Shown piece after piece: positions 1 through 64,000 of a stretch of DNA of 64,000 nt. The position numbers and the translations under genes were made by a program. The stretch comes from Gammaproteobacteria bacterium (lineage in GTDB: Bacteria > Pseudomonadota > Gammaproteobacteria > Steroidobacterales > Foliamicaceae), in contig OY762933.1 in the NCBI GenBank assembly GCA_963666765.1, positions 1,854,553 to 1,918,552 on the forward strand, read 5' to 3'. Numbering within the stretch: position 1 is the stretch's first letter; each line of letters starts with the position of its first letter. The notes under the pieces are model-generated. The model saw only the letters and a list, made by a program, of their open reading frames with translations. It was not told the DNA's origin and searched no databases.

Positions 1-1
1 C

Positions 2-550
2 CACCTGGTGGTCATGCTGATGACCCTGCTGCTGACGGTGGTGGTCGATCTCGTCACGGCCGTCGCGATCGGCCTCATCGTTGCCGGCATGAATCATGCC
101 CGGCAATTGAAGGGCCTGGAACTCGACAGCGTGGTTTCGGTGCCGGTGCTGGACCGGACGTTTTTCGCCGGCGAGGAAGGCATGGAGATCAGCGACCCGC
201 TGCAGGCGCGCGTGGGGATGGTAGCCCTGCGCGGCACCCTTACGGTGGCATCTTCACGCAATCTGGTCAGCGTGATCGGCGCCGACATCAAGGACCACGA
301 AGTCGTGATATTCGACTTTTCCGAAGCCCGGTTCCTCGACGACAGCGCCGCCATGGTAATCGAGCAGTTGCTCGACGTGGCCGGCGAAGCCGACACGAGC
401 GTGATTGTGGTGGGGCCGTCGGGCGGGGTCGCGGAGATGATCGATGCGCTGGACGTACTGCGGGGCGTGCCCGGGGACCAGGTGGTGGGCAGGCTGGACC
501 AGGCGCGCGGTATCGCGCGAAAACTCCTTGAGGAACAGCCCGCCTCTTAA
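2..550 (+). CDS. SulP-family anion transporter, C-terminal fragment with STAS domain (N-terminus outside window)
   Basis: The frame is open to the window edge. A terminal TM helix (LLLTVVVDLVTAVAIGLIVAG) is followed by a STAS-like module (ALRGTLTVASSRNL...HEVVIFDFSEARFLDDSAAMVIEQL). Confidence 0.7.
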   Translation, partial: HLVVMLMTLLLTVVVDLVTAVAIGLIVAGMNHARQLKGLELDSVVSVPVLDRTFFAGEEGMEISDPLQARVGMVALRGTLTVASSRNLVSVIGADIKDHEVVIFDFSEARFLDDSAAMVIEQLLDVAGEADTSVIVVGPSGGVAEMIDALDVLRGVPGDQVVGRLDQARGIARKLLEEQPAS

Positions 551-566
551 GGCGCGGGTAGTCGCT

Positions 567-2531
567 TTACTCGGGCAGCGCGAACGCGACCAGCGCGTCG
601 GACTGTGCCGTGCCGACGCGCGCGTTACCCCCGGCGGCGATCACGACGTATTGCCGGCCGCCGGCGCGATAGGTGATCGGCACCGTCATCCCCGGAGCGG
701 GAAGCTTGCCGGTCCACAGTTCCTCGCCGGTCTCGATATCGAGGGCGCGCAGGTTGTGATCCAGCGTTGACGCCACGAACACGAGGCCGCCGGCCGTAGC
801 GATCGGACCCCCCACGCTGGGCGAACCCCAGGCGAAAGCCGCCGGCAGCGTAATGCCCATGGCCCGCAAGCGGCCGAGCGGGATCTGCCAGCGCATTTCG
901 CCGCTGTCCATGTCGATGGCGCTCAAGGTCCCCCAGGGCGGCGGCGTGCAGGGGAAGCCGGACGGCGACATCCAGACTTCGCCCTCCACCCGGTACGGAG
1001 TTCCGCGCAGGGGACGGTTCAGGTAGTCCATCGGGCCCTCGGGCCGACCCTCGCCCGAAGGCGCGAAACGGATCCAGGTGGCCAGGTTTTCCGCCTTGAT
1101 CACCAGCAGGTTGGTGGCGGGATCGTAGGCGGCGCCGCCCCAGTTGCCGCCTCCCAGCGCCGAGGGAAAGAGGATGCTGCCGCGTTGGCTGGGCGGCGTA
1201 TAGAGTCCCTCGTAGCGCGACTGGTCAAACCGCTTGCGGCACCAGTTGCGGTCCAGCGCGGTAATCCCGAAGAGGCTCTCGCGGTCCAGTTCCGTGCGGG
1301 CGAAGGTGGCGATCCCCGTGGGTATGGGTTGGGTGGGCGAGGCGTTGTCCTCCGGCAGGTCGGACGGGGGCATTTCGCGCTCCTCAATGGGAAACACCGG
1401 TTCGCCGGTGGCGCGGTCAAAGACGAACAGGTGGCCGCTCTTGGTCTGCTGAATCGCAACATCGCGCAGCTCGCCGTCCTTGCGTATGGTCACGAGCAGC
1501 GCATGGCCGGGCAGATCGTAGTCGTACAGATCATGGTGGGTGGTCTGGAACGACCAGCGCGGCCTGCCGGAAGTCCCGTCGACGGCCACTACCGCGTTGA
1601 CCAGCGGCATTTCCACGCGCCGCCCGCCACCGTAGTAGTCGGCCGAGGGGCTGGTGGTGGGCAAAAACACAAGGTTCAGGCCCGGGTCGGCGCTCATCGT
1701 CGTCCAGACGTTGGCCGCCCCCGTCAGCGCGCTCGCTTCCGGAGGAATCGGATTGAACTCCCAGGCCATGTCGCCGGAGCGCACATCGAAGGCGCGCACG
1801 ACGCCGTCGATCGCGTCGGCCACGCCATCGTCCGAGCCGCTGCCGGCAACGACCAGGTCGCCCAGAATGGCCGGTGGCGACGACATGCCGCGCACCTGGC
1901 CCTCTCCGTAGCCCTCGTAGTCCCAGTGCGACACATACCCCGGATGCGCCGTGGCGGCGCCGAAATCGAGGCAGGCTTCGCCGGTGAGCGCATCGATGGC
2001 ATGAATGGCGCCGGTGAAATCGCCCTTGAAGATGCGCCTGGCACAGGGCTCGGACGATTCTTCCGCCTGTTCCCAATAGGCGATGCCGCGGCAGGTACTG
2101 GGGCGGCGCTCGCCGGCGCGTTCGGCCTCGCCGCCCCTGAGCGCGGCGTGCGCGTCGTAGACCCACTCCTCCTGCCCGGTGGCCGCATCGATCGCGAACA
2201 CGCGGTTAAACGGCGTGCAGAAATACACAAGACCGTTGACCATCAGCGGCACCGCTTCGTGCGAAGAGCCGACGCCCTGCGGCCCTTCGGCGTAGTCGCC
2301 GCTGTGATGTATCCAGGCCTGCTCGAGACCGCGTACGTTTTCCCGGGTTATCTCATCCAGCGGGGAATACTGGCTGCCGCCGGGGTCGCGTCCGAAATTG
2401 CGCCATTCGCCCGCAGCGTCGGAACTTTCCGGCGCCGCCTGCGCGTAGGCAGCCTGAGCCGTCGCGGCCATCAGCAGGCATGCCGCGACCCGAAGGCCCC
2501 GCAAGAGGGCGGCCCCTATTGGTGCGTTCAA
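567..2531 (-). CDS. PQQ-dependent (quinoprotein) dehydrogenase, secreted
   Basis: 654-aa ORF with a signal peptide (LRVAACLLMAATAQAAYA). The motif WRNFGRDPGGSQYSPLDEI and Trp-rich propeller repeats are typical of the PQQ glucose/alcohol dehydrogenase family. The listed start is TTG and overlaps the upstream stop (TTGA), so the true start may lie a few codons downstream. Confidence 0.8.
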   Translation of the reverse strand: MNAPIGAALLRGLRVAACLLMAATAQAAYAQAAPESSDAAGEWRNFGRDPGGSQYSPLDEITRENVRGLEQAWIHHSGDYAEGPQGVGSSHEAVPLMVNGLVYFCTPFNRVFAIDAATGQEEWVYDAHAALRGGEAERAGERRPSTCRGIAYWEQAEESSEPCARRIFKGDFTGAIHAIDALTGEACLDFGAATAHPGYVSHWDYEGYGEGQVRGMSSPPAILGDLVVAGSGSDDGVADAIDGVVRAFDVRSGDMAWEFNPIPPEASALTGAANVWTTMSADPGLNLVFLPTTSPSADYYGGGRRVEMPLVNAVVAVDGTSGRPRWSFQTTHHDLYDYDLPGHALLVTIRKDGELRDVAIQQTKSGHLFVFDRATGEPVFPIEEREMPPSDLPEDNASPTQPIPTGIATFARTELDRESLFGITALDRNWCRKRFDQSRYEGLYTPPSQRGSILFPSALGGGNWGGAAYDPATNLLVIKAENLATWIRFAPSGEGRPEGPMDYLNRPLRGTPYRVEGEVWMSPSGFPCTPPPWGTLSAIDMDSGEMRWQIPLGRLRAMGITLPAAFAWGSPSVGGPIATAGGLVFVASTLDHNLRALDIETGEELWTGKLPAPGMTVPITYRAGGRQYVVIAAGGNARVGTAQSDALVAFALPE

Positions 2532-3712
2532 GCGTTGCGCGTTGCGTGAACCCGGCCGAAGAACAGCACGCCCTTCTTGGCCTCGCGCACCGTAAATCCG
2601 GCCTTCTCAATTTCGTTGGGAAAATGGATGCTCGCAAACTCGTTGCGCCACACTTCCTGGTTCCAGCGATGGTCCCACCAGCGGCGGAACTTGCGATAGC
2701 CCGTCGGTGGGTGCTCGTCGGTCGGGAAATCGAACGGCTGAAACACGCCGTTCGGACGCGTAATGCGCCGCACCTCGCTAATGATGTCCCTGGTGATACT
2801 CGCCGGGGTCTCGTGAAAGACGATGTACGAAGCGACCAGGTCGAAGAAACCGTCCGGAAAGCCCGTCTTCTCGCCCAGCGCCTGCACGAAGTGCAACTCC
2901 CGGCCGAGTTCGACCGCGCGCATGTGCGCATAACGCACCATCGGGGCGGACACGTCCAGTCCCCACACCTCGGCATCAGGAAAACGGTCCTTCAGCGCCA
3001 GTGTCAGCTGGCCGGATCCGCAGGCCAGATCGAGAATACGCTTGACTTTGCCGTCTGCCGGAGGCTCGACCGCCGCCGCCAGTTGCGCGTGCACCTCGTC
3101 CTGGTCGTTATGACCCATGTAGAAGTGGTTGGTGCCGTAGTGATAGATGTGACCGGCAAAGGGATCGCCCACGTATCCGCCGGGCTGGACGTGGATTTCG
3201 TGCGAAGCGTATTCCGGAACCTTGAGATCGGAGTCCAGCTTCACCGTACCCGGTCCGGCCTTGTCGGCGGCGTCCAGCTCGGCCAGGTAGATATCGGCCT
3301 TGCCGTGGAACTCCTCCTGCAGGATCTTCCAGCTGATCAGCTGGCCGCTGATCCAGTAGCGCATGCTGGCGCCGATCACCGGGTCGCGTTCCAGGACCTC
3401 GCGCAGCGCCTCGATCGACATGTCGCTCGTGGGATCGATGCCCTCTTCCTTGAAGATGTCCTCGGCGCGAACCTGGGCGGCACGGCCGAGAGGACCGTTC
3501 GACCAGACCCTGAAGCCGGTCAGGAAGTCCTGGCGGCTCTCCAGGTCGAGGCTGGACAGGCGCTCCAGCTTGCCGATGTTGCCGCGCGGCTCAAAGTCGT
3601 ACGGCGGTGAAGGCGGAGTAACCGTGGACGCGCGCGCCTTGCGCGTAGCCGCCGCGGCCGTAGCGGAAAAGGCCGCGGCCAGGCCGCCCAGAATCGTGCG
3701 TCGATTCATCAT
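2528..3712 (-). CDS. Class I SAM-dependent methyltransferase-fold protein with twin-arginine-like leader
   Basis: Motif I ILDLACGSGQLT and post-I WGLDVS are present. The N-terminus MMNRRTILGGLAAAFSATAAAA resembles a Tat signal. It is coupled to the upstream ORF by an ATGA overlap, and its stop overlaps the PQQ dehydrogenase start. Confidence 0.75.
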   Translation of the reverse strand: MMNRRTILGGLAAAFSATAAAATRKARASTVTPPSPPYDFEPRGNIGKLERLSSLDLESRQDFLTGFRVWSNGPLGRAAQVRAEDIFKEEGIDPTSDMSIEALREVLERDPVIGASMRYWISGQLISWKILQEEFHGKADIYLAELDAADKAGPGTVKLDSDLKVPEYASHEIHVQPGGYVGDPFAGHIYHYGTNHFYMGHNDQDEVHAQLAAAVEPPADGKVKRILDLACGSGQLTLALKDRFPDAEVWGLDVSAPMVRYAHMRAVELGRELHFVQALGEKTGFPDGFFDLVASYIVFHETPASITRDIISEVRRITRPNGVFQPFDFPTDEHPPTGYRKFRRWWDHRWNQEVWRNEFASIHFPNEIEKAGFTVREAKKGVLFFGRVHATRNA

Positions 3713-4068
3713 GACTGCCTCCTTCTCATGTCAAAAAGTTCGCGATCCAGGGGCGGCGTCTGGTTCGAACGCGAAGCGCCCACCGTGATCGAACCGAAGG
3801 TCCGCTCGATGAAGCCGTCGCGCTCGGCCCGCCAGGCGGCCTCCTCCTCGGCGCTGGGTTTATATCCCTCGATCATCTCGCGGGTCACCTTGCCGTGGTC
3901 CTCCAGCAGGCGCTCGGTGATCTTCGTGCGCCGGGCCTGTACCCAGAGCTCGGTGCTGATCGATACCAGGGCCGTCATCAGGTGATCCATCGCCGGATCC
4001 TTCATGAACGTCGCCTGGTCCGTGTCGGACTTGATGAAATCGGCCGTGTAGCCGGGATTGTCACTCAT
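3709..4068 (-). CDS. Small hypothetical protein (about 119 aa), first gene of the methyltransferase/PQQ-dehydrogenase operon
   Basis: ORF 3709..4254 trimmed to the ATG at 4068, which is preceded by GGGGGAGA. An alternative ATG lies at 4083. I see no signal peptide and recognise no family. The stop overlaps the methyltransferase ATG. Confidence 0.5.
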   Translation of the reverse strand: MSDNPGYTADFIKSDTDQATFMKDPAMDHLMTALVSISTELWVQARRTKITERLLEDHGKVTREMIEGYKPSAEEEAAWRAERDGFIERTFGSITVGASRSNQTPPLDRELFDMRRRQS

Positions 4069-4147
4069 GGTTATCTCCCCCATGCTGAACCCTTGATTAT
4101 AGGGCCTCACTTGCGCCTCGTTTATCCTACTTCCGCGCAGGATCGGA

Positions 4148-4259
4148 GGTGAGTGACGCGCCCCCTCCCTGTCGGGAGTTTGTGAGCCAGGGATGGCGGA
4201 ACAAAGCTCCATGGATGGATTCATGCGTCTCCCGACAGGGAGGGGGCGCGTCACTCACC
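4148..4259. repeat. Perfect 31-bp inverted repeat flanking a 50-nt spacer (large hairpin)
   Basis: ggtgagtgacgcgccccctccctgtcgggag (4148-4178) is the exact reverse complement of 4229-4259. The element is intergenic, between the helicase stop (4285) and the small-ORF start. Confidence 0.9.
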
Positions 4260-4284
4260 GGAAGGCTTTGCAGAAAACTACGGA

Positions 4285-5853
4285 TCAGGAGTCGGGGGTG
4301 CTGAGGGAGAGAATGCGATCTACGCGGAAGGTTCGTTCGTCCCGGCGCAGCATGCACCATGCGCGCATGCCCAGAAACTCGCGACTCGAATAGGAGCGCA
4401 TGCCCACTTCCAGCGGCCGAACGCGGCGGCGCGTACGCACGTCGTTGCGCTTGAGGTACTCGATGTCCAAAGCGCTTTCCGTGGCGATGGCCTTCTCGAT
4501 GATTTCGAGCTTGGCATCGGCAGACAGGCTGCGTTCGGCACGCTTGTACTGCTCGCCGGTCAGGAAGCGCTGCACCCGCCAGTCGCAGCGAATGGAACCC
4601 GCCGTCAGCGGGCGGGTCAGCACCAGGCCTTCAAGGGAAGTACAGCGACTCAGGGCAACGTAGGCCTGCCCGGCGGCGAACACCCGGTCGAGATCGACCA
4701 CCATCCGCTCGAAGGTCTTGCCCTGGCTCTTGTGCACGGTCACCGCCCACGCCAGCCGGAAAGGAAACTGGGTGAAGGTTCCCGCCGGGCTGCTGACGAT
4801 GGACCCCTCGCGGGCCTCGAAACGGATCAGCTCCCATTCGTGGGGCTCGACGCGAACGCGGCGACCCGAATCGGCCAGGCGCACGAGCACATAGGCCTCG
4901 CCGCCGCCGATCTCCACGCCCTCGATCACGCCGATGCTGCCGTTGACCCAGCGCTGCGCGCCGTCGTTGCTCAGCAGCATGACCTGGGCGCCCGCCTTGA
5001 AGCGAAGCTGCGCTTCCGTAGGGTAGTACTCGCGGCCGAAGGCGCCCTGGATTACGGCATCGAACTGATGCCCCGGCGCGGCGAGCCCGTCAAGCCGGGT
5101 GCGGTTGATCAGTCCGGCCTTGCGGTTGGTGCCGGTCAGCGTGATGTAGCCGCCGTCATCGGGCGCCTCGAAATGGGGATCCACCCGCTGATTGAGGTGA
5201 TCGAGATCGCTGTCTTCAAGCGATTTCTTGCGAATGCGGTTCAACAACTGCACGAACCCCCGGTCGCGCTGCCGGAATACCCGCGTGAGTTCGATGATTT
5301 CGAGCTCGACGCCCTCGAGCGCGCGGGCGCTGAAAAAATGGGGGGAATCGTAGACCTGGCCCAGCGCCTCCCGCTCCAGCCCGGTAACCACCGGCGGCAG
5401 CTGGTAAAGGTCGCCGATGAACACCATGTGTACGCCGCCGAAGCGCGCGTTCGGGCTCGGACCGTAGCGCCGCAGAAACAGGTCCACGCAGTCGAGCAGG
5501 TCGGCGCGCAGCATCGATACCTCGTCGATGATCAGCGTGCGCAGTCTCCTGTAGAGACTTGCGTTGCGCGGCTTGCCGCGGCGCGCGGCGATTGCCTGGG
5601 GCGTTACGTCGATTCCGAAGCCGAAAAAGCGATGAACGGTCTGACCGCCCACGTTCAGCGCCGCCACGCCGGTAGGCGCCAGGACCACCGGGTCCCAGTC
5701 GACGCTTTGGCAGAAGTGGCCCAGGAGGGTGGACTTTCCGGTTCCCGCGCTGCCTGTTATCAGCAGGTGCCGGCCGCCCTGCTCCATGCCGTCAAGCGCG
5801 CGGGCGAATTCTTCGGTGATCTCCAGGTCCGGGGCGAGACTGTCCACGTGCAT
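4285..5853 (-). CDS. Pif1/RecD-like SF1B DNA helicase with C-terminal WYL domain
   Basis: Helicase motifs: GSAGTGKST (Walker A), LIIDEVSM (Walker B), GDLYQLPPV, VTVHKSQGKTF and YVALSRCTS. The C-terminal RRRVRPLEVGMRSYSSREFLGMRAWCMLRRDERTFRVDRILSL fits the WYL-domain pattern. I chose the ATG at 5853; the longest ORF start at 5892 would overlap lolB. Confidence 0.8.
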   Translation of the reverse strand: MHVDSLAPDLEITEEFARALDGMEQGGRHLLITGSAGTGKSTLLGHFCQSVDWDPVVLAPTGVAALNVGGQTVHRFFGFGIDVTPQAIAARRGKPRNASLYRRLRTLIIDEVSMLRADLLDCVDLFLRRYGPSPNARFGGVHMVFIGDLYQLPPVVTGLEREALGQVYDSPHFFSARALEGVELEIIELTRVFRQRDRGFVQLLNRIRKKSLEDSDLDHLNQRVDPHFEAPDDGGYITLTGTNRKAGLINRTRLDGLAAPGHQFDAVIQGAFGREYYPTEAQLRFKAGAQVMLLSNDGAQRWVNGSIGVIEGVEIGGGEAYVLVRLADSGRRVRVEPHEWELIRFEAREGSIVSSPAGTFTQFPFRLAWAVTVHKSQGKTFERMVVDLDRVFAAGQAYVALSRCTSLEGLVLTRPLTAGSIRCDWRVQRFLTGEQYKRAERSLSADAKLEIIEKAIATESALDIEYLKRNDVRTRRRVRPLEVGMRSYSSREFLGMRAWCMLRRDERTFRVDRILSLSTPDS

Positions 5854-5867
5854 TCGCCCCGCCCGGT

Positions 5868-6467
5868 TCAGCGAACCGGCGGCAACTCCCAATTCGTGAT
5901 CGCGACCTTCATGCTGGCGCCGGGCCCGGAAATATTGAGCCTTCGGGGAACGGCAAGGTCGCCCGAGCGGGCCAGCGCATTCACCTCGATGCGCCAGCCG
6001 TCCTGCCGGAATTCACGTACCGCGCCCTGACCGGAGCTGTATTCGGTGAACGGAGATCCGGGATCCGGCAGCCCGCGCAACCAGTAGGGAAGGCTTTTCA
6101 GCGGCGCGCTTTCGCACAGCATTTCCAGTTCATCGATCTGCATGCCGGGCGCGCACATCGAAACCCAGTCGCCCTCGCTCAACAGGTTGACGTCCCCGTC
6201 CTCGATCCGCACGCGCTCGGCGCCCACTCCCCAGGGCCCGCTCAGTTCGAGCTGGGCCAATGCGCCCTGCTGGCGCCACAACACGTTGGCCTGTGCACCC
6301 CGGCCCTCCCGGTTCAGCGCCACGCGGCCGCGCAGCCCCCAGGATTCAAGCTCCGCCAGCGCGGCCGCGTCCAGGACGGCGGGAGCGCGATTGCCGGCCA
6401 CCGTGCAGCCGGTCAGCAGCAGGACGACCGCAGCAAGAAGGCCGGCAACCGCGGCTGTCCGTCTCAC
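5868..6467 (-). CDS. lolB: Outer-membrane lipoprotein insertion protein LolB
   Basis: 199 aa with lipobox LLLTGC. The size and the conserved position after a TPR lipoprotein gene fit LolB. GTGA overlap with the upstream gene. Confidence 0.7.
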   Translation of the reverse strand: MRRTAAVAGLLAAVVLLLTGCTVAGNRAPAVLDAAALAELESWGLRGRVALNREGRGAQANVLWRQQGALAQLELSGPWGVGAERVRIEDGDVNLLSEGDWVSMCAPGMQIDELEMLCESAPLKSLPYWLRGLPDPGSPFTEYSSGQGAVREFRQDGWRIEVNALARSGDLAVPRRLNISGPGASMKVAITNWELPPVR

Positions 6468-8203
6468 CGCGAATACCTTTCGCGGACGGCCTCCAGAAGA
6501 GTCGTGTCCTCATACTGCGCCAGAGATTCGCGAAGCAGTTCGTCGGCCCGTTCGACCTGTCCCAGTTCATACAGCACTTCGCACAGGTGCGCGGCAACCT
6601 CGGGATGCGGAAAGCTCTCAAGCGCCTGCTCCAGCAGCCCGACCGCCTCCTCCTTCCTGCCCAGGCGGTAAAGGACCCAGCCCATGCTGTCCACGATCGC
6701 GGGCGAGCCGGGTTCCAGTTCCAGCGCCAGGCTGATGTGCCCGTGGGCTTCGTCAAGGCGTATGCCTCGATCCGCCAGCGTATAACCCAGGGCATTGAGC
6801 ACTTCCGAGTCACGCGGGTAGTCGGCCAGCAGGCCTTCCATCGCCCGTATCGCCTTGCGGTCTTGCTTCAGGTCCAGCAGCAAGTGGGCCCGCTGCATCC
6901 TCAGCGGCCGGCTTTGCGGCCGGTAGCGAAGGGCTTCCTCATAGGCTGCCAGCGCCTCGGCATCGCGCTCCGCGGACCGCATAGCGAAGGCGAAAAGCGG
7001 GAGGCTCTCGAACGCGTGCTCGGGATAGCGCCGGACATGTTCCAGGAGGGTAGCCAGAGCTTCGTCGAATTCATCCCGCGCCACGAACGCCCTGACCAGC
7101 AGCTCCGCGACTGCCGGCGCAAGCCGGCTTGACTCTATCCCGGCGAGCCACTCGATCGATTCCAGCCACTCCTCGCGGCCGGCTGTGATCTGCGCCAAGG
7201 CCATGCGGCAGGAATCCGCCTGGTGGCCGCGAGAAAAGAGCTCAAGATATATCGCTTCGGCAAAATTGCCGGCGCCCAGCGCCTGCAGAATCCTGGCCTC
7301 CTGCATTGCCAGATCGGGAGAGTCCGGGTCCGCCGCGCGGAGATTTCGCAGACGGCTCAAGGCCTCCCTGGGCTGGCGCGCTTCCAGCAGCAGCACCACG
7401 TAGTTCTGCTCCAGCGCCAGGCTTTCGCGAATGGCCAGCTGTTCGGTCAGCCGGGCAAGCGCCGCATCCGGTTCGCCGGCGCGCAGGAGCGCGGTGGCCG
7501 CGAGCACATGCGTGTCGTCGTCCCCGGGATTGTGGCGCAACAGGGAGTCGGCCAGACGGGCCGCCTGCGCATTTTCGCCCGCGGCAAGCGCAACCCGGGC
7601 CGCAAGACTCAGAACTTCAGGCGAATCGGGATGCTCGTCGGCGAGTCGGCCGGTCAGCGGCTCCAGGGCTGCCGTGGTCAGCGCGTCGGAATTGATGCCG
7701 TTCAGCCGTTCCTCGAACAATGCGAGAAAACGGGCGTCATTCTGTCCTGCCGAAAAACCTGCCCGCGCCGTATCAAAGGCCGCCTCCATGTCCCCGGCAG
7801 CCGCCTGCAGTGCCGTCAGCAGCGCCAGGGCTTCGACATCGCCCGGCGCGCGGGCGCGCCACACAGACGCCGCTTCCAGGGCCAGCGCGTACAGATCGCG
7901 CCGGAAAGCGAACTCGGCCGCGTCCCTGGCCTTCAGCGCTCCCGCGGCGTCCTCGGTGGAGCGTTGCGCGTCAGCCAGCAGCGCCCGGGCCATCTCGCCC
8001 GGGAAGGCCGGCCAGCCGGCCTCGGCCAGCCGCATCGGCGTGCTCGCGCAGGCCGCCAGGGAGAACCCGGCGAGAACGATGGCGGCCAGCCTGATGCGGA
8101 GACGAAGATCCACACTGCGATAATAGCCCCAGTGCCGGGTCAACAGGCCCCGCGCGGACAAGACCATGAACCCCGCCCTGCTGGAAAAACTCCGCGGCCT
8201 CAA
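6464..8203 (-). CDS. Tetratricopeptide-repeat (TPR) lipoprotein
   Basis: Long Ala/Leu-rich helical-repeat protein with lipobox LAGFSLAAC near the N-terminus. The start is uncertain: a GTG at 8113 would give a normal signal peptide and avoid overlap with prfA. Confidence 0.65.
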
Positions 8204-9251
8204 GGCCCGCTTCGAACAACTTGAGGCCTCGCTGGCCGATCCTGAAGTGCTTTCGGATTCGGTGCGCCGCCGCGACGTGGGCCGCGAGCACGCCCGGCTT
8301 CAGCCTCTGGCCGGCCTGCTGGTCCGCCTGGAGAGGGCGCTGGAAACCGAGGCCGGAGCAGAGGAAATGCTCGCGGGGGACGACCAGGAATTACGCGAGC
8401 TGGCGCAGGAGGAGGCCGAAGAGGCGCGGCGCGAACTCAAGGCCCTGGAAGTCCAGCTTCGCCGCTTCCTGCTCAAGCCCGACCCGCGCGACGCGCGCGA
8501 CGTGTACCTGGAGATCCGCGCAGGCACCGGCGGCGACGAAGCGGCGATCTTCGCCGGCGACCTGTTCCGCATGTACACGCGCTATGCAGAGGCGCGCCGC
8601 TGGACGCTGGAGATCATCCAGATGAGCGAAGGCGAGCACGGAGGCTACAAGGAGATCGTCTGCCGGCTGGCCGGCAAGCGGGTCTTTTCGTACTTGCGGT
8701 TCGAGTCCGGCGCCCATCGGGTGCAGCGCGTCCCGGAGACCGAATCGCAGGGCCGCATCCATACCTCGGCCTGCACCGTGGCGGTCTTGCCGGAAGCCGA
8801 GGAGACGGGAGAAATCGAGATCGATTCCGGGGACCTGCGGGTCGATACTTATCGCGCTTCGGGCGCCGGCGGCCAGCATGTCAACAAGACCGACTCCGCG
8901 GTCCGCCTCACGCACCTGCCCACCGGAATCGTCGTGGAGTGCCAGGACGAGCGCTCGCAGCACAAGAACCGCGCCCGGGCGATGTCGCTGCTGCGCGCCC
9001 GGCTGCTGGACGCCGAGCAGAGCCGCCTTGAGCGCGAGCGCGCCGAAGAGCGCCGTTCGCAGGTAGGCAGCGGCGACCGTTCCGAGCGCATCCGCACCTA
9101 CAACTTTCCGCAGGGCCGGGTCACCGACCACCGCATCAACTTAAGCCTCTACAAGCTTCCGCAGATCATGGAAGGCGACCTTGACGGGATCATCGAGCCG
9201 CTGCGCCAGCACATGGAGGCCGAACAGCTCACCGCGCTGGACACCGCCTGA
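8166..9251 (+). CDS. prfA: Peptide chain release factor 1
   Basis: 361 aa with the GGQ motif ([23 protein letters not shown]) and [18 protein letters not shown] (PxT tripeptide). Confidence 0.95.
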
Positions 9252-9258
9252 CTGCCGG

Positions 9259-10002
9259 CTAGAACTCTTCCAGCAGCCGCCCGAATCCCATGACCTTGTC
9301 GTCGATACCATTGGCCCTGAGCGCGTGCCAATAGGTGGCCGTGTTGATGGCGATCACGGGCTTGCCGAGCCACCGTTCGGCGCCCGCCGCCAGACGGATC
9401 GTGGAAAGATTGGTGCCCACCTGCACCAGTGCGTCGACATCGTCGCCGTCAAGTTCCTGGAATTCCCGGGCGACCCGCGATTCCGGCACTTCCGCGATGG
9501 CGGTCCATGAGGGGCAGCGCAGGCAGGAGTCGCGCACGACGTTGAAACCTCGATCCGACAGGTATCGGCTGACTTCGCGGTTGGCCACCGGATAGTAGGG
9601 CGACATGAACGCCACGTTGCGCGAGCCGTATGCGTCGAGCGCGTCGGCCACCGCCTCGGAACCGACCGACAGCTTGAGTTCGGCGATTTCCTCTATCCTT
9701 CGCTTCCATTCAGTGCCGCCCTTCACGCCGCCGTAGAAGGTCACCGCCGACATGCCCATCACCAGGTAGTCGGGTTTGCAGGTCAGCACGCCCCGAACCG
9801 CGGCGGCCGTATTCTCCGAAATCTCGATGGTGCCCGCCATGAAGGTCTCGTCGGATATCGCGTTGGCGTCCTGTATGACGATGCGCGAGTAATGGTTGGT
9901 GACGCCCGGCGGGCGCAGGTCGTCGAAGTCCGGCTGCACGATGGTGTTTGTGGAGGGCCCCAGCACCCCGAATTTCTTTCGCCATGCCAATGCATCGGTC
10001 AT
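9259..10002 (-). CDS. Asp/Glu/hydantoin racemase superfamily protein (maleate isomerase / arylmalonate decarboxylase-like)
   Basis: About 247 aa. The motifs MGMSAVTFYGG and VQVGTNLST resemble this fold. The ATG at 10002 has a GGAGG eight nt upstream. The gene lies 6 nt downstream of the cyclodeaminase-like gene. Confidence 0.6.
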   Translation of the reverse strand: MTDALAWRKKFGVLGPSTNTIVQPDFDDLRPPGVTNHYSRIVIQDANAISDETFMAGTIEISENTAAAVRGVLTCKPDYLVMGMSAVTFYGGVKGGTEWKRRIEEIAELKLSVGSEAVADALDAYGSRNVAFMSPYYPVANREVSRYLSDRGFNVVRDSCLRCPSWTAIAEVPESRVAREFQELDGDDVDALVQVGTNLSTIRLAAGAERWLGKPVIAINTATYWHALRANGIDDKVMGFGRLLEEF

Positions 10003-10014
10003 CGTCAATTCCTC

Positions 10015-10983
10015 CTAGTCCCAGGTGAGGTCCACGCCGATGTTCCTGCTCTCGGCGTTGCGAAAAGCGGCAATGGCGGCGGCCAGGTCCTGGGCGGCGA
10101 CGCCCAGCGACTTGTAGACGGTGATTTCCGCTTCGTCGCGCCGCCCGGCAACCTTGCCGTCCAGCACTTCGCCGATCTCTCCGGCGATGTGCGATTCGGA
10201 CACGGCGCCTGCCCCGATTGCAGACAGCAATTCACCCGCCTGGTCCATTGCGGAGGCCCGGTAATCCACGAAGAAGCGCGAGCGGGTCACTACGTCAACA
10301 TCGGCTTCCGCCGCGCTGGCGATGGCGGCCCCGACCAGGTTCACGTGACAACCGGACGCCAGCCATTTCCCCTCAAGCACCGGGGTTGCGGCGGACGTGG
10401 TGGTGCAGACGATGTCGGCGCCCTCCACGGCCTCACGCGCGCTGCCGGCAAGGCAGGCGGAAGCGGGCAGCCCCTGCGCCATCCGCCGGGCGTGGGATTC
10501 CGTCCGTCCCCAGATCCGTATTTCGCTGATCGCCCGCACGCAGGTCAGTGCCTGAGCATGGTGCCGAGCCTGGGCGCCGGTGCCGAGTATGGCCAGCGAC
10601 GCGGCATCGGCGCGCGCCAGGACACGCGTGGCCAGCGCGCTGGCCGCGGCCGTCCTGATCGCGGTCAGTTCGCTGCCGTCCAGCAGGGCAAGCGGTATGC
10701 CTTCCTCGCTGTCGAAGATCATTACGGCGCCCACATGGGAACCGTACGGGCTGTCCGCCGAGCGCGGATACTTGGACACGATCTTGACGCCGAATGTACA
10801 CGGTTCGCCCAGGTACCCCGGCATCAGGGTGAACTTTCCGCCGTGCTCCGGGATGTCCATGTATCTGCGCAGCGGCATGATGGTGTCGCCGCGGGATACC
10901 GCGCGCATGGCGGACTCCAGCGCATCAATGCACTCGGCATGCGAGAGCGCTTCGGCGACCGCCTCCCGGTTGAGAATGCGCAT
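10015..10983 (-). CDS. Ornithine cyclodeaminase / mu-crystallin family protein
   Basis: 322 aa. LAILGTGAQARHHAQAL is a Rossmann motif. Overall similarity to the OCD family is judged by eye. Confidence 0.75.
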   Translation of the reverse strand: MRILNREAVAEALSHAECIDALESAMRAVSRGDTIMPLRRYMDIPEHGGKFTLMPGYLGEPCTFGVKIVSKYPRSADSPYGSHVGAVMIFDSEEGIPLALLDGSELTAIRTAAASALATRVLARADAASLAILGTGAQARHHAQALTCVRAISEIRIWGRTESHARRMAQGLPASACLAGSAREAVEGADIVCTTTSAATPVLEGKWLASGCHVNLVGAAIASAAEADVDVVTRSRFFVDYRASAMDQAGELLSAIGAGAVSESHIAGEIGEVLDGKVAGRRDEAEITVYKSLGVAAQDLAAAIAAFRNAESRNIGVDLTWD

Positions 10984-11004
10984 GAATGAGCGGAGAGAAG
11001 CCGC

Positions 11005-11895
11005 TCAGCCGAAGCCGCGCATCTCGATGATGCGCTCGAAGAACGACGGACCGTCATCGTGCTCGGGCGACTGCTCGAATACCGGAGAAAGGGCCCGGGC
11101 GCGCTTGAGATAGCCGGAGTCCAGGTCCTCGAAGGACCGCACCTTTACCGCGTCGAAATGCCATATCACGTGGCCGGGCAGGATGCCCATTTCGTTGTAC
11201 GGCCGGCGGGTGGCCGAAAAGATGTTCCAGCCGCCGGAAGCAGCGGTCGGCTGACGCGGCTCCTCGCCCAGGATTTCGTGCGTCGCGGCGAAAAGGGAAG
11301 CATATTCCAGCGACGGCTGCGGAAGGATGGGAGGAAAGCGCGAGCCTTCCTGCAGGCGCAGGATGCCGTTGTCGTCGGCCCAGTCCAGGTGCAGGGGTTT
11401 CTCGGCGTAGTGGTCGGGAAATACCCGCTTCATGCTGCCGAACCATACCCCCATGGGGGTGTAGTAATGCCCTTCCTTGTGGCGAATGAAACTGGCCGGC
11501 AGCGTAACGGTAGCGCCGTTGAAGGGGCTGGTGTACTGGTCGATGAACTCGCCCGTCTCAAGATCGGTGAAGAAGGAGACCGTGGAGGGATAGCGCACCC
11601 ACACATGTTCTTCCACCTGCTTCCACCACCCGGTTTCGCTGCCCAGAAAACCGTACATGGGGGTGACGGCGTCTTCCTGTACGGCGAAGACCTTGCCGCG
11701 GGTCTTCCACACGCAGGGGTCGCCGCCTTCATTCCCGTAGGCGCGGACCATCGCGCGGCACTGCGCCTGGGGATCGCTCGGCAGTGTCAGTTTCTCGTCA
11801 GCGCCGTCGGCAGTCTCTTGCGCCATCAGCATTCGCGGCACGCCGGCCCCGATTCCCATCACGGCCGCGGCCTGCAGCAAATTCCTCCGATTCAT
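11005..11895 (-). CDS. Tat-signal protein, DUF1838-like family, paralogue A
   Basis: Start is the ATG at 11895 after GGGAGAGGG. The leader is MNRRNLLQAAAVMGIGAG. It carries the family block FFTDLETGEFIDQYTSPFNGATVTLP. Confidence 0.7.
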   Translation of the reverse strand: MNRRNLLQAAAVMGIGAGVPRMLMAQETADGADEKLTLPSDPQAQCRAMVRAYGNEGGDPCVWKTRGKVFAVQEDAVTPMYGFLGSETGWWKQVEEHVWVRYPSTVSFFTDLETGEFIDQYTSPFNGATVTLPASFIRHKEGHYYTPMGVWFGSMKRVFPDHYAEKPLHLDWADDNGILRLQEGSRFPPILPQPSLEYASLFAATHEILGEEPRQPTAASGGWNIFSATRRPYNEMGILPGHVIWHFDAVKVRSFEDLDSGYLKRARALSPVFEQSPEHDDGPSFFERIIEMRGFG

Positions 11896-12062
11896 GAGCC
11901 CTCTCCCAGGAATGTTCCGACAGAAGTGCGTAACGATAACGCACCCGGGAGTATCCGTGTTTTCAAGTCGGCATGCGGGAGACGGCGGTGCATCTGTGGG
12001 AGGACGCACGGGAAGCGTATGATTCCGATTTTCGCCGCAAAGGCCGTACGGCTGAGGACCCC

Positions 12063-13454
12063 ATGAGCGTATTGCCCGCCAAAGAGGCCCGTTTCGAATG
12101 GAATGTCCCCGTGGCCGTGGTGGGCGCAGGCGGATGCGGCCTGTGCGCCGGTCTCGCCGCCCGCCAGGCTGGCGCCGAAGTGCTCATACTCGAGCGCGAC
12201 GCCGCGCCGATCGGCACCACCGGCATGTCCACCGGCCTGATCCCGGGCGCCGGAACCCGGATGCAGCGCGAGAAGGGGATCGAGGACTCGCCGGAGTTGT
12301 TCGCCGGCGACATGCTCGCCAAGGTCAGGCAGCAGACCGATGCGGACGTGGTGCTGGCGCTGGCCCGCGAGTCCGCGCGCACCGTGGAGTGGCTGGCCGA
12401 CGAATGCGGCGTGGCGCTTTCGCTGGTCGACAGCTTCCTGTACTCGGGTCACAGCGTCATGCGTTTGCATGGCAGCCCCAACCGCACCGGCTCCGAACTG
12501 ATGGGCAGCCTGCTGGACGCCTGCACCGACGCTGGCGCCGACCTGTTGACTGACGCGCGCGTCAGCCACCTCTTCGCCGATGCCGAAGGGCGCATAAGCG
12601 GTCTGCGTTGCGAGCGGCCGGACGGCAGCACCGAGGACCTCGGCTGCGGAGCGCTGATCCTGGCCTGCTGCGGTTTCGCCGGCAACCAGGAAATGGTGGC
12701 CGAATATATCCCCGAACTGCGCTACGCGGAGTTCTTCGGTCATCCGGGCAACCAGGGCGAGGCGATACAGTGGGGCCGGGAACTCGGCGCGGCGATTGCC
12801 GACATCCGCTCCTACCAGGGCCACGGCGGTCTCGCGAAGGGTTACGGCGTTCCCATCCTGTGGCCGGTCATCCTGGAAGGCGGGATCCAGGTAAACCTCG
12901 ACGGCCGGCGCTTTTCCGACGAATCGCTGGGCTATTCCGAGCAGGCGATGAATGTCCTGGCGCAGCCTGATCACGTTGCCATCACGGTCTACGACCAGCG
13001 TCTGCACGAACTGATGCATGAGTTCAACGATTACCGCGAAGCGATCACCGCAGGCGCGGTCCGAAAAGCCTCGACCCCGGGAGAACTTGCCGAAATGTTC
13101 GGACTGCCGGCCGATGTCCTCGAGGAGACCCTGGCCGAGACGGCCATCCTGACCCGGGGCGAAGCGGCTGATTCTTTCGGCCGCGATTTCACCGGCAGGC
13201 CGGAACTCGCCGCGCCCTGGTACGGCGTACGCGTCACGGGCGCCCTGTTCCACACGCAGGGAGGACTAAGGGTGGATGCGCGGGCCCGCGTGCTTCGCGA
13301 AGACGGCAGCGCCTTCCCCAACCTGTTCGCCGGCGGCGGCGCGGCGCGCGGCGTTTCGGGCCCGTCGCGCTGGGGCTACATCGCTGGCAACGGCCTGCTC
13401 ACCGCTACCACCTACGGCAGGCTGGCGGGCGAAAGCGCCGCGAACCTGGCCTGA
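12063..13454 (+). CDS. FAD-dependent oxidoreductase (fumarate reductase / 3-ketosteroid dehydrogenase-like flavoprotein)
   Basis: Dinucleotide fold VAVVGAGGCGLCAGLAARQAG, plus C-terminal HTQGGLRVD and FAGGGAARG motifs. The ATG at 12063 follows GAGGA. No signal peptide. Confidence 0.75.
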   Translation: MSVLPAKEARFEWNVPVAVVGAGGCGLCAGLAARQAGAEVLILERDAAPIGTTGMSTGLIPGAGTRMQREKGIEDSPELFAGDMLAKVRQQTDADVVLALARESARTVEWLADECGVALSLVDSFLYSGHSVMRLHGSPNRTGSELMGSLLDACTDAGADLLTDARVSHLFADAEGRISGLRCERPDGSTEDLGCGALILACCGFAGNQEMVAEYIPELRYAEFFGHPGNQGEAIQWGRELGAAIADIRSYQGHGGLAKGYGVPILWPVILEGGIQVNLDGRRFSDESLGYSEQAMNVLAQPDHVAITVYDQRLHELMHEFNDYREAITAGAVRKASTPGELAEMFGLPADVLEETLAETAILTRGEAADSFGRDFTGRPELAAPWYGVRVTGALFHTQGGLRVDARARVLREDGSAFPNLFAGGGAARGVSGPSRWGYIAGNGLLTATTYGRLAGESAANLA

Positions 13455-13505
13455 CCACCGCGCACCGGAGCCCAGGCCGGGCCGTAGCCGGCCACGCTCG
13501 CCGTT

Positions 13506-15704
13506 ATGATTCGCGCCATGAAAAAGAAACGCGCGTGGCTGACCCTGGCCCTGATCGTCCTCGTGGCGCTGCTGGGAACGCTTGGCTGGATGGCCAGCGA
13601 CTATCGCCTCTGGGTCCGGTTTGCCAACTGGCCCCAGGATGCGTCCGACCCGGCCAATGCCCGCAGCTTCTCGCCGCAGGTTCCCATCGGCTATGGCGAC
13701 AGCCCGGCCCCCGATACCGCGCAGGATCCCTTGATTCCGCAGGATGTCCTCGACGGAGCCTGGGACTATGCGCAAAGCCAGCAGTCCTACGCGCTGCTCG
13801 TTTCCGTCAACGGGGAATTGCAGTTCGAACGCTATGACCGCGGGGCGAACTCCAGGACTCCCTACAATTCCCAGTCGCTGCACAAGAGCCTGACCGCGAT
13901 CATGCTGGGCGCCGCCATCTACAACGGCGCGATCGAATCCGAGCACCAGCCGGCCTCGTTCTGGCTGGAGGAGTGGGCGGGCGATCCGCAGCGCTCGGGC
14001 ATCACCCTGGCGAACCTGGCCTACATGGAAGGGGGACTGGAGCGGGGGCGCTTCGCCGTCAGTCCGTTTGCCCCCGGCGCACGGCTGTTCCTGACCGGTC
14101 GCCTGGCCCGTGAAGCCCTGGGCACGCCGATGGCCGCCGAACCGGGAGCCGAGTACATCTGGTCCAATGCCAGCGTGCAGGCGCTTTCCATCGCGATCGA
14201 GAGGGCCGCCGGCCGGCCCTGGGCGGAACTGCTGCGGGACTGGATCTGGGAGCCGATCGGGGCGGGCGAGGCCTGGGTCCAGCTGGACCGTCCAGGCGGC
14301 AATGCGCAATCGTTCTGCTGCCTGATATCCAACGGACGCAACTGGCTGCGCATCGGCGAGTTGCTGGCCGGCGACGGCGTCTGGAAAGGCCGCCGCCTGC
14401 TTCCTGAAGGCTGGGTCGCCCGCATGACGCAAGGCGCGTCCACGAACCCCAATTTCGGCATGCAACTGTGGCGCAACGAACCGTACGCGCCGACCCAGCT
14501 GCGCATGTCAAAGCCGCGCATGGAAGTTCCGCGCGACCCGGCGCTGGGGGCGCCCGACGCCTGGTACATGGAAGGCCACTTCTCGCAGCGCGTCTACGTC
14601 GTGCCGTCGCTCGGGCTGGTGGTCGTGCGCTTCGGCGCAGACCGCCTGGACTGGGACGAAGCCCAAATGATGAACGGGCTGATCGCGGCGCTCAAGCCGG
14701 CGGCCCCCGTGTCACTGAACATTGCCAGGCCGGACCATGATTTCGGCGAACGCGCCGCGCCACGCGCGCCGGACTACACGCTACAGGACAACTGGGCCCG
14801 CTATCCGGACGAAGCGGCGCTGGCGCCCGAACACGCGGCCGGCTTTTACATTCACCCGACGACCTGGCCCGGAAGCGAATGGAACGCCACCGTGCCTGAC
14901 GCCGCGGCACGGCCAGCCGTGGATGCTGTCGTGGCTTCGCAGGCAAGCGTGCTGGATGCCTGCTGTGCGGTGTACGCGCCGCGCTACCGGCAGGCCGCTT
15001 CCGCCGCGGTATTCGACCAGAAGGGCAATCGGGACCCGGCCTACGGGCTGGCTTTCACCGATATCGTGCGGGCCTTCACGCATTTTGCAGAGCAAACCGG
15101 CGACCGCCCCATAGTGCTGCTGGGCCATAGCCAGGGCGCCTTGCACGCCGAACGCCTGCTGAGTGATGTCATCGCCCGGGACGATGCGCTATCAAGCCGC
15201 ATGGCCGTCACCTACATTGCCGGAATACCCGTGCCGCTGGGTTCCTACGGGGACCGGCTCAGGAATTTCCAACCATGCCGCGAGAGCAACGATACGGGTT
15301 GCGTGGCGTCCTGGATCACCTACGGGCCCACCGGGGATGCGCGGGCGATTCAGTTCGCCACCGCCATGCGCATGCCCCAATATCGCCGCGACGATGGCGG
15401 CCTGGACGTGCAGTGCAGCAATCCGCTGAACTGGTCGGCGCCGGGAGAATGGACACCGGCCTCGGCCAATCCCGGCGCCGTGGCGCCCGCGCTGCCGGGG
15501 CAGGGGCGCCGCGCCTCGATCCCGGGCGTCACCGGCGCCTGGTGCGACCAGGGCATATTGCGTCTGGACCGAACCCCGGCCGCGCCGTTCGATGCCTTGC
15601 TGCTGCCGGGGGCGAGCTATCACTACTACGACGTGGCGCTGTTTCACGCCGCGCTGAGTCAGAACGCAGCGCTAAGAGCACAGGCCTGGCGCCAGTCCCA
15701 GTAG
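13506..15704 (+). CDS. Membrane-anchored fusion: beta-lactamase-fold serine hydrolase (N-terminal half) plus DUF3089-like alpha/beta hydrolase (C-terminal half)
   Basis: TM anchor WLTLALIVLVALLGTLGW, and an S-L-H-K (SxxK) motif at 13875-13886. The C-terminal half carries YAPRYRQA and LLGHSQGA, which I remember as DUF3089 hallmarks. Confidence 0.7.
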   Translation: MIRAMKKKRAWLTLALIVLVALLGTLGWMASDYRLWVRFANWPQDASDPANARSFSPQVPIGYGDSPAPDTAQDPLIPQDVLDGAWDYAQSQQSYALLVSVNGELQFERYDRGANSRTPYNSQSLHKSLTAIMLGAAIYNGAIESEHQPASFWLEEWAGDPQRSGITLANLAYMEGGLERGRFAVSPFAPGARLFLTGRLAREALGTPMAAEPGAEYIWSNASVQALSIAIERAAGRPWAELLRDWIWEPIGAGEAWVQLDRPGGNAQSFCCLISNGRNWLRIGELLAGDGVWKGRRLLPEGWVARMTQGASTNPNFGMQLWRNEPYAPTQLRMSKPRMEVPRDPALGAPDAWYMEGHFSQRVYVVPSLGLVVVRFGADRLDWDEAQMMNGLIAALKPAAPVSLNIARPDHDFGERAAPRAPDYTLQDNWARYPDEAALAPEHAAGFYIHPTTWPGSEWNATVPDAAARPAVDAVVASQASVLDACCAVYAPRYRQAASAAVFDQKGNRDPAYGLAFTDIVRAFTHFAEQTGDRPIVLLGHSQGALHAERLLSDVIARDDALSSRMAVTYIAGIPVPLGSYGDRLRNFQPCRESNDTGCVASWITYGPTGDARAIQFATAMRMPQYRRDDGGLDVQCSNPLNWSAPGEWTPASANPGAVAPALPGQGRRASIPGVTGAWCDQGILRLDRTPAAPFDALLLPGASYHYYDVALFHAALSQNAALRAQAWRQSQ

Positions 15705-15705
15705 C

Positions 15706-15832
15706 GGAAATCGCCGCGAGCGCAGACTGCCCTTACCTGGAAACGCCGACAGGCACATCCCTGTGGGCTCGGTGTCGGCATCCCTGCCTCCAACGTTCCA
15801 GGGAAGGGCAGTCTGTGCTCGCGGCGATTTCC
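15706..15832. repeat. 127-bp palindromic element with 35-bp inverted termini (33/35 match)
   Basis: ggaaatcgccgcgagcgcagactgcccttacctgg (15706-15740) pairs with 15798-15832. An inner stem gccgaca/tgtcggc is also present. The element starts 2 nt after the stop of the preceding gene. Confidence 0.85.
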
Positions 15833-15865
15833 ACGGATTGCGGGTCGGCGTTTATACTCCGCTTG

Positions 15866-15890
15866 AATCCGCTTGGGGAGGCGGATTTTT
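15866..15890 (+). terminator. Possible Rho-independent terminator or attenuator upstream of the TonB-dependent receptor
   Basis: The aatccgc/gcggatt stem has an 8-nt loop and is followed by a T run (ttttt). The stem is weak. Confidence 0.35.
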
Positions 15891-15914
15891 CTTGAATTTC
15901 ATCAGGGGACAACC

Positions 15915-18350
15915 ATGACCTTATCGCGTTTCACGCGCCCGGCGATCGCGCTCGGCGCCCTTTGTCTGCTTGCCACCTCGCTGCCCGCGCAGGAAATCGA
16001 GGAGATCGTCGTCACCGCGCGGAAGCGCACCGAGTCTGTGCAGGACATCCCGCTGAGCATCTCGGTGTTTGACGAAGAAGCCATCGCCGCGGCCGGCATC
16101 AGGGACATCGACGACATCGCCCGGCTGACGCCGGGGCTGGTGTTCGACAAGGGCTGGATCCCGCAGGACACGCGACCGCACATCCGCGGATTGCCCACCG
16201 ACCGCGGCCGCGCTCCGGTCGGCATCCTCGTGGACGGCATCGACATCTCATCGGAATCGATGCTGACCTCCGGCGGCGGAATGCTGATGAACCTCAAGGT
16301 CATGGACATCGAGCGAATCGAAGTCGTCAAGGGTCCGCAAAGCGCGCTGTACGGCCGGGTGGCCTTCGGCGGCGCGGTGAATTACGTTTCCAGGGCCCCC
16401 AGCGACGAGCTCGAGGCGGATTTCTCGGCTGACGTTGGCCAATACGGGCAGATGGAAGCGCGCGTTGGGGTGTCCTTTCCCGTATCGGAGACATTCGGCC
16501 TGCGGATCAATGCGGTAACCGCGCAGCACGACGGCTACTATGAGAACGAAGTGTCGGGCGAAGGCATTGGCGGTTCGGACTCCACGGGAGTGTCCGCGTC
16601 CGCGGCATTACAACCGTCCGATACCTTCAGCCTGGATCTGCGCGTGGCGTATTCGTCGGACGAATACGAAATCCGCCCGCAGGCGCAGCAGGCCAGCAAG
16701 ACCGGCCACGCCGATCCTGTGTTGCTGCCGTCGCATGTGGTCGGACTCCTGTCTCCGGGCGCATTCGGGCCGGTTCCCTACCCTGCGAATGTCTTTGCGC
16801 CGCCGGCCGGGGCGATCACTTCGCTGGACACGATTTCCGCCAGCCTGAACCCCTACACCGGTGAGGACTACGAAGGAAGCACCTTCGATTCGCTGCTGGT
16901 GCATGCGCGCGCTGAATGGGACTTCGGCGGGGCAAAGCTGAACGCCTGGCTGGGCGGCACCTCCGCCGAAACCACCCAGAACATGGACGTGGACTACTAC
17001 GGAGAGCCATGGCAACCGGTTTTCCTGCCGTCGCCCGGCGTGAACGAACCCCTGCCCGCGCAATTCCTTTTCGACCTTGAAACGGACATCGACCAGACCA
17101 ACCTCGAACTCAGGCTCGGCGACCTTGAATCGGATGGATTCCGCTGGGCCGTAGGCGGACTGTACTGGAACGAGGAAGTGCGGCAGAAGAACGGAAACCT
17201 GATCGTGCTGATGTTCGTGCCGGTCATTTCCGCAGGCCAGAACGTGGCCGCGCAAAGCCCCATCACGAAGCGCGACGAGGGCCGCGATACCGATCACTGG
17301 TCGGCGTACGGAATCCTCGAATACGACTTCAACGACAGGCTGACCGGCTCGGTGGAAGCCCGCTACTCGGACGAATCCACGGATACCTACTGGACCGTGG
17401 GCGGAAACGGCATGATCGGCGCGGCGTTTGCGGGACCCATCCCGGTCAACATGAACCCGACCGCCCAGCGAGGCTCCGAGGACAGTTTCTTCACGCCCCG
17501 CGTTACGCTGGAATACCAGTATTCCGAGAACATACTCACCTACGCTTCAATCGCCAAGGGCGTCAAGCCCGGCGGCGTTTCCACGATAGCGAGCCCGAAC
17601 CCCGTTACCGCGCGCTTCGCGCCGGAGGAATTGTGGAACTACGAAGCCGGATTCAAGAGCACGCTGGCGGAAGGCCGCGTGACGTTCAACGCCGCGGTGT
17701 TCTTCATGGACTACGAGGGCAAACAGACGGTCAGCCTTGAGCCCAGCGCAACCGCGGCCACCGGCTTCGACCTGGTGGTCGGCAATGCGGGCGCCGCGGA
17801 AATCAGCGGCTTTGAAGTGGAAGGCGCGCTTGCAGTCACAGAAGAATTGCTGATTCGCGGCGGATACACCTGGCTGGACAGCGAGTACACCGACTTTGTG
17901 AGCCTTACCAACAGCGCGCTTACGATCGGGCTGGTAAACGATTGCACGCTGCAGCAGACACCCGCCGGGCTCTACCTCTGTTCGGTGGATCAATCGGGGC
18001 GGGAGATGGAGCGCGTGCCGCAGCATAACTTCAACGTTTCGGCCAGCTACACCCGCGCCGTCGGCAACGGCATGAATTTTCAGGTTGACCTGCTTGCGCA
18101 GTACCAAAGCGAGCGCGGCATCGCGGTCGGACGCCGCAACGTGTTCGACTCGTGGGTCAACGTCGACGCACGCATCGGCCTGCAGGCGGAACGCTGGAGC
18201 CTGTTCGCCTACGTGGACAACGTAACGGATGACGATACGGTGCGCACGGCGCAGTCCTCGGGCGACTTCTTCGCCCTGGGCAACCTTGCGACTGTGATCT
18301 TCGCGCCCGACAAGCGCCAGGCCGGACTGCGCTTCAGCTACTCGATGTAA
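15915..18350 (+). CDS. TonB-dependent outer-membrane receptor (TBDR1)
   Basis: Signal peptide followed by the plug start EIEEIVVTARKRTESVQDIPLSISVF. Also IERIEVVKGPQSALYGR and a long beta-barrel. The ATG at 15915 follows AGGGGA. Confidence 0.9.
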   Translation: MTLSRFTRPAIALGALCLLATSLPAQEIEEIVVTARKRTESVQDIPLSISVFDEEAIAAAGIRDIDDIARLTPGLVFDKGWIPQDTRPHIRGLPTDRGRAPVGILVDGIDISSESMLTSGGGMLMNLKVMDIERIEVVKGPQSALYGRVAFGGAVNYVSRAPSDELEADFSADVGQYGQMEARVGVSFPVSETFGLRINAVTAQHDGYYENEVSGEGIGGSDSTGVSASAALQPSDTFSLDLRVAYSSDEYEIRPQAQQASKTGHADPVLLPSHVVGLLSPGAFGPVPYPANVFAPPAGAITSLDTISASLNPYTGEDYEGSTFDSLLVHARAEWDFGGAKLNAWLGGTSAETTQNMDVDYYGEPWQPVFLPSPGVNEPLPAQFLFDLETDIDQTNLELRLGDLESDGFRWAVGGLYWNEEVRQKNGNLIVLMFVPVISAGQNVAAQSPITKRDEGRDTDHWSAYGILEYDFNDRLTGSVEARYSDESTDTYWTVGGNGMIGAAFAGPIPVNMNPTAQRGSEDSFFTPRVTLEYQYSENILTYASIAKGVKPGGVSTIASPNPVTARFAPEELWNYEAGFKSTLAEGRVTFNAAVFFMDYEGKQTVSLEPSATAATGFDLVVGNAGAAEISGFEVEGALAVTEELLIRGGYTWLDSEYTDFVSLTNSALTIGLVNDCTLQQTPAGLYLCSVDQSGREMERVPQHNFNVSASYTRAVGNGMNFQVDLLAQYQSERGIAVGRRNVFDSWVNVDARIGLQAERWSLFAYVDNVTDDDTVRTAQSSGDFFALGNLATVIFAPDKRQAGLRFSYSM

Positions 18351-18393
18351 TCCCGGGAAAGAGGCGCGCCGCAAACAATCGAAAGGAAGATTC

Positions 18394-19548
18394 CTAGACC
18401 TGCTCCAGCGCCTGAAGGAGGTCGGTGATCAGGTCGGCGGCGTCTTCGATGCCGCAGGAAAGCCGCACCAGGTTGCCCGTGATCCCGGCGGCCCGGCGGG
18501 CCTCGGGCGTCATCGTGGCGTGACTCATCAGCGGCGGAAAGCCTGCCAGGCTTTCGACGCCGCCGAGGCTTTCCGCGATCGTGAACAGTTCCAGGGCATT
18601 GAGCAATCTTTCCGGCGCATTCCCGTCGCCATGAAGGTGCAGCGAGACGATCGCGCCGAAGCCATCCATCTGCTTGCCGGCAAGCGCGTGTTGCGGGTGA
18701 TCCGCAAGACCGGGGTAGTGGACCTGCGCTACCTTCCCGTGCGCCTGCAACTCCTCGGCCACGCGTGAGGCATTGGAGAATTGCCGCCGCACCCGCAGTT
18801 CCATCGTCTTCAGTCCCCGTAGCGCCAGGTACGAATCCAGCGGAGCGAGCACGCCCCCGGTGCGATTGCGAACCTGCATCAGGCGGACGGCCAGATCGCT
18901 GTCGGAGACTGTCAGCGTCCCGCCCAATACATCGGAATGACCGGCAATGTACTTGGTAATCGAGTGCATGGAGATGTCCACGCCCAGGGCCAGGGGCCGG
19001 GTAACCAATGGGGTGGCCAGGGTGCTGTCCACACAGCTCAGGGCGCCGTTTGCCGCGCACAATTCGGAAAGGGCCTTAAGGTCGGTAATGTGCATCAGCG
19101 GGTTGGAAGGCGTTTCCATCCACACCAGCCGGGTGTTCTTGCGCCAGGCTGCCCGCAAGGCTGGCGGGCCCTCGTTCTGATGAACGTAGCTGACCTCGAA
19201 ACGCCCTTCGCCCGCGACCCGCAGCATATTGAAACTTCCGCCGTAGACATTGGCCGGCCCGATGATGTGGTCGCCGGGGGTCAGCAGTTCCAGAACGGCA
19301 GTGCTGGCGGCCATTCCCGATGCGAAGGCAAGCGTCCTCGAACCGCCCTCCAGTTCGGTCAGGGCCCGCTCGAAGGCGTCCCGCGTGGGGTTCGACTCGC
19401 GGGTGTAGATGTGCTCCGGCCGCTCCCGCATTGCCGGGTAGGCAAAGGTGGTGCTTTGATGGATCGCAGGCATGACCCCGCCGGTGGCGGCGTCATGGGT
19501 GTCGCCGGCGTGCACGCAGCGGGTGGAATTGCCTTGCTTTCTGGTCAT
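18394..19548 (-). CDS. PLP-dependent trans-sulfuration enzyme (cystathionine gamma-synthase/lyase family)
   Basis: STRCVHAG near the N-terminus and SITKYIAGHSDVLGG with the PLP lysine. Trimmed to the ATG at 19548. Confidence 0.85.
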   Translation of the reverse strand: MTRKQGNSTRCVHAGDTHDAATGGVMPAIHQSTTFAYPAMRERPEHIYTRESNPTRDAFERALTELEGGSRTLAFASGMAASTAVLELLTPGDHIIGPANVYGGSFNMLRVAGEGRFEVSYVHQNEGPPALRAAWRKNTRLVWMETPSNPLMHITDLKALSELCAANGALSCVDSTLATPLVTRPLALGVDISMHSITKYIAGHSDVLGGTLTVSDSDLAVRLMQVRNRTGGVLAPLDSYLALRGLKTMELRVRRQFSNASRVAEELQAHGKVAQVHYPGLADHPQHALAGKQMDGFGAIVSLHLHGDGNAPERLLNALELFTIAESLGGVESLAGFPPLMSHATMTPEARRAAGITGNLVRLSCGIEDAADLITDLLQALEQV

Positions 19549-19634
19549 GGTGCTGAATCCTGAAGGCGCATTATGGCGGGAAGCGCCGAGAACACAATAC
19601 TCGCGCCGTGGCGCGTGTCGGGGAAAATAGGGCG

Positions 19635-20480
19635 ATGGCGACCGCGCGAAGTCCGGAGTCTCTGTTGCGGGAGGGAACAAGGCGGCTTGCGCGCGTCAGT
19701 GAGACTGCGCGGCTGGATTGCGAGTTGCTGCTGGCCCTTGCGCTGGGCCTGGATCGGGCCGCGCTTTACGGGCGCACGGCGGAAGAATTGGCGTCCGGGG
19801 CGGTGGAGCGTTTCGAAACGCTGCTGGCCGAACGGATGGGCGGGAGGCCGATGGCGCAGATCATCGGGCGCAGGGAGTTCCATTCGCTGGAATTCGAGAT
19901 TACCGACGAGGTGCTCGTGCCGCGGCCGGAGACCGAATTGCTGGTGGAGATCGTTCGCGAGGACGTGCGTGCGAAGGGCGGAAATCCGCGGATACTGGAC
20001 CTGGGGACCGGTTCCGGCGCGGTGGCTGTCGCGCTGGCGCGGATCCTGCCCGAATCGCAGGTCGTGGCCTCCGACATTTCCCACGCTGCGCTCGCCGTTG
20101 CCCGGCGCAACGCCGCCGGGATGGCGCCGGGCCGGGTGCGATTCGTTCAGGGCTCCTGGTACGGTCCGCTGGACGGCCGCCGCTTCGACGCCATCGCCTG
20201 CAATCCACCGTACGTGGAGTCCGCACTCTGCGGCGAACAGCCCCTGTGCTTCGAGCCGCGCCAGGCACTGGACGGCGGCCCGGACGGCCTCCGGCAACTG
20301 CGCCTGGCGATTGCCGGGGCGCCGGCGCACCTGAACCGCGGCGGAATGCTGGCGGTGGAGCATGGCGCAGAGCAGGGCGCTCCGGTCCGCTCACTGATGC
20401 GCAGCGCCGGACTCAAGGCGGCGATTACCCACCGCGACCTGGCCGGCCATGAACGGGTAACGGCGGCCCGCATGCCGTAA
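19635..20480 (+). CDS. prmC: Release-factor glutamine N5-methyltransferase PrmC (HemK)
   Basis: ILDLGTGSGAVAV (SAM motif) and IACNPPYV (NPPY). The start could be the ATG at 19635 or the GTG at 19608. Confidence 0.85.
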   Translation: MATARSPESLLREGTRRLARVSETARLDCELLLALALGLDRAALYGRTAEELASGAVERFETLLAERMGGRPMAQIIGRREFHSLEFEITDEVLVPRPETELLVEIVREDVRAKGGNPRILDLGTGSGAVAVALARILPESQVVASDISHAALAVARRNAAGMAPGRVRFVQGSWYGPLDGRRFDAIACNPPYVESALCGEQPLCFEPRQALDGGPDGLRQLRLAIAGAPAHLNRGGMLAVEHGAEQGAPVRSLMRSAGLKAAITHRDLAGHERVTAARMP

Positions 20481-20502
20481 GGGCGGGAGGCCCGTCCCGC
20501 CC
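20481..20502. terminator. GC hairpin between convergent prmC and metH
   Basis: An 8-bp gggcggga/tcccgccc stem lies directly after the prmC TAA. It contains the recurring core cgtcccgccc. Confidence 0.45.
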
Positions 20503-20514
20503 TCGCTCCCGGAG

Positions 20515-24200
<3,686 letters not shown>

Positions 24201-24204
<4 letters not shown>

Positions 24205-25067
24205 GACTGCATCCCCGGTGCGCTCAACCCGAGCGCCTCGCAGATGGCCGCGGTCAGCGGTGCCCGGTTCATGGTGTAGATGTGAAAACGCTCCACGCCG
24301 TTCTCCGCCAGGTCTTGAACCTGGTCCAGCGTGAAACCGTCCGCGATTTCCCGTACCGCATCGGCGTCATCCGCGGCCTGTTCGAAGCGCGTGCGCAGCA
24401 CCGCCGGAACTTCAACGTGGGTCTTGCCGGCAAACGAGAACACCTGCCTGTGGTTGTGCAGGGGCATGATGCCGGGCGCCAGGAGCTTCTCCAGGCCCGC
24501 GGCGGCGAAGACATCGCGCAATCGGTAGTACCTGTCGTTATCGAGGAAGAACTGGGTGATGGCCAGGGTGGCGCCCGCGTCGAGCTTCTGCTTCACGAAC
24601 TCCAGGTGCTGACGCAAAGCAGCGCTGTCGCCGCCGCCGTGCTCCGGGTGCGCGCCCACCATGACCTCGCGTATTCCGGAGGCCCTCAGGTCGGCAATCA
24701 ATTCCACCGTCGAGGAATAGCCGCGCGAACGCACGTCCTCGGGAACGCCGTCCGCGGGGATGTCTCCGCGCAACGCAACCATTCTCCGCACGCCCTGTTC
24801 GACGTAGTCCCGCACGATCTCCCGCACCTCCTCGCGGGTGTGCGAGACATGAGTGAGATGGGGCGCGCAATCGCTGCCGTATTCGCGCCGGATCCGCCGC
24901 ACCCAGCGCGCCGTTCCGTCGCGCGTCGAGCCGCCGGCGCCATACGAGACGGTGCAGTACAGCGGGCCGTACGGCAACAGGCGCGCCAGCGTCGCCTCCA
25001 GCATCGCGGTCAGTTCTTCCGTTCGTGGCGGAAAGAACTCCAGCGAAATTTTTGCGGGTCGGTTCAT
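24201..25067 (-). CDS. metF: 5,10-methylenetetrahydrofolate reductase
   Basis: [12 protein letters not shown] near the N-terminus, and the length is typical. The ATG at 25067 is preferred over the TTG at 25088. Confidence 0.85.
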
Positions 25068-25193
25068 GGAAAACTCAAGCGTGGACAATTCACGCTGCGC
25101 GCATCATACTCATTCGCTTGCCCATTTCCCCGGCGGCTACCCATAGCGGCCTGCTTCAGGCCGCGGGTTCCGCCGGGCAATCGTTCGCCCGGC

Positions 25194-26414
25194 ATGTCCA
25201 GTTCCGCATTATCCACACCCGCCTACCGCCGCTTTCTGATCGGCAGCACCATCACTACGCACGGGCTTTGGATTCTGCGGCTGTCGCTGGGATGGCAGGC
25301 CTGGCAGCTGACCGAATCAGAGTTTTTCGTCGCGGCGGTAGCGTTTGCCGCTTATTTCCCGGTGGCCGTGCTGGGACCGGTATTCGGGGCCTACGCCGAC
25401 CGCTGGGACCGGCGCCGGGCGGCGCAGGTCTTCAACCTGCTCAACATCGGCGTCACCGCCGGCCTTTTCGGACTGGCGGCGCTCGGCCTGATGACGCCGG
25501 CCGCACTGTTTTTTCTGGCGCTGTCATTCGGCGTGTTCAGCGGCGGATATACGCCCATGCGCCTTGCCCTGATGGCCAACCTGGTGCCCTCCATGCAACT
25601 GGCCAGCGCCGTGGGACTCGGGGCGGTCAGCTTTAATATCGCGCGCGTCATCGGTCCGGTGCTCGGCGGTTACATCATCAAGTTCTTTGGCCTGGCGCCG
25701 GCGTTCGCGCTCAGCACCGCCACTTTTCTCGGCATGGCATGGGTGCTCTGGGACCTGAAGCTGCAACCCGTTACGCGTGAACTGGAGCGCCAGATCGGGC
25801 TGGCCCGCCTGCTGCGCGACGGCCTCAAGTACACGTTGAGTCATCCCGCGATCCGCTTCTACCTTGTACTGGTAATGATCGGCGCCACTTTCGGACGCGC
25901 CCTTTTCGAACTGATGGCGCCGTACGCGGACGAGGTTTTCCAGCGCGGCAGCGACGGCATGTCCCTGCTGATTTCGGCTTTCGGAGTCGGAGCAGTGCTG
26001 GGCGGCCTGTTTGTGGCCCGCAACAAGTCGCTGCAGCAACTTCGCAAGTGGACAGTCGTTTGCACGGCGCTAACCGGACTGCTCATCGTCGTATTCGGCT
26101 TTACCGGCAATTTCTGGCTCGCCATGCTGCAATTGCCGGTCTTCGGCTGCGTCCTGACCATTTGCGGAGTGGGATCGCAGACGCTTACCCAGACCGTCGT
26201 GAAAGAAAAGTACCGGGGCCGCGTGATGAGCCTGTGGAGCGTGGTGGCGTTCGGGGGCGTGGCCCTGGGCAGCGCGGCGCTTGGTGGCTGGGCCCAGTCG
26301 ATCGGCCTGACCGCGGCCACCGTGTATTGGGGCGGGGTGGCGGCTGTGTTGGGACTGTGCACCCTGCTCTGGCTGACGCGGGTTCCGCAGCCGGAGGCGG
26401 CCGGCGCCTCCTGA
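25194..26414 (+). CDS. MFS transporter
   Basis: This is the second half of track ORF 24282..26414; the first half is antisense to metF. It has about 12 hydrophobic segments and YADRWDRRR in loop 2-3. Confidence 0.75.
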   Translation: MSSSALSTPAYRRFLIGSTITTHGLWILRLSLGWQAWQLTESEFFVAAVAFAAYFPVAVLGPVFGAYADRWDRRRAAQVFNLLNIGVTAGLFGLAALGLMTPAALFFLALSFGVFSGGYTPMRLALMANLVPSMQLASAVGLGAVSFNIARVIGPVLGGYIIKFFGLAPAFALSTATFLGMAWVLWDLKLQPVTRELERQIGLARLLRDGLKYTLSHPAIRFYLVLVMIGATFGRALFELMAPYADEVFQRGSDGMSLLISAFGVGAVLGGLFVARNKSLQQLRKWTVVCTALTGLLIVVFGFTGNFWLAMLQLPVFGCVLTICGVGSQTLTQTVVKEKYRGRVMSLWSVVAFGGVALGSAALGGWAQSIGLTAATVYWGGVAAVLGLCTLLWLTRVPQPEAAGAS

Positions 26415-26428
26415 CACCGCTCCCGGGG

Positions 26429-27637
26429 CTATTCGTGGCGCAGGGCTTCGATGGGATCCAGCGTTGACGCGCGGCGGGCGGGCCACAGTCCGAAGACGAT
26501 GCCGATGAGCAGACTGCAACCCAGCCCCACCCCGATCGATTCCGCCGCCACCACGGTCTGCCAGTTGAAAAACTGAGCGAGAAGCCTCGACGCACCCCAG
26601 CCGGCGGCCACACCCAGCACGCCGCCCAGCAGGCACAGCAGCGAGGATTCGACCAGGATCTGCGACATGATGGCCGTGCGCGTAGCGCCTATCGCCCGGC
26701 GCACGCCGATCTCGCGGGTCCGCTCGGCGACAGTCACCAGCATGATGTTCATGATGCCGATTCCTCCCACCACCAGGCTGACCCCGGCGATCGCCGGAAG
26801 CAGCAGGGCGAAGATGCGGGTGGTTTCCTCGCGGACCTCCAGGAACTGCTTGCGGTCCAGGATTCCGAAATCGTTGTCCTCGCCCGGGCGGATGCGGTGC
26901 TCGCGACGCAGGATGCGTTCGACGTCCACCAGCGCCTGCTCCACCGCCGAACCGGAGCGGATCTGCACGTCCATGCTTTCCAGCCGGTCACTGCCCGTCA
27001 CCCGGTACTGCGCCGTGGACAGCGGCACCAGTACATCGTCATTTGGATTCTGCATTCCGACCGAGCCGGATTCCTCCAATACGCCGATCACGGTGAAAGG
27101 AACGCCCCCCAGCAACGCCGTTTGCCCAAGCAAGGCGGCTGCCGTGGTTTCCAGCTTTCCGGGCACTTCGCTGCCGAGCACCGCTACGCGCAGGCGCGCT
27201 TCTTCTTCCTGCGGAACGAACATCCTTCCGGCGGCTATTTCATAGCGATGCAGGAGCGGGTATTCGAAAGTGGAACCGATCAGCTCGACGCGTGTGTTGC
27301 TGTTGCCGAACTCGAATTGCAGACGCTGCGAGATCCTGGGCACCACGCTCTCAAGATGGCGCGCGTCCCGCCGAAGCGCGGCGGCGTCGTCCACGCCCAG
27401 GCTGCTGTTTTCGAGCGACACGCCCCAGAACCGGCGCTGGGAATTGGTGACCGCCAGGATGTCGGCCCCCAGCGCCTCCATCTGCTCCTCCACGGCCCGC
27501 TGCGCGCCGGTACCCAGTGAAACCATCGTCACCACCGCCGCCACGCCGATGATCATGCCCAGCATGGTCAGCAAAGCGCGAAACAGGTTGGCACCGATCG
27601 ATTCCAGCGCCTGCCTCAGAACGTCAAGGAAGTACAT
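26429..27637 (-). CDS. ABC-transporter permease of the FtsX/MacB type, no partner ATPase nearby
   Basis: N-terminal FRALLTMLGMIIGVAAVV, a large periplasmic domain, and a C-terminal FtsX-like three-TM bundle (RTREIGVRRAIGAT). Trimmed to the ATG at 27637. Confidence 0.75.
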   Translation of the reverse strand: MYFLDVLRQALESIGANLFRALLTMLGMIIGVAAVVTMVSLGTGAQRAVEEQMEALGADILAVTNSQRRFWGVSLENSSLGVDDAAALRRDARHLESVVPRISQRLQFEFGNSNTRVELIGSTFEYPLLHRYEIAAGRMFVPQEEEARLRVAVLGSEVPGKLETTAAALLGQTALLGGVPFTVIGVLEESGSVGMQNPNDDVLVPLSTAQYRVTGSDRLESMDVQIRSGSAVEQALVDVERILRREHRIRPGEDNDFGILDRKQFLEVREETTRIFALLLPAIAGVSLVVGGIGIMNIMLVTVAERTREIGVRRAIGATRTAIMSQILVESSLLCLLGGVLGVAAGWGASRLLAQFFNWQTVVAAESIGVGLGCSLLIGIVFGLWPARRASTLDPIEALRHE

Positions 27638-27743
27638 CGCGTAAAGAATAGACCATGACACCCCCGCTTGCGCCAATCGCCGTGGGTCTTGCCGGTTCAG
27701 CCCGCCGCATTCGGCTGAGTTCAGGGACGCAGTCTGGTCTCGT

Positions 27744-29384
27744 ATGATTCCCTGTGCAAAATCGTTTGCGAGGTTTCTCTCCGTCAACTCCTTCGACTAC
27801 ATCGTCGTGGGCGCCGGTTCGGCGGGCTGCGCCGTGGCCAACCGTTTGACGGAGCATCCGGACACGCGGGTATTGCTGCTGGAGGCCGGCGGCGCCGACC
27901 GCTCGCTGTATATCCGCATGCCCGCGGCGATCATCCGCGCCATCGGCAATCCGAAGATCGACTGGTGCTATCAGGCCGAACCCGATCCCAGCCGCAATAA
28001 TCGGGTCGACCTGTGGCCGGCCGGCAAGACCCTGGGCGGCAGCAGCTCGATCAACGGCATGCTTTTCGTGCGCGGCGCGGCCGATGACTTCGATCGCTGG
28101 GCCGCGGAAGGCTGCCCCGGCTGGAGCTACGCCGACGTGCTGCCGTATTTCAAGCGGATGGAATCCACGCCGCTGGGCGACGACCGTTGTCGCGGCCGCA
28201 CCGGCCCGGTACGCACCGCGGCCCTGCGCACCACGCATCCGCTGGCGCACACCTTCGTGCAGGCCGCCGTCGAGACAGGCCTGACGCTCAACCAGGACTA
28301 CAACGGCGTCTCCCAGGAGGGCGTGGCCTATACCGAAGTGAACCAGCAGCGTGGCCGCCGATTTAACGCCGCGAGGGCCTATCTGCATCCCGTGCGCCGG
28401 CGCCGCAATCTCGTGCTGCGCACCCGTAGCGCGTGCCACCGGCTGCTGTTTCGGAACGGCCGCTGCGTGGGCGTGGAATATCGGAATGGAGGCCGGCTTT
28501 ACCGCGCCGAGGCCGCACACGAGGTGATCCTGTGCGCCGGCGCCATCGCCTCCCCCAAGCTTCTCATGCTGTCGGGGATCGGGCCCGCGGAGCAGCTGCG
28601 CGAGGCCGGTATCGAAGTCGTCAGGGACCTTCCGGGCGTAGGCGCGAATCTTCAGGAACACCCCGAGGGCATGGTGGGCATCGATGTGAACGTGTCCACC
28701 TATAACACCGAGATCAACAGCTGGAAGATCGTCCTGCACGGGCTGAACTGGCTGCTGTTCGGCCGCGGGCCCGCCACCAGCCCTTACCCGCACGCGGTGG
28801 CCTTCATCCGCTCCACTCCTGATGAGCCAAGACCGGACATCCAGGTGCAACTGGGTCCCTACGCGTTCAGTTTCTCGGAAGAAGGCGTGATTCCGTATGA
28901 CCGCCCGGCCATTTCGGCCGCGATCAACGTTTCCCATCCCCGTTCGCGCGGCAGCATACGGCTGCGCAGCGCCGATCCGAATGCACCCCCGATCATTTCG
29001 CACGGGCTGCTGGCCGACGACGACGATATGGAGCGGCTGATCAAGGGTTGCCGGAAGGTCCGTGAAATACTCAACGGCGCCGCGTTCGCGCCGTACCGCA
29101 TAGGCGAGCGGCTGCCCGGCCCGGACGTGCATAGCTACGATGAATGGCGCGAATACCTGCGCCGGACCGCCTTTCTCGGCTACCACCCCGTGGGCACATG
29201 CAAAATGGGCACAGACGCGCTGGCGGTCACCCGGCCCGATTTGAGCGTGCACGGCATCGACGGGCTACGCGTTGCCGACGCTTCGGTGATGCCCAGTCTG
29301 ACCAGCGGCAATACCAACGCCACCGCGATGATGATCGGCGAGCGCGCGGCGGACCTCATCCGAAATAGCGGCGACGGCCGATGA
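27744..29384 (+). CDS. GMC-family FAD oxidoreductase (choline dehydrogenase-like)
   Basis: FDYIVVGAGSAGCAVANRL, GGSSSINGM, and the C-terminal HPVGTCKMG...NTNATAMMIGERAAD. Confidence 0.9.
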   Translation: MIPCAKSFARFLSVNSFDYIVVGAGSAGCAVANRLTEHPDTRVLLLEAGGADRSLYIRMPAAIIRAIGNPKIDWCYQAEPDPSRNNRVDLWPAGKTLGGSSSINGMLFVRGAADDFDRWAAEGCPGWSYADVLPYFKRMESTPLGDDRCRGRTGPVRTAALRTTHPLAHTFVQAAVETGLTLNQDYNGVSQEGVAYTEVNQQRGRRFNAARAYLHPVRRRRNLVLRTRSACHRLLFRNGRCVGVEYRNGGRLYRAEAAHEVILCAGAIASPKLLMLSGIGPAEQLREAGIEVVRDLPGVGANLQEHPEGMVGIDVNVSTYNTEINSWKIVLHGLNWLLFGRGPATSPYPHAVAFIRSTPDEPRPDIQVQLGPYAFSFSEEGVIPYDRPAISAAINVSHPRSRGSIRLRSADPNAPPIISHGLLADDDDMERLIKGCRKVREILNGAAFAPYRIGERLPGPDVHSYDEWREYLRRTAFLGYHPVGTCKMGTDALAVTRPDLSVHGIDGLRVADASVMPSLTSGNTNATAMMIGERAADLIRNSGDGR

Positions 29385-29451
29385 CGCCCAACGCCACAGG
29401 CCCAAGGCATTAGCCGGTCAGCCACCGAAACTTCAAGGGAGAAAACGAACC

Positions 29452-30327
29452 ATGGTCAACAGACGCACTTTCGTTACCGCCGCGGCCGGCGCGACCGGCT
29501 CATTGCTGGGGGCGCGGGCGCTTGAGGCCGCCGCACCCAAATCGGTCAGCCCGCCGGTAAGCCGGGTCGTCTCCGAGTTCCTCCATTTCGACGACCCGGT
29601 GGAGGAGTTTCGCGCGCAGATGCGCATGGAGCGCGACCTGGTCGAGGACCAGGGCACGACGCTGACCTGGTACCACTGGCTCGTATTCGTCATACCCGGG
29701 GGACGGCGCCCGGAACCCCTGATCCGCTACGAAGGAATCGAGTTCAGCTACTTCCGGCATCTCGGCGACCACAACTACCGCATCCATGCGCACAATGTTT
29801 CCTTCCCGCGCGACCTCAAGACCAACGCGTTCACGGATTCCGTGACCAATCCCATAACGGGCGAGCTTGTCGAGGTGCCCGTGACGCCGCTGCTAACCGA
29901 TCCGGGAACGATCGGGAGTCCCACCGGCTTTCGCAACCTGTCCGGCGACGGCTTTGTCCAGGCGCCCTACCGCAAGTTCCGGATCGAGAACGACCTGATC
30001 AAGATGGACCTGGTGCGCAGCGCCCCGCCCGACTGGCCTGCAACGCACATCGAGAATTCCTGCAACTGGGTGGAATTCGACCTGTTCGCGAACGAAACCA
30101 TCACTTCGTTACCCGCCCATTTCTGCGGACACTACGCATTCGAAAATCCCGCGTGGCTGAAGATGCCGGAAGGCATGGGCCACCTGGCGGGATTCTGGGA
30201 CGGCAAGAAAGTCAATTCCGCGTCCGAACTGCCGCGCGAGTTTCTCGACCGCATGGAGCGCGAATATCCGGAACTGCTCGAGCCACGCTGGGGCGAATTC
30301 GAGCGCCCGATCCCGTTTGATCTCTAG
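29452..30327 (+). CDS. Tat-signal protein, DUF1838-like family, paralogue B
   Basis: Leader MVNRRTFVTAAAGATGSLLGARA and family block FPRDLKTNAFTDSVTNPITGELVEVP. AAGGGAGAA lies upstream of the ATG. Confidence 0.7.
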   Translation: MVNRRTFVTAAAGATGSLLGARALEAAAPKSVSPPVSRVVSEFLHFDDPVEEFRAQMRMERDLVEDQGTTLTWYHWLVFVIPGGRRPEPLIRYEGIEFSYFRHLGDHNYRIHAHNVSFPRDLKTNAFTDSVTNPITGELVEVPVTPLLTDPGTIGSPTGFRNLSGDGFVQAPYRKFRIENDLIKMDLVRSAPPDWPATHIENSCNWVEFDLFANETITSLPAHFCGHYAFENPAWLKMPEGMGHLAGFWDGKKVNSASELPREFLDRMEREYPELLEPRWGEFERPIPFDL

Positions 30328-30354
30328 TTTGCGTTTCTCGCCCGTAGCCCGAGC

Positions 30355-31614
30355 TCAGGCGTCCCATAGCATGCTGACCGGCATTCCGAACAATCCGGAG
30401 CCTGCCCGCTGGACATGCTCGCCGTCGTGCAGCACGATCCCGCAGACGAATCTTTCGCCGGCAGCCTCCCTCAGCCGCTCCAGCCCCCGGAAGTCCGGAG
30501 GCCGCAGGGTCGCACCGGCTTTGACTTCAATACCAACCAAAGTCCCGGGCGAGCGTTCCAGGACAAGGTCCACTTCCACGCCATCCTTGTCTCGATAATG
30601 ACTGATCGTTGCCGTCTCTCCGGACAGTGCGACGGCCTTGGCAAGCTCCGCAAAGACAAAACACTCAAGTAACGGACCCAAGGACTGGCGATCCTGCACA
30701 ATTTCCGCTGCTCCCGTCCGCCGGAGTGCAGCCAGCAATCCGGAATCCAGAAAATGCAGCTTCGGCGCCTTTACGAGCCGCTTTAATCCGCTGCGGCGCC
30801 AGGCGCGCACGCGACGTACCACGAACATGTGCTCAAGCAAGACAAGCCAGCGGTCCACCGTCTTGCTATCGACGCCGAGCCGGGTTCCAAGTTGAGACAT
30901 GTTGAGAAGTTGGCCGCCGGAAACCGCTGCATGGTCAATCAGCCGGACCATTTCATCGAGCTTTGTGACAGCGGCGATGTCGGAAACATCGCGCTCAGCC
31001 AGCGAACGTGCATAAGCGCGAAACCAGGCCCGGCGGCGCGCAGGCACGGGGCGCGACAGCGCTTCGGGAAAACCGCCGGCGACCAGCCGCTCGATCAGGT
31101 CGTCTGTCACGCCCCTGGCCGCAAAGGCCGGAAAGTCACCGGAGAACGCACACTCGAGAAACCGGGACGGTCCGGTGGCGGCAATCTCGGCTTGCGAGAA
31201 TGGCAGCAATTCGACGGTTTCGACGCGGCCGGCCAGAGAATCGGGAGACATCGATCCCTTGAAGAGATCGACTGAACCCGTAATCAGGTAGCTTCCGGGG
31301 CGAGGATTCTCGTCAACCCGTTTCTTGAGAGCGAGAATAAGTTCCGGGGCGCGCTGCACCTCATCGAACGCGGCAAACGGCAGGCCTCGCACCAGACCCA
31401 GTGGATCGTTCCGGGCGAATTGCCTGAACTGAACATCGTCCAGGGTAATGAAAGGACGGTTCTCGTCACGGGCGATGCGCTGTGCGAGCGTCGTCTTGCC
31501 GGACTGGCGCGGTCCAACGATGGCGACGATGCGCGTGTCCGTTAGCGCCGTACGAATCGGCTCCTCGGCGTGCCGCATCACAAATGTTTCGCTTTTGGCC
31601 GGCCGGTTCGGCAT
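30355..31614 (-). CDS. AAA-type ATPase with C-terminal DUF4143-like domain
   Basis: Walker A is GPRQSGKTT and Walker B is AAFDEVQ. The C-terminal LLECFVFAELAKA...GIEVKAGATLRPPDFRGL is typical of the AAA_14/DUF4143 family. Confidence 0.75.
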   Translation of the reverse strand: MPNRPAKSETFVMRHAEEPIRTALTDTRIVAIVGPRQSGKTTLAQRIARDENRPFITLDDVQFRQFARNDPLGLVRGLPFAAFDEVQRAPELILALKKRVDENPRPGSYLITGSVDLFKGSMSPDSLAGRVETVELLPFSQAEIAATGPSRFLECAFSGDFPAFAARGVTDDLIERLVAGGFPEALSRPVPARRRAWFRAYARSLAERDVSDIAAVTKLDEMVRLIDHAAVSGGQLLNMSQLGTRLGVDSKTVDRWLVLLEHMFVVRRVRAWRRSGLKRLVKAPKLHFLDSGLLAALRRTGAAEIVQDRQSLGPLLECFVFAELAKAVALSGETATISHYRDKDGVEVDLVLERSPGTLVGIEVKAGATLRPPDFRGLERLREAAGERFVCGIVLHDGEHVQRAGSGLFGMPVSMLWDA

Positions 31615-31621
31615 GATGCGT

Positions 31622-31678
31622 CGTCCAGTTCGGATTCATTCTCCGTCTGATTCGGACTATAACACCGTCTGATTCGGA
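31622..31678. promoter_or_regulatory. Three phased direct repeats (CGTC-NNN-TTCGGA, 22-bp period) in the 74-nt gap upstream of the ATPase gene
   Basis: cgtccagttcgga at 31622, cgtctgattcgga at 31644 and cgtctgattcgga at 31666. The last two extend to an identical 14-mer, ccgtctgattcgga. Confidence 0.55.
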
Positions 31679-31688
31679 TTTCCCGTCG

Positions 31689-32627
31689 CTACTCTTCGAA
31701 TCCGCCCAGCGCGGCGTCCGGGTCCTCCAACACGTCGGGGTGCAGCCGCCGCGTGTAAGTCAGGAAGTCCTCCGGCAGGTCGTCGAGCGATCTGGCCCTG
31801 GCGCCGTGGCCGTTCGAGGACGTGTGGCCCGGAACCTCGCCCATGTGCATCCACGGCCGCCAGCTGGTCATCGCCGAGTAGTTCACCAGGGCGTCAACCC
31901 GGGTCAGGTTCGGATCCAGCACATCGTCAAGCGGCGCGGACCAGATCGTGGATTCCTTGTAGAACATGTTGGGTATGTCGCTGTCGGTGGGCCGAACCCG
32001 GCCGTGTTCCTCGTGGCGCAGAAGCAACGTGCCCTCGCGGACATATTCCCGATGTATGGACTTGGTCATACGGACTGATGCAGCCGGCGAGAAGGCCTCC
32101 TGCGTGGTGCCTTCCTGCGGCTCGAACTCGTGTCTTTCGTCGAGGCTTACGGCATACCGGGTGCGCGTGGGACCGAAGCGGAACGCAGGCACCTCCACTT
32201 CCCTGCCCGTAACCGGCATCACCAAAGTATCCAGCAGTTCCCAAGTCTCGAAATCCGTGTAATGGGTGATTTCCAGGACTACGGACTCGAACAGGTCATC
32301 GGAGACTTGCCGGAAGCGGCTGAAGGCCGCGCTGATGAGTCCGCAAAGCGGTTCGATGCGCCCCTGCGATATGGAAAATCTCTTGGCTCGCAGCCAGCCA
32401 ATCACGAGTTCGGAATCCAGGCTGCCGCGCATCTTGACCAGGGCGCGAAGGAGGTCCGGTTCCCGGTCGAGGTCGAGTTCCCCGGCCGCCGAGGCGCGCA
32501 ACGGAAGCATTCCGGGGCCGAGCATGGCGGCGCCCGCCAGCAGCGATTGGCACAGGCGTCGGCGGGTTGGCGACACGCCCGGCGCCGGTTCGGAATGAGG
32601 TTGAATCGGGAGCTGGATGTGCGACAT
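31689..32627 (-). CDS. Tat-signal protein, DUF1838-like family, paralogue C
   Basis: Leader SPTRRRLCQSLLAGAAMLG and family block HYTDFETWELLDTLVMPVTGREVEVP. GAGGAG lies upstream of the ATG. The gene is 9 nt downstream of the preceding gene. Confidence 0.7.
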   Translation of the reverse strand: MSHIQLPIQPHSEPAPGVSPTRRRLCQSLLAGAAMLGPGMLPLRASAAGELDLDREPDLLRALVKMRGSLDSELVIGWLRAKRFSISQGRIEPLCGLISAAFSRFRQVSDDLFESVVLEITHYTDFETWELLDTLVMPVTGREVEVPAFRFGPTRTRYAVSLDERHEFEPQEGTTQEAFSPAASVRMTKSIHREYVREGTLLLRHEEHGRVRPTDSDIPNMFYKESTIWSAPLDDVLDPNLTRVDALVNYSAMTSWRPWMHMGEVPGHTSSNGHGARARSLDDLPEDFLTYTRRLHPDVLEDPDAALGGFEE

Positions 32628-32636
32628 GGCGTCTCC

Positions 32637-33812
32637 TCAGTCTTCAAGACCGGCCAGGATCAGGTTGGGCAGGGTGGAAGTGAGCCAGTCGGGATGGACA
32701 TAACCCAGGCGGAGAATAACGAGCTCGTCATCCGGAATGACATACATGGTCCGGAAGCCGCCACCTTCCAGGAAGAAGACTCCGTCCGCTTTGATCGGCG
32801 GCCCGTGGGGAGCGGACTGTTCCCTGTCCTGCACGTACAGCCGGATTCCGTCCGGCGGATTGCCCGACCAGATCTGGTAGCCGTAATTCGGATAGACGGC
32901 CGACACGGTGGTCATCTCCTCCACCCAGCCGGCAGGCCAGAGGCGGCGGCCCGCGACACGGCCATCCGCCGCCAGTGCGGCGCCGTAGCGCAGCCAGTCC
33001 CTTGGGGTGGCGCGGTAGCAGCAATAGACCGCCGGCATGCCGCCCGGCCGGTCCATGTACAGCTGTGCGGGACCCGCGCCCAGCGGTGCCCAGAGCCTGC
33101 TGTTGAAGTAGTCCTCGTACGCTTCGCCGGTCGCGCTTTCCAGCACCGCGCCCACAAGCTGGGCATTGGCGTTGGAGAATGCGAAGAACTCGCCCGGCAC
33201 GTTCTCGAGATCGAAGTCCAATGCCGCCGCGCGAAAATCGGAGCCCAGCGATATCCGGGCGTTCTTGCTGTAGGGGTCCGGATCCCCGGCCAGGGGCGGG
33301 TTCTCCAGCCCGCTGAGATTCCGCAGCAACTGGCGCACGGTGATCGCGCCGCGGGCGTCATCCCGCCATTCGGGAAGATAGCGGCCGACCGGATCGTCAA
33401 GCGATTCAATCGCCCCTTCCTGCATTGCAATTGCGACCAGCGGGGGCAGCAGCGACCGGGTCATCGCGCGACCCGTGAACAGCGAGTCGGCCCCGATGTC
33501 CTGCCAGTAGCGTTCAAGCTGGATCACGCCCCGGTGCAGCACCAGCAGCGCAACGCTGTTGTGTTGTTCCGCCCAGCCCGCCGCCGCTTCCAGGGCGCCG
33601 GCATCTATCGTGAGCGCCGCCCCTTCGGCCGTAGGAAAGAACTCCCCCGGACTGCCCGGAACCTCGACCACCGGCTGGTAGTAGCTCGCCGGCCACTCTC
33701 CGGGGTCCTCCGGCAGCGTGTTCCAGCGGTACCAGAAACGCCAGTCAACAGACAGCGCCACCGCCAGCACGACGATGCCAATGGCGAAAGCGACGACGAC
33801 TGCGCGACGCAT
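32637..33812 (-). CDS. Membrane-anchored beta-lactamase-fold protein lacking the SxxK catalytic motif (paralogue of the N-terminal half of 13506..15704)
   Basis: It aligns by eye with 13506..15704 (…GAIES…, …ITxxxLLxxxSGLE). The SLHK position reads A-M-T-R (gcg atg acc cgg, 33456-33467). Confidence 0.7.
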   Translation of the reverse strand: MRRAVVVAFAIGIVVLAVALSVDWRFWYRWNTLPEDPGEWPASYYQPVVEVPGSPGEFFPTAEGAALTIDAGALEAAAGWAEQHNSVALLVLHRGVIQLERYWQDIGADSLFTGRAMTRSLLPPLVAIAMQEGAIESLDDPVGRYLPEWRDDARGAITVRQLLRNLSGLENPPLAGDPDPYSKNARISLGSDFRAAALDFDLENVPGEFFAFSNANAQLVGAVLESATGEAYEDYFNSRLWAPLGAGPAQLYMDRPGGMPAVYCCYRATPRDWLRYGAALAADGRVAGRRLWPAGWVEEMTTVSAVYPNYGYQIWSGNPPDGIRLYVQDREQSAPHGPPIKADGVFFLEGGGFRTMYVIPDDELVILRLGYVHPDWLTSTLPNLILAGLED

Positions 33813-33833
33813 GAGGTCCGGCCCCGACCGTCT

Positions 33834-36167
33834 CTACAGTCCGTATGTCAGCGTCAGGCCCAGCGTCTGCTTGTCGGCGAAAATCGGCACGTACGACGTG
33901 CCAAAACCCGTAGCTATGAAGAACGCACTGGTCGCATATTCTTCGTCCAACAGGTTTCTCGACCAAAGCGCCGCGCTCCACGATCCGTTGCTGACCTGAA
34001 ACCGTGCATGCACCACCGTGCGGTCCGGCAGCCAGGCGAGATTCATCTCATCCATGTACTGCTTGGTCTGGTGAATCACGTCGCCGCGCAGAAACCAGTC
34101 CCAGCCCGTCGGCAACGCCCCGCTGAAGGTGGCCCCAACGTTGAGCTGAAACGGCGGCTGGCGCTGGATATCGTTGCCGCCGATCGACCCGTCGCTGGGA
34201 CAGGCGACGCCATCGCAGGCGCCCAGCGAACCGATACGGCCGCTCACGGCACCGCTCTCGTATTCCGCATTGGAAAACGAGACCGCATAGTCCAGGGTGA
34301 AGTTGTCCGTCGCGGCCCAGGCGCCGTCAAGTTCGATTCCCCAGATTTTTGCGCCGCCGGTATTGCCCACGATAGCGGGCGCCAGGACGCCCTGTGGGAG
34401 ATCCGTAGGCGAGGTGTTGATCTGCAGATTGGTCCAGTCCGTGTAATAAACGGCCACGTTGGCCAGCCAGCGGCCGTCCATCAGCGTATTCTTGCTGCCG
34501 ACTTCGAAAGTCCAGTTCTCGTCCGGTTCGAAGCTGCGCTGCGCTTCATCGAAGACCGTATTGTTGAACCCGCCGGACTTGGCGCCCTTGGCGAGACTGG
34601 CATAGACCATCCGGTCCTCGCTCATGCGGTAATCCACCGTAAAACGGGGCGTGAACGGCGACCAGCTGTCCTCGAATTTGGGGCTGTCTGCGAGCCTCGT
34701 ATTGGAATCCAGGAATTTGTCCTCGTCGGTGATTCGGGCTTCCGCTCCCACGCGCCAGAGGCCGTCAGAAGACTCCCAGCCGATACGGCCGAATATCGCG
34801 TCCGTATCCACAGTGGTCCGGGCCCGGGTAAGCGCCAGCGCGGCGATGCCGCTGATGCCGTCGTTCGGATCGACGTCGAAGGGCTCGGTGCCGTTCAAGG
34901 GCGCGAACGCAAAGTCGAACAAGTCGAAGTCCTTGATTTCCGATTGGAAGGCGCCCAGCGATGCGGACCACGAGCCCTGTTCGAAATCGATCCGGATTTC
35001 GTGGGACGTGTACTCGCTCGTTCCCGCCGGCGTAACGTTCACGTAGTTCACCGGCGAGGCGGGATTGAAAAAGTTGAACGAGCCAAGCGCCGGATCGCGA
35101 TCGCCGGCGCCGGCCGCGATCACCTCCGAATCCACGCTCCCGAACTGGTAGGCGATGCGCCAGTTCTCGTTAAGGTCGACCACCACGCCGGCGTGGATGA
35201 AGTCGGACTCCACATCCAGCAGATAGCCGCGAGGATCGGAAGTCGCCTTCGTTTCCGGCGGGCTGCCGCCCGGCAATGGCGAGAACGTGGTGGGCAGTTC
35301 GCCGCAATAGAAGCGATCCGCCGCCCCACCGAAGAAGGTCCGCGAACAGTTGGTATCACCCGGCGCCTCGATGCGAACGCTCCCCTTCGTTTCCTGGAAG
35401 CGCTCCACGCTGTAGTAATCCAGATCCACCGCTACCTGCTCCGTCGGGCGGAACTCGACGTTCAGGCCCAGCGTCAGGTTGTCCCAGCCGCCCAGGTTGC
35501 CAACTGTCCCGCGATCGCTGTAGCCCGCGGAATTGGGATGCTCGTTGGCCCAGGTGCCGTCGAACTCGCTGTCGCTCACGAGCAGGCGCAGGCCGAGCAC
35601 ATCGGCGATGATGGGCCCGCCGACCTCGCCGTAAAGGTCCAGGCGTTCATCCGTGCCTGCGGTGACCTGAACCGACCCGCTCAACTCCTCGCCCGGTCCT
35701 CCACTGACGTAATTGACGGCCCCCAGGAAGGCATTGCGCCCGAACAGCGCGCTTTGGGGCCCCTTCACCACCTCGATCCGCTCGAATCCGCCGACGCCAA
35801 GGTCCACCATGTACTGGCGCGGAAGATAGATTCCGTCCAGGTAGATCGACGTGGTGTGGTCCAGGTCCTGGATGCGCATCTGGGCGCCGCCGCGAATCAC
35901 CGCGACCCCGTAACCGCCGCCAAAATCTTCATAAGCAAAACCGGACGTCGCGTGGGCGACGTCCTCCAGTTCGCGCATGCTGCGGCGGGCGATCTCTTCG
36001 GCCGAGAACGCCGTGATCGCGAGCGGCACTTCCTGCAGCCGCTCCTCCGCCTTGCGCGCGGTCACGATGATCTCCTCGAAGACCTCCGCCTCGTCGCCGG
36101 TCTGGGCCGCCAGGGTTGTTGCAAGCAGGACCAGAGCAGCCCCCGTAAGTTTTTGTGTGCAAGACAT
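33834..36167 (-). CDS. TonB-dependent outer-membrane receptor (TBDR2)
   Basis: Signal peptide followed by FEEIIVTARKAEERLQEVPLAITAF, and FERIEVVKGPQSALFGR. The ATG at 36167 follows AGAGGG. Confidence 0.9.
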   Translation of the reverse strand: MSCTQKLTGAALVLLATTLAAQTGDEAEVFEEIIVTARKAEERLQEVPLAITAFSAEEIARRSMRELEDVAHATSGFAYEDFGGGYGVAVIRGGAQMRIQDLDHTTSIYLDGIYLPRQYMVDLGVGGFERIEVVKGPQSALFGRNAFLGAVNYVSGGPGEELSGSVQVTAGTDERLDLYGEVGGPIIADVLGLRLLVSDSEFDGTWANEHPNSAGYSDRGTVGNLGGWDNLTLGLNVEFRPTEQVAVDLDYYSVERFQETKGSVRIEAPGDTNCSRTFFGGAADRFYCGELPTTFSPLPGGSPPETKATSDPRGYLLDVESDFIHAGVVVDLNENWRIAYQFGSVDSEVIAAGAGDRDPALGSFNFFNPASPVNYVNVTPAGTSEYTSHEIRIDFEQGSWSASLGAFQSEIKDFDLFDFAFAPLNGTEPFDVDPNDGISGIAALALTRARTTVDTDAIFGRIGWESSDGLWRVGAEARITDEDKFLDSNTRLADSPKFEDSWSPFTPRFTVDYRMSEDRMVYASLAKGAKSGGFNNTVFDEAQRSFEPDENWTFEVGSKNTLMDGRWLANVAVYYTDWTNLQINTSPTDLPQGVLAPAIVGNTGGAKIWGIELDGAWAATDNFTLDYAVSFSNAEYESGAVSGRIGSLGACDGVACPSDGSIGGNDIQRQPPFQLNVGATFSGALPTGWDWFLRGDVIHQTKQYMDEMNLAWLPDRTVVHARFQVSNGSWSAALWSRNLLDEEYATSAFFIATGFGTSYVPIFADKQTLGLTLTYGL

Positions 36168-36319
36168 ACAACCCTCTCTAAGAACAGCAGCCACCTGTCC
36201 GAAGCTAACGGAACCTGCACGGCGACGCAAATCCGCATACACAGCGCGCATAGCGGCATGCCTGGGCGTGATCGCGAACCGGGAGCGCCGGCACCCTTCG
36301 CTCGCTGGCAGCTGCCGGG

Positions 36320-37249
36320 CTAATGCGACTTGATTGTGAGTGTTTGCTCCGCGAAGCGCCGCAGATCGGCGTTGAAGCGTTCCGGCTGCTCGATAAACAC
36401 CGAGTGCCCGGCCCCTTCGTACACGGTAAGGCTCATGTTCTCGTGACTTGCAGCGAGTTCAGCCCCGTCGTCGAGCTGATAAGGATTGTCCTTCTCTCCC
36501 AGGCAAAACAGCACCGGCAGGGACAGTTGCCCGACCATGTCCTGGTTATCGAGCCGGCGGTGCGCCATGGCGCGCCGGACATAGGGCGGCAGCATCAGGC
36601 CGATGGCCCGAAACAACTGGAGCTCTTGTTCGGGCAGGGGTGATGCCGTAAGCAGGGGGATCACCCGCTCGCCGGCGCGAATATAGTCGATCAGGTCCGG
36701 GCTGCTCTGCAGTTCGCGGATTTTCGCAAACTCCTCGGCGTCGGGGTCGTCGTCCCCCGAGGGCATCCGGAAGGGCCTCAGGGCGCCCTGGCCGCCGGTC
36801 AGAATGATTCCCGCGATGCCGCTGTCGCCGAACTCGCGGATATAGTCCATCGCGACCATCGTGCCGTACGACCAGGCGACCACCACCGGCCGGTCCAGCC
36901 CGGTCGCCGCGATCACGGCGGCGACGTCCCGGGCCCAAACCGCGGACTCGCTGTAGGACTCCGTAGTCCACGGCTTGCCGGACGCCCCATGCCCCCTGAG
37001 GTCGAAGGACACGAGGTAATAATCATCAGCGAGATTCGAATCCATTTGCCGGACGAAACTGTAGTGGCTTTGACCGAAGCCATGGATAAGCAGGATCGCG
37101 GGCGAGGCCGGGTCCCCGGCCGTGACGACGTTAAGAGGCACGCCGTCCGCGCCTTCCACCGTTCGGTAGTCCCAGTCCGCCAGCGAGTACTGCGGCAGCA
37201 GCACCGCAAACAGCAGCGCAACAAGAGGCAAGAGCCTTCGCAAATTCAT
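36320..37249 (-). CDS. Secreted alpha/beta-hydrolase (ABH1)
   Basis: Sec signal LLPLVALLFAVLLPQYSLA, an oxyanion region LLIHGFGQS, and a nucleophile elbow VAWSYGT. Confidence 0.8.
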   Translation of the reverse strand: MNLRRLLPLVALLFAVLLPQYSLADWDYRTVEGADGVPLNVVTAGDPASPAILLIHGFGQSHYSFVRQMDSNLADDYYLVSFDLRGHGASGKPWTTESYSESAVWARDVAAVIAATGLDRPVVVAWSYGTMVAMDYIREFGDSGIAGIILTGGQGALRPFRMPSGDDDPDAEEFAKIRELQSSPDLIDYIRAGERVIPLLTASPLPEQELQLFRAIGLMLPPYVRRAMAHRRLDNQDMVGQLSLPVLFCLGEKDNPYQLDDGAELAASHENMSLTVYEGAGHSVFIEQPERFNADLRRFAEQTLTIKSH

Positions 37250-38061
37250 AGGTTGTCCTCCTCAAGGAATTCCGGATCCAGCGTTCGCAACTCGGCCTGA
37301 ATGGCCTGCGGATAATCGCCCGGACCGGCCAGCTTGGCGCCGGCCGCATGCCACCAGAGCGAACCCGGCCGCTGCATGCGCATCCACTCGCGCCAGTGCT
37401 CGACCGCGGTGAAACTCAGCCGGCACGGGACCCGGGTCGCCATGGGATCGGCCAGTTGCCCAGCATCTCCGGAAAAGATCATAAGGTCGGTATCCGGCTG
37501 CAACGCGCGCGCCACCGGGCTTGCGATGCGGTCCGTCAGGTGCACGACGTCGCCCAGCATGAACCACGGACGGATTGCGCGTGGCGGCGTGCCGGGTTCG
37601 TCTTCCACGGGCGCCATGCCATCAGTGAGCAACCGCGCGGCCGATGGTCCGTAACGCGTGACCGGCGGCTCGCAAAGCCTGTCGTTATACGGATTCAGCC
37701 AGTTCTTGAGCGGCTGTTCCGTTTCCCAATCCAGCAGGATGCCCACGTAGCGGGTTTCCAGGAGAAATTCCAGCGCGGACACCCGCGTATAGCGGCTGCG
37801 CTGCGCGCCGATCAGCTTGAACAGCGGCCGTGGCGCCTCTTCGGACACCAGCCCGTACACGTCGCCCCGGACAATGTCGTAGACCGGCCCGCCGGCCAGG
37901 TCGCCACGCAACTTGACGTAAGCCGTGAGGTTGCTCTCGGGGTCGTCGAGCCCGAGTTCGGTTTCGGGGACGCCGGAATTCTTCGCCCACGCGTGACGCT
38001 CCACGCCGATCCCCAGAGAGCCGATGCCGGCAAGCGCTGCGCGGCGTGTCATTTCTGCCAT
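37246..38061 (-). CDS. Tat-signal protein, DUF1838-like family, paralogue D
   Basis: The ATG at 38061 lies 9 nt after GGAGGA. Leader MAEMTRRAALAGIGSLGIG and family block ILLDWETEQPLKNWLNPYNDRLCEPP. ATGA overlap with ABH1. Confidence 0.65.
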   Translation of the reverse strand: MAEMTRRAALAGIGSLGIGVERHAWAKNSGVPETELGLDDPESNLTAYVKLRGDLAGGPVYDIVRGDVYGLVSEEAPRPLFKLIGAQRSRYTRVSALEFLLETRYVGILLDWETEQPLKNWLNPYNDRLCEPPVTRYGPSAARLLTDGMAPVEDEPGTPPRAIRPWFMLGDVVHLTDRIASPVARALQPDTDLMIFSGDAGQLADPMATRVPCRLSFTAVEHWREWMRMQRPGSLWWHAAGAKLAGPGDYPQAIQAELRTLDPEFLEEDNL

Positions 38062-38220
38062 TATCCGGTTTCCTCCAGCGAGGCGAGGCGCCAGTCCTGG
38101 CAATCGAGGCGCAGTGCAGCGTTCGGCCAACCGTTGATCCGGTCGATCCTGAAGTCGTCGCGGCGCGCTGAAGGTGAGTGTGAAAGAGACGTTCCCTTCC
38201 GCACCTCCATTGCTCTGATT

Positions 38221-40623
38221 CTAAAAGCTCGCGGCCAGCGTCAGGCCGTACGTGCGCGGCTCGGGCAACGTCAGCTGGTAACCCAGCGTACCGGTCAGGA
38301 AACTGCCCGTGGTGCGCTGCGATGAAAGCACGGAGTCGTCATCGGTCACGTTTTCGACCCACAAGGTAACGCTGTAGCGATCGTTGCGCCAGCCACCGCG
38401 AAGATTGTGCAGCACCGCCTCCTCTGTCTTGGCAAGGTTGATCACCCAGGTCCAGGTTGACGACTGATACCAGGCATCCCAGCGGGCGAACCACTCGCCG
38501 TCGCCAGTCCAGATGTTCTCGGCGGGCATATTGAAGTCCAGAGCAAATGTCGCGGCATGATCCGGCGAGCGGGCCACCTCCAGGCCACTTGCATCAGCGC
38601 TGCCATAGACCCGTCTGTTCTGGTTATCCTGATAAACCTTGATTTCGCTGCTGTTGTGGTTGTAGGACGCGGTGCCGCGCCAGTTCTCGCTGAACGCCCA
38701 GCTTGCCGCCAGCTCAAACCCCCAGATGTCGGTGCTGCCGTTACTGTCGTAATCGACCTGTGCGCCGAGCCGGTCCGACCCCTGAATGAAACGGCCGTCA
38801 CCGTTGCTGTCCACGTCTCTGGTGAAGCCCCTGAAGCGCTGGTTTCTCCATTGCATGACATAGACCGCCCCGTTGACGTAGCCCCTGCCGCCGGCGAGGG
38901 TGTGCTTGCCGCCGAACTCGAAGGAGTCAAGCTCGGCCTGCAGGACCTCGTAGCCGATCCCTTCCGACGCGTTGAACGCCGGGAACGCGACCGTGGGCTC
39001 CAACTGGATGACCTCGGGATTGAAGCCGCCCGGATTGTTGCCCTTCGAATAGCTTGCATAAAGCAGGGTGTTGTCAGTCAACTTGTAGTCAACGATGACC
39101 CGCGGCAGCTCCGCCTCGAAATCGGCGGCCAGGTCGACCTCGGCCCCGCCGAAGGGCTGCGCCGTACCGATGGGATCGTTCGGATCGAGCGGCATGGCCT
39201 CCTGTATCACGGAGGAGGCGTTCGCAAGCTCTTCCTCTTCATAACGGAATTCAAGGCTGACTGTCAGCTGCTCGGTAATGTCATAAGCCACGCTGGCGAA
39301 TATCGCCTGGTTTTCGACGTTCTGGGCAATGACTGGAGTAGGAGAGAAAAGGCCGCGGCCGCCTCTTCCGCTGATCGCGCCGATGGTCGGGTCGAAGCAG
39401 AAGGGTCCACCGCCAGGGCAGGGGAAGGCGGTTAATCCTTCTTTGCCGTACGTCAGGTCGAGATAGTAGGCGCCCACCATCCAGCGCAGCCTTTTGTCCT
39501 GGGGCGAGGTCAGGCGCACTTCCTGGGACCACGACTCGTCCTTCCATCCCACGTAGACCTGAAGCTCGTCCGTGAGGAGTTCGCGCAATTCCGCCGTGTC
39601 CTCGCGGTACTGACCCGTCACTGAGCTCAACGTGTAGCCGCCGATGTCCCAGTCAATATTCAGGCTGGTGAGTTCGGTTGTGCGATCAAGTCCCATGTTG
39701 TCCTTGTAGACCGTATCCTCCACAGGCGACGTGTCGATGGCGATGCCGTTGGAGATCAGGCCTCGGCTCAGCGTTCCGCAGTAGTAATTGCTGGTCCCCA
39801 TAACACCGTTGGTGGTGAACGGCCCGCAATTGTTGTTCTCGCCCTTGACCAGAAACTGAACCGCCAGCCCGTCGTCGTCCTCGGTTCGCACATGACGCAG
39901 CTTGATGGAGAGGTCTTCCGTCGGCGTGGCGTAGAGAGTCACGCTGCCGGCGTTCGTCTGCTGGGAGCCCAGATCACCGCCGGTGGGGTGCTCGTTTTTC
40001 CAGGCCCCGTCGTAAGTGTAAAACCGGCCGGACGCCCGGAAGTACAGTCGGTCTTCAACGATCGGACCCTCGGCGCTGACCCACACGTCCGCGCGGCCGC
40101 TGTCGCCCAGGATCAGGTTGATGTCGCCGTTGAAGTCATCGCCCGGCGTCCTGCTGATGAAATTGATCGCACCGCCGAAGGTGGCCCGGCCGAAAAAGGC
40201 GCTTTGCGGGCCTTTCACGACCTCCACGCGCTCGATGTCGTTCATGGAAAGCCACTGGCTGGTTCCCGGCAGATAGACGCCGTCCACGAAGGCGGATGAT
40301 GTCTGCGAGCTGCGCACGCTCGAAGGGGGGTCGATGGCGCGAAACCGGATCGCCGGATTGTTGCGGTTTCCGGTGTGGTTGCTCATGTGCACGCCCGGAA
40401 CGAACTGAAGCATGTCTTCGACATCGGTGATCTGCTGCTCCCTGAGCTGCTCGGAGCTGAAAGCCGCGACGCTCAGCGGGATGTCCTGAATCGACTCGTC
40501 GCGCTTGCGCGCTGTCACCACGATTTCTTCAAGCGCAAGATCTTGCGCCATGACTGCCATATCGGCAGCGAACAGACTCATTACGGCGGCGCCTATCAAC
40601 AGGCGATTGTGCAGACTACGCAT
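38221..40623 (-). CDS. TonB-dependent outer-membrane receptor (TBDR3)
   Basis: Signal peptide followed by LEEIVVTARKRDESIQDIPLSVAAF, and IERVEVVKGPQSAFFGR. It ends in an aromatic residue (..LAASF). The ATG at 40623 follows GGGAGGGG. Confidence 0.9.
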   Translation of the reverse strand: MRSLHNRLLIGAAVMSLFAADMAVMAQDLALEEIVVTARKRDESIQDIPLSVAAFSSEQLREQQITDVEDMLQFVPGVHMSNHTGNRNNPAIRFRAIDPPSSVRSSQTSSAFVDGVYLPGTSQWLSMNDIERVEVVKGPQSAFFGRATFGGAINFISRTPGDDFNGDINLILGDSGRADVWVSAEGPIVEDRLYFRASGRFYTYDGAWKNEHPTGGDLGSQQTNAGSVTLYATPTEDLSIKLRHVRTEDDDGLAVQFLVKGENNNCGPFTTNGVMGTSNYYCGTLSRGLISNGIAIDTSPVEDTVYKDNMGLDRTTELTSLNIDWDIGGYTLSSVTGQYREDTAELRELLTDELQVYVGWKDESWSQEVRLTSPQDKRLRWMVGAYYLDLTYGKEGLTAFPCPGGGPFCFDPTIGAISGRGGRGLFSPTPVIAQNVENQAIFASVAYDITEQLTVSLEFRYEEEELANASSVIQEAMPLDPNDPIGTAQPFGGAEVDLAADFEAELPRVIVDYKLTDNTLLYASYSKGNNPGGFNPEVIQLEPTVAFPAFNASEGIGYEVLQAELDSFEFGGKHTLAGGRGYVNGAVYVMQWRNQRFRGFTRDVDSNGDGRFIQGSDRLGAQVDYDSNGSTDIWGFELAASWAFSENWRGTASYNHNSSEIKVYQDNQNRRVYGSADASGLEVARSPDHAATFALDFNMPAENIWTGDGEWFARWDAWYQSSTWTWVINLAKTEEAVLHNLRGGWRNDRYSVTLWVENVTDDDSVLSSQRTTGSFLTGTLGYQLTLPEPRTYGLTLAASF

Positions 40624-40691
40624 GGTGTCCCCTCCCAACTAGTCTTGATGATGCTTGTTCAGCGGCCAATGCCGCGGACCAAGCCTCACTA

Positions 40692-40708
40692 TGTTAACGG
40701 CTGTTAAC
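40692..40708. promoter_or_regulatory. Direct repeat TGTTAAC x2 (10-bp offset) in an AT-richer gap upstream of TBDR3
   Basis: The sequence is atgttaacggctgttaacca. It lies 69-85 nt upstream of the TBDR3 ATG and just after the hydrolase stop. Confidence 0.25.
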
Positions 40709-40719
40709 CACAAATTTGA

Positions 40720-41889
40720 TTACCAGTTCCGGATGCTGGTGAAATGGCGCGATGCGTCCGCGGCATCCACGGGCTGATAGGACGCCTGCGAATTGGGACC
40801 GTCGCGCGGCACGTACCGCTCGTAGACCGGCCGCAGCATCTCCATCGGAACGCCGGGCGGAATGGAACGTGAGCCGCGGAATGCGGCCATCGGAATGGTT
40901 GTCCGCACGAACTCCTCGTGCACCGACCGGGCGCGCGCCGCGATCGTTCCGCGCGGATCGAAGATGGCCGTGTCGCCCGAACCCGAGAACTCCGGAAAGC
41001 CCGGTTGCTCCGGCGAGACGGACTGGTTGCAGACGACGCTCCAGAGCCGGTTGTGCCGCGCGATTGTCTGGGCCCCGGTCAGGCTGTAACCCCCCGAAGA
41101 CGAGCTCAGGCGGATTTCCAGACCCTTCATGGCGAGCGCACGTATCACGTCCGGCTGGCTGGGCGTGATCGAGCAGGAAATATTGCCGATATCGGTGCGC
41201 GCCACCTGCAACACGGCATCCTCTCCGTACATCTCGCGGTAGCGGTCGAGCACATCGTAGATCCCGGTCGTAAAGATGTCCCAGCCGGGAATGAATCCGC
41301 GAATATTGTTGGTCTTCCAGTGATTGGCGACCACATTGCCCTCGGGGCCGATCAGCACGCCGTTGAGCAGCAGATGGCCCGGCCAGTCCGGGTCTTTGGC
41401 ATAGGTGCCGAAAGTGATGTAGCAGCCGTATTCCTTCGCTTTCTTGCCCAGCGCCTCGGTTTCCGGCCCCGGTATTTCGATGGCCACGCGCAGCACTTCT
41501 TCGCGGGTCCATGGATTCCAGCCCATGATCGGCTGCTCGTGGAAGCACACGAGGTCCTGCGGGCCCCCAAAACCATTTGCCTTGTCTATCAGTTCGAGCA
41601 TGTGGTCGAGGTTCGCCTTCATCTCATGTGCGGGATTCGCCGTGTCGCGGACCGCGCGCATGATGGATTGCACGGCGGTCACCCGCAGCGTGTCCTTGCG
41701 CAGCGGCACGCGCTCGTAGTTGCCGTCCGCCGCCACGCTGACGGCTCCCCCGCCGCCCGCCGCAGCGCCTTCGGCCCTTGCAGCCCCGCTTCCCAATGCC
41801 AGGGCCACTGCGCCGGCCGAACCGGCCGCCAGTATCTCCCGGCGCCGCGGGGACCGCGGAGAATCGTTCCTGTCGAGCTTGTCACTCAT
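40720..41889 (-). CDS. Carbon-nitrogen hydrolase (nitrilase superfamily) with Tat signal
   Basis: The leader is SPRRREILAAGSAGAVALALGSGAARA. Candidate E-K-C triad contexts are VCFHEQPIMGW, ITFGTYAKD and GNISCSITP. Confidence 0.7.
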   Translation of the reverse strand: MSDKLDRNDSPRSPRRREILAAGSAGAVALALGSGAARAEGAAAGGGGAVSVAADGNYERVPLRKDTLRVTAVQSIMRAVRDTANPAHEMKANLDHMLELIDKANGFGGPQDLVCFHEQPIMGWNPWTREEVLRVAIEIPGPETEALGKKAKEYGCYITFGTYAKDPDWPGHLLLNGVLIGPEGNVVANHWKTNNIRGFIPGWDIFTTGIYDVLDRYREMYGEDAVLQVARTDIGNISCSITPSQPDVIRALAMKGLEIRLSSSSGGYSLTGAQTIARHNRLWSVVCNQSVSPEQPGFPEFSGSGDTAIFDPRGTIAARARSVHEEFVRTTIPMAAFRGSRSIPPGVPMEMLRPVYERYVPRDGPNSQASYQPVDAADASRHFTSIRNW

Positions 41890-41892
41890 GCC

Positions 41893-42903
41893 TTACCCCC
41901 TTGGTTGTAAATCAGAGACCGTCGGGCCGATCCTGCGGTCCAGAAACTCTTTCAAGGCGCGGCCGGTGGCTTCCGGCATCGAGATATGCAGAAAGTGCCC
42001 GCCGCCCTCGAAGATGATCTTTTCCGTGCTCTCGGCGTTCTTCATCGCATCGACGAAGGCCTGGGCGGTTTCCGGCGAAAGCGCCCTGCTCGCGCCGCCC
42101 CACATCACCAGCGCCGGCGCGCGTACCCGGCCGAGCACGCGCTCCGGGTTCCCACGTTCGTACATCTGCCAGGCAATAAACCCTTCACGGTCACGGCCGA
42201 TCATGTTCCAGTAGTCGGTCTTTCGCCGGATCAGTTCCTCGGTAATGTTGCCGTGGTCGTTTACCGAGAGGCGAAGGTTGGCGCCCATTTCCTCGGTCGT
42301 GAAACGTTTCGGCGCAAACACGGCCGACGTATCGCGCACGCGGTCCGTGGTGCCTCCACGGCCGCCGTACTCCACGCCCGCCGAGTTCTGCAACACCAGG
42401 GCGGTCACGCGGTCCGTGCGTGTCCCGGCATACCGGAACGCCACCAGGCCGCCGTAGGACGTTCCGGCGATTGCGAAACGGTCGATTTTCAGGTGGTCCA
42501 TCAGGCTGTCCACCAGCGTCAGGAACCGGTCGATGGAGTAGTTGCCGCTCGGCACGGGGCCCGTCAGGCCGAACGCCGGCAAATCGAAGCGCACGACTCG
42601 GTAGTCGTCGCCGAGGATCTCCACCCAGCCGTCGTAATCCTTGAGATCGCCCGTCGAACTGTGCACGAGCAGGACCGCGGGGCCCGACCCCTGGTCCTTG
42701 TAGTGGACCCGGATACCGTCGTTGCCTTCGAGCACGACGAACCTGGAATCCGGGTCCGCATACCTGGCGACGATCTCCTCGTAGGTGATCGTGCCGGCCG
42801 ACTCGGGCCCGGCAGCGGCCCGGGATAACCCGGTAAATGGCGCCAGCGCGCCAAGAGCCGCAACACAAACCAGCAGTACGGGCCAGTTGAGACGCGGCGT
42901 CAT
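41893..42903 (-). CDS. Secreted alpha/beta-hydrolase (ABH2)
   Basis: Signal peptide WPVLLVCVAALGALAP, VLLVHSSTG, and a nucleophile elbow IAGTSYGG. The gene lies 3 nt upstream of the CN-hydrolase gene. Confidence 0.8.
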   Translation of the reverse strand: MTPRLNWPVLLVCVAALGALAPFTGLSRAAAGPESAGTITYEEIVARYADPDSRFVVLEGNDGIRVHYKDQGSGPAVLLVHSSTGDLKDYDGWVEILGDDYRVVRFDLPAFGLTGPVPSGNYSIDRFLTLVDSLMDHLKIDRFAIAGTSYGGLVAFRYAGTRTDRVTALVLQNSAGVEYGGRGGTTDRVRDTSAVFAPKRFTTEEMGANLRLSVNDHGNITEELIRRKTDYWNMIGRDREGFIAWQMYERGNPERVLGRVRAPALVMWGGASRALSPETAQAFVDAMKNAESTEKIIFEGGGHFLHISMPEATGRALKEFLDRRIGPTVSDLQPRG

Positions 42904-42907
42904 GCTG

Positions 42908-43753
42908 CTAGCCTGCCAGCGCGCCCGCGGGGTCCTCGTAGATTTCCGGGTGCCGCGTCCTGATGAGTTCCTGCAGCCGGACCGGCATGGAATCGAACGA
43001 CGATACCTTGCGTCCGAAGCCGCGGGAAACGTAGTCGCCGGGCCTGTCGCCCATGCCCATCCAGGGCAGGTAGCTCAGGATATCGTTGAAGTGCCAGGTG
43101 GCGGGCGCATTCAGGACCTGGGGATTGGCCACGTCCTCAAGCGAGCCGTGATAGGTGCTCCAGTCGTTGCCGCGAAATGGCCGGCCGGCCTCAGGCGTCT
43201 CAGGTTCCATGCGGAATATGGCGTCGTCCCGGACCCAGACGTCGTCACCCTCGATGACGGCGGGGCCGAGAGGATGAATGCGAATACTCCTGAACCCTTC
43301 CCCGGCCGGCCGCTCCTCCGGAGACTCATCGATGCTGCGCACTTGCGTAGCTGGCGTCGCGGGGAAATAGCTGACTTCGACCTCCTGGCCCGTAAACGGG
43401 TTCTTGAACGTTTCCAGGAATTCGCCGGTTTCCAGATCAGTGTAATAGACCATGCTGATGGCCGTCGTTTCGTATGCTCCCTGGTCATTGAAATCCCGCG
43501 TCTTGAGAACTGCGCCCACATAAACGTTCCACAGCGGCGTGGAGATCTTGTCGACCACGGCCATCCTCAGCAGTTGCGCCCACCAGAAAACCAGACTGTC
43601 GTCCATCGTGTGCGCCAGCTTGCGGGTAATCATGAGCGTTTGGTGCGGATCGGATGGATCCAGATCCAGCAATTCCGCCCGCGCCGATGGCGCTCTCACC
43701 AGCGGCGCGGCGGCGGCAGCTCCAATAAGACCCAGTGCCGTTCTGCGTTTCAT
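42908..43753 (-). CDS. Tat-signal protein, DUF1838-like family, paralogue E
   Basis: The ATG at 43753 follows GGGAGAGAAG. Leader MKRRTALGLIGAAAAAPLVRA and family block YYTDLETGEFLETFKNPFTGQEVEVS. Confidence 0.7.
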   Translation of the reverse strand: MKRRTALGLIGAAAAAPLVRAPSARAELLDLDPSDPHQTLMITRKLAHTMDDSLVFWWAQLLRMAVVDKISTPLWNVYVGAVLKTRDFNDQGAYETTAISMVYYTDLETGEFLETFKNPFTGQEVEVSYFPATPATQVRSIDESPEERPAGEGFRSIRIHPLGPAVIEGDDVWVRDDAIFRMEPETPEAGRPFRGNDWSTYHGSLEDVANPQVLNAPATWHFNDILSYLPWMGMGDRPGDYVSRGFGRKVSSFDSMPVRLQELIRTRHPEIYEDPAGALAG

Positions 43754-43879
43754 TTCTTCTCTCCCGATTTGCCGATGGCCAGAGTCGATGAACACGTGAG
43801 CATCACACAATCACCCCCAGGCCTTCGTGCATCCTATACCGGATTATGCGTCCTGACTTCAGGAGCAAACGGCTGGAGG

Positions 43880-45358
43880 TCAAAGCCGGTCGGCCACCTC
43901 CAGCGCAACCCGCTCGGCGGACTCCATCGCCCCTTCCATGCCCCGGTTCATGGTGGCGGTGTGCTCGCCGCAGAAGTGAATTCGACCGTGAGGCCGGGCC
44001 ATGCCGGGTAGCAGTCCCTGCACCTGTCCCGGCGCGAAGATCGCCCAATCGCCCGCATTGTGAGGATCGAGCCACCAGGAGTGAAAACCGCCCGGTTCCA
44101 GTGCCCCCTTTGCCGCCGGACGCAGCCGCTCGATTTCGCGAATCACCCAGGCCTGCGCCTCGGCGGGCCCCAGGCGATCGAGCTGATCCGCCACCCAGCC
44201 GCGGGTGTTGACCACCAGTCCGGTGACTTCGGCGGGGTCCTCGCCGAAGCGTTGCGCGGCCACCACGCCCAGCCGGCCGTTGGTCCACATGGACGGCGAC
44301 AGCCCGTCGTCTTCCCAGAACGGGCGTTTGGGCACGAGAAAAACCAGGGTATTGCGCATATACGCAAGCGTGCCCACCGCCTGCCGCTGACCGCCTTCCA
44401 GCGGCGGCGAGAGCGCCATGTCCCTGACCTTCGAGAACGGCGCCGAACACACCACAAAGGGTGCGTCGAACGATTCACCGCCGCGACAGCTCACCCGAAC
44501 GCCGTCGCCACGGTCCTCGATGCTCAAGACCTCCTGTCCGAACCGGATTTCCCGCTTGAGCGCGCCCGCCATCGCCTCCGGCAGGCGCTGATTGCCGCCT
44601 TCCACGGCGTAGGCCGCAGGTCCGATTGCGGTCTGCTCGCGTATCCAGCGCTCGTTGAACAGGTACATCAGCGCCGAGACGTCCCAGGCGGATGTCCCGT
44701 AGTAGGGATTGGTATCGTACGCCGTGCGAACCTCACCGTCGCTCAAGCCCCGGTCCAGGAAGTAGTCGTGCAGAGGGACATCCAGAGAGCCGAACTCGGG
44801 GTTCACCCAGTCCGATGAAGCGGGCAGCGGATTGCCCGAGGCGGTCCGCGCAGCGATCAGCTCCCAGGGCATCCTGTCGCGGGACCCTTCGGCGAATGGA
44901 TTGCCCGGCGATTCCGCCCATTCGGCCCGGCTCAGCAATGCGCCGTCATGGACCAGTTCCGGCGGCGGTCCGCCGAACAGGCGCGCGGCGTAGTCCACCA
45001 GTCGCACATCGAGCCTGCGCGCCATGGAAATCATCCGTGCGTATCCGCTCGCAATTGTGTTGCCGCCCACCTCGGGGTGGCCGGGCAGGTCGAAAAGGGT
45101 GTGCACACGTCCACCGACCCGCGAGCGGCTCTCGATGACCTGTACCGACGCCCCCAGTTCTTCCAGCAGCAGCGCCGTGTAGAGACCGGAAAGCCCGGCG
45201 CCGACAACCAACACGTCGGTCGCCGCCGAAGCCCTGCCGGCGGTGGTTCGTTGCGGCTGCCTGGCGCCTGCCGACGGCGCCCTGGCAGCGAATGCTGCGA
45301 GACCTGCCAGCGCAAGCACAGCTGTACTGAAGGCCCGTCGGCTCAGAATGGAAGACAC
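43880..45358 (-). CDS. Flavin-containing amine oxidase with Tat-like leader
   Basis: DVLVVGAGLSGLYTALLLEELGASVQVIESRSRVGGR is the FAD fold plus the amine-oxidase signature. The leader is SRRAFSTAVLALAGLAAFAARA. The start is uncertain: GTG at 45358 is chosen, but ATG at 45442 or 45538 is possible. Confidence 0.75.
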   Translation of the reverse strand: MSSILSRRAFSTAVLALAGLAAFAARAPSAGARQPQRTTAGRASAATDVLVVGAGLSGLYTALLLEELGASVQVIESRSRVGGRVHTLFDLPGHPEVGGNTIASGYARMISMARRLDVRLVDYAARLFGGPPPELVHDGALLSRAEWAESPGNPFAEGSRDRMPWELIAARTASGNPLPASSDWVNPEFGSLDVPLHDYFLDRGLSDGEVRTAYDTNPYYGTSAWDVSALMYLFNERWIREQTAIGPAAYAVEGGNQRLPEAMAGALKREIRFGQEVLSIEDRGDGVRVSCRGGESFDAPFVVCSAPFSKVRDMALSPPLEGGQRQAVGTLAYMRNTLVFLVPKRPFWEDDGLSPSMWTNGRLGVVAAQRFGEDPAEVTGLVVNTRGWVADQLDRLGPAEAQAWVIREIERLRPAAKGALEPGGFHSWWLDPHNAGDWAIFAPGQVQGLLPGMARPHGRIHFCGEHTATMNRGMEGAMESAERVALEVADRL

Positions 45359-45459
45359 GGCACTAGCATGCCACGGAAAGGGCCTGGCCAATTGCAAACG
45401 GCCTGCGGCCTGTCTAGACTCGCAGGTTGGGAATACGCGCATCAACCGGGAGGCCCGCC

Positions 45460-46455
45460 ATGCTGCACCATTTCGACTCACCCTTAAGTCGCCGCAATGT
45501 CCTGGTCGGGGGCGCCGCCCTTGCGGCTGCTTCGGCACTGCCCGGATGCGGCGGCTCCCAGGAACAGGCGCCGGCCCAGGAGCGGATCGACTACGACTGG
45601 ATGAACCCGATGGACAACCTTGAGGCGTACTTCAAGCTGACAAGTTCGCTTAAGGACCGGGACTGGGCGCAAGGCTGGTATTCGGGCCTGGTGTTCGGCA
45701 TGTTGCCGAACAGCACGCCGGATGCGCTGTTCGGCCTGGAGGGCTTCGGGATGGGCTATACGGTGCGCCAGGAGAACGGCGCCTTCGCCAGCTTCTGGAA
45801 GGAAGTTGGCTTTTACAAGGACCTGAAGACCAACGAGGTCATCGAGACCTGGGAGAACCCGTACACCGGGGAGACCAACAAGGTCATGCACATTCACAAT
45901 CGCATGGTCAAGGGCGTATTCGGTCCCCAATTCCGCTCTCAGGCGCCGGTTGGCGGCGAAGGCCGCAGAGACTTCAAGTTCCCCAACTACCGGGCTTCCG
46001 ACGATCCGACGAATCCCTTTATCCTGAACTGGCAGACCCTCGGCGACCAGACCTCCGTGTGGCTGGACTTCCGCGGAGTGGTCCCCAACCTGCTGGACCC
46101 CGAGGTCTGGGTGCGCGAATCAACCGGCGAACGCCTGCCGGTATGCGAAATGTTCGAATACGTCTGCAACGACGATGATCTGCGCAATCCCGCGCTGGAT
46201 CGGGTAAAGCACAGCGGTTCCTGGATCCGCCTGGCCCCCTGGCTGCCCTGGCAGATGATGGGCCGGCACGAAGGCCGCCTTTTCTATCGTTGCACGACCA
46301 GGGGATTCGATAATCTGGAACAGCTTCCGCCAAATATCCTCGCGTATGCGGAGAAAAACTATCCGGAGTACCTGGTCCAGGAGATCAACGAAGACCAGCC
46401 GAGCGAGTCGTCGTTCGAGGTCTACATGGCGGAGAACGAGCCCGCCGCTCCATAG
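45460..46455 (+). CDS. Tat-signal lipoprotein, DUF1838-like family, paralogue F
   Basis: The ATG at 45460 follows GGGAGG. The leader is LSRRNVLVGGAALAAASALPGCGG (RR plus lipobox). Family block FYKDLKTNEVIETWENPYTGETNKVM. Confidence 0.7.
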   Translation: MLHHFDSPLSRRNVLVGGAALAAASALPGCGGSQEQAPAQERIDYDWMNPMDNLEAYFKLTSSLKDRDWAQGWYSGLVFGMLPNSTPDALFGLEGFGMGYTVRQENGAFASFWKEVGFYKDLKTNEVIETWENPYTGETNKVMHIHNRMVKGVFGPQFRSQAPVGGEGRRDFKFPNYRASDDPTNPFILNWQTLGDQTSVWLDFRGVVPNLLDPEVWVRESTGERLPVCEMFEYVCNDDDLRNPALDRVKHSGSWIRLAPWLPWQMMGRHEGRLFYRCTTRGFDNLEQLPPNILAYAEKNYPEYLVQEINEDQPSESSFEVYMAENEPAAP

Positions 46456-46465
46456 CACCGGGAAC

Positions 46466-46482
46466 GAGGGCGTCCCGCCCTC
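46466..46482. terminator. Short GC palindrome between convergent genes
   Basis: The sequence is gagggcgtcccgccctc (7-bp stem, 3-nt loop). It shares the core cgtcccgccc with 20481 and 51924. Confidence 0.35.
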
Positions 46483-47569
46483 ACTCGTCGCGCGCAGCCC
46501 CGTTGAAGAGTTTCCCGGCGCTGCGCCCGGCGGTTTCCCGGTCGCCCGCCTCGTCGGGGAGCAGTTCGCCCAGGCGATCCTCCAGGCTCTTGCCGCGGAG
46601 GTCGCGGGCGATGGTGGCGCCGTCGGCGCCCAGCAGAAAGCTGGCGGGAATGGCGTTGATTCGGAACAAATTCGCGACCGGGCTTTCGAAAGCCAGTCCG
46701 TCGGTGACGTTCAGCCAGGGAATATCGTAGCGATCCTCGGAGGCCTCCCTCCAGTCTTCCCGTTCGTCGTCGAGGTTGAAGGCGAGAATCTCGAAGCCCT
46801 GGTGCCTGAAGCGCTCGTAGGCGGCCTGAAGATACGGAATCTCGGCGAAACACGGCGCGCACCACGAGGCCCAGAATTCCAGCAGAGTGTATTGGTTCTC
46901 AGCGAGCACGTCGCCCAGGCGTACCTGCTCGCCGGCCAGGTTCACGGCGGTGACTCCCTTGACCGCTTCGGCCAGCGCGGCGGCGCGATGTTCGGCCAGG
47001 CCCCGGAGAAGGCCGAAGGTGCGGCTTTCGCCCAACACGGACTCAAGCTCGCCCATGATCGCCATCTGCTCTTCGTCCTCGCCATCCAGCCAGGCGGCGC
47101 GCAGGGCCATCAGCCGGGCAACGGGATCGTCAAATTCCCGGTAGATCACCTTCAGAGATTCGACCGCCGCCTCGCCCGGTTCCGCCAGCGCACTGTTTAT
47201 GAGTTCGTCATAACGCCCGCCGGCGAACGCCAGGGCGCCTCGGTCCGCATCCCAGGCCAGTTCATGGCGGGCGCCAGGCTCGACGATCCCCCGAACGCGC
47301 AGTCCATCGGCGCCGGCGGCGTGCGGCAGCCTGATTTCGACCTGCATGACCTCGAACAGAGGGGCCTTCAGGGTGGCGTTGCCGCGTTCCACAATGTCGC
47401 TCCCGAGCACCTCGAAGCCCGATTCCGTGCGCGGGTCGGAATAGCCCAGTTCCATGAGTTCGCCGTCAAACCGGTCAAGCCCCACGGCCCTGACGATGAT
47501 GCCGTCCTGCGCCGCCGCGGCGGCGGCCATTGCCCACAACGCCAACGCGGCCAGTTTCTTCACTGCCAT
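46481..47569 (-). CDS. Secreted thioredoxin-fold thiol:disulfide oxidoreductase (TlpA/ResA-like) with an extra N-terminal domain
   Basis: Signal peptide LAALALWAMAAAAAA and LLEFWASWCAPCFAEIPYL (WCxxC). Confidence 0.8.
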   Translation of the reverse strand: MAVKKLAALALWAMAAAAAAQDGIIVRAVGLDRFDGELMELGYSDPRTESGFEVLGSDIVERGNATLKAPLFEVMQVEIRLPHAAGADGLRVRGIVEPGARHELAWDADRGALAFAGGRYDELINSALAEPGEAAVESLKVIYREFDDPVARLMALRAAWLDGEDEEQMAIMGELESVLGESRTFGLLRGLAEHRAAALAEAVKGVTAVNLAGEQVRLGDVLAENQYTLLEFWASWCAPCFAEIPYLQAAYERFRHQGFEILAFNLDDEREDWREASEDRYDIPWLNVTDGLAFESPVANLFRINAIPASFLLGADGATIARDLRGKSLEDRLGELLPDEAGDRETAGRSAGKLFNGAARDE

Positions 47570-47677
47570 TCTCCCCGGGCTGATGCCGTGTCGAGGAAGC
47601 CCTCTCCGCCATGGAAGTCTTCGCCGGCAATGTTACGCCCTGTCCCCCCAGAGCATAAAATTCACCGCCGTCGCGCG

Positions 47678-49420
47678 ATGAAGAAAACGCTCAGCAAGCT
47701 CCTGGAACAGGCACTGCGCCCGGTAGCCGGCGAACACGCGGGCGGCCTTCGGCATGCAGGGCTGGAGCAGGTCCGGGATGCGCGCAACGGACATTACGCC
47801 TCCAGTGCCGCGATGCGGTTGGCGGGAAAGCTCAAGCGTCCGCCCACCGATATCGCCGAAGACATCGCGTCCGGGCTTTCGCGCCACGCGCTGATCGGAC
47901 GCGTTGAAACGGCCGGGCCCGGCTTTATCAACATCTGGCTGGACCCGGGCGCGCTGCAGAACGAACTCGCCCGAATCGTGTCGGAAGGCAACGCCTATGG
48001 CTCATCCGGCCTCGGAGAGGGGCGCAAGGTGCTGGTGGAGTTCGTGTCCGCCAATCCCACCGGCCCCCTGCATGTAGGGCACGGGCGGCTCGCGGCCATC
48101 GGCGACTGCCTGGCCCGCCTGCTGCAAGCTAGCGGGCACGAGGTCTGGCGCGAGTACTACGTCAACGATGCCGGGCGGCAATTGGCGGTGCTGGGGCTTT
48201 CCGTGTGGCTGCGGATGGTGCAGCGGGAAAACGCAGGGGCGCGGTTTCCCGAGGGCGCATACCGCGGCGATTACATTCTCGATCTGGCAAAGCGCATGTC
48301 CGAGGAACTGCCGAAGGCGGCCGAGGCGGCCCGGAAAGGAATGGCCTGGCCTGAAGCCGATCAGGACAATGGTCAGGCGATCGACCGATTCGTGGACGCA
48401 CTGATAAATACTGCGCGCAGGACGCTGGGGGACGGCCTGTTCGCAGACATCGGCCGTCTGGCGGGCGATTGGGTACTGGAGGACATTCGGAACGACCTCG
48501 AGCAGTTCGGCGTGCGTTTCGACAACTGGCAATCGGAACGCGAACTGGTCACGGAAGGAGCGATCGACGCCTGCCTCGAAAAATTGCAGGACGTCACCTA
48601 CCGGCGCGACGGCGCATTGTGGTTTCCGGCGGAGAAATACGGCGACGAGAAGGACCGCGTGGTGGTCCGGGCAGACGGCCGCAGCACCTATTTCGCATCG
48701 GACATCGCCTATCATTACGGCAAGCGCAAGCGCGGCGCGGACGTGCTGCTTGATGTGCTCGGCGCGGACCATCACGGCTATGTCGACCGGGTCCGGGCCG
48801 GCCTCGAAGCGCTGGGCGAGCCGCCTTCAAGCCTGGAGGTTCGGCTGGTGCAGTTCGTGGCCTTGTACCGCGGTGACGAACGGGTGGCCATGTCCACCCG
48901 CGGTGGCGAGTTTGAAACCCTGCGGAACTTGCGCGACGAAGTGGGCGTGGACGCGGCGCGATTCTTCTACGTATCCCGGGCGGGAGAACAGCATCTTGAT
49001 TTCGACCTCGATCTTGCCAAAAAGCAATCGAACGACAACCCGGTGTACTACGTGCAATACGCCCACGCGCGCGTTGCCAGCCTGTTCGAAAAGATGCGCG
49101 CGCGGGACATCGACTTCAGCCCGGATGAGGGCAAAGCGCACGCCGGACTGCTTGAACATCCGCGGGAGATCGACCTGATGCTGGCGCTGGCACGGCTGCC
49201 GGAGACTGTGGAGCAGGCGGCCGCGCAACGGGCCCCGCAGGTGCTGGCCCATTACCTGATCGGCCTGGCGCAGGACTTCCACGGCTGGTACAACCACTGC
49301 AAGGTGCTGGACGCCGAGTCCGGCTTGCGTTGCGCACGGCTGCTGCTCGCGCAGGCCAGCGGCCAGGTGTTGCGCAATGGGCTGGGATTGCTGGGCGTAT
49401 CGGCGCCGAGGAGCATGTAG
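47678..49420 (+). CDS. argS: Arginine--tRNA ligase
   Basis: This is the last 580 aa of track ORF 46346..49420. Motifs SANPTGPLHVGHGR (HIGH) and the C-terminal YVQYAHARVAS are present. The ATG is at 47678. Confidence 0.95.
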   Translation: MKKTLSKLLEQALRPVAGEHAGGLRHAGLEQVRDARNGHYASSAAMRLAGKLKRPPTDIAEDIASGLSRHALIGRVETAGPGFINIWLDPGALQNELARIVSEGNAYGSSGLGEGRKVLVEFVSANPTGPLHVGHGRLAAIGDCLARLLQASGHEVWREYYVNDAGRQLAVLGLSVWLRMVQRENAGARFPEGAYRGDYILDLAKRMSEELPKAAEAARKGMAWPEADQDNGQAIDRFVDALINTARRTLGDGLFADIGRLAGDWVLEDIRNDLEQFGVRFDNWQSERELVTEGAIDACLEKLQDVTYRRDGALWFPAEKYGDEKDRVVVRADGRSTYFASDIAYHYGKRKRGADVLLDVLGADHHGYVDRVRAGLEALGEPPSSLEVRLVQFVALYRGDERVAMSTRGGEFETLRNLRDEVGVDAARFFYVSRAGEQHLDFDLDLAKKQSNDNPVYYVQYAHARVASLFEKMRARDIDFSPDEGKAHAGLLEHPREIDLMLALARLPETVEQAAAQRAPQVLAHYLIGLAQDFHGWYNHCKVLDAESGLRCARLLLAQASGQVLRNGLGLLGVSAPRSM

Positions 49421-49422
49421 GC

Positions 49423-50073
49423 ATGGCAAGGCGTAAGAAATCCGGTTCCGGCGTCGGTCGCGGGGGCGCGTTCGTGGCGGGCATCGTTCTGGGGCTGTTG
49501 CTGGCCCTGTGGGTCTATCCCATGTTCACCGCATGGTTGTCTGAGCCTTCATCCGGCACGCCGGCGGAAAATCCTTCCTCGTCGCCAACCTTCGATTTCT
49601 ACGATATCCTCGAACGAGGCGAGGAGGTCGTCGAGGAGACCCTGGCATCAAGGCCGGCGGAAGCAGGCGAATCGGCCACCGCCTCACCGGCCCCCGAGCC
49701 ATCCGCTTCCGAACCTGCCGCCGAACCATCCACTTCCGAAGCGGTTCCCGAAACCGTGGCCGCCGCCGCAGATCCCGCGGACTCGCCGGTATCGGCGTCC
49801 GAGCCCGGACCCCCCGCGCCCAGCCCGGTGGATACGCCGGGGATGTACGTCCTGCAGATGGGCGCGTTTACCCGCCAGACCCAGGCGGAATCCCTGAAGG
49901 CGAGGCTGGCGCTCGTCGGCATGACCGCGCGCATTCAGCCGGTGATGGTGGACCGGCAAACCTATTACCGTGTCCGAATCGGCCCCACCGACGACCTCGC
50001 GCAACTGAATGCCGACCGCGGCCGGCTGCAGCAACATCGATTCGACTCCATCCTTCTGAAGCTGGTCCAGTAG
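49423..50073 (+). CDS. SPOR-domain membrane protein
   Basis: A TM segment (FVAGIVLGLLLALWVY), a Pro/Ser/Glu-rich linker, and a C-terminal SPOR fold (YVLQMGAFTRQTQAESLKARL...YYRVRIGP). The ATG is 2 nt after the argS stop. Confidence 0.8.
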   Translation: MARRKKSGSGVGRGGAFVAGIVLGLLLALWVYPMFTAWLSEPSSGTPAENPSSSPTFDFYDILERGEEVVEETLASRPAEAGESATASPAPEPSASEPAAEPSTSEAVPETVAAAADPADSPVSASEPGPPAPSPVDTPGMYVLQMGAFTRQTQAESLKARLALVGMTARIQPVMVDRQTYYRVRIGPTDDLAQLNADRGRLQQHRFDSILLKLVQ

Positions 50074-50075
50074 CG

Positions 50076-51140
50076 TTGATTTCCAAATCACGGGCCCGCG
50101 CCTACCGCGAGGCTATTCGACAAGGCTTCCCCTGGCGCGCCATTGCCGAGACGCCCACGCCGGTGGACCGGCACGCTTCCCTGGCCGAAGAACTTGGCGC
50201 CCGCTCGGCGTGGATCAAGCGCGACGACATAAGCGGCGCAAAACACGGCGGCAACAAGCTGAGAAAGCTCGAGTTCCTGCTGGCGGACGCGCTGGCGGGC
50301 GATTACCGTGGCGTGCTCACCTATGGCGCCGTAGGCTCCAATCACATTCTCTCCACCTCGCACTCCGCGCGCAGCGTCGGCCTGGAATGCTGCGGAATTG
50401 TCCGCCCTCAGGCACCCACCCCCTATGTCGAGGAAACGCTTCGCTATCACCTCCTCCTGGGGACCCGCCTGGTTCCGGCGGCCGACCACGAGGCAACCGC
50501 GCGGGAGCGCGAGCGGATGCTTGCCGAAGAGGGCGCCTGGTACGAGATACCGCTTGGCGGTTCTTCGGTGCTGGGTTGTCTGGGTTACGTTTGCGGCGCC
50601 CTGGAGCTGGCCGAGCAGGTCAAGTCCGGTGAATGTCCCGCCCCGGACCTGATCTACCTGCCGTGCGGGTCCTCCGGCAGCACGCTGGGACTCGACCTCG
50701 GCCTTTCGCTGTGCGGGCTTCCCACGCGCATAGTGGCCGCGCGCGTCGTGTCCGACGACATGACCTCGATGAGCAGAATCCGTTCGCTGGCCGGGCAACT
50801 CAGGCAGCTCCTTGATGGCGTCTGCCCTCTGCCCGCAGGACAGCCCTTGCAACGCGTGGAGTTCCGCACGGAGTTTCTGGGCACCGGCTACGCGCTGCCC
50901 ACCGACGAGGCGCTGGCCGCCATCGAACTCATGAAAAACATGACGAATACGCGACTGGAGTACACCTACTCGGGGAAGGGCGCGGCGGCCATGCTGAGCG
51001 ACGGGCGCGAGGGACGGCACAAGAACCTCAATGTGCTGTTCTGGAATACTTACAATTCGCGCCCGGCGCCTGCTGCCCTGCCGCCCCTGAGACGTGATGA
51101 ACTGCCCGATGTGATGCGGGCGAGTCTGCCGGCGGCCTAG
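50076..51140 (+). CDS. PLP-dependent ACC deaminase / D-cysteine desulfhydrase family protein
   Basis: GGNKLRKLEFLLADA contains the PLP lysine context, and GAVGSNHI is present. TTG start as listed; the start is uncertain. Confidence 0.7.
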   Translation: MISKSRARAYREAIRQGFPWRAIAETPTPVDRHASLAEELGARSAWIKRDDISGAKHGGNKLRKLEFLLADALAGDYRGVLTYGAVGSNHILSTSHSARSVGLECCGIVRPQAPTPYVEETLRYHLLLGTRLVPAADHEATARERERMLAEEGAWYEIPLGGSSVLGCLGYVCGALELAEQVKSGECPAPDLIYLPCGSSGSTLGLDLGLSLCGLPTRIVAARVVSDDMTSMSRIRSLAGQLRQLLDGVCPLPAGQPLQRVEFRTEFLGTGYALPTDEALAAIELMKNMTNTRLEYTYSGKGAAAMLSDGREGRHKNLNVLFWNTYNSRPAPAALPPLRRDELPDVMRASLPAA

Positions 51141-51160
51141 GCCTGGCACCAGTCCGCGCC

Positions 51161-51916
51161 GTGAGCGACTCGCTGCCGCTGGAATTCCTGCCGCTGCTGG
51201 CGCTGGCGGGCTGTGCGGCAGGCTTCCTGAACGTCATGGCGGGCGGTGGCTCGCTGCTGACGCTGCCGTTGATGCTGCTGGCCGGCATTCCCGCGCCGAT
51301 CGCCAACGGAACCCTGCGCGTGTCGATCGTCGCCCAGAACCTGGTTGCGTTGAGCACCTTCCGGCGACACGGGTTCACCGAGCTGAAGGAAGCCATGTTC
51401 CTTTCGCTTTTCGCCTGCGCCGGCGCGGTGGGCGGCGCCTCGCTGGGGGTGCGGGTGGAAGGCCCGTGGTTTGACCGCATCGTGGCGCTGACCATGGTGG
51501 TCTGCACGCTGCTGATCCTTCGTCGTGGAAAGGCCAGGTCCGCGCCTGCGCCGGGCAGGGGACGCCGCTGGCTGGGCTATGCGGCATTGGTCTTTGCCGG
51601 CGCCTGGGGCGGCTTCATTCAGGTCGGCGTGGGGTTTCTGCTGATGCCGGCGCTTAACCGCATCCTCGGCATGGACCTCGTGCGCGTGAACATGTACAAG
51701 GTCGTAATCATCGTGCCGTATACGGTACTGGCTCTGGCGGTTTTTGCCTGGCAATCGGAAATCCTGTGGCTGGTCGGCCTTGCGCTGGCGATCGGCAATT
51801 CCATCGGGGGCTGGCTGGGCGCCCGCCTTACGGTATCCAGGGGGGAGCCCCTCATTCGCGCCGTGTTCCTGATCGCCGTCGCGGCCATGGCGGCAAGCCT
51901 GCTGCTGCGAGGCTGA
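51161..51916 (+). CDS. TauE/SafE (TSUP) family anion exporter
   Basis: 251 aa, polytopic, with FLNVMAGGGSLLTLPLMLL at the N-terminus and a repeated half-structure. Confidence 0.7.
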   Translation: MSDSLPLEFLPLLALAGCAAGFLNVMAGGGSLLTLPLMLLAGIPAPIANGTLRVSIVAQNLVALSTFRRHGFTELKEAMFLSLFACAGAVGGASLGVRVEGPWFDRIVALTMVVCTLLILRRGKARSAPAPGRGRRWLGYAALVFAGAWGGFIQVGVGFLLMPALNRILGMDLVRVNMYKVVIIVPYTVLALAVFAWQSEILWLVGLALAIGNSIGGWLGARLTVSRGEPLIRAVFLIAVAAMAASLLLRG

Positions 51917-51923
51917 GGTCCCC

Positions 51924-51938
51924 AGGGCGTCCCGCCCT
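51924..51938. terminator. Short GC palindrome between convergent genes
   Basis: The sequence is agggcgtcccgccct (6-bp stem, 3-nt loop). It overlaps the stop of the downstream minus-strand gene. Confidence 0.3.
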
Positions 51939-52575
51939 ACGGCGTCACCGACCAGGTATACGTTTCGCTGCGCAGAACCAGGCCGAATCCCAGCCGCCCG
52001 GTAACGTTGCGCCGCCACCAGTCCGACTCGTCGGGAAACAGCCGTGCCTGCACGGAGAAAACGTGCGGTTGCCCCCGCGGCAGTTCATTCTCGCCAACCA
52101 GGGGCTGATCCGCCACATAACCGATCTTGCGCAAGGCGGAGAACATCGTCGCGAATTCCGCCCGGGCGTCCGCCGACGGGGAACTGACGACAAAGCGGTC
52201 GGCCTCGCGGTCGAATTCCAGATAAAGGGTGCGCATCACACTCGTAAGCTGACGGTCGGGAATCAGCGCCCGTGGTTGCGCCACAGCGAATTCAACCTCT
52301 ACTCTCAGCCTCAGGCCCTCACGCACAAGCCGCTCGGCTTCCGCATCCAGCTCGATGTCGACCCGCGTGGTCACCAGCCAGCTTCCCCCATCGGCCCGCG
52401 CGTAGGCCAGGCGTACGTCGATCTCCGAGGCCGGCGCCGCCAGCGGCAGGCATAGCAGGCACAGCAGCGCCAGCAGCCCGTGGCCGACAACGCGCCACCG
52501 GCGCGTTGTCGCCGCGCCGCGCCGGGCCCGGGCAGGCGAATCAATCAATCTGAAGCGGCTTTTCGAGCAGCGCAT
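51937..52575 (-). CDS. Secreted protein, DUF4390-like (conserved neighbour of rsmB)
   Basis: Signal-like LLALLCLLCLPLAAPASE. The position directly after rsmB matches what I recall for DUF4390. The start is uncertain because the listed start overlaps rsmB by 35 nt. Confidence 0.5.
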   Translation of the reverse strand: MRCSKSRFRLIDSPARARRGAATTRRWRVVGHGLLALLCLLCLPLAAPASEIDVRLAYARADGGSWLVTTRVDIELDAEAERLVREGLRLRVEVEFAVAQPRALIPDRQLTSVMRTLYLEFDREADRFVVSSPSADARAEFATMFSALRKIGYVADQPLVGENELPRGQPHVFSVQARLFPDESDWWRRNVTGRLGFGLVLRSETYTWSVTP

Positions 52576-53875
52576 TGAAATGTCCGTCGGCGCAGCGCCT
52601 CCCCGGCAACAACTGATAGCCGTGTCGCGCCAAAGGCAACGCCCACCCGCCGGACACGCCGCCGCCCCTCACTTCACGGACCAAGCCCCTATTTTCGCCC
52701 AGAAAGCGCCGGATTACATCATCGGTTTCTTCCGGCAACACCGAGCAAACGCTGTACAGCAGCCGACCGCCGGGTTTAAGCAGCGGCCAGAGGCTGTCGA
52801 GCAGCCTCCCTTGCAGACTCGCGAAGGGAGCAATGTCCTGATCACGGCGCAGATGCTTGATGTCGGGATGGCGCCGAATGACGCCGGTGGCCGAACAGGG
52901 CGCATCGAGCAGAATGCGGTCGAACGCCACCCCCTCGAACCACTGGGCGGGCCGCAAGGCATCGCCGCGGCGAACGCTGGCGCTCAGGCCGAGCCGCGCA
53001 AGATTCGCCTCAAGCCGCGCAAGCCGATCGCCATCCTTGTCCAGCGCCACCAACTCGCCAAGCTGCGGGCACAGCTCCAGCAATTGCGCGGTCTTGCCGC
53101 CGGGCGCCGCACAGGCATCCAGGACACGCATTCCGGGGCGAACGCCGAGCAGCGGCGCGGCCAACTGCGCCCCGGCGTCCTGAATCGAGACCAGACCCTC
53201 GCCAAAACCGGGCAATTGGCCGGCAGCCGCCGGCGGGTCGATACGCAGGGCGCCCGAAAGATAATCAGGCAGGCTGCAACGCCATAGTCCGGTGGCGGTT
53301 GCCTGTGCCCGATACGATTCGCGACTGGACCTTGCCGGATTGACCCGCAGCCACATCGGAGGCTTGCGGTTGCCGGCCCGCAGAATCGACCGCCAGTGAC
53401 CCGGCCAAGCGGCCTGCAAGCGGCGGATCAGCCACTCAGGATGCGAGTAGCGGCCCTCAAGGCTTTGGTCGGCCGCGTCCTCCAATCGAGGACTTTCCCG
53501 CAGATAGCGGCGCAGGACCGCGTTGACCGCGCCGACCTGGGCCGGCCGGAGCAGCGCCTTGGCCGCAGATACGCAGGAATTCACGGCGGCATGGTCCGGT
53601 ATCCGCGTGCGGGCAAGCTGGAACAGCCCTACGGACAATAGCGCGGCGAGCCTGGCGGGCGGACGCGGCCGATCCATCATTTGTTCCAGCAACTTGATGT
53701 GCCGCTGGTGCCAGCGCAACGCCCCCAGCGCCAGTTCCGAAGCCAGTGCCTGCCGTCCGGGCGCCAACGCCGGATATCCGGCTTCTTCCAGCGCCGGCCG
53801 GTAACTCCGTCCCCGGAGCACGCCGTACACCGTCAGCGCGCTTACCCGCCGCGTCCCGGCGCCGGACTCGCTCAT
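52541..53875 (-). CDS. rsmB: 16S rRNA (cytosine967-C5)-methyltransferase
   Basis: A NusB-like N-terminal domain is followed by a methyltransferase domain ([37 protein letters not shown]). The ATG at 53875 overlaps the fmt stop (ATGA). Confidence 0.9.
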
Positions 53876-54807
53876 GTCAGTATCGCTTCCGCCAGGGACG
53901 CGCCGCGCGCTGCGTCGCTTGCGGGCATTCGGCGGCGGCCCGGCAATTGCACCTCCAGCACACGCAACGCGCCGGAGACGGTCGCCACGTCCATACCGTC
54001 CCGGGAAACACTGAGAACGCGGCCGGGCCTGCCCGAGCCGGACCCGAGCGCCTGTGCCCGCCAAAGCCGCAGCGGCCTGTCGCCCCACATTGCATGCGCG
54101 ACCGGCCAGGGATCGAAAGCGCGCACGTGGCGGGCAAGCGCCTCGGCGGGCTTCGACCAGTCCAGGCGGCCCTGCCGCTTGCTGATCATCGGCGCGTAAC
54201 TGGACAGGGCCGTGTCCTGGGGAACGGCTTCAAGCTCCCCGGCGAGGACGGCCGGAAGCTGCTGAAGCAGAAGATCGGCGCCGAGCCCGGCCAACCGCAT
54301 CTCCAACGCTCCCGCCGTCTCATGCGGCTCCATGCGGGTGCGCCGGGCCGCCAGCAGCGGGCCCGTGTCCAGGCCGGCATCCATTTGCATCAGGGTGACC
54401 CCGGTATGGCTGTCGCCGGCCAGAATCGCCGCCGCTACCGGCGACGCGCCGCGCCAACGGGGCAGAAGCGACGCGTGTATGTTGACCGCTCCCCGGCGGC
54501 AGGCCTCAAGCGCGGCAGCCGGCAGAATCGAGCCATAGGCCGCCACAACCAGCAGATCGGCGCCGAAGTCCTCAAGTTGCCTTGCCAGCGAGGCGTCGCT
54601 CCAGTTTGCGGGCTGCAGCAGCTTGAGCCCAACCTCCTGCGCCCATTGCTTGACCGGGGAGGAAGTCAGCCTGCGGCCGCGGCCGGCGGCGCGATCGGGT
54701 CGGGTGATCACGGCCGGGATGCGGTAATCCGCGCCATGCAGGGCGCGCAGCGCCGTCAGCGCAAACCCGGGCGTGCCTGCAAACAGAATCCTCGCAGGCG
54801 CAGTCAT
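53872..54807 (-). CDS. fmt: Methionyl-tRNA formyltransferase
   Basis: [26 protein letters not shown], and a typical length of 311 aa. Confidence 0.95.
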
Positions 54808-54831
54808 CGGGAATTGAAAGCGATGGCCGCG

Positions 54832-54997
54832 CTAGCAGCCCGTGGCAGAACCCCGCGTCGCATCGAGAACGGCGAGACGCCCGCCTGGCAAGGCGCGAGG
54901 AGCGCGCATATCGGGAATATGCAAGCGACGAGCAACGCAGTCCAGGCGGGATGGATCGCCGGTCGAATGCAGCGGGGCTTCTGCCACGGGCTGCTAG
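54832..54997. repeat. 166-bp palindromic element with perfect 19-bp CTAG-terminated inverted repeats, inserted between def and fmt
   Basis: ctagcagcccgtggcagaa (54832-54850) is the exact reverse complement of 54979-54997. Imperfect pairing continues inward (ccccgc/gcgggg, cccgcctgg/ccaggcggg). The def TAG stop lies inside the right arm. Confidence 0.9.
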
Positions 54998-55515
54998 AAC
55001 TCCAGGGCCGCGGGCCTGCCGGTCCGCTCGGCCTTCTCCATGCGTTTGCGCAACATGCGGCGCTTGAGCGGGGACAGGTAGTCGATGAACAACTTGCCGT
55101 CCAGGTGATCGATCTCATGCTGAATGCAGATCGACGCAAGTCCCTCCAGTTCCTCCTCCAGCGGCTCCATCTCCGCCGTATAGGCCCGGACCCGGACCCG
55201 CTCGGCGCGCGGCACTTCGGCGGTGAACTCGGGCACCGACAGGCAGCCCTCCTCGCTGACCACCTCGCCCTCGGAGGAAACGATTTCCGGGTTGACGTAG
55301 CAGCGGGGCGTATCGCGTTCCTCGGAAACGTCCATCACCAGCACGCGCTCGGCGACATTCACCTGGATTGCCGCGAGACCGACGCCCTTGCGCGCGTACA
55401 TGGTCTCGAGCATGTCGTCGGCGAGCTGCCGCAATCGTTCGCCGGCCACCGCTACCGGCCTGGCCTTGCGGCGCAGCCGCCGGTCGGGAAACGTCAGTAC
55501 TCTCAGTTCCGCCAT
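54994..55515 (-). CDS. def: Peptide deformylase
   Basis: GVGLAAIQV, EGCLSVPE and HEIDHLDG motifs. Confidence 0.95.
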   Translation of the reverse strand: MAELRVLTFPDRRLRRKARPVAVAGERLRQLADDMLETMYARKGVGLAAIQVNVAERVLVMDVSEERDTPRCYVNPEIVSSEGEVVSEEGCLSVPEFTAEVPRAERVRVRAYTAEMEPLEEELEGLASICIQHEIDHLDGKLFIDYLSPLKRRMLRKRMEKAERTGRPAALEF

Positions 55516-55555
55516 GGGTGTGGTATTTTCCCACAGTCACCAAAGGAATTCCCGC

Positions 55556-56641
55556 ATGGATGCAGAACCTTGGATTACCCTGCAATTGTGTCCCGCGCTG
55601 TCGCCATTGCTGCGGCTCAGGCTGCTCAGGCGATACGGCGAGGCACATGCCATCATTGCCGCGCCGGGCAACGAACTGCTGCAAGCCGGCCTGAAACCAT
55701 CCGGCCTGAAATGGCTGCGGCAGCCGGACCCCGCCGTAATCGCACCCTGTCTGGACTGGCTTGCCAGGGACGGCGCTCACCTCGTCCCGTTTTCCGACAC
55801 GCGCTTTCCGTCGCTGTTGCGTGAAATCGACGACCCGCCCGCGGCGTTGTTCGTCCTGGGAGAGGTTGACGTGCTGGCCGAGCCGCAAATCGCAATCGTG
55901 GGCAGCCGCGCGGCAACGCCCCTGGGCCGGTCGACCGCGGCGGACTTTTCCCGCGCGCTCTGCCGCCGCGGCCTCTCCATCGCCAGCGGACTCGCCGAAG
56001 GCATTGATGCGGCGGCGCACGAAGCGGCCGTGGACTGCGGCGGCGCCACCGTCGGGGTAAGCGCGACCGGACTGGACCGGGTCTATCCGCGGCGCAACAG
56101 CGAACTTGCCCGCCGCATCGCGACCGTCGGCGCGCTTGTCTCGGAAAACCCGCCCGGCATCGAATTGCAGCAATGGATGTTTCCCCGCCGCAACCGGATC
56201 ATCAGCGGCATGTCGGTGGGCGTGCTGGTCGTTGAGGCAGCCGCCCGCTCCGGGGCGCGCATCACGGCTCGAACAGCGGCCGAGCAGGGCCGCGAAGTGT
56301 TTGCCGTACCTGGATCGATATACAGCCCGCAGTCTCGCGGCTGCCACGCGCTGATCCGCAACGGCGCCAAGCTCGTCGAGCGGCCGGAAGACGTGCTGGA
56401 GGAGCTGCCGGCGCTGCTGCAGGCCTGCTCCGCCGAACCCGCGGCGCCGGATGCTCTCGAACACGTGCCCGGAGAGCTGCCGCTGCTGGACGAGCTCATG
56501 CGGCATGGCCCCGTCGGCATGGATGAACTGGTAAGCCAGACCGGGCGTGACGCAGCCGAGCTTTCCGCTGAACTCGCGCGCCTTGAACTTGACGGCCGCG
56601 TACATTCGCTGCCGGGCGGGCGGTTTCAGTACGGTCGCTAA
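55556..56641 (+). CDS. dprA: DNA-processing protein DprA (Smf)
   Basis: IAIVGSRAATPLG, GLAEGIDAAAH and AVPGSIYSPQSRGCHALIRNGAKL. Trimmed to the ATG at 55556. Confidence 0.9.
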   Translation: MDAEPWITLQLCPALSPLLRLRLLRRYGEAHAIIAAPGNELLQAGLKPSGLKWLRQPDPAVIAPCLDWLARDGAHLVPFSDTRFPSLLREIDDPPAALFVLGEVDVLAEPQIAIVGSRAATPLGRSTAADFSRALCRRGLSIASGLAEGIDAAAHEAAVDCGGATVGVSATGLDRVYPRRNSELARRIATVGALVSENPPGIELQQWMFPRRNRIISGMSVGVLVVEAAARSGARITARTAAEQGREVFAVPGSIYSPQSRGCHALIRNGAKLVERPEDVLEELPALLQACSAEPAAPDALEHVPGELPLLDELMRHGPVGMDELVSQTGRDAAELSAELARLELDGRVHSLPGGRFQYGR

Positions 56642-56748
56642 AGTAGTGCTAGGATGCGCGGTCGATTTCTATGGAGTTAGGGTAGTAAAAGGCGCAGCAG
56701 CCAAATGAATTCTTCCACGACATACCGACCCATGCAGGTCATCACCCC

Positions 56749-59502
56749 ATGACGCGAAACGCCGGCGATAGGGCCGCGGGGGGCCTGATCGTGGTCGAAT
56801 CTCCCGCCAAGGCGCGAACCCTGCAGCGCTATCTGGGCAAGGACTACCGGGTTCTGGCGTGCAACGGACATGTACGGGATCTGAAGAGCGGCGGCCTGGC
56901 AATCGACACGAAGAAGGGATTCGAAATGGAGTTTGAGCCGGTGGAAAGCTCGAAGGCCGCGGTGGCGCGGATACGCCGCGCGCTGGCCGGGATGCCGGCC
57001 CTGTATCTCGCAACCGACCCCGACCGCGAGGGCGAGGCCATCGCCTGGCACCTCCTGGAACTGTTGTCGGATGAGGGGGCGCTTGAAGAAAAGCAGGTTC
57101 ACCGGGTGGCCTTCAACCAGATCACGCGCAGTGCGGTCAACAAGGCAGTCGACGATCCTCGCGACGTTTCCATGCCGCTGGTGGACGCACAGAAGGCCCG
57201 GCGTTGCATGGACCGGCTGCTCGGATTCACCCTTTCGCCACTGCTGTCGCGGATACTCACCCGCGGCCTTTCGGCGGGCCGGGTGCAGAGTCCGGCCCTG
57301 CGGCTGATCGTGGAACGGGAAAAGGAAATCGAGGCGTTCAGGCCGCGCGAGTACTGGACCATTGCCGCACACCTCGGCAAGGACGGCCAGGACTTCGAGG
57401 CGGCCCTCGTGGAGCTGAACGGCGAGAAGCTGAAGAAGTTCTCGCTGGGAGATGCCGCAGCAACCGAACAGGCCCGCGAAGCGCTCCTGGCGGCAATGCG
57501 GGACGGCGCATCAGGCGACGGCCCGGGAGTCTTGAGCGTAGCCAACGTCACGCCCACCCGCGCAAAGCGCTCTCCGCCCCCGCCGTTCACGACCTCGACC
57601 ATGCAGCAGGCCGCCTCACGCCAGATCGGCATGCAGGCGCAACGGACCATGCGGGTGGCGCAGTCTCTGTACGAGGGGGTCGATACCGGCAGCGGGGCGG
57701 TTGGACTGATCACGTACATGCGGACCGATTCCGTGCAGATGGCGCGCGAAGCGGTACAGGAGATCCGGGAATACGTCGGCAAGGAACTGGGCGCCGATTA
57801 CCTTCCCGCGTCGCCGCGCCGGTACCGCACCAAGACCCGCAACGCGCAGGAAGCGCATGAAGCGATACGGCCGACAAGCATCGCCAACACTCCGGAATCG
57901 CTCAGGAGCCGGCTGGATTCCGACCAGTACCGCCTGTACGGCATCATCTGGCGGCGCGCCGTCGCCAGCCAGATGAGCGACGCCCTGTACGACCGTGTGA
58001 GCGCCGAGTTCACGCCTGGCAAGGCATCTGCCCAAAGTCCGGATGGCGACCCGGCGGGACGCTTCCGGGCCACCGGGAACACGCTTGCGCATCCGGGCTT
58101 TCTCAAGGTCCTGGCACGCTCCGCGGACAGCAGGGACAAGGCGCTGCCAGCGCTGAAGAAGGGCGACATACTGGACGTGCGCGACCTCGCCAGCGAACAG
58201 CATTTCACCGAACCTCCGCCGCGCTACAGCGAGGCGAGTCTGGTCAAGGCGCTTGAAGACCATGGAATCGGGCGGCCTTCCACCTACGCCGAGACCCTGC
58301 GCAAGATCCGCGACCGCGAGTACGCGGTCATGGAAAAACGCAACTTCATGCCCACTCAGAAAGGCAGGCTGGTGGCTGATTTCCTTACCCGCCATTTCAA
58401 CAATTACGTCGATTACGACTTCACCGCGGGCATGGAGGAATCGCTGGACGCGGTGGCCAACGGGGAAAAACACTGGGTCCCGGTGATGGATGAGTTCTGG
58501 GGCCATTACTCGGAGCAACTCGCGGAGAAGAAGCGCACGCTCAAGGGCGTCGAGGAACGCCCGAGGCGGCTGCTGGGCGAGCATCCGGAATCCGGGGAAC
58601 CGGTCTATGCCCGGCTGGGGCCCTACGGCTACTTCGTACAGCTCGGCGAGCGCACCGAGACCCATCGCCCGCCGGTGGCCACTATGCGCGAAGGCCTCAA
58701 TTACGAGGATGTCACGCTCGAACAGGCGCTGGAATTGCTGCGTGGTCCGCGTCCGCTGGGACAGGATCCTGCCACCGGCCAGCCGGTCTATGCGGGGAGC
58801 GGCCGCAACGGTCCGTACGTGCAACTGGGGGAGAAGGGCGGCGAGGAGAAACCGAAATACGCCTCGCTGACGGACGGCCTGAGCGAAGAGTCGGTGACGC
58901 TGGAGGAAGCCCTGAAGCTGCTTTCCCTGCCGCGGGACCTGGGGCCGCATCCGGAAATCGGCGCCATGGTCTATGCGGGGCGGGGACGCTTCGGACCGTA
59001 CGTTCAACTCGGCGAGCGCGGCAAGGAAAAACCGAAATACGCTTCCCTGCCCCCCGACATCTCTCCGTACACGGTCACGCTGGACGAGGCGGTGGCCCTG
59101 CTCCGTCTGCCGCGCAAGCTCGGAGAGCATCCGGAAAACGGCCGGCCCGTTTTTGTCGGCTGCGGTGTCAAGGGGCCGTACGTGCAGATCGGGGAACGGG
59201 GCGGCAAGACCCGGCCCAGATATATCCGCCTGCCGAAGCCGCTCTCGGTGTTCACCCTGACGCTGGAGGAAGCGCTCAAGGTCCAGCCGGCGCGGCGCGC
59301 AAGCCAGCGGGCAATCAAGGAATTCGAGGACGGCGCAATCAGGATACTGGACGGCCGATACGGCCCGTACGTCACCGACGGATCACGCAACGCCTCGGTG
59401 CCGCGTCAACAGGATCCCTCCGCCCTGTCGCTGGAGGAATGTCGCGAACTTCTCAAGAATGCGCGGAAGAAAGGAACACGGAGAAGATCAGCCCGGCGCT
59501 GA
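56749..59502 (+). CDS. topA: DNA topoisomerase I (type IA) with five cysteine-free C-terminal repeats
   Basis: Toprim LIVVESPAKARTLQ, active-site region YMRTDS, and C-terminal repeats G(P/R)YG(Y/P)(F/Y)VQLGE...KPKYASL. Confidence 0.95.
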   Translation: MTRNAGDRAAGGLIVVESPAKARTLQRYLGKDYRVLACNGHVRDLKSGGLAIDTKKGFEMEFEPVESSKAAVARIRRALAGMPALYLATDPDREGEAIAWHLLELLSDEGALEEKQVHRVAFNQITRSAVNKAVDDPRDVSMPLVDAQKARRCMDRLLGFTLSPLLSRILTRGLSAGRVQSPALRLIVEREKEIEAFRPREYWTIAAHLGKDGQDFEAALVELNGEKLKKFSLGDAAATEQAREALLAAMRDGASGDGPGVLSVANVTPTRAKRSPPPPFTTSTMQQAASRQIGMQAQRTMRVAQSLYEGVDTGSGAVGLITYMRTDSVQMAREAVQEIREYVGKELGADYLPASPRRYRTKTRNAQEAHEAIRPTSIANTPESLRSRLDSDQYRLYGIIWRRAVASQMSDALYDRVSAEFTPGKASAQSPDGDPAGRFRATGNTLAHPGFLKVLARSADSRDKALPALKKGDILDVRDLASEQHFTEPPPRYSEASLVKALEDHGIGRPSTYAETLRKIRDREYAVMEKRNFMPTQKGRLVADFLTRHFNNYVDYDFTAGMEESLDAVANGEKHWVPVMDEFWGHYSEQLAEKKRTLKGVEERPRRLLGEHPESGEPVYARLGPYGYFVQLGERTETHRPPVATMREGLNYEDVTLEQALELLRGPRPLGQDPATGQPVYAGSGRNGPYVQLGEKGGEEKPKYASLTDGLSEESVTLEEALKLLSLPRDLGPHPEIGAMVYAGRGRFGPYVQLGERGKEKPKYASLPPDISPYTVTLDEAVALLRLPRKLGEHPENGRPVFVGCGVKGPYVQIGERGGKTRPRYIRLPKPLSVFTLTLEEALKVQPARRASQRAIKEFEDGAIRILDGRYGPYVTDGSRNASVPRQQDPSALSLEECRELLKNARKKGTRRRSARR

Positions 59503-60049
59503 CGCGGCCATCCGCAAGGGCGTCCACGTCCTTCGCGGCGGCGGCGTGATCGCCTACCCCAACGAGTCGGTCTACGGGCTCGGTTGCCTGCCCCGGGACG
59601 AGAAGGCTGTCGAGCGCTTGCTCAGACTCAAGGGCCGCGACCGGTCACTGGGCCTGATCCTTGTTGCCGGCGAATGGGAGCAGTTCGAAAGCTGGGTGGC
59701 GGACCTCTCCACTGCGGCGGATTCGGCGGGGCTGCGCGAAAGCGAGGGCATTACCTGGGTGATGCCCGCTTCCCCGAACACGCCGGCGTGGATCACGGGC
59801 GGGCGCGATACCGTAGCCGTGCGCGTGAGCCTGCACCCCCTGGCCGCCGTATTGAGCCGGGCGCTGGATAGTCCCGTGGTGTCCACCAGTTGCAATCCGC
59901 ACGGCATGCCGCCCGCCCGCACCGAGCGGGAGGCCCGGCATTATTTCGCGGGCGAGGTCGACTGGATCATGCCCGGCGAGTGCGGCCCGCTTGAAGGACC
60001 GACCGAAATCCGCGACGCGGCCACCGGAGCGGTGTTGCGCCCGGCATAA
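59459..60049 (+). CDS. tsaC: L-threonylcarbamoyladenylate synthase TsaC (YrdC family)
   Basis: GGVIAYPNESVYGLGC, LKGRDRSLGLILV and VVSTSCN. The listed start overlaps the end of topA, so the start is uncertain. Confidence 0.8.
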   Translation: MRGRKEHGEDQPGADAAIRKGVHVLRGGGVIAYPNESVYGLGCLPRDEKAVERLLRLKGRDRSLGLILVAGEWEQFESWVADLSTAADSAGLRESEGITWVMPASPNTPAWITGGRDTVAVRVSLHPLAAVLSRALDSPVVSTSCNPHGMPPARTEREARHYFAGEVDWIMPGECGPLEGPTEIRDAATGAVLRPA

Positions 60050-60082
60050 TGGCCGGATTGCAGCGTGACACGGCCTGGATTA

Positions 60083-60727
60083 ATGATTACATTCGCCGAA
60101 GAGACTCTGACGCTTCTTCTCGACGACAAGACCGGCGCCTTCCTGCCGATCGGCAAGTACGCGCTGGAGCACGCCCTGGTGGGAGGCATCCTGATGGACC
60201 TGGCCTTCGCCAATCGCATCGACACCGATCCGGAGCAAATGATCGTCATCAATGCGACCCCCACGGAGAACCCCATGCTGGACCAGGTGCTCAAACGCAT
60301 CAGCGGCAGCGATCAAACCAGGGACACCGCGGCCTGGCTGGAGATCATTTCCGAGGAGCAGGGAGAGTCCATTCAGGAACAGGCCATCGAAAGCCTGATC
60401 GCGCGGGGCGTGCTGGAGCGCAAGGAGGAGAAGTTCCTCTGGGTGTTCCGTTCCCGGCGCTATCCGATGATGGACGGCGAGTTGCAGCGGGAGGCCCGGC
60501 AGCGGGTGGTAGGGGTGCTTTTCTCGGGCGACATTCCCGATCCCCGCGACATCGCCCTGATCTGCATAGCCGACGCCTGCGGCCTGCTCAAGACCGTCTT
60601 CGGCGAGAAGGAACTCGACGAGGTCTCTCCGCGCCTCGATCAACTGCGCAAGATGGACCTGATCGGCCGGGAACTGATCACCCAGTTGTCCGTCTGGCGC
60701 TGGTCCGGCACCATCACCCGCATCTAG
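60083..60727 (+). CDS. GPP34 (GOLPH3/Vps74-like) family protein
   Basis: The N-terminus MITFAEETLTLLLDDKTGAF and the helical pattern resemble bacterial GPP34 proteins, from memory. The start is the ATG at 60083 or the GTG at 60065. The TAG stop lies inside the neighbouring repeat terminus. Confidence 0.55.
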   Translation: MITFAEETLTLLLDDKTGAFLPIGKYALEHALVGGILMDLAFANRIDTDPEQMIVINATPTENPMLDQVLKRISGSDQTRDTAAWLEIISEEQGESIQEQAIESLIARGVLERKEEKFLWVFRSRRYPMMDGELQREARQRVVGVLFSGDIPDPRDIALICIADACGLLKTVFGEKELDEVSPRLDQLRKMDLIGRELITQLSVWRWSGTITRI

Positions 60728-60993
60728 TGTGCTGTCCCATAAGTTCGTTGCCTTTCAGAGCGGGCCTGAAGCGTCAATGCAAGGCGCCGTCCGCAGGGAA
60801 TACTGCACGTATTGCCCAGGGCGGCAACGCCGCAGTGGCGCTTCAGGCCCGCTCCCGAAGGGCGCGGCCCCTGTGGCCCGTGGCCGCGTTGCGCTCCTGG
60901 GCAATGGGAACCACCATTCCCGGCGGAACGCGCCTTGCCACACGCCGCAGGGGACGCGCTGAAAGGCAACGAACTTATGGGACAGCACACTAG
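60724..60993. repeat. 270-bp MITE-like element with perfect 35-bp CTAG-terminated inverted repeats and nested internal hairpins
   Basis: ctagtgtgctgtcccataagttcgttgcctttcag (60724-60758) is the exact reverse complement of 60959-60993. The internal stem agcgggcctgaagcg (60759-60773) pairs with cgcttcaggcccgct (60839-60853), and there are several longer-range pairings. The termini are less GC-rich than the surrounding sequence. Confidence 0.9.
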
Positions 60994-61000
60994 CTCGCGA

Positions 61001-61594
61001 TCAGTTCCAGGGAAGCCCGGCAAAAGCTTCCCGGCACTCCCGGTAGCGGAAGCAGCGCACCAGGTGATCGTTGATCAGGCCGCAGGCCTGCAGGTGGGAA
61101 TACACGATGGTAGAGCCCACGAACTTGAATCCCCGGGCCTTGAGATCGGCTGAAAGTCGGTCGGAAAGCTCCGAAGTGGCCGGCAGTTCATTCTGGCTGC
61201 GCCATCGGTTGACGACCGGCCTACCGTCCACAAATCCCCAGATATAGCGCGCGAAGGAGCCGAATTCCTCGCGGACCTCCAGGAAGCGGGAGGCGTTATT
61301 GACGGCGGCCGTGATCTTCTGCCGGTTACGGATGATGCCGGCGTCCGCGACCAGGGCCTCGATTTCCGCTTCGCCGAACCGCGCGACGCGAACCGGATCA
61401 AAGCCGGCGAAAGCCCGCCGATAGCCTTCCCGCTTGTGCAGCACGGTCCTCCACGACAGACCCGCCTGCGCGGATTCAAGGATCAGAAATTCGAAATGGA
61501 CGGCGTCATCGAGAACGGGCAGTCCCCATTCTTCATCGTGATAGGCCTGGTATTCGTCGCTCACGCCGAGCGACCACGGACACCGTTGGCGCAT
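61001..61594 (-). CDS. tag: DNA-3-methyladenine glycosylase I
   Basis: CPW...YHDEEWGLPVLDD, and the C-terminal zinc-ligand context HLVRCF. Confidence 0.9.
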   Translation of the reverse strand: MRQRCPWSLGVSDEYQAYHDEEWGLPVLDDAVHFEFLILESAQAGLSWRTVLHKREGYRRAFAGFDPVRVARFGEAEIEALVADAGIIRNRQKITAAVNNASRFLEVREEFGSFARYIWGFVDGRPVVNRWRSQNELPATSELSDRLSADLKARGFKFVGSTIVYSHLQACGLINDHLVRCFRYRECREAFAGLPWN

Positions 61595-61645
61595 TCAGAC
61601 GCTACGCCCCCGCCTGGCTGCCGGCGCATTCATGCCGGCCGTCCT

Positions 61646-61689
61646 GGACGATGCAGCCGGCGAGCCCGCGAGCCCGCCGGCTGTCGTCC
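61646..61689 (-). terminator. GC-rich hairpin downstream of the small peptide gene
   Basis: ggacga(tg)cagccggc pairs with gccggctgtcgtcc: a 14-bp stem with a 2-nt bulge and a 14-nt loop. There is no clear U-tract. Confidence 0.35.
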
Positions 61690-61716
61690 TGAATCAGCTA
61701 CCGAAGTAGCGGCAAT

Positions 61717-61953
61717 TTATTCTTCTTCGCCGTCTTCGTCGCCGCAGCTGCCTTCGCCGCAGCTACCGTCTTCGTCGCCGTCTTCGTCGCCGCAGCTGCC
61801 TTCGTCGTCGCCATCATCACCATGGCCGTCCATCAGTGACGGAAGCTCGGGTGCATGGGAGCCGTCAACGGCTGCAGCAGCCGGGCCGGCAACGCCGGCG
61901 GCGAGAGCTGCGCTAAGGGCAAGGGCGAGTAGTTTGCGTTCAGGACTGGTCAT
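61717..61953 (-). CDS. Small secreted acidic peptide with three (E/D)GSCG repeats
   Basis: The ATG at 61953 lies 7 nt after GGAGG. The signal peptide is MTSPERKLLALALSAALAAGVAGPAAAA. The mature part is VDGSHAPELPSLMDGHGDDGDDEGSCGDEDGDEDGSCGEGSCGDEDGEEE. The DNA shows the corresponding tandem repeats. Confidence 0.65.
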   Translation of the reverse strand: MTSPERKLLALALSAALAAGVAGPAAAAVDGSHAPELPSLMDGHGDDGDDEGSCGDEDGDEDGSCGEGSCGDEDGEEE

Positions 61954-62154
61954 AAAAATGCCTCCAGTTTGTAGCTTTGTTCCCCTGTTCAGGGACACTT
62001 AAGGCCGCATGCCCGTAAACGAACACCCGGCCGATGCGGGAATGATTCCTCCCGCTACGGAAGTCTAGCACACAGTTACTAAGCTACCGGCAACCAGACT
62101 TCTGCGGTACGCTTCGTCCGGAATGGCGCTCCGGATTCAGATGGGCTCAGGGAA

Positions 62155-62958
62155 ATGTCAGAAAAATACGCCGTAATGGGATACCCGATCGAACACAGCC
62201 GTTCGCCGGAAATACATGCCCACTTCGCCTCGCAACTGGGTTTGCAATTGGAGTACCGGCGCATTGAGGTGCGCCCGGGTTCCCTGTTGTCGGCGGTCGA
62301 AAGCTTCAGGACGGACGGCGGTCTGGGCTGCAACATCACCGTGCCGCTGAAGGAGGAGGCCGCGGAGTTGAGCGACGAGCTCGGTCCCGAAGCCAGGCAG
62401 GCCGGGGCGGTGAATACGCTGACCGCAAGGCCGGGTGGCCGATTAAGGGGGGACAACACCGACGGGCTCGGCCTGGTCCGCCAGTTGCGCACTAACCTGA
62501 GCGTAGACCTCGAAGACTACAGGGTGCTGATGATCGGCGCCGGCGGCGCCGTTCGTGGCGTGCTGCCGGCACTGCTGGCCGCGGGCGTCGGAGAGATCGT
62601 CATTGCCAACCGCACCCGGAGTCGTGCACTGGACCTGGCCCGGCGCTTTGCTTCTTTCGGAGAAATCCACGTAGTCGATCCCGGCAACAGGGAACTGCCG
62701 GGGGCGGAACTTGTAATCAATGCAAGTTCAGCGGGATTGGCCGGTCTGCCGCCCGCGCTGTCCCCGGCCGCCGCGGAGGGTGCATTGTGCCTGGACCTGG
62801 CTTACGGCCGCGCGGCCGAGCCGTTTCTGGCCTGGGCGCAAGAGGGCGCCGCCCGCGCTGCCCACGATGGTTGGGGCATGCTGGTCGAACAGGCGGCCGA
62901 GAGCTTTTCCATCTGGCACGGCAGGCGTCCGGACACAAGAGATCTGCTCGGCATGTGA
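62155..62958 (+). CDS. aroE: Shikimate dehydrogenase
   Basis: YAVMGYPIEHSRSPEIH, NITVPLKE, NTDG and MIGAGGAVRGV. Confidence 0.9.
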   Translation: MSEKYAVMGYPIEHSRSPEIHAHFASQLGLQLEYRRIEVRPGSLLSAVESFRTDGGLGCNITVPLKEEAAELSDELGPEARQAGAVNTLTARPGGRLRGDNTDGLGLVRQLRTNLSVDLEDYRVLMIGAGGAVRGVLPALLAAGVGEIVIANRTRSRALDLARRFASFGEIHVVDPGNRELPGAELVINASSAGLAGLPPALSPAAAEGALCLDLAYGRAAEPFLAWAQEGAARAAHDGWGMLVEQAAESFSIWHGRRPDTRDLLGM

Positions 62959-62990
62959 TCGCCGGCGGCCGTATTCGGCGCGCCTGCGAA

Positions 62991-64000
62991 TCAGCGCATG
63001 GTCACGAGTTCTTCGGCCGCCGTGGGATGGATGGCCACGGTGTCATCCAGGTCCGACTTACAAGCGCCCATTCGTATCGCCACTGCGAAACCCTGCAGCA
63101 TCTCGTCGGCGCCGGGGCCGGCCAGGTGGCAGCCCACCACTCTTTCCTCGGAGCCCACCGTGACGAGTTTCATGCGCGCCTTGGGCTTGTTCTCCGAGAT
63201 GCCGTAAAACAGCGGAACGAAATCGGCCCGGTAACAGCGCACTGCATCTCCGTAAGTCTCGCGTGCCTCCCGCTCGGTCAGGCCGACGGCTCCCAGCGGC
63301 GGGTGGGTAAACACCACGGTGGGGATGTTGCTGTAATCCATGCGCCGGCCAGCCATTCCGCCAAATTGGCGGTCCGCCCAGCGGCGGCCGGCGGCAATCG
63401 CCACCGGCGTGAGTTCGTGGTGCCCTGTGACGTCGCCCAGGGCAAACACGCCCTCAGCCGTGGTCTCCTGCCATTCGTCCACTTCGATGGCGCCGCGTGC
63501 GTCGCATTGCACTCCGGCAACGTCGAGGTTCAGATCCGCGCTGCGCGGACGCCTTCCCACGGCCCACACAAGGACATCGAAGGGGCCGCTGCTTTCTCCC
63601 GAAGCCGCCTTTAGACGAAGACCCTGGGAATCGCTGGAGACCGCGCCGGGGACGAACCCCTTTGCAACGCGCACGCCCGATGCGGCAAGGCCCTCCATGC
63701 AGGCCTGCTGCAGGATATCGTCGAAGCGGCGCAGCACCGAATCGCGCCTGAGGTGCAGGGTTACGGCCGTACCAAGGCCTTGCAGGATCCCGGCCAGCTC
63801 CACGGCGATATAGCCGGCGCCGACGACCGCCGCGCTTGCCGGCCGCCGCTCGAGCTCGAAGAATCCGTCGGAAGTGATTCCGAGTTCGGCCCCCGGAATC
63901 CCGGGCACGACCGGGGCGCCGCCGGTGGCGATGAGAATCCGCTCGGCGGAGTACTCCTCGCCTGCGACGCTCAGCACGTGTGGCGCCGAAAAGGCAGCAT
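62991..64000 (-). CDS. gor: Glutathione-disulfide reductase (C-terminal about 336 aa; N-terminus outside window)
   Basis: AVVGAGYIAVELAG is the second dinucleotide fold, and the C-terminus reads AIHPTAAEELVTMR. The frame is open to the window edge. Confidence 0.8.
   Translation of the reverse strand, partial: AAFSAPHVLSVAGEEYSAERILIATGGAPVVPGIPGAELGITSDGFFELERRPASAAVVGAGYIAVELAGILQGLGTAVTLHLRRDSVLRRFDDILQQACMEGLAASGVRVAKGFVPGAVSSDSQGLRLKAASGESSGPFDVLVWAVGRRPRSADLNLDVAGVQCDARGAIEVDEWQETTAEGVFALGDVTGHHELTPVAIAAGRRWADRQFGGMAGRRMDYSNIPTVVFTHPPLGAVGLTEREARETYGDAVRCYRADFVPLFYGISENKPKARMKLVTVGSEERVVGCHLAGPGADEMLQGFAVAIRMGACKSDLDDTVAIHPTAAEELVTMR

Follow-up and report, generated by a model that had tools for sequence, protein, structure and literature searches.

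Methylation by SAM is regarded as confined to the cell interior, since SAM is made and retained in the cytoplasm. The locus described here, in a 64,000-nucleotide stretch of a gammaproteobacterial contig (hereafter the window), raises the question of how a protein with a SAM methyltransferase fold could carry a twin-arginine (Tat) leader, and what it might do beyond the inner membrane. Three tightly packed open reading frames lie on the minus strand, at 3709–4083 or 3709–4068 (gene 1, a small protein), 2528–3712 (gene 2, the methyltransferase) and 567–2531 (gene 3, a PQQ-dependent dehydrogenase). A previous sequence-only reading of the window had proposed that the three genes are translationally coupled.

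The stop codon of the small gene overlaps the start codon of the methyltransferase gene in an ATGA at 3709–3712 (minus strand). This overlap, read directly from the sequence, is certain, which bears out the proposed coupling of the two genes, and the same 4-nt overlap is found in loci L010, L094, L096 and L097. A Shine-Dalgarno-like GAAGGAGG (3718–3725, minus strand) is located 6 nt upstream of the methyltransferase ATG. The coupling proposed for genes 2 and 3 holds in part: the TTGA at 2528–2531 is present, with TTG 2531 as the most upstream start possible for the PQQ gene, but the overlap belongs to the longest reading only. An in-frame TTG at 2504, with AGGGG 8 nt before it, is at least as good a start, and would leave a 23-nt gap between genes 2 and 3 and no overlap. 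The two genes are co-oriented and contiguous under either start.

Gene 2 (2528–3712, minus strand) encodes a 394-aa protein composed of a Tat leader and two domains, the second of which has a class I SAM methyltransferase fold (AF2 model, pLDDT 88, pTM 0.86). The Rossmann-type core (residues 220–394; 2531–3055, minus strand) was delimited by Pfam matches, column counts and structure matches. Residues 226–322 match Pfam Methyltransf_25 with an E-value of 6e-20, and Methyltransf_25, _11, _12 and _31 all exceed the Pfam cut-offs, in agreement with the class I motifs noticed earlier. The landmarks of the core are motif I (R225-ILDLACGSGQ, nt 3008–3040), D253, E281, D291 and H300-E301, all invariant or near-invariant in 118 sequences. 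Motif I conforms to the pattern hh(D/E)hGxGxG and reads R225-I-L-D-[L/M]-G/A-C-G-x-G-Q at the end of strand 1; G234 is present in 118/118 sequences, with G or A at position 230 and G, S or A at position 232. The acidic residue with which strand 2 ends, and which binds the ribose hydroxyls, is D253 (W-G-[I/L]-D); it is likewise found in 118/118 and is kept in leaderless relatives. The model has the seven-stranded Rossmann-like fold and matches more than 1000 methyltransferase chains with a Foldseek probability of 1.0; its core resembles SAM- or SAH-bound methyltransferases, with CouO/NovO, Coq5 and CysG/BelI as the closest structures. H300 aligns with the histidine of the CouO 'FHR' segment, the catalytic His-Arg motif of NovO/CouO. 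Since the SAM-binding motifs and the histidine at the catalytic position are invariant, the fold is not degenerate and the enzyme looks intact. The structure prediction suggested by the sequence-only reading yielded a confident methyltransferase fold; with the SAM motifs intact, its proposed way out, degenerate SAM residues revealing a non-enzymatic family, fails.

The core is preceded by a family-specific N-terminal region, recognized by its conservation (residues about 39–215; 3068–3598, minus strand). It holds a DxEPRGxxGRLERLPxLDLES motif and a helical domain, and its most conserved block is HEIHxQPGGYVGDPFAGHxYHYGTN...NxQDE. The strongest conservation of the protein thus lies outside the Rossmann core, in the His-rich part of this block, HEIHxQPGGY...H188...H191. 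The stretch of about 200 aa before the core, already flagged as unassigned, belongs to no family in Pfam or NCBIfam, and Foldseek found no solved structural relative beyond the methyltransferase core. Only 170 clusters at 50% identity, in 1.84 billion representatives, carry this region.

The leader comprises residues 1–28, MMNRRTILGGLAAAFSATAAAATRKARA followed by S (3629–3712, minus strand; RR codons at 3698–3703), and had been described as a textbook-looking twin-arginine signal. That description stands. Of the 120 closest homologues, 117 have an RR pair near the N-terminus, so that the orthologues retain the motif, and nothing else in the leader is invariant when 34 diverse leaders are aligned (mean column identity 32%). 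The motif of the window leader is N-R-R-T-I-L and that of the family RR-[T/S]-[L/I]-[F/L]-[G/A], in line with the (S/T)-R-R-x-hydrophobic-hydrophobic Tat consensus. The leaders have the weakly hydrophobic h-region, basic c-region and AxA cleavage site of Tat signals: the uncharged stretch is 18 aa long at the median, its Kyte-Doolittle hydropathy averages 1.36, R or K directly follows it in 97/113 leaders, and 98/113 contain an AxA site. The Tat-signal models PF10518 and TIGR01409 each match 7 of the 34 leaders (E-values of 4e-4 to 2e-3), and Tat-signal profiles are the only families that the leaders match repeatedly. The window's own leader matches only formate_TAT, with an E-value of 0.003 that is below cut-off, and misses the Pfam and TIGRFAM Tat-signal thresholds. 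No internal start could bypass the leader, because no further methionine occurs before residue 98 and the ATG at 3712 follows a strong Shine-Dalgarno sequence. Judged by these features, the leader looks like a genuine and conserved Tat signal. With the leader conserved and the SAM motifs intact, the paradox of an exported SAM enzyme, raised by the sequence-only reading, is real.

More distant relatives, with identities of about 30–48% and including proteins of cultured Novosphingobium, share the two-domain architecture and the small partner but have no leader. The leaderless homologues of 340–369 aa have in-frame stop codons just upstream, and the Novosphingobium homologues lack the leader likewise. 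A homologous small gene is present in seven of the eight leaderless contexts examined, and in a rough neighbor-joining tree the Tat forms are a derived crown. The best reading of these comparisons is that the family was ancestrally cytoplasmic and that a clade including this window acquired the twin-arginine leader. Since the leaderless relatives share architecture and partner, the methyltransferase/small-protein pair appears to predate export, which argues against a chaperone role of the small protein that is specific to Tat.

The small gene (3709–4068, minus strand) encodes a protein without a signal peptide. The length of 119 aa given previously is correct for a start at ATG 4068, whereas the alternative ATG at 4083, the coordinate given with it, yields 124 aa; homologues across the family have about 105–120 aa. 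As the sequence-only reading had it, the protein belongs to no recognized family: sequence searches of Pfam, NCBIfam and the PDB gave no match. Its AF2 model (pLDDT 72) contains two long helices, residues 25–58 and 73–103, and the predicted fold is a helical hairpin with no match in a Foldseek search of the PDB.

Genes 1 and 2 constitute a conserved two-gene module, which is widespread and unstudied. The small gene lies directly upstream of 76 of 105 informative methyltransferase gene copies from Gamma- and Alphaproteobacteria. The remaining 29 of the 105 have no adjacent partner, and therefore a strict 1:1 co-export is not required; most of them are second or later copies in tandem arrays, in which one small gene may precede two or more methyltransferase genes. 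The pairwise identity matrices of partner and methyltransferase correlate with r = 0.85 overall and 0.60 for deep pairs, against a permutation maximum of 0.10. Adjacency, translational coupling and co-divergence suggest that the two proteins interact physically. The family comprises more than 900 clusters at 90% identity; in GTDB species representatives it occupies 548 loci, and a genome often has several paralogues. Among the loci retrieved, the Tat clade has no cultured host. Apart from the small gene, no neighbor is broadly conserved around members of the methyltransferase family. Genes for Tat-leader FAD_binding_2 flavoproteins and ApbE, of periplasmic oxidoreductase type, recur near them.

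Gene 3 (567–2531, minus strand, from TTG 2531 or TTG 2504) had been read as a secreted PQQ dehydrogenase, and this assignment holds. PF01011 is matched over positions 1–595 of 595 (E 7e-194, 646 bits), indicating a full-length eight-bladed PQQ propeller. The match to TIGR03074 covers model positions 140–783 only and scores 586 bits, where the cut-off is 833. Model positions 1–139, which correspond to an N-terminal membrane anchor of several helices, have no counterpart, and the N-terminus is a predicted signal peptide. The gene 3 product is thus, as far as its sequence indicates, a soluble periplasmic form of the membrane-bound PQQ glucose/quinate/shikimate dehydrogenases (TIGR03074), which it resembles along the entire β-propeller; those enzymes have a five-helix anchor where the gene 3 product has a cleavable Sec-type signal. 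The PQQ gene adjoins the methyltransferase gene only in ten close loci (L010–L017, L019 and L021), in which the methyltransferases are 80–96% identical. It is absent from the orthologous Ca. Foliamicus loci L018, L020 and L036 (80–81% identity) and from all deeper relatives. The PQQ dehydrogenase is therefore a lineage-specific neighbor outside the conserved module, and should not serve to infer the module's function in annotation. The trio proposed earlier is not a conserved operon, an outcome that the sequence-only reading had itself named as refuting it, and only genes 1 and 2 travel together.

We lean, by a modest balance of probability, towards a heteromeric class I methyltransferase family in which one derived clade gained Tat targeting and crosses the membrane in folded form, probably carrying SAM and perhaps accompanied by its partner. 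The module would consist of a 390–400-aa catalytic protein, with an N-terminal helical domain and a Rossmann core, and a translationally coupled helical-hairpin partner. The catalytic protein would fold in the cytoplasm and bind there a nucleotide ligand, SAM or SAH, and probably also the signal-less partner. The Tat system would then transport it to the periplasm, where the leader would be cleaved after the AxA site; the choice of Tat over Sec would reflect the need to move a protein that is already folded, loaded with ligand and possibly oligomeric. In the periplasm the enzyme may act on a small molecule, probably of the phenol or enol type, a guess based on the weak similarity to CouO/NovO and on the heterogeneous neighbors. 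In the lineage of the window, a soluble Sec-exported PQQ dehydrogenase would have been added downstream and may share a periplasmic pathway. The periplasm is not known to have a source of SAM, which makes multi-turnover methyl transfer there hard to account for.

The supply of SAM would cease to be a difficulty if the exported protein no longer transferred methyl groups and served as a ligand-binding or non-methylating catalytic scaffold, or relayed a methyl group between two periplasmic substrates through SAH and SAM. RdmB, LepI and SpnF use SAM as a non-consumed electrostatic cofactor, and Tat typically transports proteins with cofactors loaded in the cytoplasm. The strict retention of SAM-binding residues and the placement of the strongest conservation in a His-rich block outside the Rossmann core also fit such a role. 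However, the His-Glu at the catalytic position and the SAM motifs are identical in the leaderless, presumably conventional relatives, and no mark of changed chemistry accompanies the gain of the leader; we consider this role unlikely, though worth keeping in view. That the RR leader does not function in export, so that the protein would be an ordinary cytoplasmic methyltransferase, is the least probable explanation and in our judgment very doubtful. It could account for the leader of the window scoring under the curated Tat-signal thresholds and for the existence of close leaderless relatives, but an unused extension of 28–35 aa would not keep its RR, its basic tail, its AxA and an uncharged stretch as long and as hydrophobic as in Tat signals across Alpha- and Gammaproteobacteria while every other leader position drifts.

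Two further explanations concern the neighboring genes, and we regard both as improbable. The small protein might be a REMP, a chaperone devoted to proofreading or escorting Tat substrates in the manner of TorD, NapD or PlcR, that binds the leader or the folded enzyme and stays behind in the cytoplasm, as its lack of a signal peptide and its coupled gene directly upstream would allow; a single small gene before two or more tandem methyltransferase genes is also what a shared accessory factor would produce. Nevertheless, searches of Pfam, NCBIfam and PDB sequences and a Foldseek comparison showed no resemblance to a known family of chaperones, the TorD/DmsD/NarJ, NapD and PlcR types included, and the protein is not restricted to Tat-leader clients: its homologues accompany leaderless methyltransferases, which offer nothing to escort, in L091–L094, L096, L097 and L099. 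A Tat-specific chaperone is disfavored on these grounds, and the chaperone-type partner imagined in the sequence-only reading, if a Tat chaperone was meant, is weakened, as the same protein adjoins evidently cytoplasmic enzymes. The equally improbable view that the three genes are one functional unit, in which the exported methyltransferase-fold protein modifies the PQQ dehydrogenase or methylates its substrate or product, draws on the contiguous, co-oriented trio, in which genes 2 and 3 are no more than 23 nt apart, on the retention of this arrangement in ten related loci, and on the recurrence of the other periplasmic oxidoreductase-type genes near family members. The distribution of the PQQ gene, and the restriction of broad neighbor conservation to the small gene, speak against it; action on the PQQ enzyme, as suggested before, would be at most a lineage-specific elaboration.

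The favored reading, a Tat-exported methyltransferase with a small partner, had no precedent in our search of the literature; parts of it have parallels. The best matches to residues about 219–359 are the aminocoumarin C-methyltransferases CouO/NovO (PDB 5m58, 5mgz) and CysG/BelI (9fc*, 9fd3, 9g0k), with an E-value of 2e-11 and a Foldseek probability of 1.0. Like the window enzyme, they have motif I in a class I Rossmann core and a histidine at the same position after strand 4, but their identity is only 22–26% and the query-normalized TM-score at most 0.40. They are cytoplasmic single chains of about 230 aa, and lack the leader, the 200-aa N-terminal region and the small partner. Trm112-methyltransferase heterodimers, such as Haloferax Trm112-Hvo_0019 (PDB 6f5z), likewise combine a class I methyltransferase with a small partner, which is obligatory in the Trm112 systems, and the 6f5z methyltransferase chain is among the Foldseek matches of the window enzyme. 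Trm112, however, is a zinc-knuckle β-protein with no sequence or fold similarity to the helical hairpin. Trm112 complexes work in the cytoplasm, and their target is the translation apparatus.

Tat substrates that are preassembled complexes or contain organic cofactors include HybO-HybC, DmsA-DmsB, PaoABC, the MelC1-MelC2 tyrosinase and the PLP enzyme PvdN. They resemble the module in having an RR leader on one subunit, a signal-less neighboring gene product, and folding and ligand loading before export. This concept is also set out in PMC10924467. None of these substrates is a SAM enzyme, and where SAM is normally consumed, the cofactors of these proteins are regenerated or serve in catalysis only; co-export is putative in the module described here, which may be a new case of Tat hitchhiking. 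A preprint describes mammalian METTL9 as a secreted SAM-type methyltransferase outside the cytoplasm (bioRxiv 10.64898/2025.12.23.696137); the enzyme is eukaryotic, uses the secretory pathway, belongs to an unrelated family and methylates protein histidines.

The combination of intact SAM and catalytic motifs with a strongly conserved Tat leader challenges the intracellular-only view of SAM chemistry. We speculate, tentatively, that SAM-based chemistry takes place in the bacterial periplasm through a whole methyltransferase clade that is loaded with SAM in the cytoplasm and ferried by Tat together with a signal-less partner, the SAM acting as a single-use methyl donor, a permanently bound cofactor or part of an SAH/SAM relay. 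If true, it would be the first prokaryotic methyltransferase system to be described outside the cytoplasm. The leaderless sister enzymes are ready controls for the question of periplasmic SAM chemistry, and the N-terminal domain and the small partner define two uncharacterized protein families.

Upstream of the small gene, a TATAAT hexamer is located at 4096–4101 on the minus strand. A promoter scan called no full sigma-70 site, so that any promoter role is putative. A perfect 31-nt inverted repeat with a 50-nt spacer spans 4148–4259 between an upstream helicase gene and the small gene; it is unique in the window, with 0 copies expected by chance.

The methyltransferase protein of the window (394 residues, minus strand, TGA stop codon at 2528-2530) is composed of a Rossmann core preceded by a helical N-terminal domain and a disordered leader, as predicted by AlphaFold2 from an 82-sequence alignment (pLDDT 88, pTM 0.86). 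Pfam assigns residues 226-322 to the class I methyltransferases (Methyltransf_25, E 6e-20), and the first ~200 residues match no specific family in Pfam or NCBIfam. Foldseek matches in the PDB are confined to the Rossmann core, the best being CouO/NovO, Coq5, and CysG/BelI. Motif I (R-I-L-D-[L/M]-G-C-G-x-G-Q), D253 at the end of strand 2, E281, D291, and H300-E301 are invariant or nearly so among 118 aligned sequences. The class I motifs recognized in the sequence-only reading are thus borne out, and, judged by its sequence, the methyltransferase fold is not degenerate. H300 is aligned by HMMER onto the histidine of the 'FHR' segment of CouO, the catalytic His-Arg motif of the CouO/NovO C-methyltransferases. 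Conservation within the family is highest in the block HEIHxQPGGYVGDPFAGHxYHYGTN...NxQDE, which is located just N-terminal of the core and has no solved structural counterpart in the Foldseek search of the PDB.

A search of 5.8 billion protein sequences identified 963 relatives, the best 120 of which are 49-92% identical and nearly all full-length (388-412 aa). A twin arginine is present within the first residues of 117 of these 120, and is the sole invariant position among 34 aligned, diverse leaders (mean column identity 32%). The leaders have the pattern RR-[T/S]-[L/I]-[F/L]-[G/A] followed by an uncharged stretch, with a median length of 18 aa and a mean Kyte-Doolittle value of 1.36 in the 113 scorable leaders. 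The stretch is directly followed by R or K in 97 of the 113, the next six residues carry a net positive charge in 90, and an AxA motif is found in 98. The twin-arginine pattern, uncharged stretch, basic 'Sec-avoidance' tail, and AxA motif are textbook features of Tat signals. Tat-signal profiles (PF10518, TIGR01409, and formate_TAT) are the only families repeatedly matched by the leaders (7/34 each); the leader from the window has only a sub-threshold match to formate_TAT (E 0.003). The next methionine is residue 98, so the leader cannot be bypassed by an internal translation start. The Tat signal proposed from the sequence is therefore retained among the closest homologues, and we conclude that the leader is probably under selection as an export signal. 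The methyltransferase itself is probably exported.

The window also encodes five paralogous DUF1838 (PF08894) proteins, each with a twin-arginine leader, at 11008-12183 (-), 29335-30324 (+), 37249-38220 (-), 42911-43810 (-), and 45418-46452 (+); one of them additionally matches Pfam TAT_signal. This set is an expanded family of predicted Tat-exported proteins with no assigned function. With five other Tat-leader proteins within 64 kb, all of them DUF1838, Tat export seems to be heavily used in the host.

The methyltransferase gene belongs to a row of three contiguous ORFs, all on the minus strand. The small ORF (3709-4068 or 3709-4083) precedes it, with a TGA stop codon overlapping the methyltransferase ATG (ATGA, 3709-3712) and GAAGGAGG positioned 6 nt 5' of that ATG. 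The longest reading of the third gene begins at TTG 2531 and overlaps the methyltransferase stop codon (TTGA); the in-frame TTG 2504, with AGGGG ahead of it, is just as plausible a start and would leave a 23-nt gap. Of the translational coupling originally claimed for all three genes, the overlap of the first two is thus read directly, whereas that of the second and third depends on the choice of start. Neither a sigma-70 promoter nor an operon terminator was detected in a promoter and terminator scan. Directly upstream of the small gene, at 4285-5892 (-), lies a gene for a PIF1-family helicase with a C-terminal WYL-like region, assigned through the syntenic gene in L010, the corresponding locus of a close relative. 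The helicase gene is situated between lolB and the small gene, a synteny retained in close relatives. The helicase and small genes are separated by an intergenic region with a perfect 31-nt inverted repeat (4148-4178 and 4229-4259, 50-nt spacer), unique in the window, which could act as the helicase terminator or as an operator, or be a MITE-like element.

The small protein has no signal peptide and no family match in Pfam or NCBIfam, and its PDB sequence and Foldseek searches returned only noise. AlphaFold2 predicts, from 56 sequences and with moderate confidence (pLDDT 72), a helical hairpin for which Foldseek detects no structural neighbours. The invariant residues D15, D28, E40, W42, R47, G59, E67, and R83 are mostly charged. 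Around distant methyltransferase homologues, a gene of 113-119 codons without a Pfam match, whose product is 41-42% identical to the small protein of the window, is located directly 5' of the methyltransferase gene, and the remaining flanks are unrelated. Scanning of GTDB species representatives yielded 548 loci. Across 84 non-redundant loci, the small gene immediately precedes 76 of 105 informative methyltransferase genes; most of the 29 exceptions are not the first gene of a tandem array. Pairwise identities of the small proteins and those of the adjacent methyltransferases are correlated (r 0.85 overall, 0.60 for deep pairs, permutation maximum 0.10).

Rhodospirillaceae MAGs (L034, L048, L053, L070, and L087) contain Tat-leader paralogues in tandem, the longest array being the five consecutive genes of L057 (2091-8501). 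Some arrays have no adjoining small gene. The arrays suggest substrate diversification and a sharable partner. Apparent fusions of the small protein with the methyltransferase (L087 3920-5338 and P0318) were rejected, as they look like frameshifted or read-through calls. A second, divergent small-protein homologue (103 aa, E 1e-5) is encoded at L004 4167-4478, and likewise in L005-L007 and L064; at L004 it is positioned 3' of an ABC-transporter gene and ~1.5 kb upstream of the canonical pair.

The third gene (567-2531) encodes a PQQ propeller dehydrogenase (PF01011, E 7e-194). Its NCBIfam match to the membrane-bound glucose/quinate/shikimate family starts only at model position 140; therefore, the membrane anchor is missing, and a Sec-type signal takes its place at the N-terminus. 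A PQQ dehydrogenase gene follows the methyltransferase gene in ten loci only (L010-L017, L019, and L021), where the methyltransferases are 80-96% identical to that of the window. It is absent from the orthologous loci of Ca. Foliamicus (L018, L020, and L036) and from all deeper relatives, at odds with a conserved unit of three genes. All-versus-all clustering of flanking ORFs, initially dominated by shadow ORFs on conserved DNA and filtered afterwards, revealed no third neighbour broadly conserved around the pair. Therefore, the module consists of the pair, and the trio is a local arrangement of recent origin. In the lineage of the window, the dehydrogenase may share a periplasmic pathway with the pair, at low probability, and the enzyme is uninformative about the methyltransferase family in general.

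Homologues of the methyltransferase without the leader were found by tblastn against plasmid sequences, on megaplasmids of cultured Novosphingobium strains (32-33% identity), whose PLSDB records contain no gene table at these loci. The N. resinovorum homologue (pSA1, L091 6929-8113, 394 aa) shares the two-domain architecture, starts with MEQYRQEHF, and lacks a leader. The 118-aa ORF just 5' of it is a homologue of the small protein (hhalign probability 86%, E 5e-6), as are ORFs upstream of leaderless methyltransferases in two other strains. The N-terminal region alone, used as a query in a full-sensitivity search of 1.84 billion representatives, retrieved only 170 clusters. Among 57 full-length representatives, ~18 have the twin-arginine leader, and ~38 are 340-369 aa long and begin at the mature N-terminal motif. 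In-frame stops a few codons upstream show that the leader is genuinely absent at L094, L095, and L099; L096 and L097 have in-frame upstream sequence without a stop, yet no signal-like leader. A small-protein homologue adjoins the leaderless gene at L094 (E 2e-24), L096 (1e-42), L097 (1e-17), and L099 (2e-19), with the same 4-nt overlap at the first three; among these five loci, only L095 lacks it. Rough neighbour-joining places the leaderless forms at the base of the tree and the Tat forms in a derived crown. Since leaderless methyltransferases have the same partner and a basal position, the pair appears to be an ancestral cytoplasmic unit that acquired the Tat leader later.

At L091 4550-10500, the leaderless pair is accompanied by ORFs for a ureidoglycolate-lyase-like cupin, a secreted feruloyl/enterochelin-esterase-like protein, a secreted alpha/beta hydrolase, and a hydrophobic protein taken as an MFS transporter from sequence alone. 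The region is possibly a catabolic cluster in a cultured, tractable host.

The small protein had been considered a possible chaperone-type partner. It cannot be a Tat-specific chaperone in origin, because its homologues adjoin methyltransferases that have no leader to escort; a role as subunit or activator of the methyltransferase is more likely. We lean slightly towards an account in which a Tat-clade methyltransferase would fold in the cytoplasm, take up SAM or SAH and possibly also the signal-less partner, and be exported in a folded, ligand-bound state. The Tat pathway would be used because the protein must cross the membrane folded. The chances that the partner is co-exported are about even. 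It is also possible that the exported enzyme draws on an extracytoplasmic SAM supply of a yet unrecognized kind, or that the SAM it contains is donated once. A non-consumed or recycled SAM cofactor seems unlikely; the Tat-clade sequences contain no sign of changed chemistry relative to the leaderless relatives. Literature searches on Tat or periplasmic methyltransferases turned up neither a SAM methyltransferase described as periplasmic or Tat-exported nor the phrase 'periplasmic methyltransferase'. The class I core is of a known kind; the derived putative export signal on it, the N-terminal domain, and the predicted partner family are new.

The closest genome is that of an uncultured gammaproteobacterium (L011, methyltransferase 96% identical). 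The related loci belong to MAGs with the label Gammaproteobacteria or Ca. Foliamicus, or to Rhodospirillaceae MAGs of freshwater and marine origin; many genomes encode several methyltransferase paralogues. Neighbours of the pair recur weakly, in 3-5 independent contexts each, and we therefore did not build a pathway from them. They include a Tat-leader FAD_binding_2 flavoprotein, a TonB-dependent receptor, FtsX/MacB ABC components, a Rieske/VanA-type oxygenase, a Tat-leader alpha/beta hydrolase, and ApbE. Rieske oxygenases are encoded a few kb or less from Tat-methyltransferase genes, at L044 8424-9587, whose product has a VanA_C (vanillate O-demethylase-type) domain, and at L044 4158-5531 and L031 8493-9629, which are BLAST-clustered homologues; they hint at methoxy-aromatic metabolism, in too few contexts to carry the assignment. 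FAD_binding_2 flavoproteins are encoded near family members in ~20 loci representing ~5 independent contexts (L010 12644-15854, L067 5005-6525, L057, L063, L069, L070, L075, L076, L086, and L090), and the sequences examined, such as that of L067, have a Tat-type twin-arginine leader. In close relatives, two copies lie immediately outside the left boundary of the window. A gene for the flavin transferase ApbE is located nearby in L065, L075, and L090.

Follow-up and report, generated by a model that had tools for sequence, protein, structure and literature searches.

Shewanella flavocytochrome c3 (Fcc3) and UrdA are periplasmic enzymes. The periplasm contains no NAD(P)H. For EutA and EutC, joint action is a proposed model, and the roles of EutABC have not been tested biochemically (PMC5924519). 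No literature was found on the DUF1838 family. Here, DUF1838 paralogue A (DUF1838-A) and its neighbors were analyzed in a 64,000-nucleotide stretch of gammaproteobacterial DNA (the window).

Organization of the locus

All six genes of the locus were located as given in Table 1, and their families were matched in Pfam. Starts were refined for DUF1838-A (11895, MNRRNLLQAAAVMGIGAG), the flavoprotein (12063), and TBDR1 (15915, backed by a Shine-Dalgarno sequence and ATG kept in relatives). With starts set, the gap between the DUF1838-A stop (11005) and the OCD (ornithine cyclodeaminase) ATG (10983) is exactly 21 nt, and that between the OCD stop codon TAG (10015-10017) and the racemase-fold ATG (10002) is exactly 12 nt, with the AGGAGG of the racemase-fold gene overlapping the TAG. 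The sequence-only reading had described a minus-strand set of DUF1838, OCD-family, and racemase-superfamily genes with these gaps, divergent from a flavoprotein, a beta-lactamase/DUF3089 fusion, and a TonB-dependent receptor; coordinates and Pfam matches confirm both. Its pairing of a Tat-type exported DUF1838 protein with two co-oriented leaderless enzymes also stands, on the spacing and on the leader predictions (none on the OCD-family protein, the racemase-fold protein, or the flavoprotein). Spacing and conservation suggest that the minus-strand genes are co-transcribed. The divergent intergenic region presumably holds the promoters of both DUF1838-A and the flavoprotein gene; it contained no sigma-70 consensus above chance and gave zero Rfam matches, and no promoter or terminator signals exceeded chance.

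Table 1. Features of the DUF1838-A locus and of its sister loci in the window
Feature	Position	Strand	Description
AMDase/maleate-isomerase-fold protein (racemase-fold)	9259..10002	-	247 aa, no leader; Pfam Amdase 6e-18
OCD/mu-crystallin-family protein	10015..10983	-	322 aa, no leader; Pfam OCD_Mu_crystall 2e-72
DUF1838-A	11005..11895	-	296 aa, twin-arginine leader MNRRNLLQAAAVMGIGAG; Pfam DUF1838
Divergent intergenic region, DUF1838-A/flavoprotein gene	11896..12062		167 bp
FAD_binding_2 flavoprotein	12063..13454	+	463 aa, leaderless; Pfam 4e-47
Beta-lactamase/DUF3089 hydrolase fusion	13506..15704	+	732 aa, both Pfam domains, N-terminal membrane anchor
Palindromic insertion, MITE/REP-like	15704..15835		~130 nt, directly 3' of hydrolase stop codon
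Short hairpin and T-run	15866..15895	+	just 5' of TBDR1 ribosome-binding site
TonB-dependent receptor TBDR1	15915..18350	+	Plug and TonB barrel in Pfam; Sec signal peptide
GMC oxidoreductase, then DUF1838 paralogue B	27744..30327	+	GMC oxidoreductase (leaderless) 27744-29384; paralogue B 29452-30327 (RR leader)
TBDR2, hydrolase, and DUF1838 paralogue C	31689..36251	-	TBDR2 33834-36251; beta-lactamase-fold hydrolase 32637-33812; paralogue C 31689-32627
TBDR3, DUF1838 paralogue D, and hydrolase	36320..40638	-	TBDR3 38221-40638; paralogue D 37246-38061; alpha/beta hydrolase (Sec signal) 36320-37249
Sister locus with DUF1838 paralogues E and F	40720..46455		mixed strands: E (-), F (+)
Tat-type CN-hydrolase	40720-41889	-	
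Alpha/beta hydrolase	41893-42903	-	
DUF1838 paralogue E	42908-43753	-	
Tat-type flavin amine oxidase	43880 to ~45442	-	start uncertain
DUF1838 paralogue F	~45460-46455	+	lipobox LPGC

The region upstream of TBDR1 (15700-15915) folds at -123.5 kcal/mol (z = -8.6) and includes a near-perfect palindrome of ~130 nt, the arms of which are unique in the window. This palindromic insertion is present in relatives L015 and L018, is absent from L012 and L013, and lies outside the pathway. The short hairpin (ATCCGC-TTGGGGA-GGCGGAT plus T-run), within the same predicted fold, is kept across five relatives and is a candidate terminator or attenuator.

The locus had been called the second of its type, in keeping with six DUF1838 paralogues in several loci of the window, all with RR leaders and situated beside two more TonB-dependent receptors and several hydrolases and oxidases. 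Parts of these sister loci are conserved elsewhere: the TBDR2/beta-lactamase pair in L159 and L161, the paralogue D/hydrolase pair in L159, L160, and L161, and an amine oxidase orthologue (81% identity) adjoining DUF1838 genes in L160. C-N-bond chemistry is common to the partner genes, which encode NylB-like hydrolases, a CN-hydrolase, an amine oxidase, an imine reductase, and PuuE-like and isochorismatase-like amidohydrolases.

Conservation of the gene block

The gene block is real and vertically inherited within a lineage of uncultured Gammaproteobacteria that comprises "Candidatus Foliamicus" and its relatives. Its position between prfA and prmC is shared by 17 related genomes (16 genomes that represent species, and L001, a metagenome contig), an arrangement that exceeds chance. 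The flavoprotein gene still adjoins DUF1838-A in 16 of the 17, the racemase-fold gene is kept in 14, the hydrolase fusion in 13, TBDR1 in 10, and the OCD gene in 9, and in three genomes the racemase-fold gene follows DUF1838-A after only 13 to 36 nt. The links that are conserved join DUF1838-A to the flavoprotein and to the racemase-fold gene, and the OCD-family protein is an optional accessory, dispensable in relatives.

Whether the minus-strand adjacency to DUF1838-A would prove unconserved depends on distance: it is kept only within one clade, and neither the OCD nor the racemase-fold gene was found at ~50 more distant DUF1838-A loci, many of which have unrelated neighbors (e.g., TPR, ABC-F, and SDR genes). 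In seven loci of Rhodospirillaceae/Alphaproteobacteria, a DUF1838-A-like gene (50 to 57% identity) lies behind two beta-lactamase-fold genes, and an FAD_binding_2 gene and a second DUF1838 gene follow in five of them.

Enzymes encoded at the locus

The flavoprotein scored 243 bits against NCBIfam TIGR01813 (cut-off, 285) and matched PDB entries 1d4c (1e-56) and 6t85 (4e-48). It resembles the flavin domain of Shewanella Fcc3 and UrdA but lacks the fumarate reductase catalytic residues (R402 to Tyr, H504 to Phe, and T377 to Leu), while H365 and R545 are kept. The fusion is a two-domain serine hydrolase, with a class C beta-lactamase-related/NylB-like domain (SLHK motif) and a DUF3089 domain (GHSQG motif), and matched PDB entry 8rlj (1e-17) and NylB.

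The label "cyclodeaminase" is unsupported for the OCD-family protein, for which the best PDB match was 6t3e (1e-55) versus 2e-23 for OCD 1u7h, and the best NCBIfam match was PRK06141 (266 bits; cut-off, 322). By these matches it appears closest to the NAD(P)H-dependent pyrroline-2-carboxylate/ketimine reductases and farther from true cyclodeaminases. The racemase-fold protein has Met86 and Gly198 at the two catalytic Cys positions in alignments to PDB entries 2xec and 3ixl (numbering from a 249-aa open reading frame starting at 10008), and column conservation in 121 sequences likewise gave neither cysteine, which leaves "racemase" without support as a label; C162-L-R-C165 (C-x-x-C) is invariant in those sequences. 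Its NCBIfam scores were 73 bits for EutA (cut-off, 318) and 57 bits for AMDase (cut-off, 225).

The sequence-only reading had likened the pair to EutA/EutC of (hydroxy)ectoine or cyclic amino acid catabolism. EutA is the top NCBIfam match of the racemase-fold protein, EutC is among those of the OCD-family protein, and the two act together in the model cited above, but the EutA score and that of EutC (194 bits; cut-off, 472) fall far below curated cut-offs, 8 of the 17 relatives have no OCD gene, and the EutABC roles are themselves only proposed. The same reading had noted that the rest of such a pathway is missing, and indeed no EutB-, EutD-, or EutE-type genes occur among the window genes scanned. 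A EutA/EutC-like pair is therefore barely credible, and ectoine/hydroxyectoine catabolism was rejected.

Genomic context of the racemase-fold gene

The context of the cysteine-less enzyme was surveyed in 80 metagenome loci and six contexts from genomes and metagenome assemblies. Most homologues (63 to 76% identity) adjoin FAD_binding_3, PuuE-like, and PrpB-like genes, with no DUF1838 gene nearby; in most of the 80 loci and in the six other contexts, an FAD_binding_3 hydroxylase gene lies immediately 5' and a PuuE-like amidohydrolase gene 3'. These partners are absent from this window. Of 47 racemase-fold loci that were 10 kb or longer, 6 also had a DUF1838 gene, and a co-occurrence of 13% within 9 kb is far above expectation given the small size of the DUF1838 family (1,346 of 1.84 billion clusters formed at 50% identity). 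In L159 and L161, an operon runs from FAD_binding_3 through the racemase-fold gene (66%) to an orthologue of paralogue B (71 to 78%), beside orthologues of the paralogue D/hydrolase and TBDR2/beta-lactamase pairs. L011 carries racemase-fold (75% identity), OCD (60%), and flavoprotein (57%) genes with a distant DUF1838 and a TonB-dependent receptor, and the racemase-fold gene also clusters with DUF1838 in L099. The link to DUF1838, TonB-dependent receptor, and beta-lactamase-fold genes thus recurs independently, with other DUF1838 subfamilies and unrelated gene orders. As to whether the minus-strand genes belong to a known complete pathway, the racemase-fold gene is orthologous to part of a different conserved module, itself uncharacterized, and the DUF1838 link recurs nonetheless.

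The DUF1838 family

DUF1838-A matched Pfam DUF1838 at 3e-8 (34 bits; cut-off, 25). Its twin-arginine residues R3 and R4 are invariant in two alignments (A1 and A2), and in a set of 140 diverse representatives, 129 (~92%) have the RR motif. PDB sequence and profile searches with DUF1838-A gave no match and no solved relative; the best PDB profile match of DUF1838, the Tat caddie MelC1, was not significant (E = 0.1) and spans the signal peptide. An AF2 model (pLDDT, 88.7) has a mostly beta fold, for which the best Foldseek TM score was 0.28, carrier-like folds being matched weakly (TM ≤0.28). Conservation across paralogues is limited to Pro, Gly, Asp, and Thr, with no catalytic residue shared family-wide, and for this reason, together with the RR motif, DUF1838 is read as exported and noncatalytic. 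Subfamily A has an invariant polar motif of its own (S-x-I-R-H-K-E-G, W245, D248, and K251), which could be catalytic rather than a binding site; invariant residues of the subfamily include R138, H139, K140, E141, W90, and W91.

Alternative explanations

The racemase-fold and OCD genes may belong to a cytoplasmic pathway that DUF1838-A does not share, with its FAD_binding_3 hydroxylase, PuuE-like amidohydrolase, and PrpB-like lyase genes elsewhere in the genome, and have landed 3' of DUF1838-A by lineage accident. The survey context without DUF1838, the patchy retention of the OCD gene, and the absence of both genes from distant loci would suit such an accident, which is nevertheless unlikely given a racemase-fold gene retained 3' of DUF1838-A in most relatives, its operon with subfamily B, and the co-occurrence in L011, L099, and the wider survey. 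It is similarly doubtful that DUF1838 is a periplasmic enzyme (e.g., an isomerase, hydratase, or cyclase on a beta-barrel) with one substrate per paralogue, the DUF1838-A step preceding the cytoplasmic enzymes. Although the subfamily A residues would fit an active site, family-wide Tat export fits proteins that are folded, and perhaps loaded with a cofactor, prior to translocation, and multiple paralogues per locus resemble enzyme family diversification, the paralogues share no conserved polar residue, no enzyme fold or family is matched, and the neighborhood already encodes hydrolases and oxidases.

An escort role could also mean that DUF1838 carries adjoining leaderless partners (racemase-fold, FAD_binding_2, and GMC flavoproteins) into the periplasm on its Tat signal (a Tat hitchhiker model), making the pathway periplasmic. 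Leaderless enzymes repeatedly adjoin DUF1838 (racemase-fold genes in two operon types, GMC then paralogue B, and FAD_binding_2), the nearest characterized relatives of the flavoprotein are periplasmic, and the family has RR leaders without shared catalytic residues, with the Tat caddie MelC1 as its best PDB profile match. This is highly improbable, however, since partners of the OCD and FAD_binding_3 families depend on NAD(P)H, other partner enzymes come with Sec or Tat signals themselves, neither the partners nor their order is constant between genomes, and the MelC1 match carries the limits given above.

Proposed role of the DUF1838 system

The DUF1838 system comprises several Tat-exported DUF1838 paralogues, TonB-dependent receptors, periplasmic or membrane-anchored serine hydrolases, amine/GMC/FAD_binding_2 flavoproteins, and the cysteine-less racemase-fold enzyme. 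From this gene content we infer the following steps. TBDR1 would take up, through the outer membrane, an organic nutrient that has ester or amide linkages and probably contains nitrogen, and the membrane-anchored beta-lactamase/DUF3089 hydrolase would cleave it in the periplasm, where DUF1838-A may act as a noncatalytic ligand-binding or escort protein. Processing of the products would be completed by cytoplasmic enzymes: the FAD_binding_2 flavoprotein, the cysteine-less racemase-fold enzyme, and, in genomes that have it, the OCD-family protein as a putative cyclic-imine reductase. That the block forms one arm of a broader, conserved, uncharacterized DUF1838 system for breakdown of C-N nutrients, working in this way, is a tentative reading, with a probability of roughly 0.45. 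DUF1838 itself most likely serves a catabolic system for C-N compounds as its binding or escort protein in the periplasm.

Organization of the locus and of the surrounding window

Six genes were recovered at the locus when its ORFs were listed and translated, and the strands and divergent arrangement proposed in the sequence-only reading are borne out by the ORFs and their Pfam matches (see table). On the minus strand, the stop of DUF1838-A (member A of six DUF1838 paralogues in the window) at 11005 and the ATG of the ornithine-cyclodeaminase (OCD)-family gene at 10983 are separated by 21 nt. The OCD-family stop codon (TAG, 10015 to 10017) is overlapped by AGGAGG, and the next ATG, at 10002, follows after 12 nt; both spacings are exactly those first read. 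The protein with the AMDase/maleate isomerase (racemase) fold is therefore 247 amino acids long (residue numbers below follow the 249-amino-acid ORF from 10008). The TonB-dependent receptor TBDR1 starts at ATG 15915, and its Shine-Dalgarno (SD) sequence, ATG and N terminus are kept in relatives. The N terminus of DUF1838-A is MNRRNLLQAAAVMGIGAG, in which both arginines (R3 and R4) are invariant among homologues. The OCD-family protein, racemase-fold protein and flavoprotein have no predicted leader, and the hydrolase fusion has a predicted N-terminal membrane anchor. The predicted leaders thus match the earlier proposal of an exported DUF1838 protein encoded with two leaderless enzymes.

Features of the locus and of the rest of the window
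Feature	Position	Strand	Family match or context
PIF1-like helicase-WYL fusion	4285-5892		Adjoins lolB
prfA	8166-9251		Flanks the block
Racemase-fold gene	9259-10002 (Pfam-scanned ORF, 9259-10008)	-	Amdase, 6e-18
OCD-family gene	10015-10983	-	OCD_Mu_crystall, 2e-72
DUF1838-A	11005-11895	-	DUF1838, 3e-8 (34 bits; cut-off, 25)
Flavoprotein	12063-13454	+	FAD_binding_2, 4e-47
Hydrolase fusion, 732 aa	13506-15704	+	Beta-lactamase and DUF3089 in a single protein
Palindrome, ~130 nt	15704-15835		Directly 3' of the hydrolase fusion stop
Short hairpin and T-run	15866-15895		5' of TBDR1
TBDR1	15915-18350 (scanned ORF, 15873-18350)	+	Plug and TonB barrel
prmC	19608-20480		Flanks the block
DUF1838 paralogue B	29452-30327		After a leaderless GMC oxidoreductase
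AAA_14/DUF4143 ATPase	30355-31614		Between paralogues B and C
DUF1838 paralogue C	31689-32627		Order: TBDR2, beta-lactamase-fold hydrolase, C
DUF1838 paralogue D	37246-38061		Order: TBDR3, D, alpha/beta hydrolase
CN-hydrolase	40720-41889		RR-type leader
DUF1838 paralogue E	42908-43753	-	Transcription order: Tat-type amine oxidase, E, alpha/beta hydrolase, Tat-type CN-hydrolase
Flavin amine oxidase	43880-45442		RR-type leader
DUF1838 paralogue F	~45460-46455		Divergent from amine oxidase; RR leader and lipobox
PALP gene	50076-51140		40 kb off

The block is flanked by prfA and prmC, which normally adjoin each other. Here they are split by ~10.3 kb, filled by the locus and a Cys/Met-PLP gene, and at least seven related genomes show this split as well. 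The GC content of 8166 to 20480 is no different from that of its flanks. Upstream of the block, the PIF1-like helicase-WYL fusion occupies the same place in L001, a related metagenome contig.

A promoter and terminator scan of 8900 to 19800 gave no signal exceeding shuffled controls, and an Rfam scan of 8000 to 21000 gave no match at E ≤ 0.1, so no riboswitch was recognized upstream of TBDR1. The near-perfect palindrome behind the hydrolase fusion lies in a segment (15700 to 15915) with a predicted fold z of -8.6. It also occurs in two related loci (L015, with the inner part inverted, and L018), is missing in the closest relatives (L012 and L013), and looks like a mobile MITE/REP-like insertion. 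Between it and TBDR1 (15840 to 15915), a TATACT box, the short hairpin with T-run and the SD/ATG are kept in five relatives; the hairpin may be a terminator or attenuator dividing TBDR1 from the hydrolase operon.

All six DUF1838 paralogues of the window have RR leaders. The description of the locus as a second one of the same type was accurate, as the paralogues sit in four further arrangements besides this one. The CN-hydrolase and the flavin amine oxidase also carry RR-type leaders, and both are therefore predicted to be periplasmic, which is unusual for these families; the amine oxidase start is uncertain, with a long ORF running over the start of paralogue F. Paralogue F combines the RR motif with a lipobox (LPGC) and may be a Tat-exported lipoprotein. 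The AAA_14/DUF4143 ATPase gene may be part of a mobile element, or may be otherwise unrelated.

Conservation in related genomes

DUF1838-A has 87 detectable homologues, and a scan of species-representative genomes yielded 67 loci. Seventeen related genomes (the metagenome contig L001 and 16 species-representative genomes, with 77 to 94% DUF1838-A identity) include MAGs of Gammaproteobacteria as well as “Candidatus Foliamicus” spp. The arrangement shared by most of the 17 is prmC, Cys/Met-PLP, TBDR1, hydrolase fusion and flavoprotein, divergent from DUF1838-A, the OCD-family gene (where present), the racemase-fold gene and prfA. The gene most often found beside DUF1838-A is that of the FAD_binding_2 flavoprotein (16/17 genomes), followed by the racemase-fold gene (14/17), the hydrolase fusion (13/17), TBDR1 (10/17) and the OCD-family gene (9/17). 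In five genomes the racemase-fold gene comes directly after DUF1838-A, with no OCD-family gene between them, and the gap is only 13 to 36 nt in three of the five. Each of the two minus-strand enzymes is thus kept near paralogue A in part of the close relatives, and neither was ever found in ~50 distant DUF1838-A loci (43 to 59% identity, mostly Rhodospirillaceae). In seven of these distant loci, the DUF1838-A-like gene is immediately preceded by two beta-lactamase-fold genes, and five of the seven have an FAD_binding_2 gene and a second DUF1838 downstream. The deeper association is therefore that of DUF1838 with a beta-lactamase-fold hydrolase and an FAD_binding_2 flavoprotein.

In contig L001 (84% DUF1838-A identity), the hydrolase and flavoprotein genes are parted by an inserted RHH/ParE toxin-antitoxin pair, and an IS110 transposase separates prfA from the racemase-fold gene (L001 features at 8003 to 8468 and 13052 to 14089). 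The contig lacks TBDR1, in place of which it encodes a 2,154-amino-acid protein with only a faint TPR match.

A racemase-fold protein without catalytic cysteines

The racemase-fold protein matches the Amdase family PF17645 (65.7 bits; gathering score, 25.9), to which maleate isomerase (MaiA/NicE; 2xec and 4fq5) and AMDase (3dg9) likewise belong; the two-domain fold is shared, and the alignment spans the whole protein. MaiA has two catalytic cysteines, one per domain at a helix start, whereas the racemase-fold protein has neither. In the alignment to Nocardia maleate isomerase (2xec/2xed), Met86 stands at Cys76 and Gly198 at Cys194, and alignment to AMDase (3ixl) likewise pairs Gly198 with a cysteine, Cys188, at the second site. 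Met86 and Gly198 are invariant in 121 clade members, and the surrounding motifs M84-G-M-S-A88 and Q196-V-G-T-N-L201 are invariant or nearly so among the 121 homologues. Neither a two-thiol racemase or maleate isomerase mechanism nor the Cys188 mechanism of AMDase is therefore available, and the earlier Asp/Glu-racemase label fails at both catalytic positions. Among PDB entries, the loss of both cysteines is shared only by the uncharacterized 4ix1. Cys162 and Cys165 of a C-L-R-C motif, which stands at another place in the sequence, are also invariant or nearly so in the 121 homologues and may constitute a replacement catalytic or redox pair.

Scores against the EutA (TIGR02990, 73.2 bits) and AMDase (NF052327, 57 bits) models fall below the equivalog cut-offs of 318 and 225. 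Homologues are named “maleate isomerase” or “arylmalonate decarboxylase” in databases, and these names are unsafe for the cysteine-less clade. A nicotinate or pyridine-ring catabolic assignment (NicC/NicF/NicE-like) was rejected because the “NicE” position lacks both cysteines. A literature search on clusters of maleate isomerase, cyclic imide and monooxygenase genes returned canonical pyridine pathways only, and searches on PF17645 and on “Foliamicus” found nothing.

Other enzymes of the locus

The OCD-family protein matches PF02423 over its full length (244 bits; gathering score, 24; residues 3 to 312). Of the NCBIfam models, that of the bifunctional Pyr2C/Pip2C reductase (NF004793, PRK06141) scores highest, at 266 bits, below the equivalog cut-off of 322. 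Among solved structures it is closest to the pyrroline-2-carboxylate reductase 6t3e (1e-55), with ketimine reductase/mu-crystallin next. The cyclodeaminase label given earlier does not hold: true ornithine cyclodeaminase (PRK07589; PDB entries 1u7h and 1x7d) scores 135 bits against a cut-off of 350, and the Pseudomonas putida enzyme (1u7h) aligns at only 2e-23. EutC (TIGR02992) reaches 194.1 bits against a cut-off of 471.65. From these profile matches, the protein is best described as a putative member of the cyclic-imine reductase-like group, as Delta1-pyrroline-2-carboxylate and ketimine reductases (6t3e, 4bv8 and 2i99) give its strongest full-length matches in both NCBIfam and the PDB; unlike the setting of those enzymes, no proline or hydroxyproline pathway genes lie near the OCD-family gene of the window. 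An exact-sequence look-up of this protein found no record.

The flavoprotein matches the flavin domain of Shewanella flavocytochrome c3 (1e-56) and urocanate reductase (UrdA; 4e-48), with homologous FAD_binding_2 flavin and clamp domains. Unlike them, it has no haem domain, FMN domain or signal peptide. It keeps His365 and Arg545, and the catalytic Arg402 is replaced by Tyr, His504 by Phe and Thr377 by Leu; these catalytic residues exclude a fumarate or urocanate reductase identity. The flavocytochrome c fumarate reductase model TIGR01813 scores 243 bits, below its cut-off of 285. The hydrolase fusion has a first domain of PF00144 (64.6 bits) with an S-x-x-K motif (SLHK) and a DUF3089 domain with GHSQG; the PDB entries nearest to the first domain are 8rlj, a class C beta-lactamase-related serine hydrolase, and NylB, a 6-aminohexanoate-dimer hydrolase. 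TBDR1 has the plug (PF07715), barrel (PF00593) and predicted signal peptide of TonB-dependent receptors.

The racemase-fold gene and DUF1838 in other loci

The racemase-fold protein has >7,000 homologues, and those with 63 to 77% identity are spread over marine, freshwater and soil Pseudomonadota. In six genome or metagenome-assembly contexts and in most informative metagenome loci, an FAD_binding_3 hydroxylase gene lies 20 to 60 nt upstream and a PuuE-like amidohydrolase gene directly downstream, with genes for a PrpB-like lyase, an isochorismatase-like amidase, an aldehyde dehydrogenase and MFS or TBDR proteins nearby. None of the usual partners (FAD_binding_3, PuuE-like, PrpB-like and others) was found in the window. 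NCBIfam models for the FAD_binding_3, PrpB-like, PuuE-like, isochorismatase-like and aldehyde dehydrogenase partners all remain below equivalog cut-offs, so the usual module of the racemase-fold gene is also uncharacterized. The recurring FAD_binding_3/AMDase-fold/PuuE-like module (L005 to L010 and L084 to L104) may represent an unrecognized N-heterocycle or cyclic-amide pathway.

An OCD-family gene beside the racemase-fold gene occurs only in the clade of the window (L079), L011 and L102. Locus L011 encodes racemase-fold, OCD-family and FAD_binding_2 proteins with 75, 60 and 57% identity to those of the window, together with a distant DUF1838, a TBDR, FAD_binding_3 and PrpB-like proteins, all inside 17 kb and in a different order. 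Locus L099 has, on a single strand, beta-lactamase-fold, FAD_binding_3, racemase-fold, PuuE-like, DUF1838 and TBDR genes. In L159 and L161, reached via DUF1838-D homologues, an operon of FAD_binding_3, the racemase-fold gene (66%, with the same cysteine-less motifs) and a DUF1838-B orthologue (71 to 78%) lies beside DUF1838-D/hydrolase orthologues (51 to 59%/54 to 63%) and TBDR2/beta-lactamase orthologues (59 to 61%/69 to 73%). Locus L160 has an amine oxidase (81% identical) with DUF1838-D, a hydrolase and more DUF1838 genes. Association of the racemase-fold gene with DUF1838 thus recurs independently, and the loci of the window, the one studied included, are shuffled pieces of one conserved repertoire. 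Of 47 racemase-fold loci of ≥10 kb, 6 contain DUF1838 as judged by an HMM of the family; DUF1838 accounts for only 1,346 clusters at 50% identity among 1.84 billion.

The DUF1838 family

Against PF08894 (gathering score, 25), the five paralogues other than A score 24.7 to 127.7 bits. The RR motif is present in 129 of 140 diverse DUF1838 representatives and a lipobox-like motif in 8 of them, and the family is, by sequence-based prediction, almost universally Tat targeted. The two papers found to mention DUF1838 do so in gene tables and assign no function, and sequence and profile searches of the PDB gave no significant match. The AF2 model of DUF1838-A (pLDDT, 88.7; ~13 strands) had no Foldseek match at E ≤ 1e-3; the best TM-scores, 0.24 to 0.28, are to vitellogenin, a Riemerella haemophore, LolA-like proteins and DUF1329, and the modeled fold only vaguely resembles open-barrel carriers. 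Conservation across paralogues is confined to Pro, Gly, Asp and Thr positions, and an invariant polar motif is particular to subfamily A. We infer that DUF1838 is a periplasmic binding or escort protein whose ligands differ per paralogue.

Proposed function and alternatives

The locus is tentatively interpreted as a TonB-dependent catabolic locus (probability, roughly 0.45). Substrate would enter via TBDR1 and be cut in the periplasm by the anchored two-domain serine hydrolase, DUF1838-A would handle the substrate or product there, and the flavoprotein, the cysteine-less racemase-fold enzyme and the optional imine reductase would complete breakdown in the cytoplasm. The partner enzymes suggest amide, amine or imine (C-N) chemistry as the putative substrate class; among them are a CN-hydrolase, NylB-like hydrolases, an amine oxidase, an imine reductase and amidohydrolases of PuuE-like and isochorismatase-like type. 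TonB-dependent utilization loci are known from Bacteroidota (PULs) and from Xanthomonas and Caulobacter (CUT loci). Like these, the locus combines a TBDR with periplasmic hydrolases and cytoplasmic catabolic enzymes, and paralogous loci lie side by side. Unlike them, it has no SusD-like partner and no glycoside hydrolases, its recurring accessory protein is a Tat-type DUF1838, and its partners suggest amide, amine or ester chemistry.

Genes of separate pathways may merely be juxtaposed, as the variable presence of the OCD-family gene in relatives might suggest; the recurrence of the racemase-fold gene with DUF1838 in L011, L099, L159 and L161 is set against this, and mere juxtaposition is considered unlikely. 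DUF1838 could itself be an enzyme, for which the polar motif of subfamily A might be cited, and the few residue types conserved across paralogues speak against it; this too is judged unlikely. Tat hitch-hiker escorts are known in the MelC1 caddie of Streptomyces tyrosinase and the gamma subunit of FAD-glucose dehydrogenase, where, as here, the gene of a signal-bearing protein lies next to those of leaderless enzymes, including flavoproteins. DUF1838 differs from both in having no significant sequence or fold similarity to them (E = 0.1), in its larger size and in its varying partners, some requiring NAD(P)H. It is improbable that DUF1838 proteins are Tat-signal-bearing caddies carrying adjacent leaderless enzymes (AMDase-fold, FAD_binding_2 and GMC) to the periplasm as hitherto unrecognized catabolic machinery tied to TonB-dependent import; in a milder form of this reading, they would be a new periplasmic ligand-handover class marking a new type of TonB-dependent utilization locus in Proteobacteria. 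An escort of leaderless partners as such is rated decidedly improbable, a reading weakened because the OCD-family and FAD_binding_3 proteins need NAD(P)H.

The EutA/EutC-type catabolism suggested by the sequence-only reading is extremely improbable. The proposed eutABCDE hydroxyectoine-to-ectoine route of Sinorhizobium meliloti and Ruegeria pomeroyi likewise has an Asp/Glu-racemase-superfamily gene adjoining an OCD-family gene, and for EutC an NADH-dependent reduction of a cyclic C=N/C=C intermediate has been proposed (PMC5924519). Unlike eutABCDE loci, the window lacks EutB, EutD, EutE and Ehu/Ueh transporters, uptake would be via a TBDR, and the OCD-family gene is optional in relatives. That the rest of such a pathway is missing had been recognized, and no EutB, EutD or EutE family occurs among 36 Pfam-scanned genes of the window; a PALP gene lies 40 kb away. 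The topology and multilocus nature of the initial interpretation stand, and its enzyme labels and ectoine analogy do not.

The preferred reading, a TonB-dependent catabolic locus, is of a known kind; the unusual parts are the predicted Tat-targeted DUF1838 and the cysteine-less branch of the AMDase/maleate isomerase fold. The locus is at present a solid comparative-genomics lead rather than a mechanistic surprise. DUF1838 occurs in multiparalogue arrays beside TBDRs, periplasmic hydrolases and oxidases and is tied repeatedly to this large conserved branch. Identifying the substrate would give function to two “dark” families and correct a widespread misannotation. The MAG names of the closest relatives look sponge derived, and such work could therefore also be relevant to how marine bacteria associated with hosts use organic nitrogen.

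Follow-up and report, generated by a model that had tools for sequence, protein, structure and literature searches.

PIB-1 (PA5542), a serine hydrolase of Pseudomonas aeruginosa that is related to class C beta-lactamases but atypical, hydrolyses carbapenems, with Ser131, Lys134 and Tyr230 as the catalytic residues (bioRxiv 10.1101/2024.03.05.583521, from which the PIB-1 motif numbering and residue roles used below are also taken). Lsa45 (PDB 8dc1), the 6-aminohexanoate-dimer hydrolase NylB (1wyb, 4gb7) and the family VIII carboxylesterases EstG and EH7 share this fold, belong to the same PF00144 subgroup, and use SxxK together with Tyr. Certain enzyme folds have been kept for binding or regulation after the loss of their catalytic residues, such as the "non-peptidase homologues" of MEROPS family S12 and the degenerate LytM factors EnvC and NlpD. 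In the present study, we analyzed a PF00144 gene without the catalytic serine in a 64-kb stretch of bacterial DNA (the window, 64,000 nucleotides in full). We found in the searchable literature no description of the serine-less clade to which the product belongs, of its RAMTR signature, or of a link to loci with DUF1838 and TonB-dependent receptor (TBDR) genes, and the literature on DUF1838, inactive PF00144 or SxxK pseudoenzymes, Foliamicus and Lsa45 yielded nothing specific.

Results

The gene occupies positions 32637..33812 on the minus strand, a strand that the original prediction had not given, and ORF analysis shows a 391-aa product with an ATG start. Pfam matches PF00144 (Beta-lactamase) to residues 79-367 (E 1.3e-27; score 97 bits, cut-off 27). 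The AF2 model (mean pLDDT 93.6) has PIB-1 (8rlj) as its top Foldseek match (E 5e-22, TM 0.72), and the matches to 8rlj, 8dc1 and NylB range from E 1e-15 to 5e-22 and from TM 0.65 to 0.73; thus, by both Pfam and Foldseek, the protein is a homologue of the PF00144/MEROPS S12/class C beta-lactamase-related fold. NCBIfam profiles gave only sub-threshold matches to the 391-aa protein, the best being 3-succinylated cholic acid synthase (37 bits against a cut-off of 800), and a PDB search limited to the last 102 aa produced chance matches to alphavirus E2 and nothing else. The sequence and the AF2 model indicate an N-terminal hydrophobic helix at residues 2-21 (RRAVVVAFAIGIVVLAVALS; 33750..33809, minus strand), which is predicted to be either a signal anchor or a cleavable signal peptide. 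It is followed by an aromatic stretch, DWRFWYRW, in which D23, W24, W27, R29 and W30 are conserved. In databases, the serine-less proteins are labelled "serine hydrolase" or "CubicO group peptidase (beta-lactamase class C family)".

The same window encodes a 732-aa paralogue (13506..15704, plus strand), which has a TM helix, a PF00144 domain and a DUF3089 esterase domain with a GHSQG motif (15123-15137); DUF3089 corresponds to lipolytic family XV (PMC4431682). BLASTP aligned the 391-aa protein to the N-terminal half of this paralogue with 31% identity over 372 aa (E 4e-55) and only 4 gaps. As originally described, the alignment passes through GAIES and IT...L.....GLE, and both proteins open with a hydrophobic helix. 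The paralogue and a wider TM-anchored family (xSMHKS / YNN / CC / DGxGGQR) have the TM helix, a Cys-Cys pair and the TBDR/DUF1838 neighbourhood in common with the serine-less protein. However, the paralogue retains Ser, His and Lys, with Trp in place of Tyr, and is fused to DUF3089. Other relatives occur as tandem double PF00144 proteins or are fused to esterase-type alpha/beta hydrolase domains, and such fusions (PMC4431682) fit a partnership of PF00144 with an esterase.

At motif 1, codons and alignments give R115-A116-M117-T118-R119-S120 (33453..33470, minus strand), where Ser-bearing relatives have x-S-M-H-K-S. The codons at 33456-33467 (minus strand), GCG ATG ACC CGG, encode the AMTR that BLASTP pairs with the SLHK of the paralogue (TCG CTG CAC AAG, 13875-13886, plus strand); hence the absence of both Ser and Lys, on which the original prediction was based, was reproduced, with A116 and R119 at the SxxK positions, and the His within S-M-H-K is replaced by T118. 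In alignments to PDB sequences, AMTR pairs with S-V-V-K of PIB-1 and S-V-T-K of Lsa45. The 391-aa protein therefore lacks the SxxK of serine beta-lactamases, S12 peptidases and family VIII esterases, and a regular-expression search for [ST]xxK over the whole protein, in which K183 and K341 are the only lysines, found no in-register or other substitute. Residues 115-120 are identical in 29/29 orthologues, and the catalytic Ser and Lys are each present in 25/25 Ser-bearing relatives.

The losses proved wider than had been noticed at first. Motif 2 (YxN) is F212-S213-N214 (33171..33179, minus strand), paired with Y-S-T of PIB-1 (Tyr230) and Y-S-N of Lsa45, so that Asn is kept and the Tyr that serves as general base in Tyr-x-Asn is missing. 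The 29 orthologues all have L or F here, and the Ser-bearing relatives have Y (18/25) or H (6/25). Motif 3 (KTG; AQG in PIB-1) falls on L348-E349-G350 (32763..32771, minus strand) in a profile alignment that places A366-Q367-G368 of PIB-1 on these residues. Only Gly350 is canonical, and it is invariant; the other two positions are non-canonical, as they also are in the active enzyme PIB-1, and residue 349 is Glu where relatives have Asp. An alternative KTG equivalent, F353-R354-T355, was suggested by the Lsa45 alignment and the AmpC sequence, but was rejected on the basis of the profile alignment to PIB-1.

Compared with Ser-bearing relatives, R115, R267, K183, N165 and E349 are clade-specific invariant residues. 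R267 lies in C264-C265-Y-R267 (33012..33023, minus strand), and alignments show that the Cys-Cys pair itself is common to the Ser-bearing relatives. C264 pairs with the PIB-1 pocket residue Ser283, R115 with Phe130, and W315 with Trp347 through a common YGYQ.W motif. The fold and the pocket floor residues N214, C264, Y310, W315 and G350 are retained. Acidic D377 and D/E378 of the relatives are lost, and Q-R at 354-355 is replaced by R-T; since the relatives have R355, R354 represents a one-residue shift and not a net gain of Arg. These comparisons suggest a more basic pocket, with residues assigned by aligning them to the pocket residues published for PIB-1 and with the loop positions K183 and 377-378 mapped loosely. 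With a net charge of about -17 vs -4 in its relatives, the full-length protein is the more acidic, so the apparent local basic shift, whatever its meaning, would not reflect a global trend. Four features mark the members of the clade, including the protein studied here: motif 1 reads R-A-M-T-R-[ST], the Tyr position is hydrophobic, residues 264-267 form CC.R, and residues 349-354 form E-G-G-G-[YF]-R. The conserved pocket, with invariant E349, C264-C265, H93, E100 and D254, would fit a new catalytic chemistry as well as it fits a binding module.

A RAMTR-type motif was present in about 115 of 120 database homologues with 48-97% identity, and it is identical across several gammaproteobacterial orders; relatives with 35-43% identity retain Ser, Lys and Tyr. 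The 29 genomic orthologues all have an intact ORF and the RAMTRS signature. Nei-Gojobori dN/dS had a median of 0.16 over 167 pairs, with values put at about 0.10-0.19 and overall within 0.06-0.25, showing purifying selection. Pairs of the window gene with an orthologue gave 0.10-0.17, equal to or lower than the values for the alpha/beta hydrolase, DUF1838 and GMC genes next to it. The earlier view that this is not a decaying pseudogene was thus borne out. As judged from these sequences, the 391-aa protein is strictly conserved in many marine and sponge-associated bacteria and is not a dead gene. In a crude neighbor-joining tree of 140 domains, the serine-less proteins formed one clade, whose sister was an R-S-x-T-K clade with Ser and Lys and with Tyr already lost. 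R115 and R267 had already been gained in this sister clade.

The gene is tightly coupled to its two neighbours, as the original prediction had claimed. Upstream, a TBDR gene with plug and barrel domains (33834..36251, minus strand; true start probably at Met residue 29) ends 21 nt before the ATG, and downstream, 9 nt containing GGAG separate the stop codon from the ATG of a DUF1838 gene identified by Pfam (31689..32627, minus strand). The DUF1838 protein has a Tat-type RR leader, with RR invariant in 69 sequences, and an all-beta fold (AF2 pLDDT 86.7). It has no PDB relative by sequence, and Foldseek found no close fold (TM at most 0.3); a LolA/LmcA-like lipid carrier identity, to which these weak matches give only a hint, was not adopted. 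The co-directional array continues with a secreted alpha/beta hydrolase (36320..37249, minus strand; nucleophile elbow AWSYG), which by Pfam and PDB matches resembles non-haem haloperoxidase and arylesterase-type esterases (7yii, 4x00, 4rnc; E 1e-31 to 1e-35), and with a second DUF1838 gene (37246..38130, minus strand) that overlaps the hydrolase start by 4 nt. PDB sequence searches with the TBDR and the alpha/beta hydrolase gave no substrate class beyond "esterase-like". On the plus strand (27744..30327), a convergent GMC oxidoreductase gene (27744-29384) and a third DUF1838 gene (29452-30327), identified by Pfam, are syntenic with the serine-less orthologue in related genomes. At least 5 DUF1838 genes occur within these 64 kb, showing an expansion beside TonB-dependent receptors in this genome.

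Linkage to DUF1838 is invariant in the clade: a DUF1838 gene is no more than 5 kb away in 30/30 serine-less loci, which are phylogenetically clustered and include 12 from close sponge-symbiont relatives, compared with 6/25 Ser-bearing loci. In the window, the distances to such genes are 9 nt on the downstream side and about 3.4 kb on the upstream side. The linkage persists in an alphaproteobacterial locus (L049) whose protein has 45% identity, and the cluster is also found in an isolate, Glaciecola sp. 33A. An alpha/beta hydrolase gene is near the serine-less gene in about 24/30 loci and directly precedes the orthologue in most related loci. A TBDR gene is near it in about 20/30 loci. Only in a minority of the orthologous loci does the TBDR gene come directly before it, and the most closely related sponge symbionts have the alpha/beta hydrolase between the two. 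As for the proposed hand-over from the receptor to this protein, the invariant neighbour is DUF1838 and not the receptor, and such a hand-over is at most weakly suggested by the gene order.

Discussion

The loss of the catalytic residues, together with the retained fold and pocket floor and the basic re-lining, points most readily to a non-catalytic binding module, and with moderate confidence we favor a periplasmic ligand-binding or partner module of PF00144 serine hydrolase ancestry. The module would descend from TM-anchored serine hydrolases of the PF00144 family, to which PIB-1, Lsa45 and NylB are related, and would face the periplasm, either anchored in the inner membrane or secreted. Covalent serine catalysis would have been given up through the changes Ser to Ala, Lys to Arg, Tyr to Phe/Leu and the family-typical His to Thr. 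The pocket would have been re-lined by the conserved basic residues R115, R119, R267 and K183, together with the loss of D377 and D/E378. The module may then bind a compound of the surrounding pathway, either substrate or product, that is probably anionic, derived from an ester, or equipped with a carboxylate group. Proteins encoded alongside could be its partners, namely the TBDR, the secreted alpha/beta esterase and the Tat-exported DUF1838 proteins. The non-hydrolytic role in the original prediction is supported as an inference, as all four residues are replaced; at the least, any catalysis would have to proceed without a serine nucleophile.

The reading of the gene as a pseudogene in decay, a mutation confined to one strain or an artefact of sequencing has nothing in its favor except the missing residues themselves; the intact orthologues, the motif common to most database homologues and to several orders, and the low dN/dS led us to reject it as extremely improbable. 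A misalignment that hides a functional Ser-x-x-Lys elsewhere in register is just as remote, because the protein has no [ST]xxK and only two lysines, and AMTR falls on SxxK in each of three alignments made independently (with the paralogue by BLASTP, and with the PDB by phmmer and by a profile); this reading was also rejected. It is rather doubtful, though far less remote, that the protein is still an enzyme acting on a new anionic substrate, with a Cys264/Cys265 nucleophile, with Glu349 in Arg-assisted non-covalent catalysis, or with a metal. Conservation in the protein is highest in the pocket (C264, C265, E349, R115, R119, R267, N214 and W315 are invariant), C264 pairs with a pocket residue of PIB-1, which is itself metal-stimulated, and the sister clade with Ser and Lys but no Tyr shows that the family tolerates altered catalytic sets. 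However, the Cys-Cys pair, H93, E100 and D254 occur equally in Ser-bearing relatives and thus are not compensatory innovations, the clade-specific gains (Arg, Lys, Asn, Thr) are poor nucleophiles, and the change from Asp to Glu at 349 is conservative.

Another possibility, also unlikely but slightly easier to accept, is a protein-protein regulator or scaffold without a small-molecule ligand, which by analogy with EnvC and NlpD could anchor or activate the alpha/beta esterase, the DUF1838 protein or the PF00144-DUF3089 paralogue at the inner membrane. The N-terminal membrane helix predicted in the AF2 model, the consistently adjoining alpha/beta hydrolase and DUF1838 genes, the tandem and esterase-fused relatives, and the presence of an active-type paralogue within the same window are consistent with such a role. 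However, the strongest clade-specific conservation is on the former active-site positions and not on an obvious surface patch.

The labels "serine hydrolase" and "CubicO" are wrong for the whole conserved serine-less clade, and surveys of resistomes or esterases that count PF00144 matches will over-call these proteins. The clade and its relatives provide a natural series, from the full catalytic set, through loss of Tyr and gain of Arg, to loss of Ser and Lys, as a model for a beta-lactamase-fold enzyme becoming a non-enzyme. The invariant linkage also gives a first functional handle on the large uncharacterised family of Tat-exported DUF1838 proteins. Speculatively, and with low confidence, the TBDR, the secreted esterase, the Tat-exported DUF1838 proteins and the RAMTR clade may constitute a previously unrecognised periplasmic uptake and processing system of marine and sponge-associated Proteobacteria, in which the former hydrolase would serve as a dedicated receptor, lined with arginines, for an anionic compound derived from a lipid or an ester, or as a serine-free enzyme with new chemistry. 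Since the isolate Glaciecola sp. 33A has the cluster, the hypothesis is open to experiment.

Comparison with known systems

The putative binding role resembles that of periplasmic solute-binding proteins (ABC, TRAP or TTT) in function only: the protein has a beta-lactamase-like fold and not a Venus-flytrap, and no permease gene is adjacent among the ORFs of the window. PIB-1 is the best match in both sequence and fold, with an identity of about 22%. Both proteins have an N-terminal extension of roughly 80 residues ahead of the domain, a non-canonical motif 3 in which Gly alone is kept (AQG and LEG), and the YGYQ.W motif of the pocket floor; however, Ser131, Lys134 and Tyr230 of PIB-1 are Ala, Arg and Phe here, and its Phe130 is Arg115. 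Lsa45, NylB and the family VIII carboxylesterases differ in the same way, as the serine-less protein has neither their SxxK nor their Tyr. The substrates of these enzymes are esters or amides and not cell-wall peptides, which fits the esterase-rich context of the present locus. The likeness to EnvC, NlpD and the S12 non-peptidase homologues is one of analogy only, in that an enzyme fold has been retained under selection.

Loss of the catalytic residues

The open reading frame at 32637-33812 lies on the minus strand, a point absent from the original prediction, begins with ATG and encodes 391 aa; residues 79-367 of its product, hereafter the serine-less protein, match Pfam PF00144 (Beta-lactamase; E 1.3e-27). 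The predicted alignment with the product of 13506-15704(+) (732 aa, PF00144 and DUF3089; hereafter the paralogue) was recovered by BLASTP with 31% identity over 372 residues and four gaps (E 4e-55), and runs through GAIES and IT..L.....GLE. The codons were also as predicted, with GCG ATG ACC CGG (A-M-T-R) at 33456-33467(-) and TCG CTG CAC AAG (S-L-H-K) at 13875-13886(+).

Three independent alignments place AMTR at the SxxK position, in agreement with the predicted loss of Ser and Lys. By phmmer against PDB chains, AMTR lies opposite S-V-V-K of PIB-1 (Pseudomonas aeruginosa PA5542, PDB 8rlj) and S-V-T-K of Lsa45 (8dc1), and besides this and the BLASTP alignment with the paralogue, two profile searches gave the same placement. 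The catalytic residues of PIB-1 are Ser131, Lys134 and Tyr230, and its motif 3 is A366-Q367-G368 (bioRxiv 10.1101/2024.03.05.583521). In the phmmer alignment, Ser131, Lys134, Tyr230 and Thr232 (the Asn position of YxN) of PIB-1, numbered as chain index + 23, correspond to A116, R119, F212 and N214, and in the profile alignment motif 3 corresponds to L348-E349-G350; Tyr is lost as well, and the Asn of motif 2 and the Gly of motif 3 alone remain. The whole protein contains two Lys and no [ST]xxK, in register with the active site or elsewhere; therefore, the catalytic loss, comprising nucleophile, general-base Lys and Tyr, is fuller than was originally seen. The AF2 model of the protein (77 homologues used) has a mean pLDDT of 93.6 and a pTM of 0.92, and its top PDB matches are PIB-1, Lsa45 and NylB-type 6-aminohexanoate-dimer hydrolases (TM ~0.7).

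Conservation and ancestry

Among the 120 database homologues listed (48-97% identity), R-A-M-T-R was found in about 115, and S-M-S-K in three. A scan of species-representative genomes gave 54 loci, in which all 29 orthologues at >=66% identity are intact. Each reads RAMTRS at positions 115-120, has the Tyr replaced by Leu or Phe, and continues with E-G-G-G-[YF]-R after motif 3. Their hosts are sponge-type 'Candidatus Foliamicus' and other gammaproteobacterial MAGs, Halieaceae, Congregibacter, Woeseiaceae, Lysobacterales and the isolate Glaciecola sp. 33A. The gene is under purifying selection, with a median dN/dS of 0.16 (range 0.06-0.25; Nei-Gojobori, 167 pairs with dS 0.05-1.5), and 0.10-0.17 between the window and the orthologues; the neighbouring alpha/beta hydrolase, DUF1838 and GMC oxidoreductase genes gave 0.10-0.26, 0.11-0.22 and 0.12-0.18, respectively.

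When 1.84 billion representatives were searched exhaustively with HMMER, 276 proteins reached E<=1e-30. A crude NJ tree was built from 140 near-full-length domains; in it the serine-less proteins group together as a single clade, whose motif 1 variants include RAMTR, RAMSR, RAITR, RGMTK, RAMTK and GALSR. Relatives at 35-43% identity have the full catalytic set and a signature typical of the family (x-S-M-H-K-S, [DE]-Y-N-N, C-C and D-G-x-G-G-Q-R). In the same tree, an adjoining clade has R-S-x-T-K, with Tyr already gone and R115 and R267 ('CC.RA') already present, which suggests a stepwise path in which Tyr was lost and Arg gained before Ser and Lys were lost. This TM-anchored PF00144 family holds a second, independent nucleophile-less clade (library proteins P0333, P0347, P0368, P0329 and P0364).

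We compared the 29 orthologues with 25 homologues that keep Ser and Lys (Ser-bearing relatives). R115, opposite the PIB-1 pocket residue Phe130, is invariant in the orthologues and A, F, H or Q in the relatives. A116, T118 (His in the relatives), R119, N165, K183, R267 and E349 (Asp in the relatives) are likewise clade-specific and invariant; Q354-R355 of the relatives is replaced by R354-T355, and their acidic pair D377 and D/E378 is gone. The pocket floor is common to both groups (N214, C264, Y310, W315 and G350), with C264 opposite PIB-1 Ser283 and W315 opposite Trp347 through the common YGYQ.W motif. Judged from the alignment, the pocket-mapped positions appear shifted, net, toward positive charge, despite the serine-less protein being more acidic overall than the Ser-bearing relatives.

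Gene neighbourhood

The tight coupling originally noted was confirmed: the TonB-dependent receptor (TBDR) gene upstream ends 21 nt before the serine-less gene, and a spacer of 9 nt, including GGAG, leads to the downstream DUF1838 gene (31689-32627(-)). In the window (65% GC), TBDR, DUF1838 and hydrolase or oxidoreductase genes are grouped into several co-directional modules. The minus-strand array comprises, in order, amine oxidase, DUF1838, alpha/beta hydrolase, CN-hydrolase, TBDR, DUF1838, alpha/beta hydrolase, TBDR, the serine-less gene and DUF1838; beyond it lie an AAA_14/DUF4143 gene, apparently inserted, and a DUF1838 and GMC oxidoreductase pair in convergent orientation. Of this array, the amine oxidase, DUF1838, alpha/beta hydrolase, CN-hydrolase and TBDR genes at 38221-45538(-), directly upstream on the same strand, make up a second module. 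Such modules in series suggest that related cassettes for uptake and processing form a family. Including the downstream gene, five clear DUF1838 genes occur in the 64 kb (also 11005-12009(-), 29452-30327(+), 37246-38130(-) and 42908-43810(-)), each beside a TBDR, hydrolase or flavin oxidoreductase gene.

A search of the loci with an HMM made from the DUF1838 alignment showed one or more DUF1838 genes within 5 kb of all 30 serine-less genes (mean 2.8), including an alphaproteobacterial locus at 45% identity, and of only 6 of the 25 Ser-bearing relatives (mean 0.24). By tblastn, the orthologous alpha/beta hydrolase was near ~24/30 serine-less genes and a TBDR near ~20/30; in the closest relatives, the immediate upstream neighbour is the alpha/beta hydrolase, not the TBDR. 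P0282, of the R-S-x-T-K sister clade, adjoins a TBDR and a divergent DUF1838-like gene (35.9 bits), with a weaker, borderline hit (20.9 bits) to a possible second one, and therefore the linkage may be older than the loss of Ser. In Glaciecola sp. 33A (locus L018, 3559-7810), genes for DUF3604, a PPIase and a HupE/UreJ_2 membrane protein separate the orthologous TBDR from the serine-less gene; beyond the serine-less gene come three DUF1838 genes, the alpha/beta hydrolase gene and regulators of the LuxR and LysR types.

The AAA_14/DUF4143 ATPase gene (30355-31614(-)) lies between two syntenic DUF1838 genes and has a lower GC3 (0.69) than its neighbours (~0.80). Because it is present at this site only in the window and homologous loci L001 and L027, and absent from the other orthologous loci, it looks like an insertion. 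The 1397-aa ORF 32130-36323(+), which runs antisense to three real genes, was rejected as a shadow ORF in a genome of 65% GC. Long domain-free N-termini, probably over-extended starts from mechanical ORF calling, are seen in the ORFs for arginyl-tRNA synthetase (46346-49420(+), with 1024 aa and its first Pfam domain at residue 448) and for the MFS_3 transporter (24282-26414(+), with 710 aa and its domain beginning at residue 309).

A twin-arginine (Tat-type) leader is invariant among the DUF1838 proteins (69-sequence alignment). The downstream DUF1838 protein is modelled confidently by AF2 as an all-beta curved sheet (pLDDT 86.7); Foldseek gave it no good PDB match (TM <=0.3 at best), and the top weak matches, to the lipid-carrier-like sheets of LmcA, LolA3, ApoB/vitellogenin and DUF1329, are only a hint of a possible lipid-carrier likeness. 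The neighbouring alpha/beta hydrolase is similar to haloperoxidase and to esterases of the arylesterase type, and keeps the nucleophile elbow AWSYG. PF00144-family relatives occur as fusions with alpha/beta hydrolase domains of the esterase type, including DUF3089 (lipolytic family XV, GHSQG motif; PMC4431682), and others with chlorophyllase/PAF-AH-like or FGE-sulfatase domains. Tandem double-domain forms of ~780-810 aa also occur in this TM-anchored family (tandem and fused forms in the library: P0241-P0247, P0291, P0313, P0307 and P0385). In the paralogue, GHSQG lies at 15123-15137(+), and S-L-H-K is kept, but the catalytic Tyr is replaced by Trp (Y-I-W-S-N); P0290 and P0303 share its 'WSNAS / EGHF.QR' signature, and thus it belongs to a conserved Tyr-less subfamily of its own.

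Possible role of the serine-less protein

We consider it somewhat probable that the serine-less protein faces the periplasm and descends, without catalytic activity of its own, from a PF00144 hydrolase anchored in the membrane; it would keep the fold with a remodelled, more basic pocket and may work as a binding or partner module of a DUF1838, esterase and TBDR pathway, probably dealing with ester- or carboxylate-type compounds. Of this reading, the homology, the loss of the motifs, their conservation, the purifying selection and the gene linkage are shown, and the inactivity, the binding and charge of a ligand, the location and the partnership are inferred. The high conservation of the pocket would also suit a new, non-serine catalytic chemistry; however, the conserved Cys-Cys pair, His and acidic residues were inherited and not newly gained, and we regard such chemistry as improbable. 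A pure protein-protein regulator or scaffold is also unlikely, if slightly less so. As originally proposed, the gene is not a decaying pseudogene: with 29/29 orthologues intact, none of them frameshifted, and the low dN/dS, that explanation is ruled out, as is misalignment of motif 1, given the three agreeing alignments and the lack of [ST]xxK.

Relation to known enzymes

Pseudoenzymes and 'non-peptidase homologues' of MEROPS S12 are a known phenomenon, and thus the kind of protein is known. The RAMTR clade of serine-less relatives, its signature (RAMTR, CC.R, EGGG[YF]R) and its invariant DUF1838 association in TBDR-rich loci appear to be undescribed in the searchable literature; in databases, members of the clade are labelled 'serine hydrolase' or 'CubicO group peptidase'. 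By homology the serine-less protein belongs to PF00144 / MEROPS S12, but it falls outside the catalytic definition, of which it lacks motifs 1 and 2. Whereas PIB-1 has catalytic Ser131, Lys134 and Tyr230, the serine-less protein has A116, R119 and F212; motif 3 is non-canonical in both the active enzyme (AQG) and the serine-less protein (LEG), with the Gly in common.

Follow-up and report, generated by a model that had tools for sequence, protein, structure and literature searches.

A CTAG-inserting MITE with two covarying hairpin arms at the stop codon of a GPP34-family gene

Main finding

The 270-bp sequence at positions 60724-60993 of the window (the whole 64-kb stretch of DNA analysed) is very probably a non-autonomous DNA transposon of the kind called a bacterial MITE, moved by a DDE transposase encoded elsewhere. 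It is small and non-coding, is bounded by terminal inverted repeats (TIRs), shows a target-site duplication when filled and empty sites are compared, and belongs to a set of several dispersed, similar copies per genome, which bears out the MITE-like nature proposed for it in the first-pass annotation. We designate it family A, a new family of a well-known element type, and nothing in the data presented here overturns current understanding of such elements. A further property is a predicted Y-shaped fold with two hairpin arms, in which base pairing has been kept through considerable sequence divergence.

The element and its termini

Counted with the duplicated CTAG at both ends, the element begins with the left TIR at 60724-60758 (plus strand) and ends with the right TIR at 60959-60993 (minus strand), which are perfect 35-nt reverse complements of each other according to repeat and shuffle searches, at exactly the coordinates first proposed. 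The inverted repeat continues to 39 nt at 97% identity. Allowing up to 3 mismatches, the terminus is found at two places only in the window, with 0.00 expected from shuffles. The termini are indeed less GC-rich than their surroundings, with 49% GC compared to 72% in the interior and 65% in the window. The TIRs are preserved in all family-A copies and subfamilies.

The two ORFs that cross the element (99 and 113 aa) gave no Pfam match, and a search of the whole window against Rfam 15 at the gathering threshold gave 0 matches. A permissive Rfam search of 60650-61070 returned generic miRNA-like hairpins only, the best with 24.7 bits against a threshold of 90. A scan of the element for promoters and intrinsic terminators found nothing, including no terminator pattern with a T-run. 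Its position between convergent genes might suggest a plain terminator hairpin, or else a palindrome that arose by chance, but zero terminus matches are expected by chance, the fold has a z-score of -17, the T-run pattern is missing, and the element has scattered copies and is present at this locus in some strains and absent in others. This reading, to which we assign practically no probability, is already refuted by the empty site and the number of copies. For annotation, the region should be labelled as a mobile repeat and not as a terminator, sRNA or gene, and the ORFs crossing it could mislead gene callers.

Insertion between the GPP34-like and tag genes

The gene upstream of the element is a GPP34-family gene at 60083-60727 (plus strand), called at 214 aa, which is the length of all close homologues of the protein; the ORF at 60065-60727 matches Pfam GPP34. 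Its TAG stop at 60725-60727 lies within the left CTAG target copy (60724-60727, plus strand, with the TA at 60725-60726), in accordance with the earlier observation that the left terminus supplies this stop. On the other side, the tag gene for 3-methyladenine DNA glycosylase I (61001-61594, minus strand) ends in TGA at 61001-61003 on the minus strand, 7 nt past the right end of the element as had been noted, and the same TGA stop and flank are present in locus L052, which is without the 270-bp element.

In the close relatives L039-L042 the two genes converge at cgcatCTAGccc, and the empty site reads cgcatCTAGcccgatcgg, corresponding to CTAG[270 bp]CTAGctcgcgatcag in the window. Because one CTAG is present in the empty site and CTAG stands on both sides of the filled one, the element entered a CTAG and duplicated either TA or the whole CTAG; as CTAG is a palindrome, a TA duplication is indistinguishable from a CTAG duplication. 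The right target copy at 60990-60993 follows from the same filled and empty comparison and from the junctions of the family, most of which read CTA/GTGTGC. The CTAG at both ends had been described as compatible with a TA target duplication, and the comparison of sites supports this by showing insertion at CTAG with duplicated target bases. The element has parted the GPP34-like and tag genes with neither protein changed, the coding sequence of the former being unaltered and the latter being untouched by the insertion.

Among strains with GPP34 proteins at least 93% identical, this CTAG is either empty, occupied by the 270-bp element, or occupied by a second MITE together with an IS1380-family IS. 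The last arrangement is found in L052, where the second MITE is an internally deleted copy of another family (family B, described below), where MITE and IS are each flanked by CTAG, and where the downstream flank matches that of the window. The CTAG after the GPP34-like gene is thus a recurrent insertion site.

Copies and decay products

Beyond the window, full-length copies, 94-99% identical and at unrelated sites, were found in the MAG OX639965.1 (7, with 2 further partial copies) and in OY762064.1 (1), and metagenome contigs contributed two more together with fragments and internally deleted derivatives. The family-A alignment comprises 11 full-length copies with 94-99% identity and unrelated flanks. 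Exact-match scans gave 8 loci in OX639965.1, 1 in OY762064.1 and 28 metagenome loci, and the LXNI01 contigs contain at least 11 family-A matches. A single-copy sequence with no related termini anywhere had been named as the outcome that would speak against a mobile element; instead, both further copies and related termini were found. Decay products include solo termini and an 84-nt derivative with an internal deletion, and where L009 has a filled site, L017 retains a remnant of 29 nt.

Searches of plasmid and phage collections by blastn with the element and with its terminus gave no meaningful match, viral contigs contained no family-A termini and one family-B terminus at a contig end, and a full-text literature search for the terminus sequence retrieved no paper. 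The only sources of family A to date are a small clade of uncultured Gammaproteobacteria and certain metagenomes from sediment and wetland. Its copies can serve as presence/absence markers for strain typing, and assemblies often break at them.

The Y-shaped fold and its covariation

Folded as RNA, the element has a predicted minimum free energy of -203 kcal/mol (z = -17.2); with DNA parameters the value is -123.5 (z = -16.8). The opposite strand, at -199, behaves similarly. The fold has the form of a Y, in which a terminal stem bears two hairpin arms of about 97 nt, with 110 pairs (98.4% paired), and the predicted three-way junction brings both CTAG-flanked ends together. The left arm (60758-60854, plus strand, 97 nt) consists of a 16-bp stem and the core GCAAGGCGC..CCGCAGGGAAT..ATTGCCCAGG..GCAACGC; it scores 103.4 bits with the arm covariance model R1, and 10 pairs of its helix (helix 2) carry compensatory changes. 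The right arm (60862-60959, 98 nt) is homologous to the left one in the opposite orientation, with an R1 score of 99.6 bits on the minus strand and compensatory changes at 6 pairs (helix 5). Between the arms, the predicted folds place a junction, CCCGAAG, at 60855-60861, of which 6 of 7 positions are kept between subfamilies. Apart from family-A elements, R1 matches nothing in the window or in 265 kb of loci, and the arm hairpin was rejected as an independent module.

The local hairpin recognised in the first-pass annotation, 60759-60773 pairing with 60839-60853, corresponds to the base of the 97-nt arm. The long-range complementarities listed with it (attgcccagg with cctgggcaat, and gcaaggcgc with gcgccttgc) are present, but they do not represent pairing from arm to arm and reflect instead the two homologous arms in opposite orientations.

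A diverged subfamily of 268 nt (A2), the sequence of which was reconstructed, folds alike. Subfamilies A1 and A2 are 93% identical in the termini, which are the most conserved part, and 53-74% identical elsewhere; the arm stems are 53-65% identical and pairing is nonetheless kept. Of the 110 pairs, 23 have changed on both sides; shuffles give 8.5, with none of 500 reaching the observed number, and sliding the partner gives 0-2. Intermediates within the family were found at pairs 143/235 and 152/226.

The compensatory pairs, the pairing kept in strongly diverged stems and the intermediates would be in keeping with a mobile element whose Y fold is kept for a function in the transcript or in folded DNA, for example by stabilising a 3'-UTR, providing a processing site, blocking transcription from both sides between convergent genes or binding a protein as a hairpin. 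Many copies immediately follow a stop codon, and their co-transcription would be expected, and transcripts of Correia and ERIC elements are reported to affect neighbouring mRNAs (PMC2229807). However, the element has no intrinsic terminator or promoter pattern and no match to an Rfam family, its copies show no significant preference for one orientation with respect to the gene upstream (8 left ends versus 4 right ends), and the arm cores exceed the stems only modestly in conservation. In addition, template-switch correction of quasi-palindromes can yield apparently compensatory changes without selection. Overall, we hold such a function to be rather improbable.

We read the Y fold as kept either as a requirement of the element itself, as hairpin or cruciform DNA or for the stability of its transcript, or as a by-product of template-switch correction. 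A classical mechanism based on binding of double-stranded TIRs would not need covarying internal hairpins. One may speculate, with correspondingly low confidence, that the arms are not passive filler, and that the element is moved or recognised as a folded single strand or cruciform, or that its transcript forms a portable structured 3'-end module at stop codons; if this were true, it would be a structure-dependent, "stop-codon-seeking" MITE and not a plain deletion derivative of an IS. The conserved Y fold is in any case a possible test case for distinguishing selection on MITE secondary structure from a mutational by-product.

The def-fmt element is a separate family

A second, 166-bp MITE at 54832-54997 (family B, TIR CTAG/CAGCCCGTGGCAGAA) is inserted in the CTAG of the def stop codon, as indicated by the empty site GGCCGCGCTAGAACTCC in L050 and by further copies in L052. 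One of these copies, L052:1553-1718, has no clean empty site, the relative having an indel there. The suggestion that the 270-bp element and this def-fmt element are of the same family does not hold, because their termini differ beyond CTAG (CTAG/TGTGCTGTCCCATAAG versus CTAG/CAGCCCGTGGCAGAAC). The 166-bp element is instead a CTAG-inserting MITE of the same kind and of a different family: both elements insert at CTAG, have an empty site, are multi-copy, contain a hairpin interior and lie on a stop codon, whereas their termini are unrelated and family B is single-armed.

The 11-mer said to be shared by the two elements, GGCAAGGCGCG, does occur once in each and nowhere else in the window. The best local alignment of the interiors is only the 9-mer GCAAGGCGC, a score equalled or exceeded by 46 of 1000 dinucleotide shuffles. 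The covariance model of the arms gives 14.6 bits with the 166-bp interior (E = 0.006 in 431 nt, extrapolated to about 1 at the scale of the window), and the composite motif GCAAGGCGC...GGGAAT, which was defined once the three hairpins had been viewed, is found in these alone. The similarity between the interiors, as judged from these comparisons, thus appears marginal.

Target choice and stop codons

CTAG is rare in the 64-kb window: its 17 sites amount to 8% of what mononucleotide composition predicts and to 40% of the Markov expectation, and approximately 9 of the 17 serve as stop codons of ORFs with 180 or more codons. Since CTAG is depleted about 12-fold in this genome of 65% GC, and since TAG stops account for about half of the sites left, the element probably lands preferentially at the 3' ends of genes. 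Of about 44 element ends, at least 14 adjoin a long ORF whose stop lies in the duplicated TAG. The left TIR also contains a TAA (60740-60742) that shares the reading frame of the TAG in the left CTAG, and in three cases with a mutated CTAG (L003, L035 and L036) the in-frame TAA of the TIR is the stop.

In the mechanism that we propose, a DDE transposase encoded elsewhere would bind the conserved termini, excise the element and paste it into the TA of a CTAG, and the insertion would duplicate TA in the manner of IS630/Tc1-mariner elements or the whole CTAG in the manner of IS5/IS1380 elements. Such a duplication would regenerate TAG on both strands, and the terminus would contribute the in-frame TAA, so that the flanking genes would stay intact and insertions would be tolerated. 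A CTAG-specific element that rebuilds the stop codon on both strands, adds an in-frame TAA and is steered to gene 3' ends may illustrate how a compact, GC-rich genome can tolerate MITEs.

Mobilisation

Among approximately 50 family-A ends, the junction is CTA/GTGTGC at most, and both junctions are CTAG in all derivative elements and in most copies outside OX639965.1 and OY762064.1. In 6 of the 8 copies in OX639965.1 and OY762064.1, the right junction is not CTAG (CTGG, CTTG, CAAG or CTGA) and the left junction is intact, a right-junction decay that is not predicted by a simple TA duplication. An almost invariant left CTAG with a right junction that is variable in one genome, arms that covary as hairpins and a fold that is very stable with DNA parameters are features that might be associated with movement as folded ssDNA via an HUH/tyrosine-type enzyme (RAYT/REP or IS200/IS605-like), the 5' tetranucleotide then being a recognition or cleavage site and not a target duplication. 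However, CTAG on both sides of the filled site against one in the empty site is a duplication, the other copies and the derivatives have CTAG at both junctions as described, and the ends are long, perfect and symmetric 35-bp TIRs. IS200/IS605 elements and REPs are not known to have such TIRs. The TIRs, together with the target on both sides, do not fit the REP/RAYT or IS200/IS605 type, and movement of this sort is very unlikely.

For the preferred reading, a MITE mobilised in trans by a DDE transposase, an autonomous element with matching termini was searched for in the fetched loci and by exact-match scans of three collections, in which diverged termini are missed, and none turned up. The regions inside seven solo termini contain ordinary genes (ComM, HlyD-like, HAD, a sigma-54 regulator and acyl-CoA dehydrogenase) and no partner. 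Because no transposase was found, both IS630/Tc1-type and IS5/IS1380-type mobilisation are retained.

In the second of these, the element would be of the same kind, with an IS5- or IS1380-type transposase moving it and duplicating the 4-bp CTAG, and its true ends would be TGTGC...GCACA. MITEPsy1, which is thought to be derived from the IS5 family, duplicates CTAG or YTAA (PMC3189936). The IS1380-family IS with CTAG on both sides at the identical site in L052 indicates that CTAG-duplicating transposases exist in this lineage, and a regular-expression search of 383 kb for the Tc1/IS630 signature Y-S-P-x-L-N-P-I-E did not detect this motif. Against such an origin, the termini of the IS in L052 (CCGCAATAATGC...) are unlike those of the MITE, and the terminus TA/GTGTGCTGTCCCATAAGTT presumably bears a loose resemblance to Tc1-type ends. 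IS630 itself favours CTAG, according to the reference cited in PMC2170065. Taken together, IS5/IS1380-type mobilisation is a possibility that we consider the less probable outcome without regarding it as slight, and an IS630 origin of the 270-bp element appears plausible.

Comparison with known systems

Bacterial MITEs are described as small elements with TIRs, a target-site duplication, terminal TA and long stem-loop transcripts (PMC2229807). The 270-bp element resembles MITEs derived from IS630/Tc1-mariner elements, such as RUP of S. pneumoniae with its IS630-Spn1, in being small, non-coding and bounded by TIRs with terminal TA (PMC2229807). ISY100 duplicates TA (PMC2170065), and IS630 is stated to prefer the TA in 5'-CTAG-3' (Tenzen and Ohtsubo 1991, as cited in PMC2170065); as far as that citation describes IS630, our element is similar to it in both the CTAG target and the target duplication. 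In contrast, no partner of the IS630 family that shares its termini was found, its TIR, at 35 bp, is longer, its length exceeds the approximately 100-200 bp quoted for bacterial MITEs (PMC2229807), and it has two covarying hairpin arms where the IS630/Tc1-mariner-derived MITEs have one stem-loop.

MITEPsy1 of Pseudomonas syringae, thought to come from the IS5-family ISPsy2, likewise inserts at CTAG (or YTAA) and duplicates its target (PMC3189936). It differs in its length of 100 nt, in its 18-nt TIRs of unrelated sequence (GGAAGGTCTGAAAAAGCC), in having a recognised IS partner, and in that its 4-bp duplication is established, whereas for the 270-bp element 2 bp and 4 bp are indistinguishable.

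Correia/NEMIS elements of Neisseria and ERIC/IRU elements of enterobacteria are also intergenic palindromic MITEs with terminal TA and no known dedicated transposase, and their stable stem-loop transcripts are reported to influence neighbouring mRNAs (PMC2229807). They form a single long stem-loop as opposed to the Y of the 270-bp element, in which, unlike in these elements, no IHF or promoter motifs were identified; the sequence relation was compared via Rfam only. A likeness in predicted structure also exists to the CIR repeats of Caulobacter and Brucella, which also have two long hairpin arms and a linker, predicted and conserved across taxa, but which are without the terminal 5'-3' stem, show only a partial resemblance to MITEs and carry a GANTC methylation motif (PMC2229807).

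Structure and dispersal of the 270-bp element

The 270-bp element (window 60724-60993) has two 35-nt termini that are perfect reverse complements, exactly as the first-pass annotation placed them, and the inverted repeat reaches 39 nt at 97%. With up to three mismatches allowed, the terminus occurs in just two places in 64 kb, both of them ends of the element, and the chance expectation is none. The GC content is 49% in the termini and 72% in the interior, compared with 65% in the window. The folding of the single strand is extreme relative to shuffles (RNA, -203 kcal/mol, z = -17; DNA, -123.5, z = -17), and the opposite strand folds much alike. The fold is a Y rather than a rod, with a 34-35-bp terminal stem and two hairpin arms (left, 60758-60854, 97 nt; right, 60862-60959, 98 nt) connected by a 7-nt linker. 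The local hairpin noticed earlier corresponds to the basal part of the left arm, and the reported long-range matching segments are likewise present, because the two arms are homologous and in opposite orientation. The element contains no promoter or intrinsic-terminator pattern and matches no Rfam family.

An exact search of one genome per species with a 20-mer from the terminus gave matches solely in two uncultured Gammaproteobacteria MAGs, OX639965.1 (3.1 Mb; 8 loci) and OY762064.1 (1 locus). Full-length copies, 94-99% identical to that of the window and each with unrelated flanks, are present at 8 of these 9 loci. A metagenome scan added 28 further loci. Among them are two additional full-length copies, many others truncated by the end of their contig, and a diverged subfamily. 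The question of copy number raised with the first description is thereby answered: the family (family A) is multi-copy and dispersed among unrelated flanks, and the 270-bp element is mobile DNA. Family A is a genuine and previously undescribed MITE family, with no match in Rfam or in the viral contigs, plasmids and phages searched, and its terminus sequence was absent from the literature text searched.

Decay products are common, among them solo termini and an 84-nt internally deleted derivative (L007:3726-3803, a MAG locus) which retains both CTAG-flanked ends. At a site filled in another MAG locus (L009), L017 holds a 29-nt remnant, apparently left by deletion across a GCC microhomology. Small elements from other environments (L015:40-210; L024:4460-4656; L020:245-305) share the family-A terminus and have unrelated interiors, which is the pattern that would be expected if one transposase mobilises several deletion derivatives. 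Their interiors include widespread short palindromic motifs, e.g. gtcatcctgagcgaagcgaaggatc and cgggaatgac, and the L020 element is a 60-nt hairpin of termini only.

The diverged subfamily A2 (268 nt), assembled from seven wetland contig ends via a 123-nt perfect overlap, folds into the same Y, with 93% identity to the window copy in the termini, 53-65% in the arm stems and 65-74% in the arm cores. The consensus structure of 13 sequences comprises 110 pairs, in which 98.4% of the cells are paired, and 23 pairs are changed on both sides, compared with 8.5 ± 2.4 in shuffles (0/500 as high); when the partners were slid by 1-3 columns as a control, both-side changes fell to 0-2. Within copies of subfamily A1, to which the window copy belongs, intermediates are found beside compensated states at pairs 143/235 and 152/226. 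This is good evidence that the arm pairing is maintained, and does not by itself show the cause. It could lie in a requirement of the element itself, with its DNA in hairpin or cruciform form, in a function of the transcript, or in template-switch correction of quasi-palindromes, a known mutational mechanism that introduces multiple "compensatory" changes in one step with no selection involved.

Insertion into CTAG and stop codons

The same locus in relatives was located through proteins homologous to the GPP34-like product. In L039-L042, where these proteins are 93-95% identical, tag (Pfam Adenine_glyco) is convergent with the GPP34-like gene (Pfam GPP34), and the two genes share their last four bases, a CTAG that contains both stop codons. 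The empty site in these loci reads ...cgcatCTAGcccgatcgg..., and the filled site in the window reads ...cgcatCTAG[TGTGC...GCACA]CTAGctcgcgatcag..., with one CTAG in the former and a CTAG on both sides in the latter. A duplication of target bases is borne out by this comparison: the element inserted itself into a CTAG, of which either the TA or all four bases are now present twice. The GPP34-like gene stops at the TAG within the left CTAG, and the TGA stop of tag lies 7 nt past the right end. In L043-L045 and L048 the GPP34 gene ends in TGA, and neither CTAG nor element is present. ENA ERZ25084381 contig_3 (L050 and L010), 99.4% identical to the window here, carries the identical element.

In ENA ERZ25069711 ctg16982 (L052; GPP34 99% identical) two other elements, each CTAG-flanked, occupy the same GPP34 stop-codon CTAG (L052:10642-12331), namely a 72-bp element bearing the termini of the def-fmt element and a 1.6-kb IS1380-family IS (NF033539, 414 bits; ends CCGCAATAATGC.../...GAAATATTGCGG). 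Successive insertions therefore went into the regenerated target. Since the downstream flank (cccacgatcag) has the same length and TGA stop as in the window, the 270-bp insertion altered neither flanking protein.

The window contains 17 CTAG sites, which is 8% of the mononucleotide and 40% of the Markov expectation; the MITE ends account for 4 of these, and about 9 serve as stop codons for ORFs of 180 codons or longer on either strand. With CTAG rare and about half of its occurrences stop codons, a CTAG-specific element is steered to 3' ends in this genome. GATC and TCGA are approximately 1.8-1.9-fold over-represented in the window. An adjoining long ORF stops exactly in the duplicated TAG at no fewer than 14 of approximately 44 independent element ends with flank, and in three cases with a mutated CTAG the ORF extends five codons into the terminus to an in-frame TAA (C TAG TGT GCT GTC CCA TAA). 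Insertion into a stop-codon CTAG rebuilds the stop codon on both strands, so that the element can sit harmlessly between overlapping convergent genes. Orientation relative to the upstream gene (8 against 4) has no significant bias.

Most copies in other assemblies have CTAG at both junctions. In OX639965.1 and OY762064.1 (L002-L009) the left CTAG is intact, and the right one is lost in 6/8 (CTGG x2, CTTG x2, CAAG, CTGA). The left TAG, often a stop codon, may be protected thereby, which leaves the rate of right-side change unaccounted for; candidate explanations are a genuine mutational bias, selection, and an artefact of sequencing a modified motif.

The def-fmt element

L050:4905-4920 is a clean empty site (GGCCGCGCTAGAACTCC) for the 166-bp def-fmt element (window 54832-54997), which therefore likewise entered a CTAG, one holding the def stop codon. 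Its family (family B; termini CAGCCCGTGGCAGAAC and CTAG|CAGCCCGTGGCAGAA) has three loci in L052 (1553-1718, 4750-4915 and 10642-10713), including a copy with 97% identity at a different locus and the 72-bp internally deleted copy. The suggestion that both window elements belong to one family is not supported: the termini were compared as possible relatives and are unrelated, the best interior alignment is a 9-mer (GCAAGGCGC) equalled or beaten by 46/1000 shuffles, and the arm covariance model gives the def-fmt element 14.6 bits, missing it under default filters. Only the three hairpins of the two elements carry the motif GCAAGGCGC-N-GGGAAT, but it was defined after they had been seen. The def-fmt element is thus a second MITE of the same kind and with the same target, not demonstrably of the same family.

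A contig classed as viral (L051:1-96; IMG/VR UViG_3300050013_000327) begins with a family-B terminus followed by CTAG, and the 77 nt inside the terminus are unlike the 166-bp element and may mark one end of a longer, possibly autonomous, family-B element. Between contig_3 and the window, identity is 99.4% on the right-hand side of the 166-bp MITE (54993-64000) and only approximately 93% on its left (49884-54835), an apparent recombination boundary coinciding with the MITE site. The window has two more long hairpin repeats (4148-4259 and 15706-15832), without CTAG ends and with arms of 31 nt (perfect) and 37 nt (95%). As 80-88% similar copies occur elsewhere (L007:5273-5356 and L052:17323-17406; L005:1332-1405), they probably represent other repeat families.

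Mobilisation and relation to known elements

No transposase with family-A termini was found in any fetched locus, and the 383 kb of sequence examined contain no Tc1/IS630 signature motif, so the enzyme mobilising family A is one that we infer. Its stop-codon targeting, its reused insertion site and its covarying Y fold make family A slightly more interesting than a routine repeat. IS630 is known to prefer the TA within CTAG (Tenzen and Ohtsubo 1991, cited in PMC2170065), and a TA duplication is described for ISY100, a relative of IS630 (PMC2170065). Duplication of all of CTAG is described for a MITE regarded as a derivative of an IS5-family element (PMC3189936). CTAG being palindromic, the two duplications are inseparable in our data. 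Family A is a familiar kind of element, which would work in the manner of CTAG/TA-targeting MITEs with an IS630 or IS5 origin.
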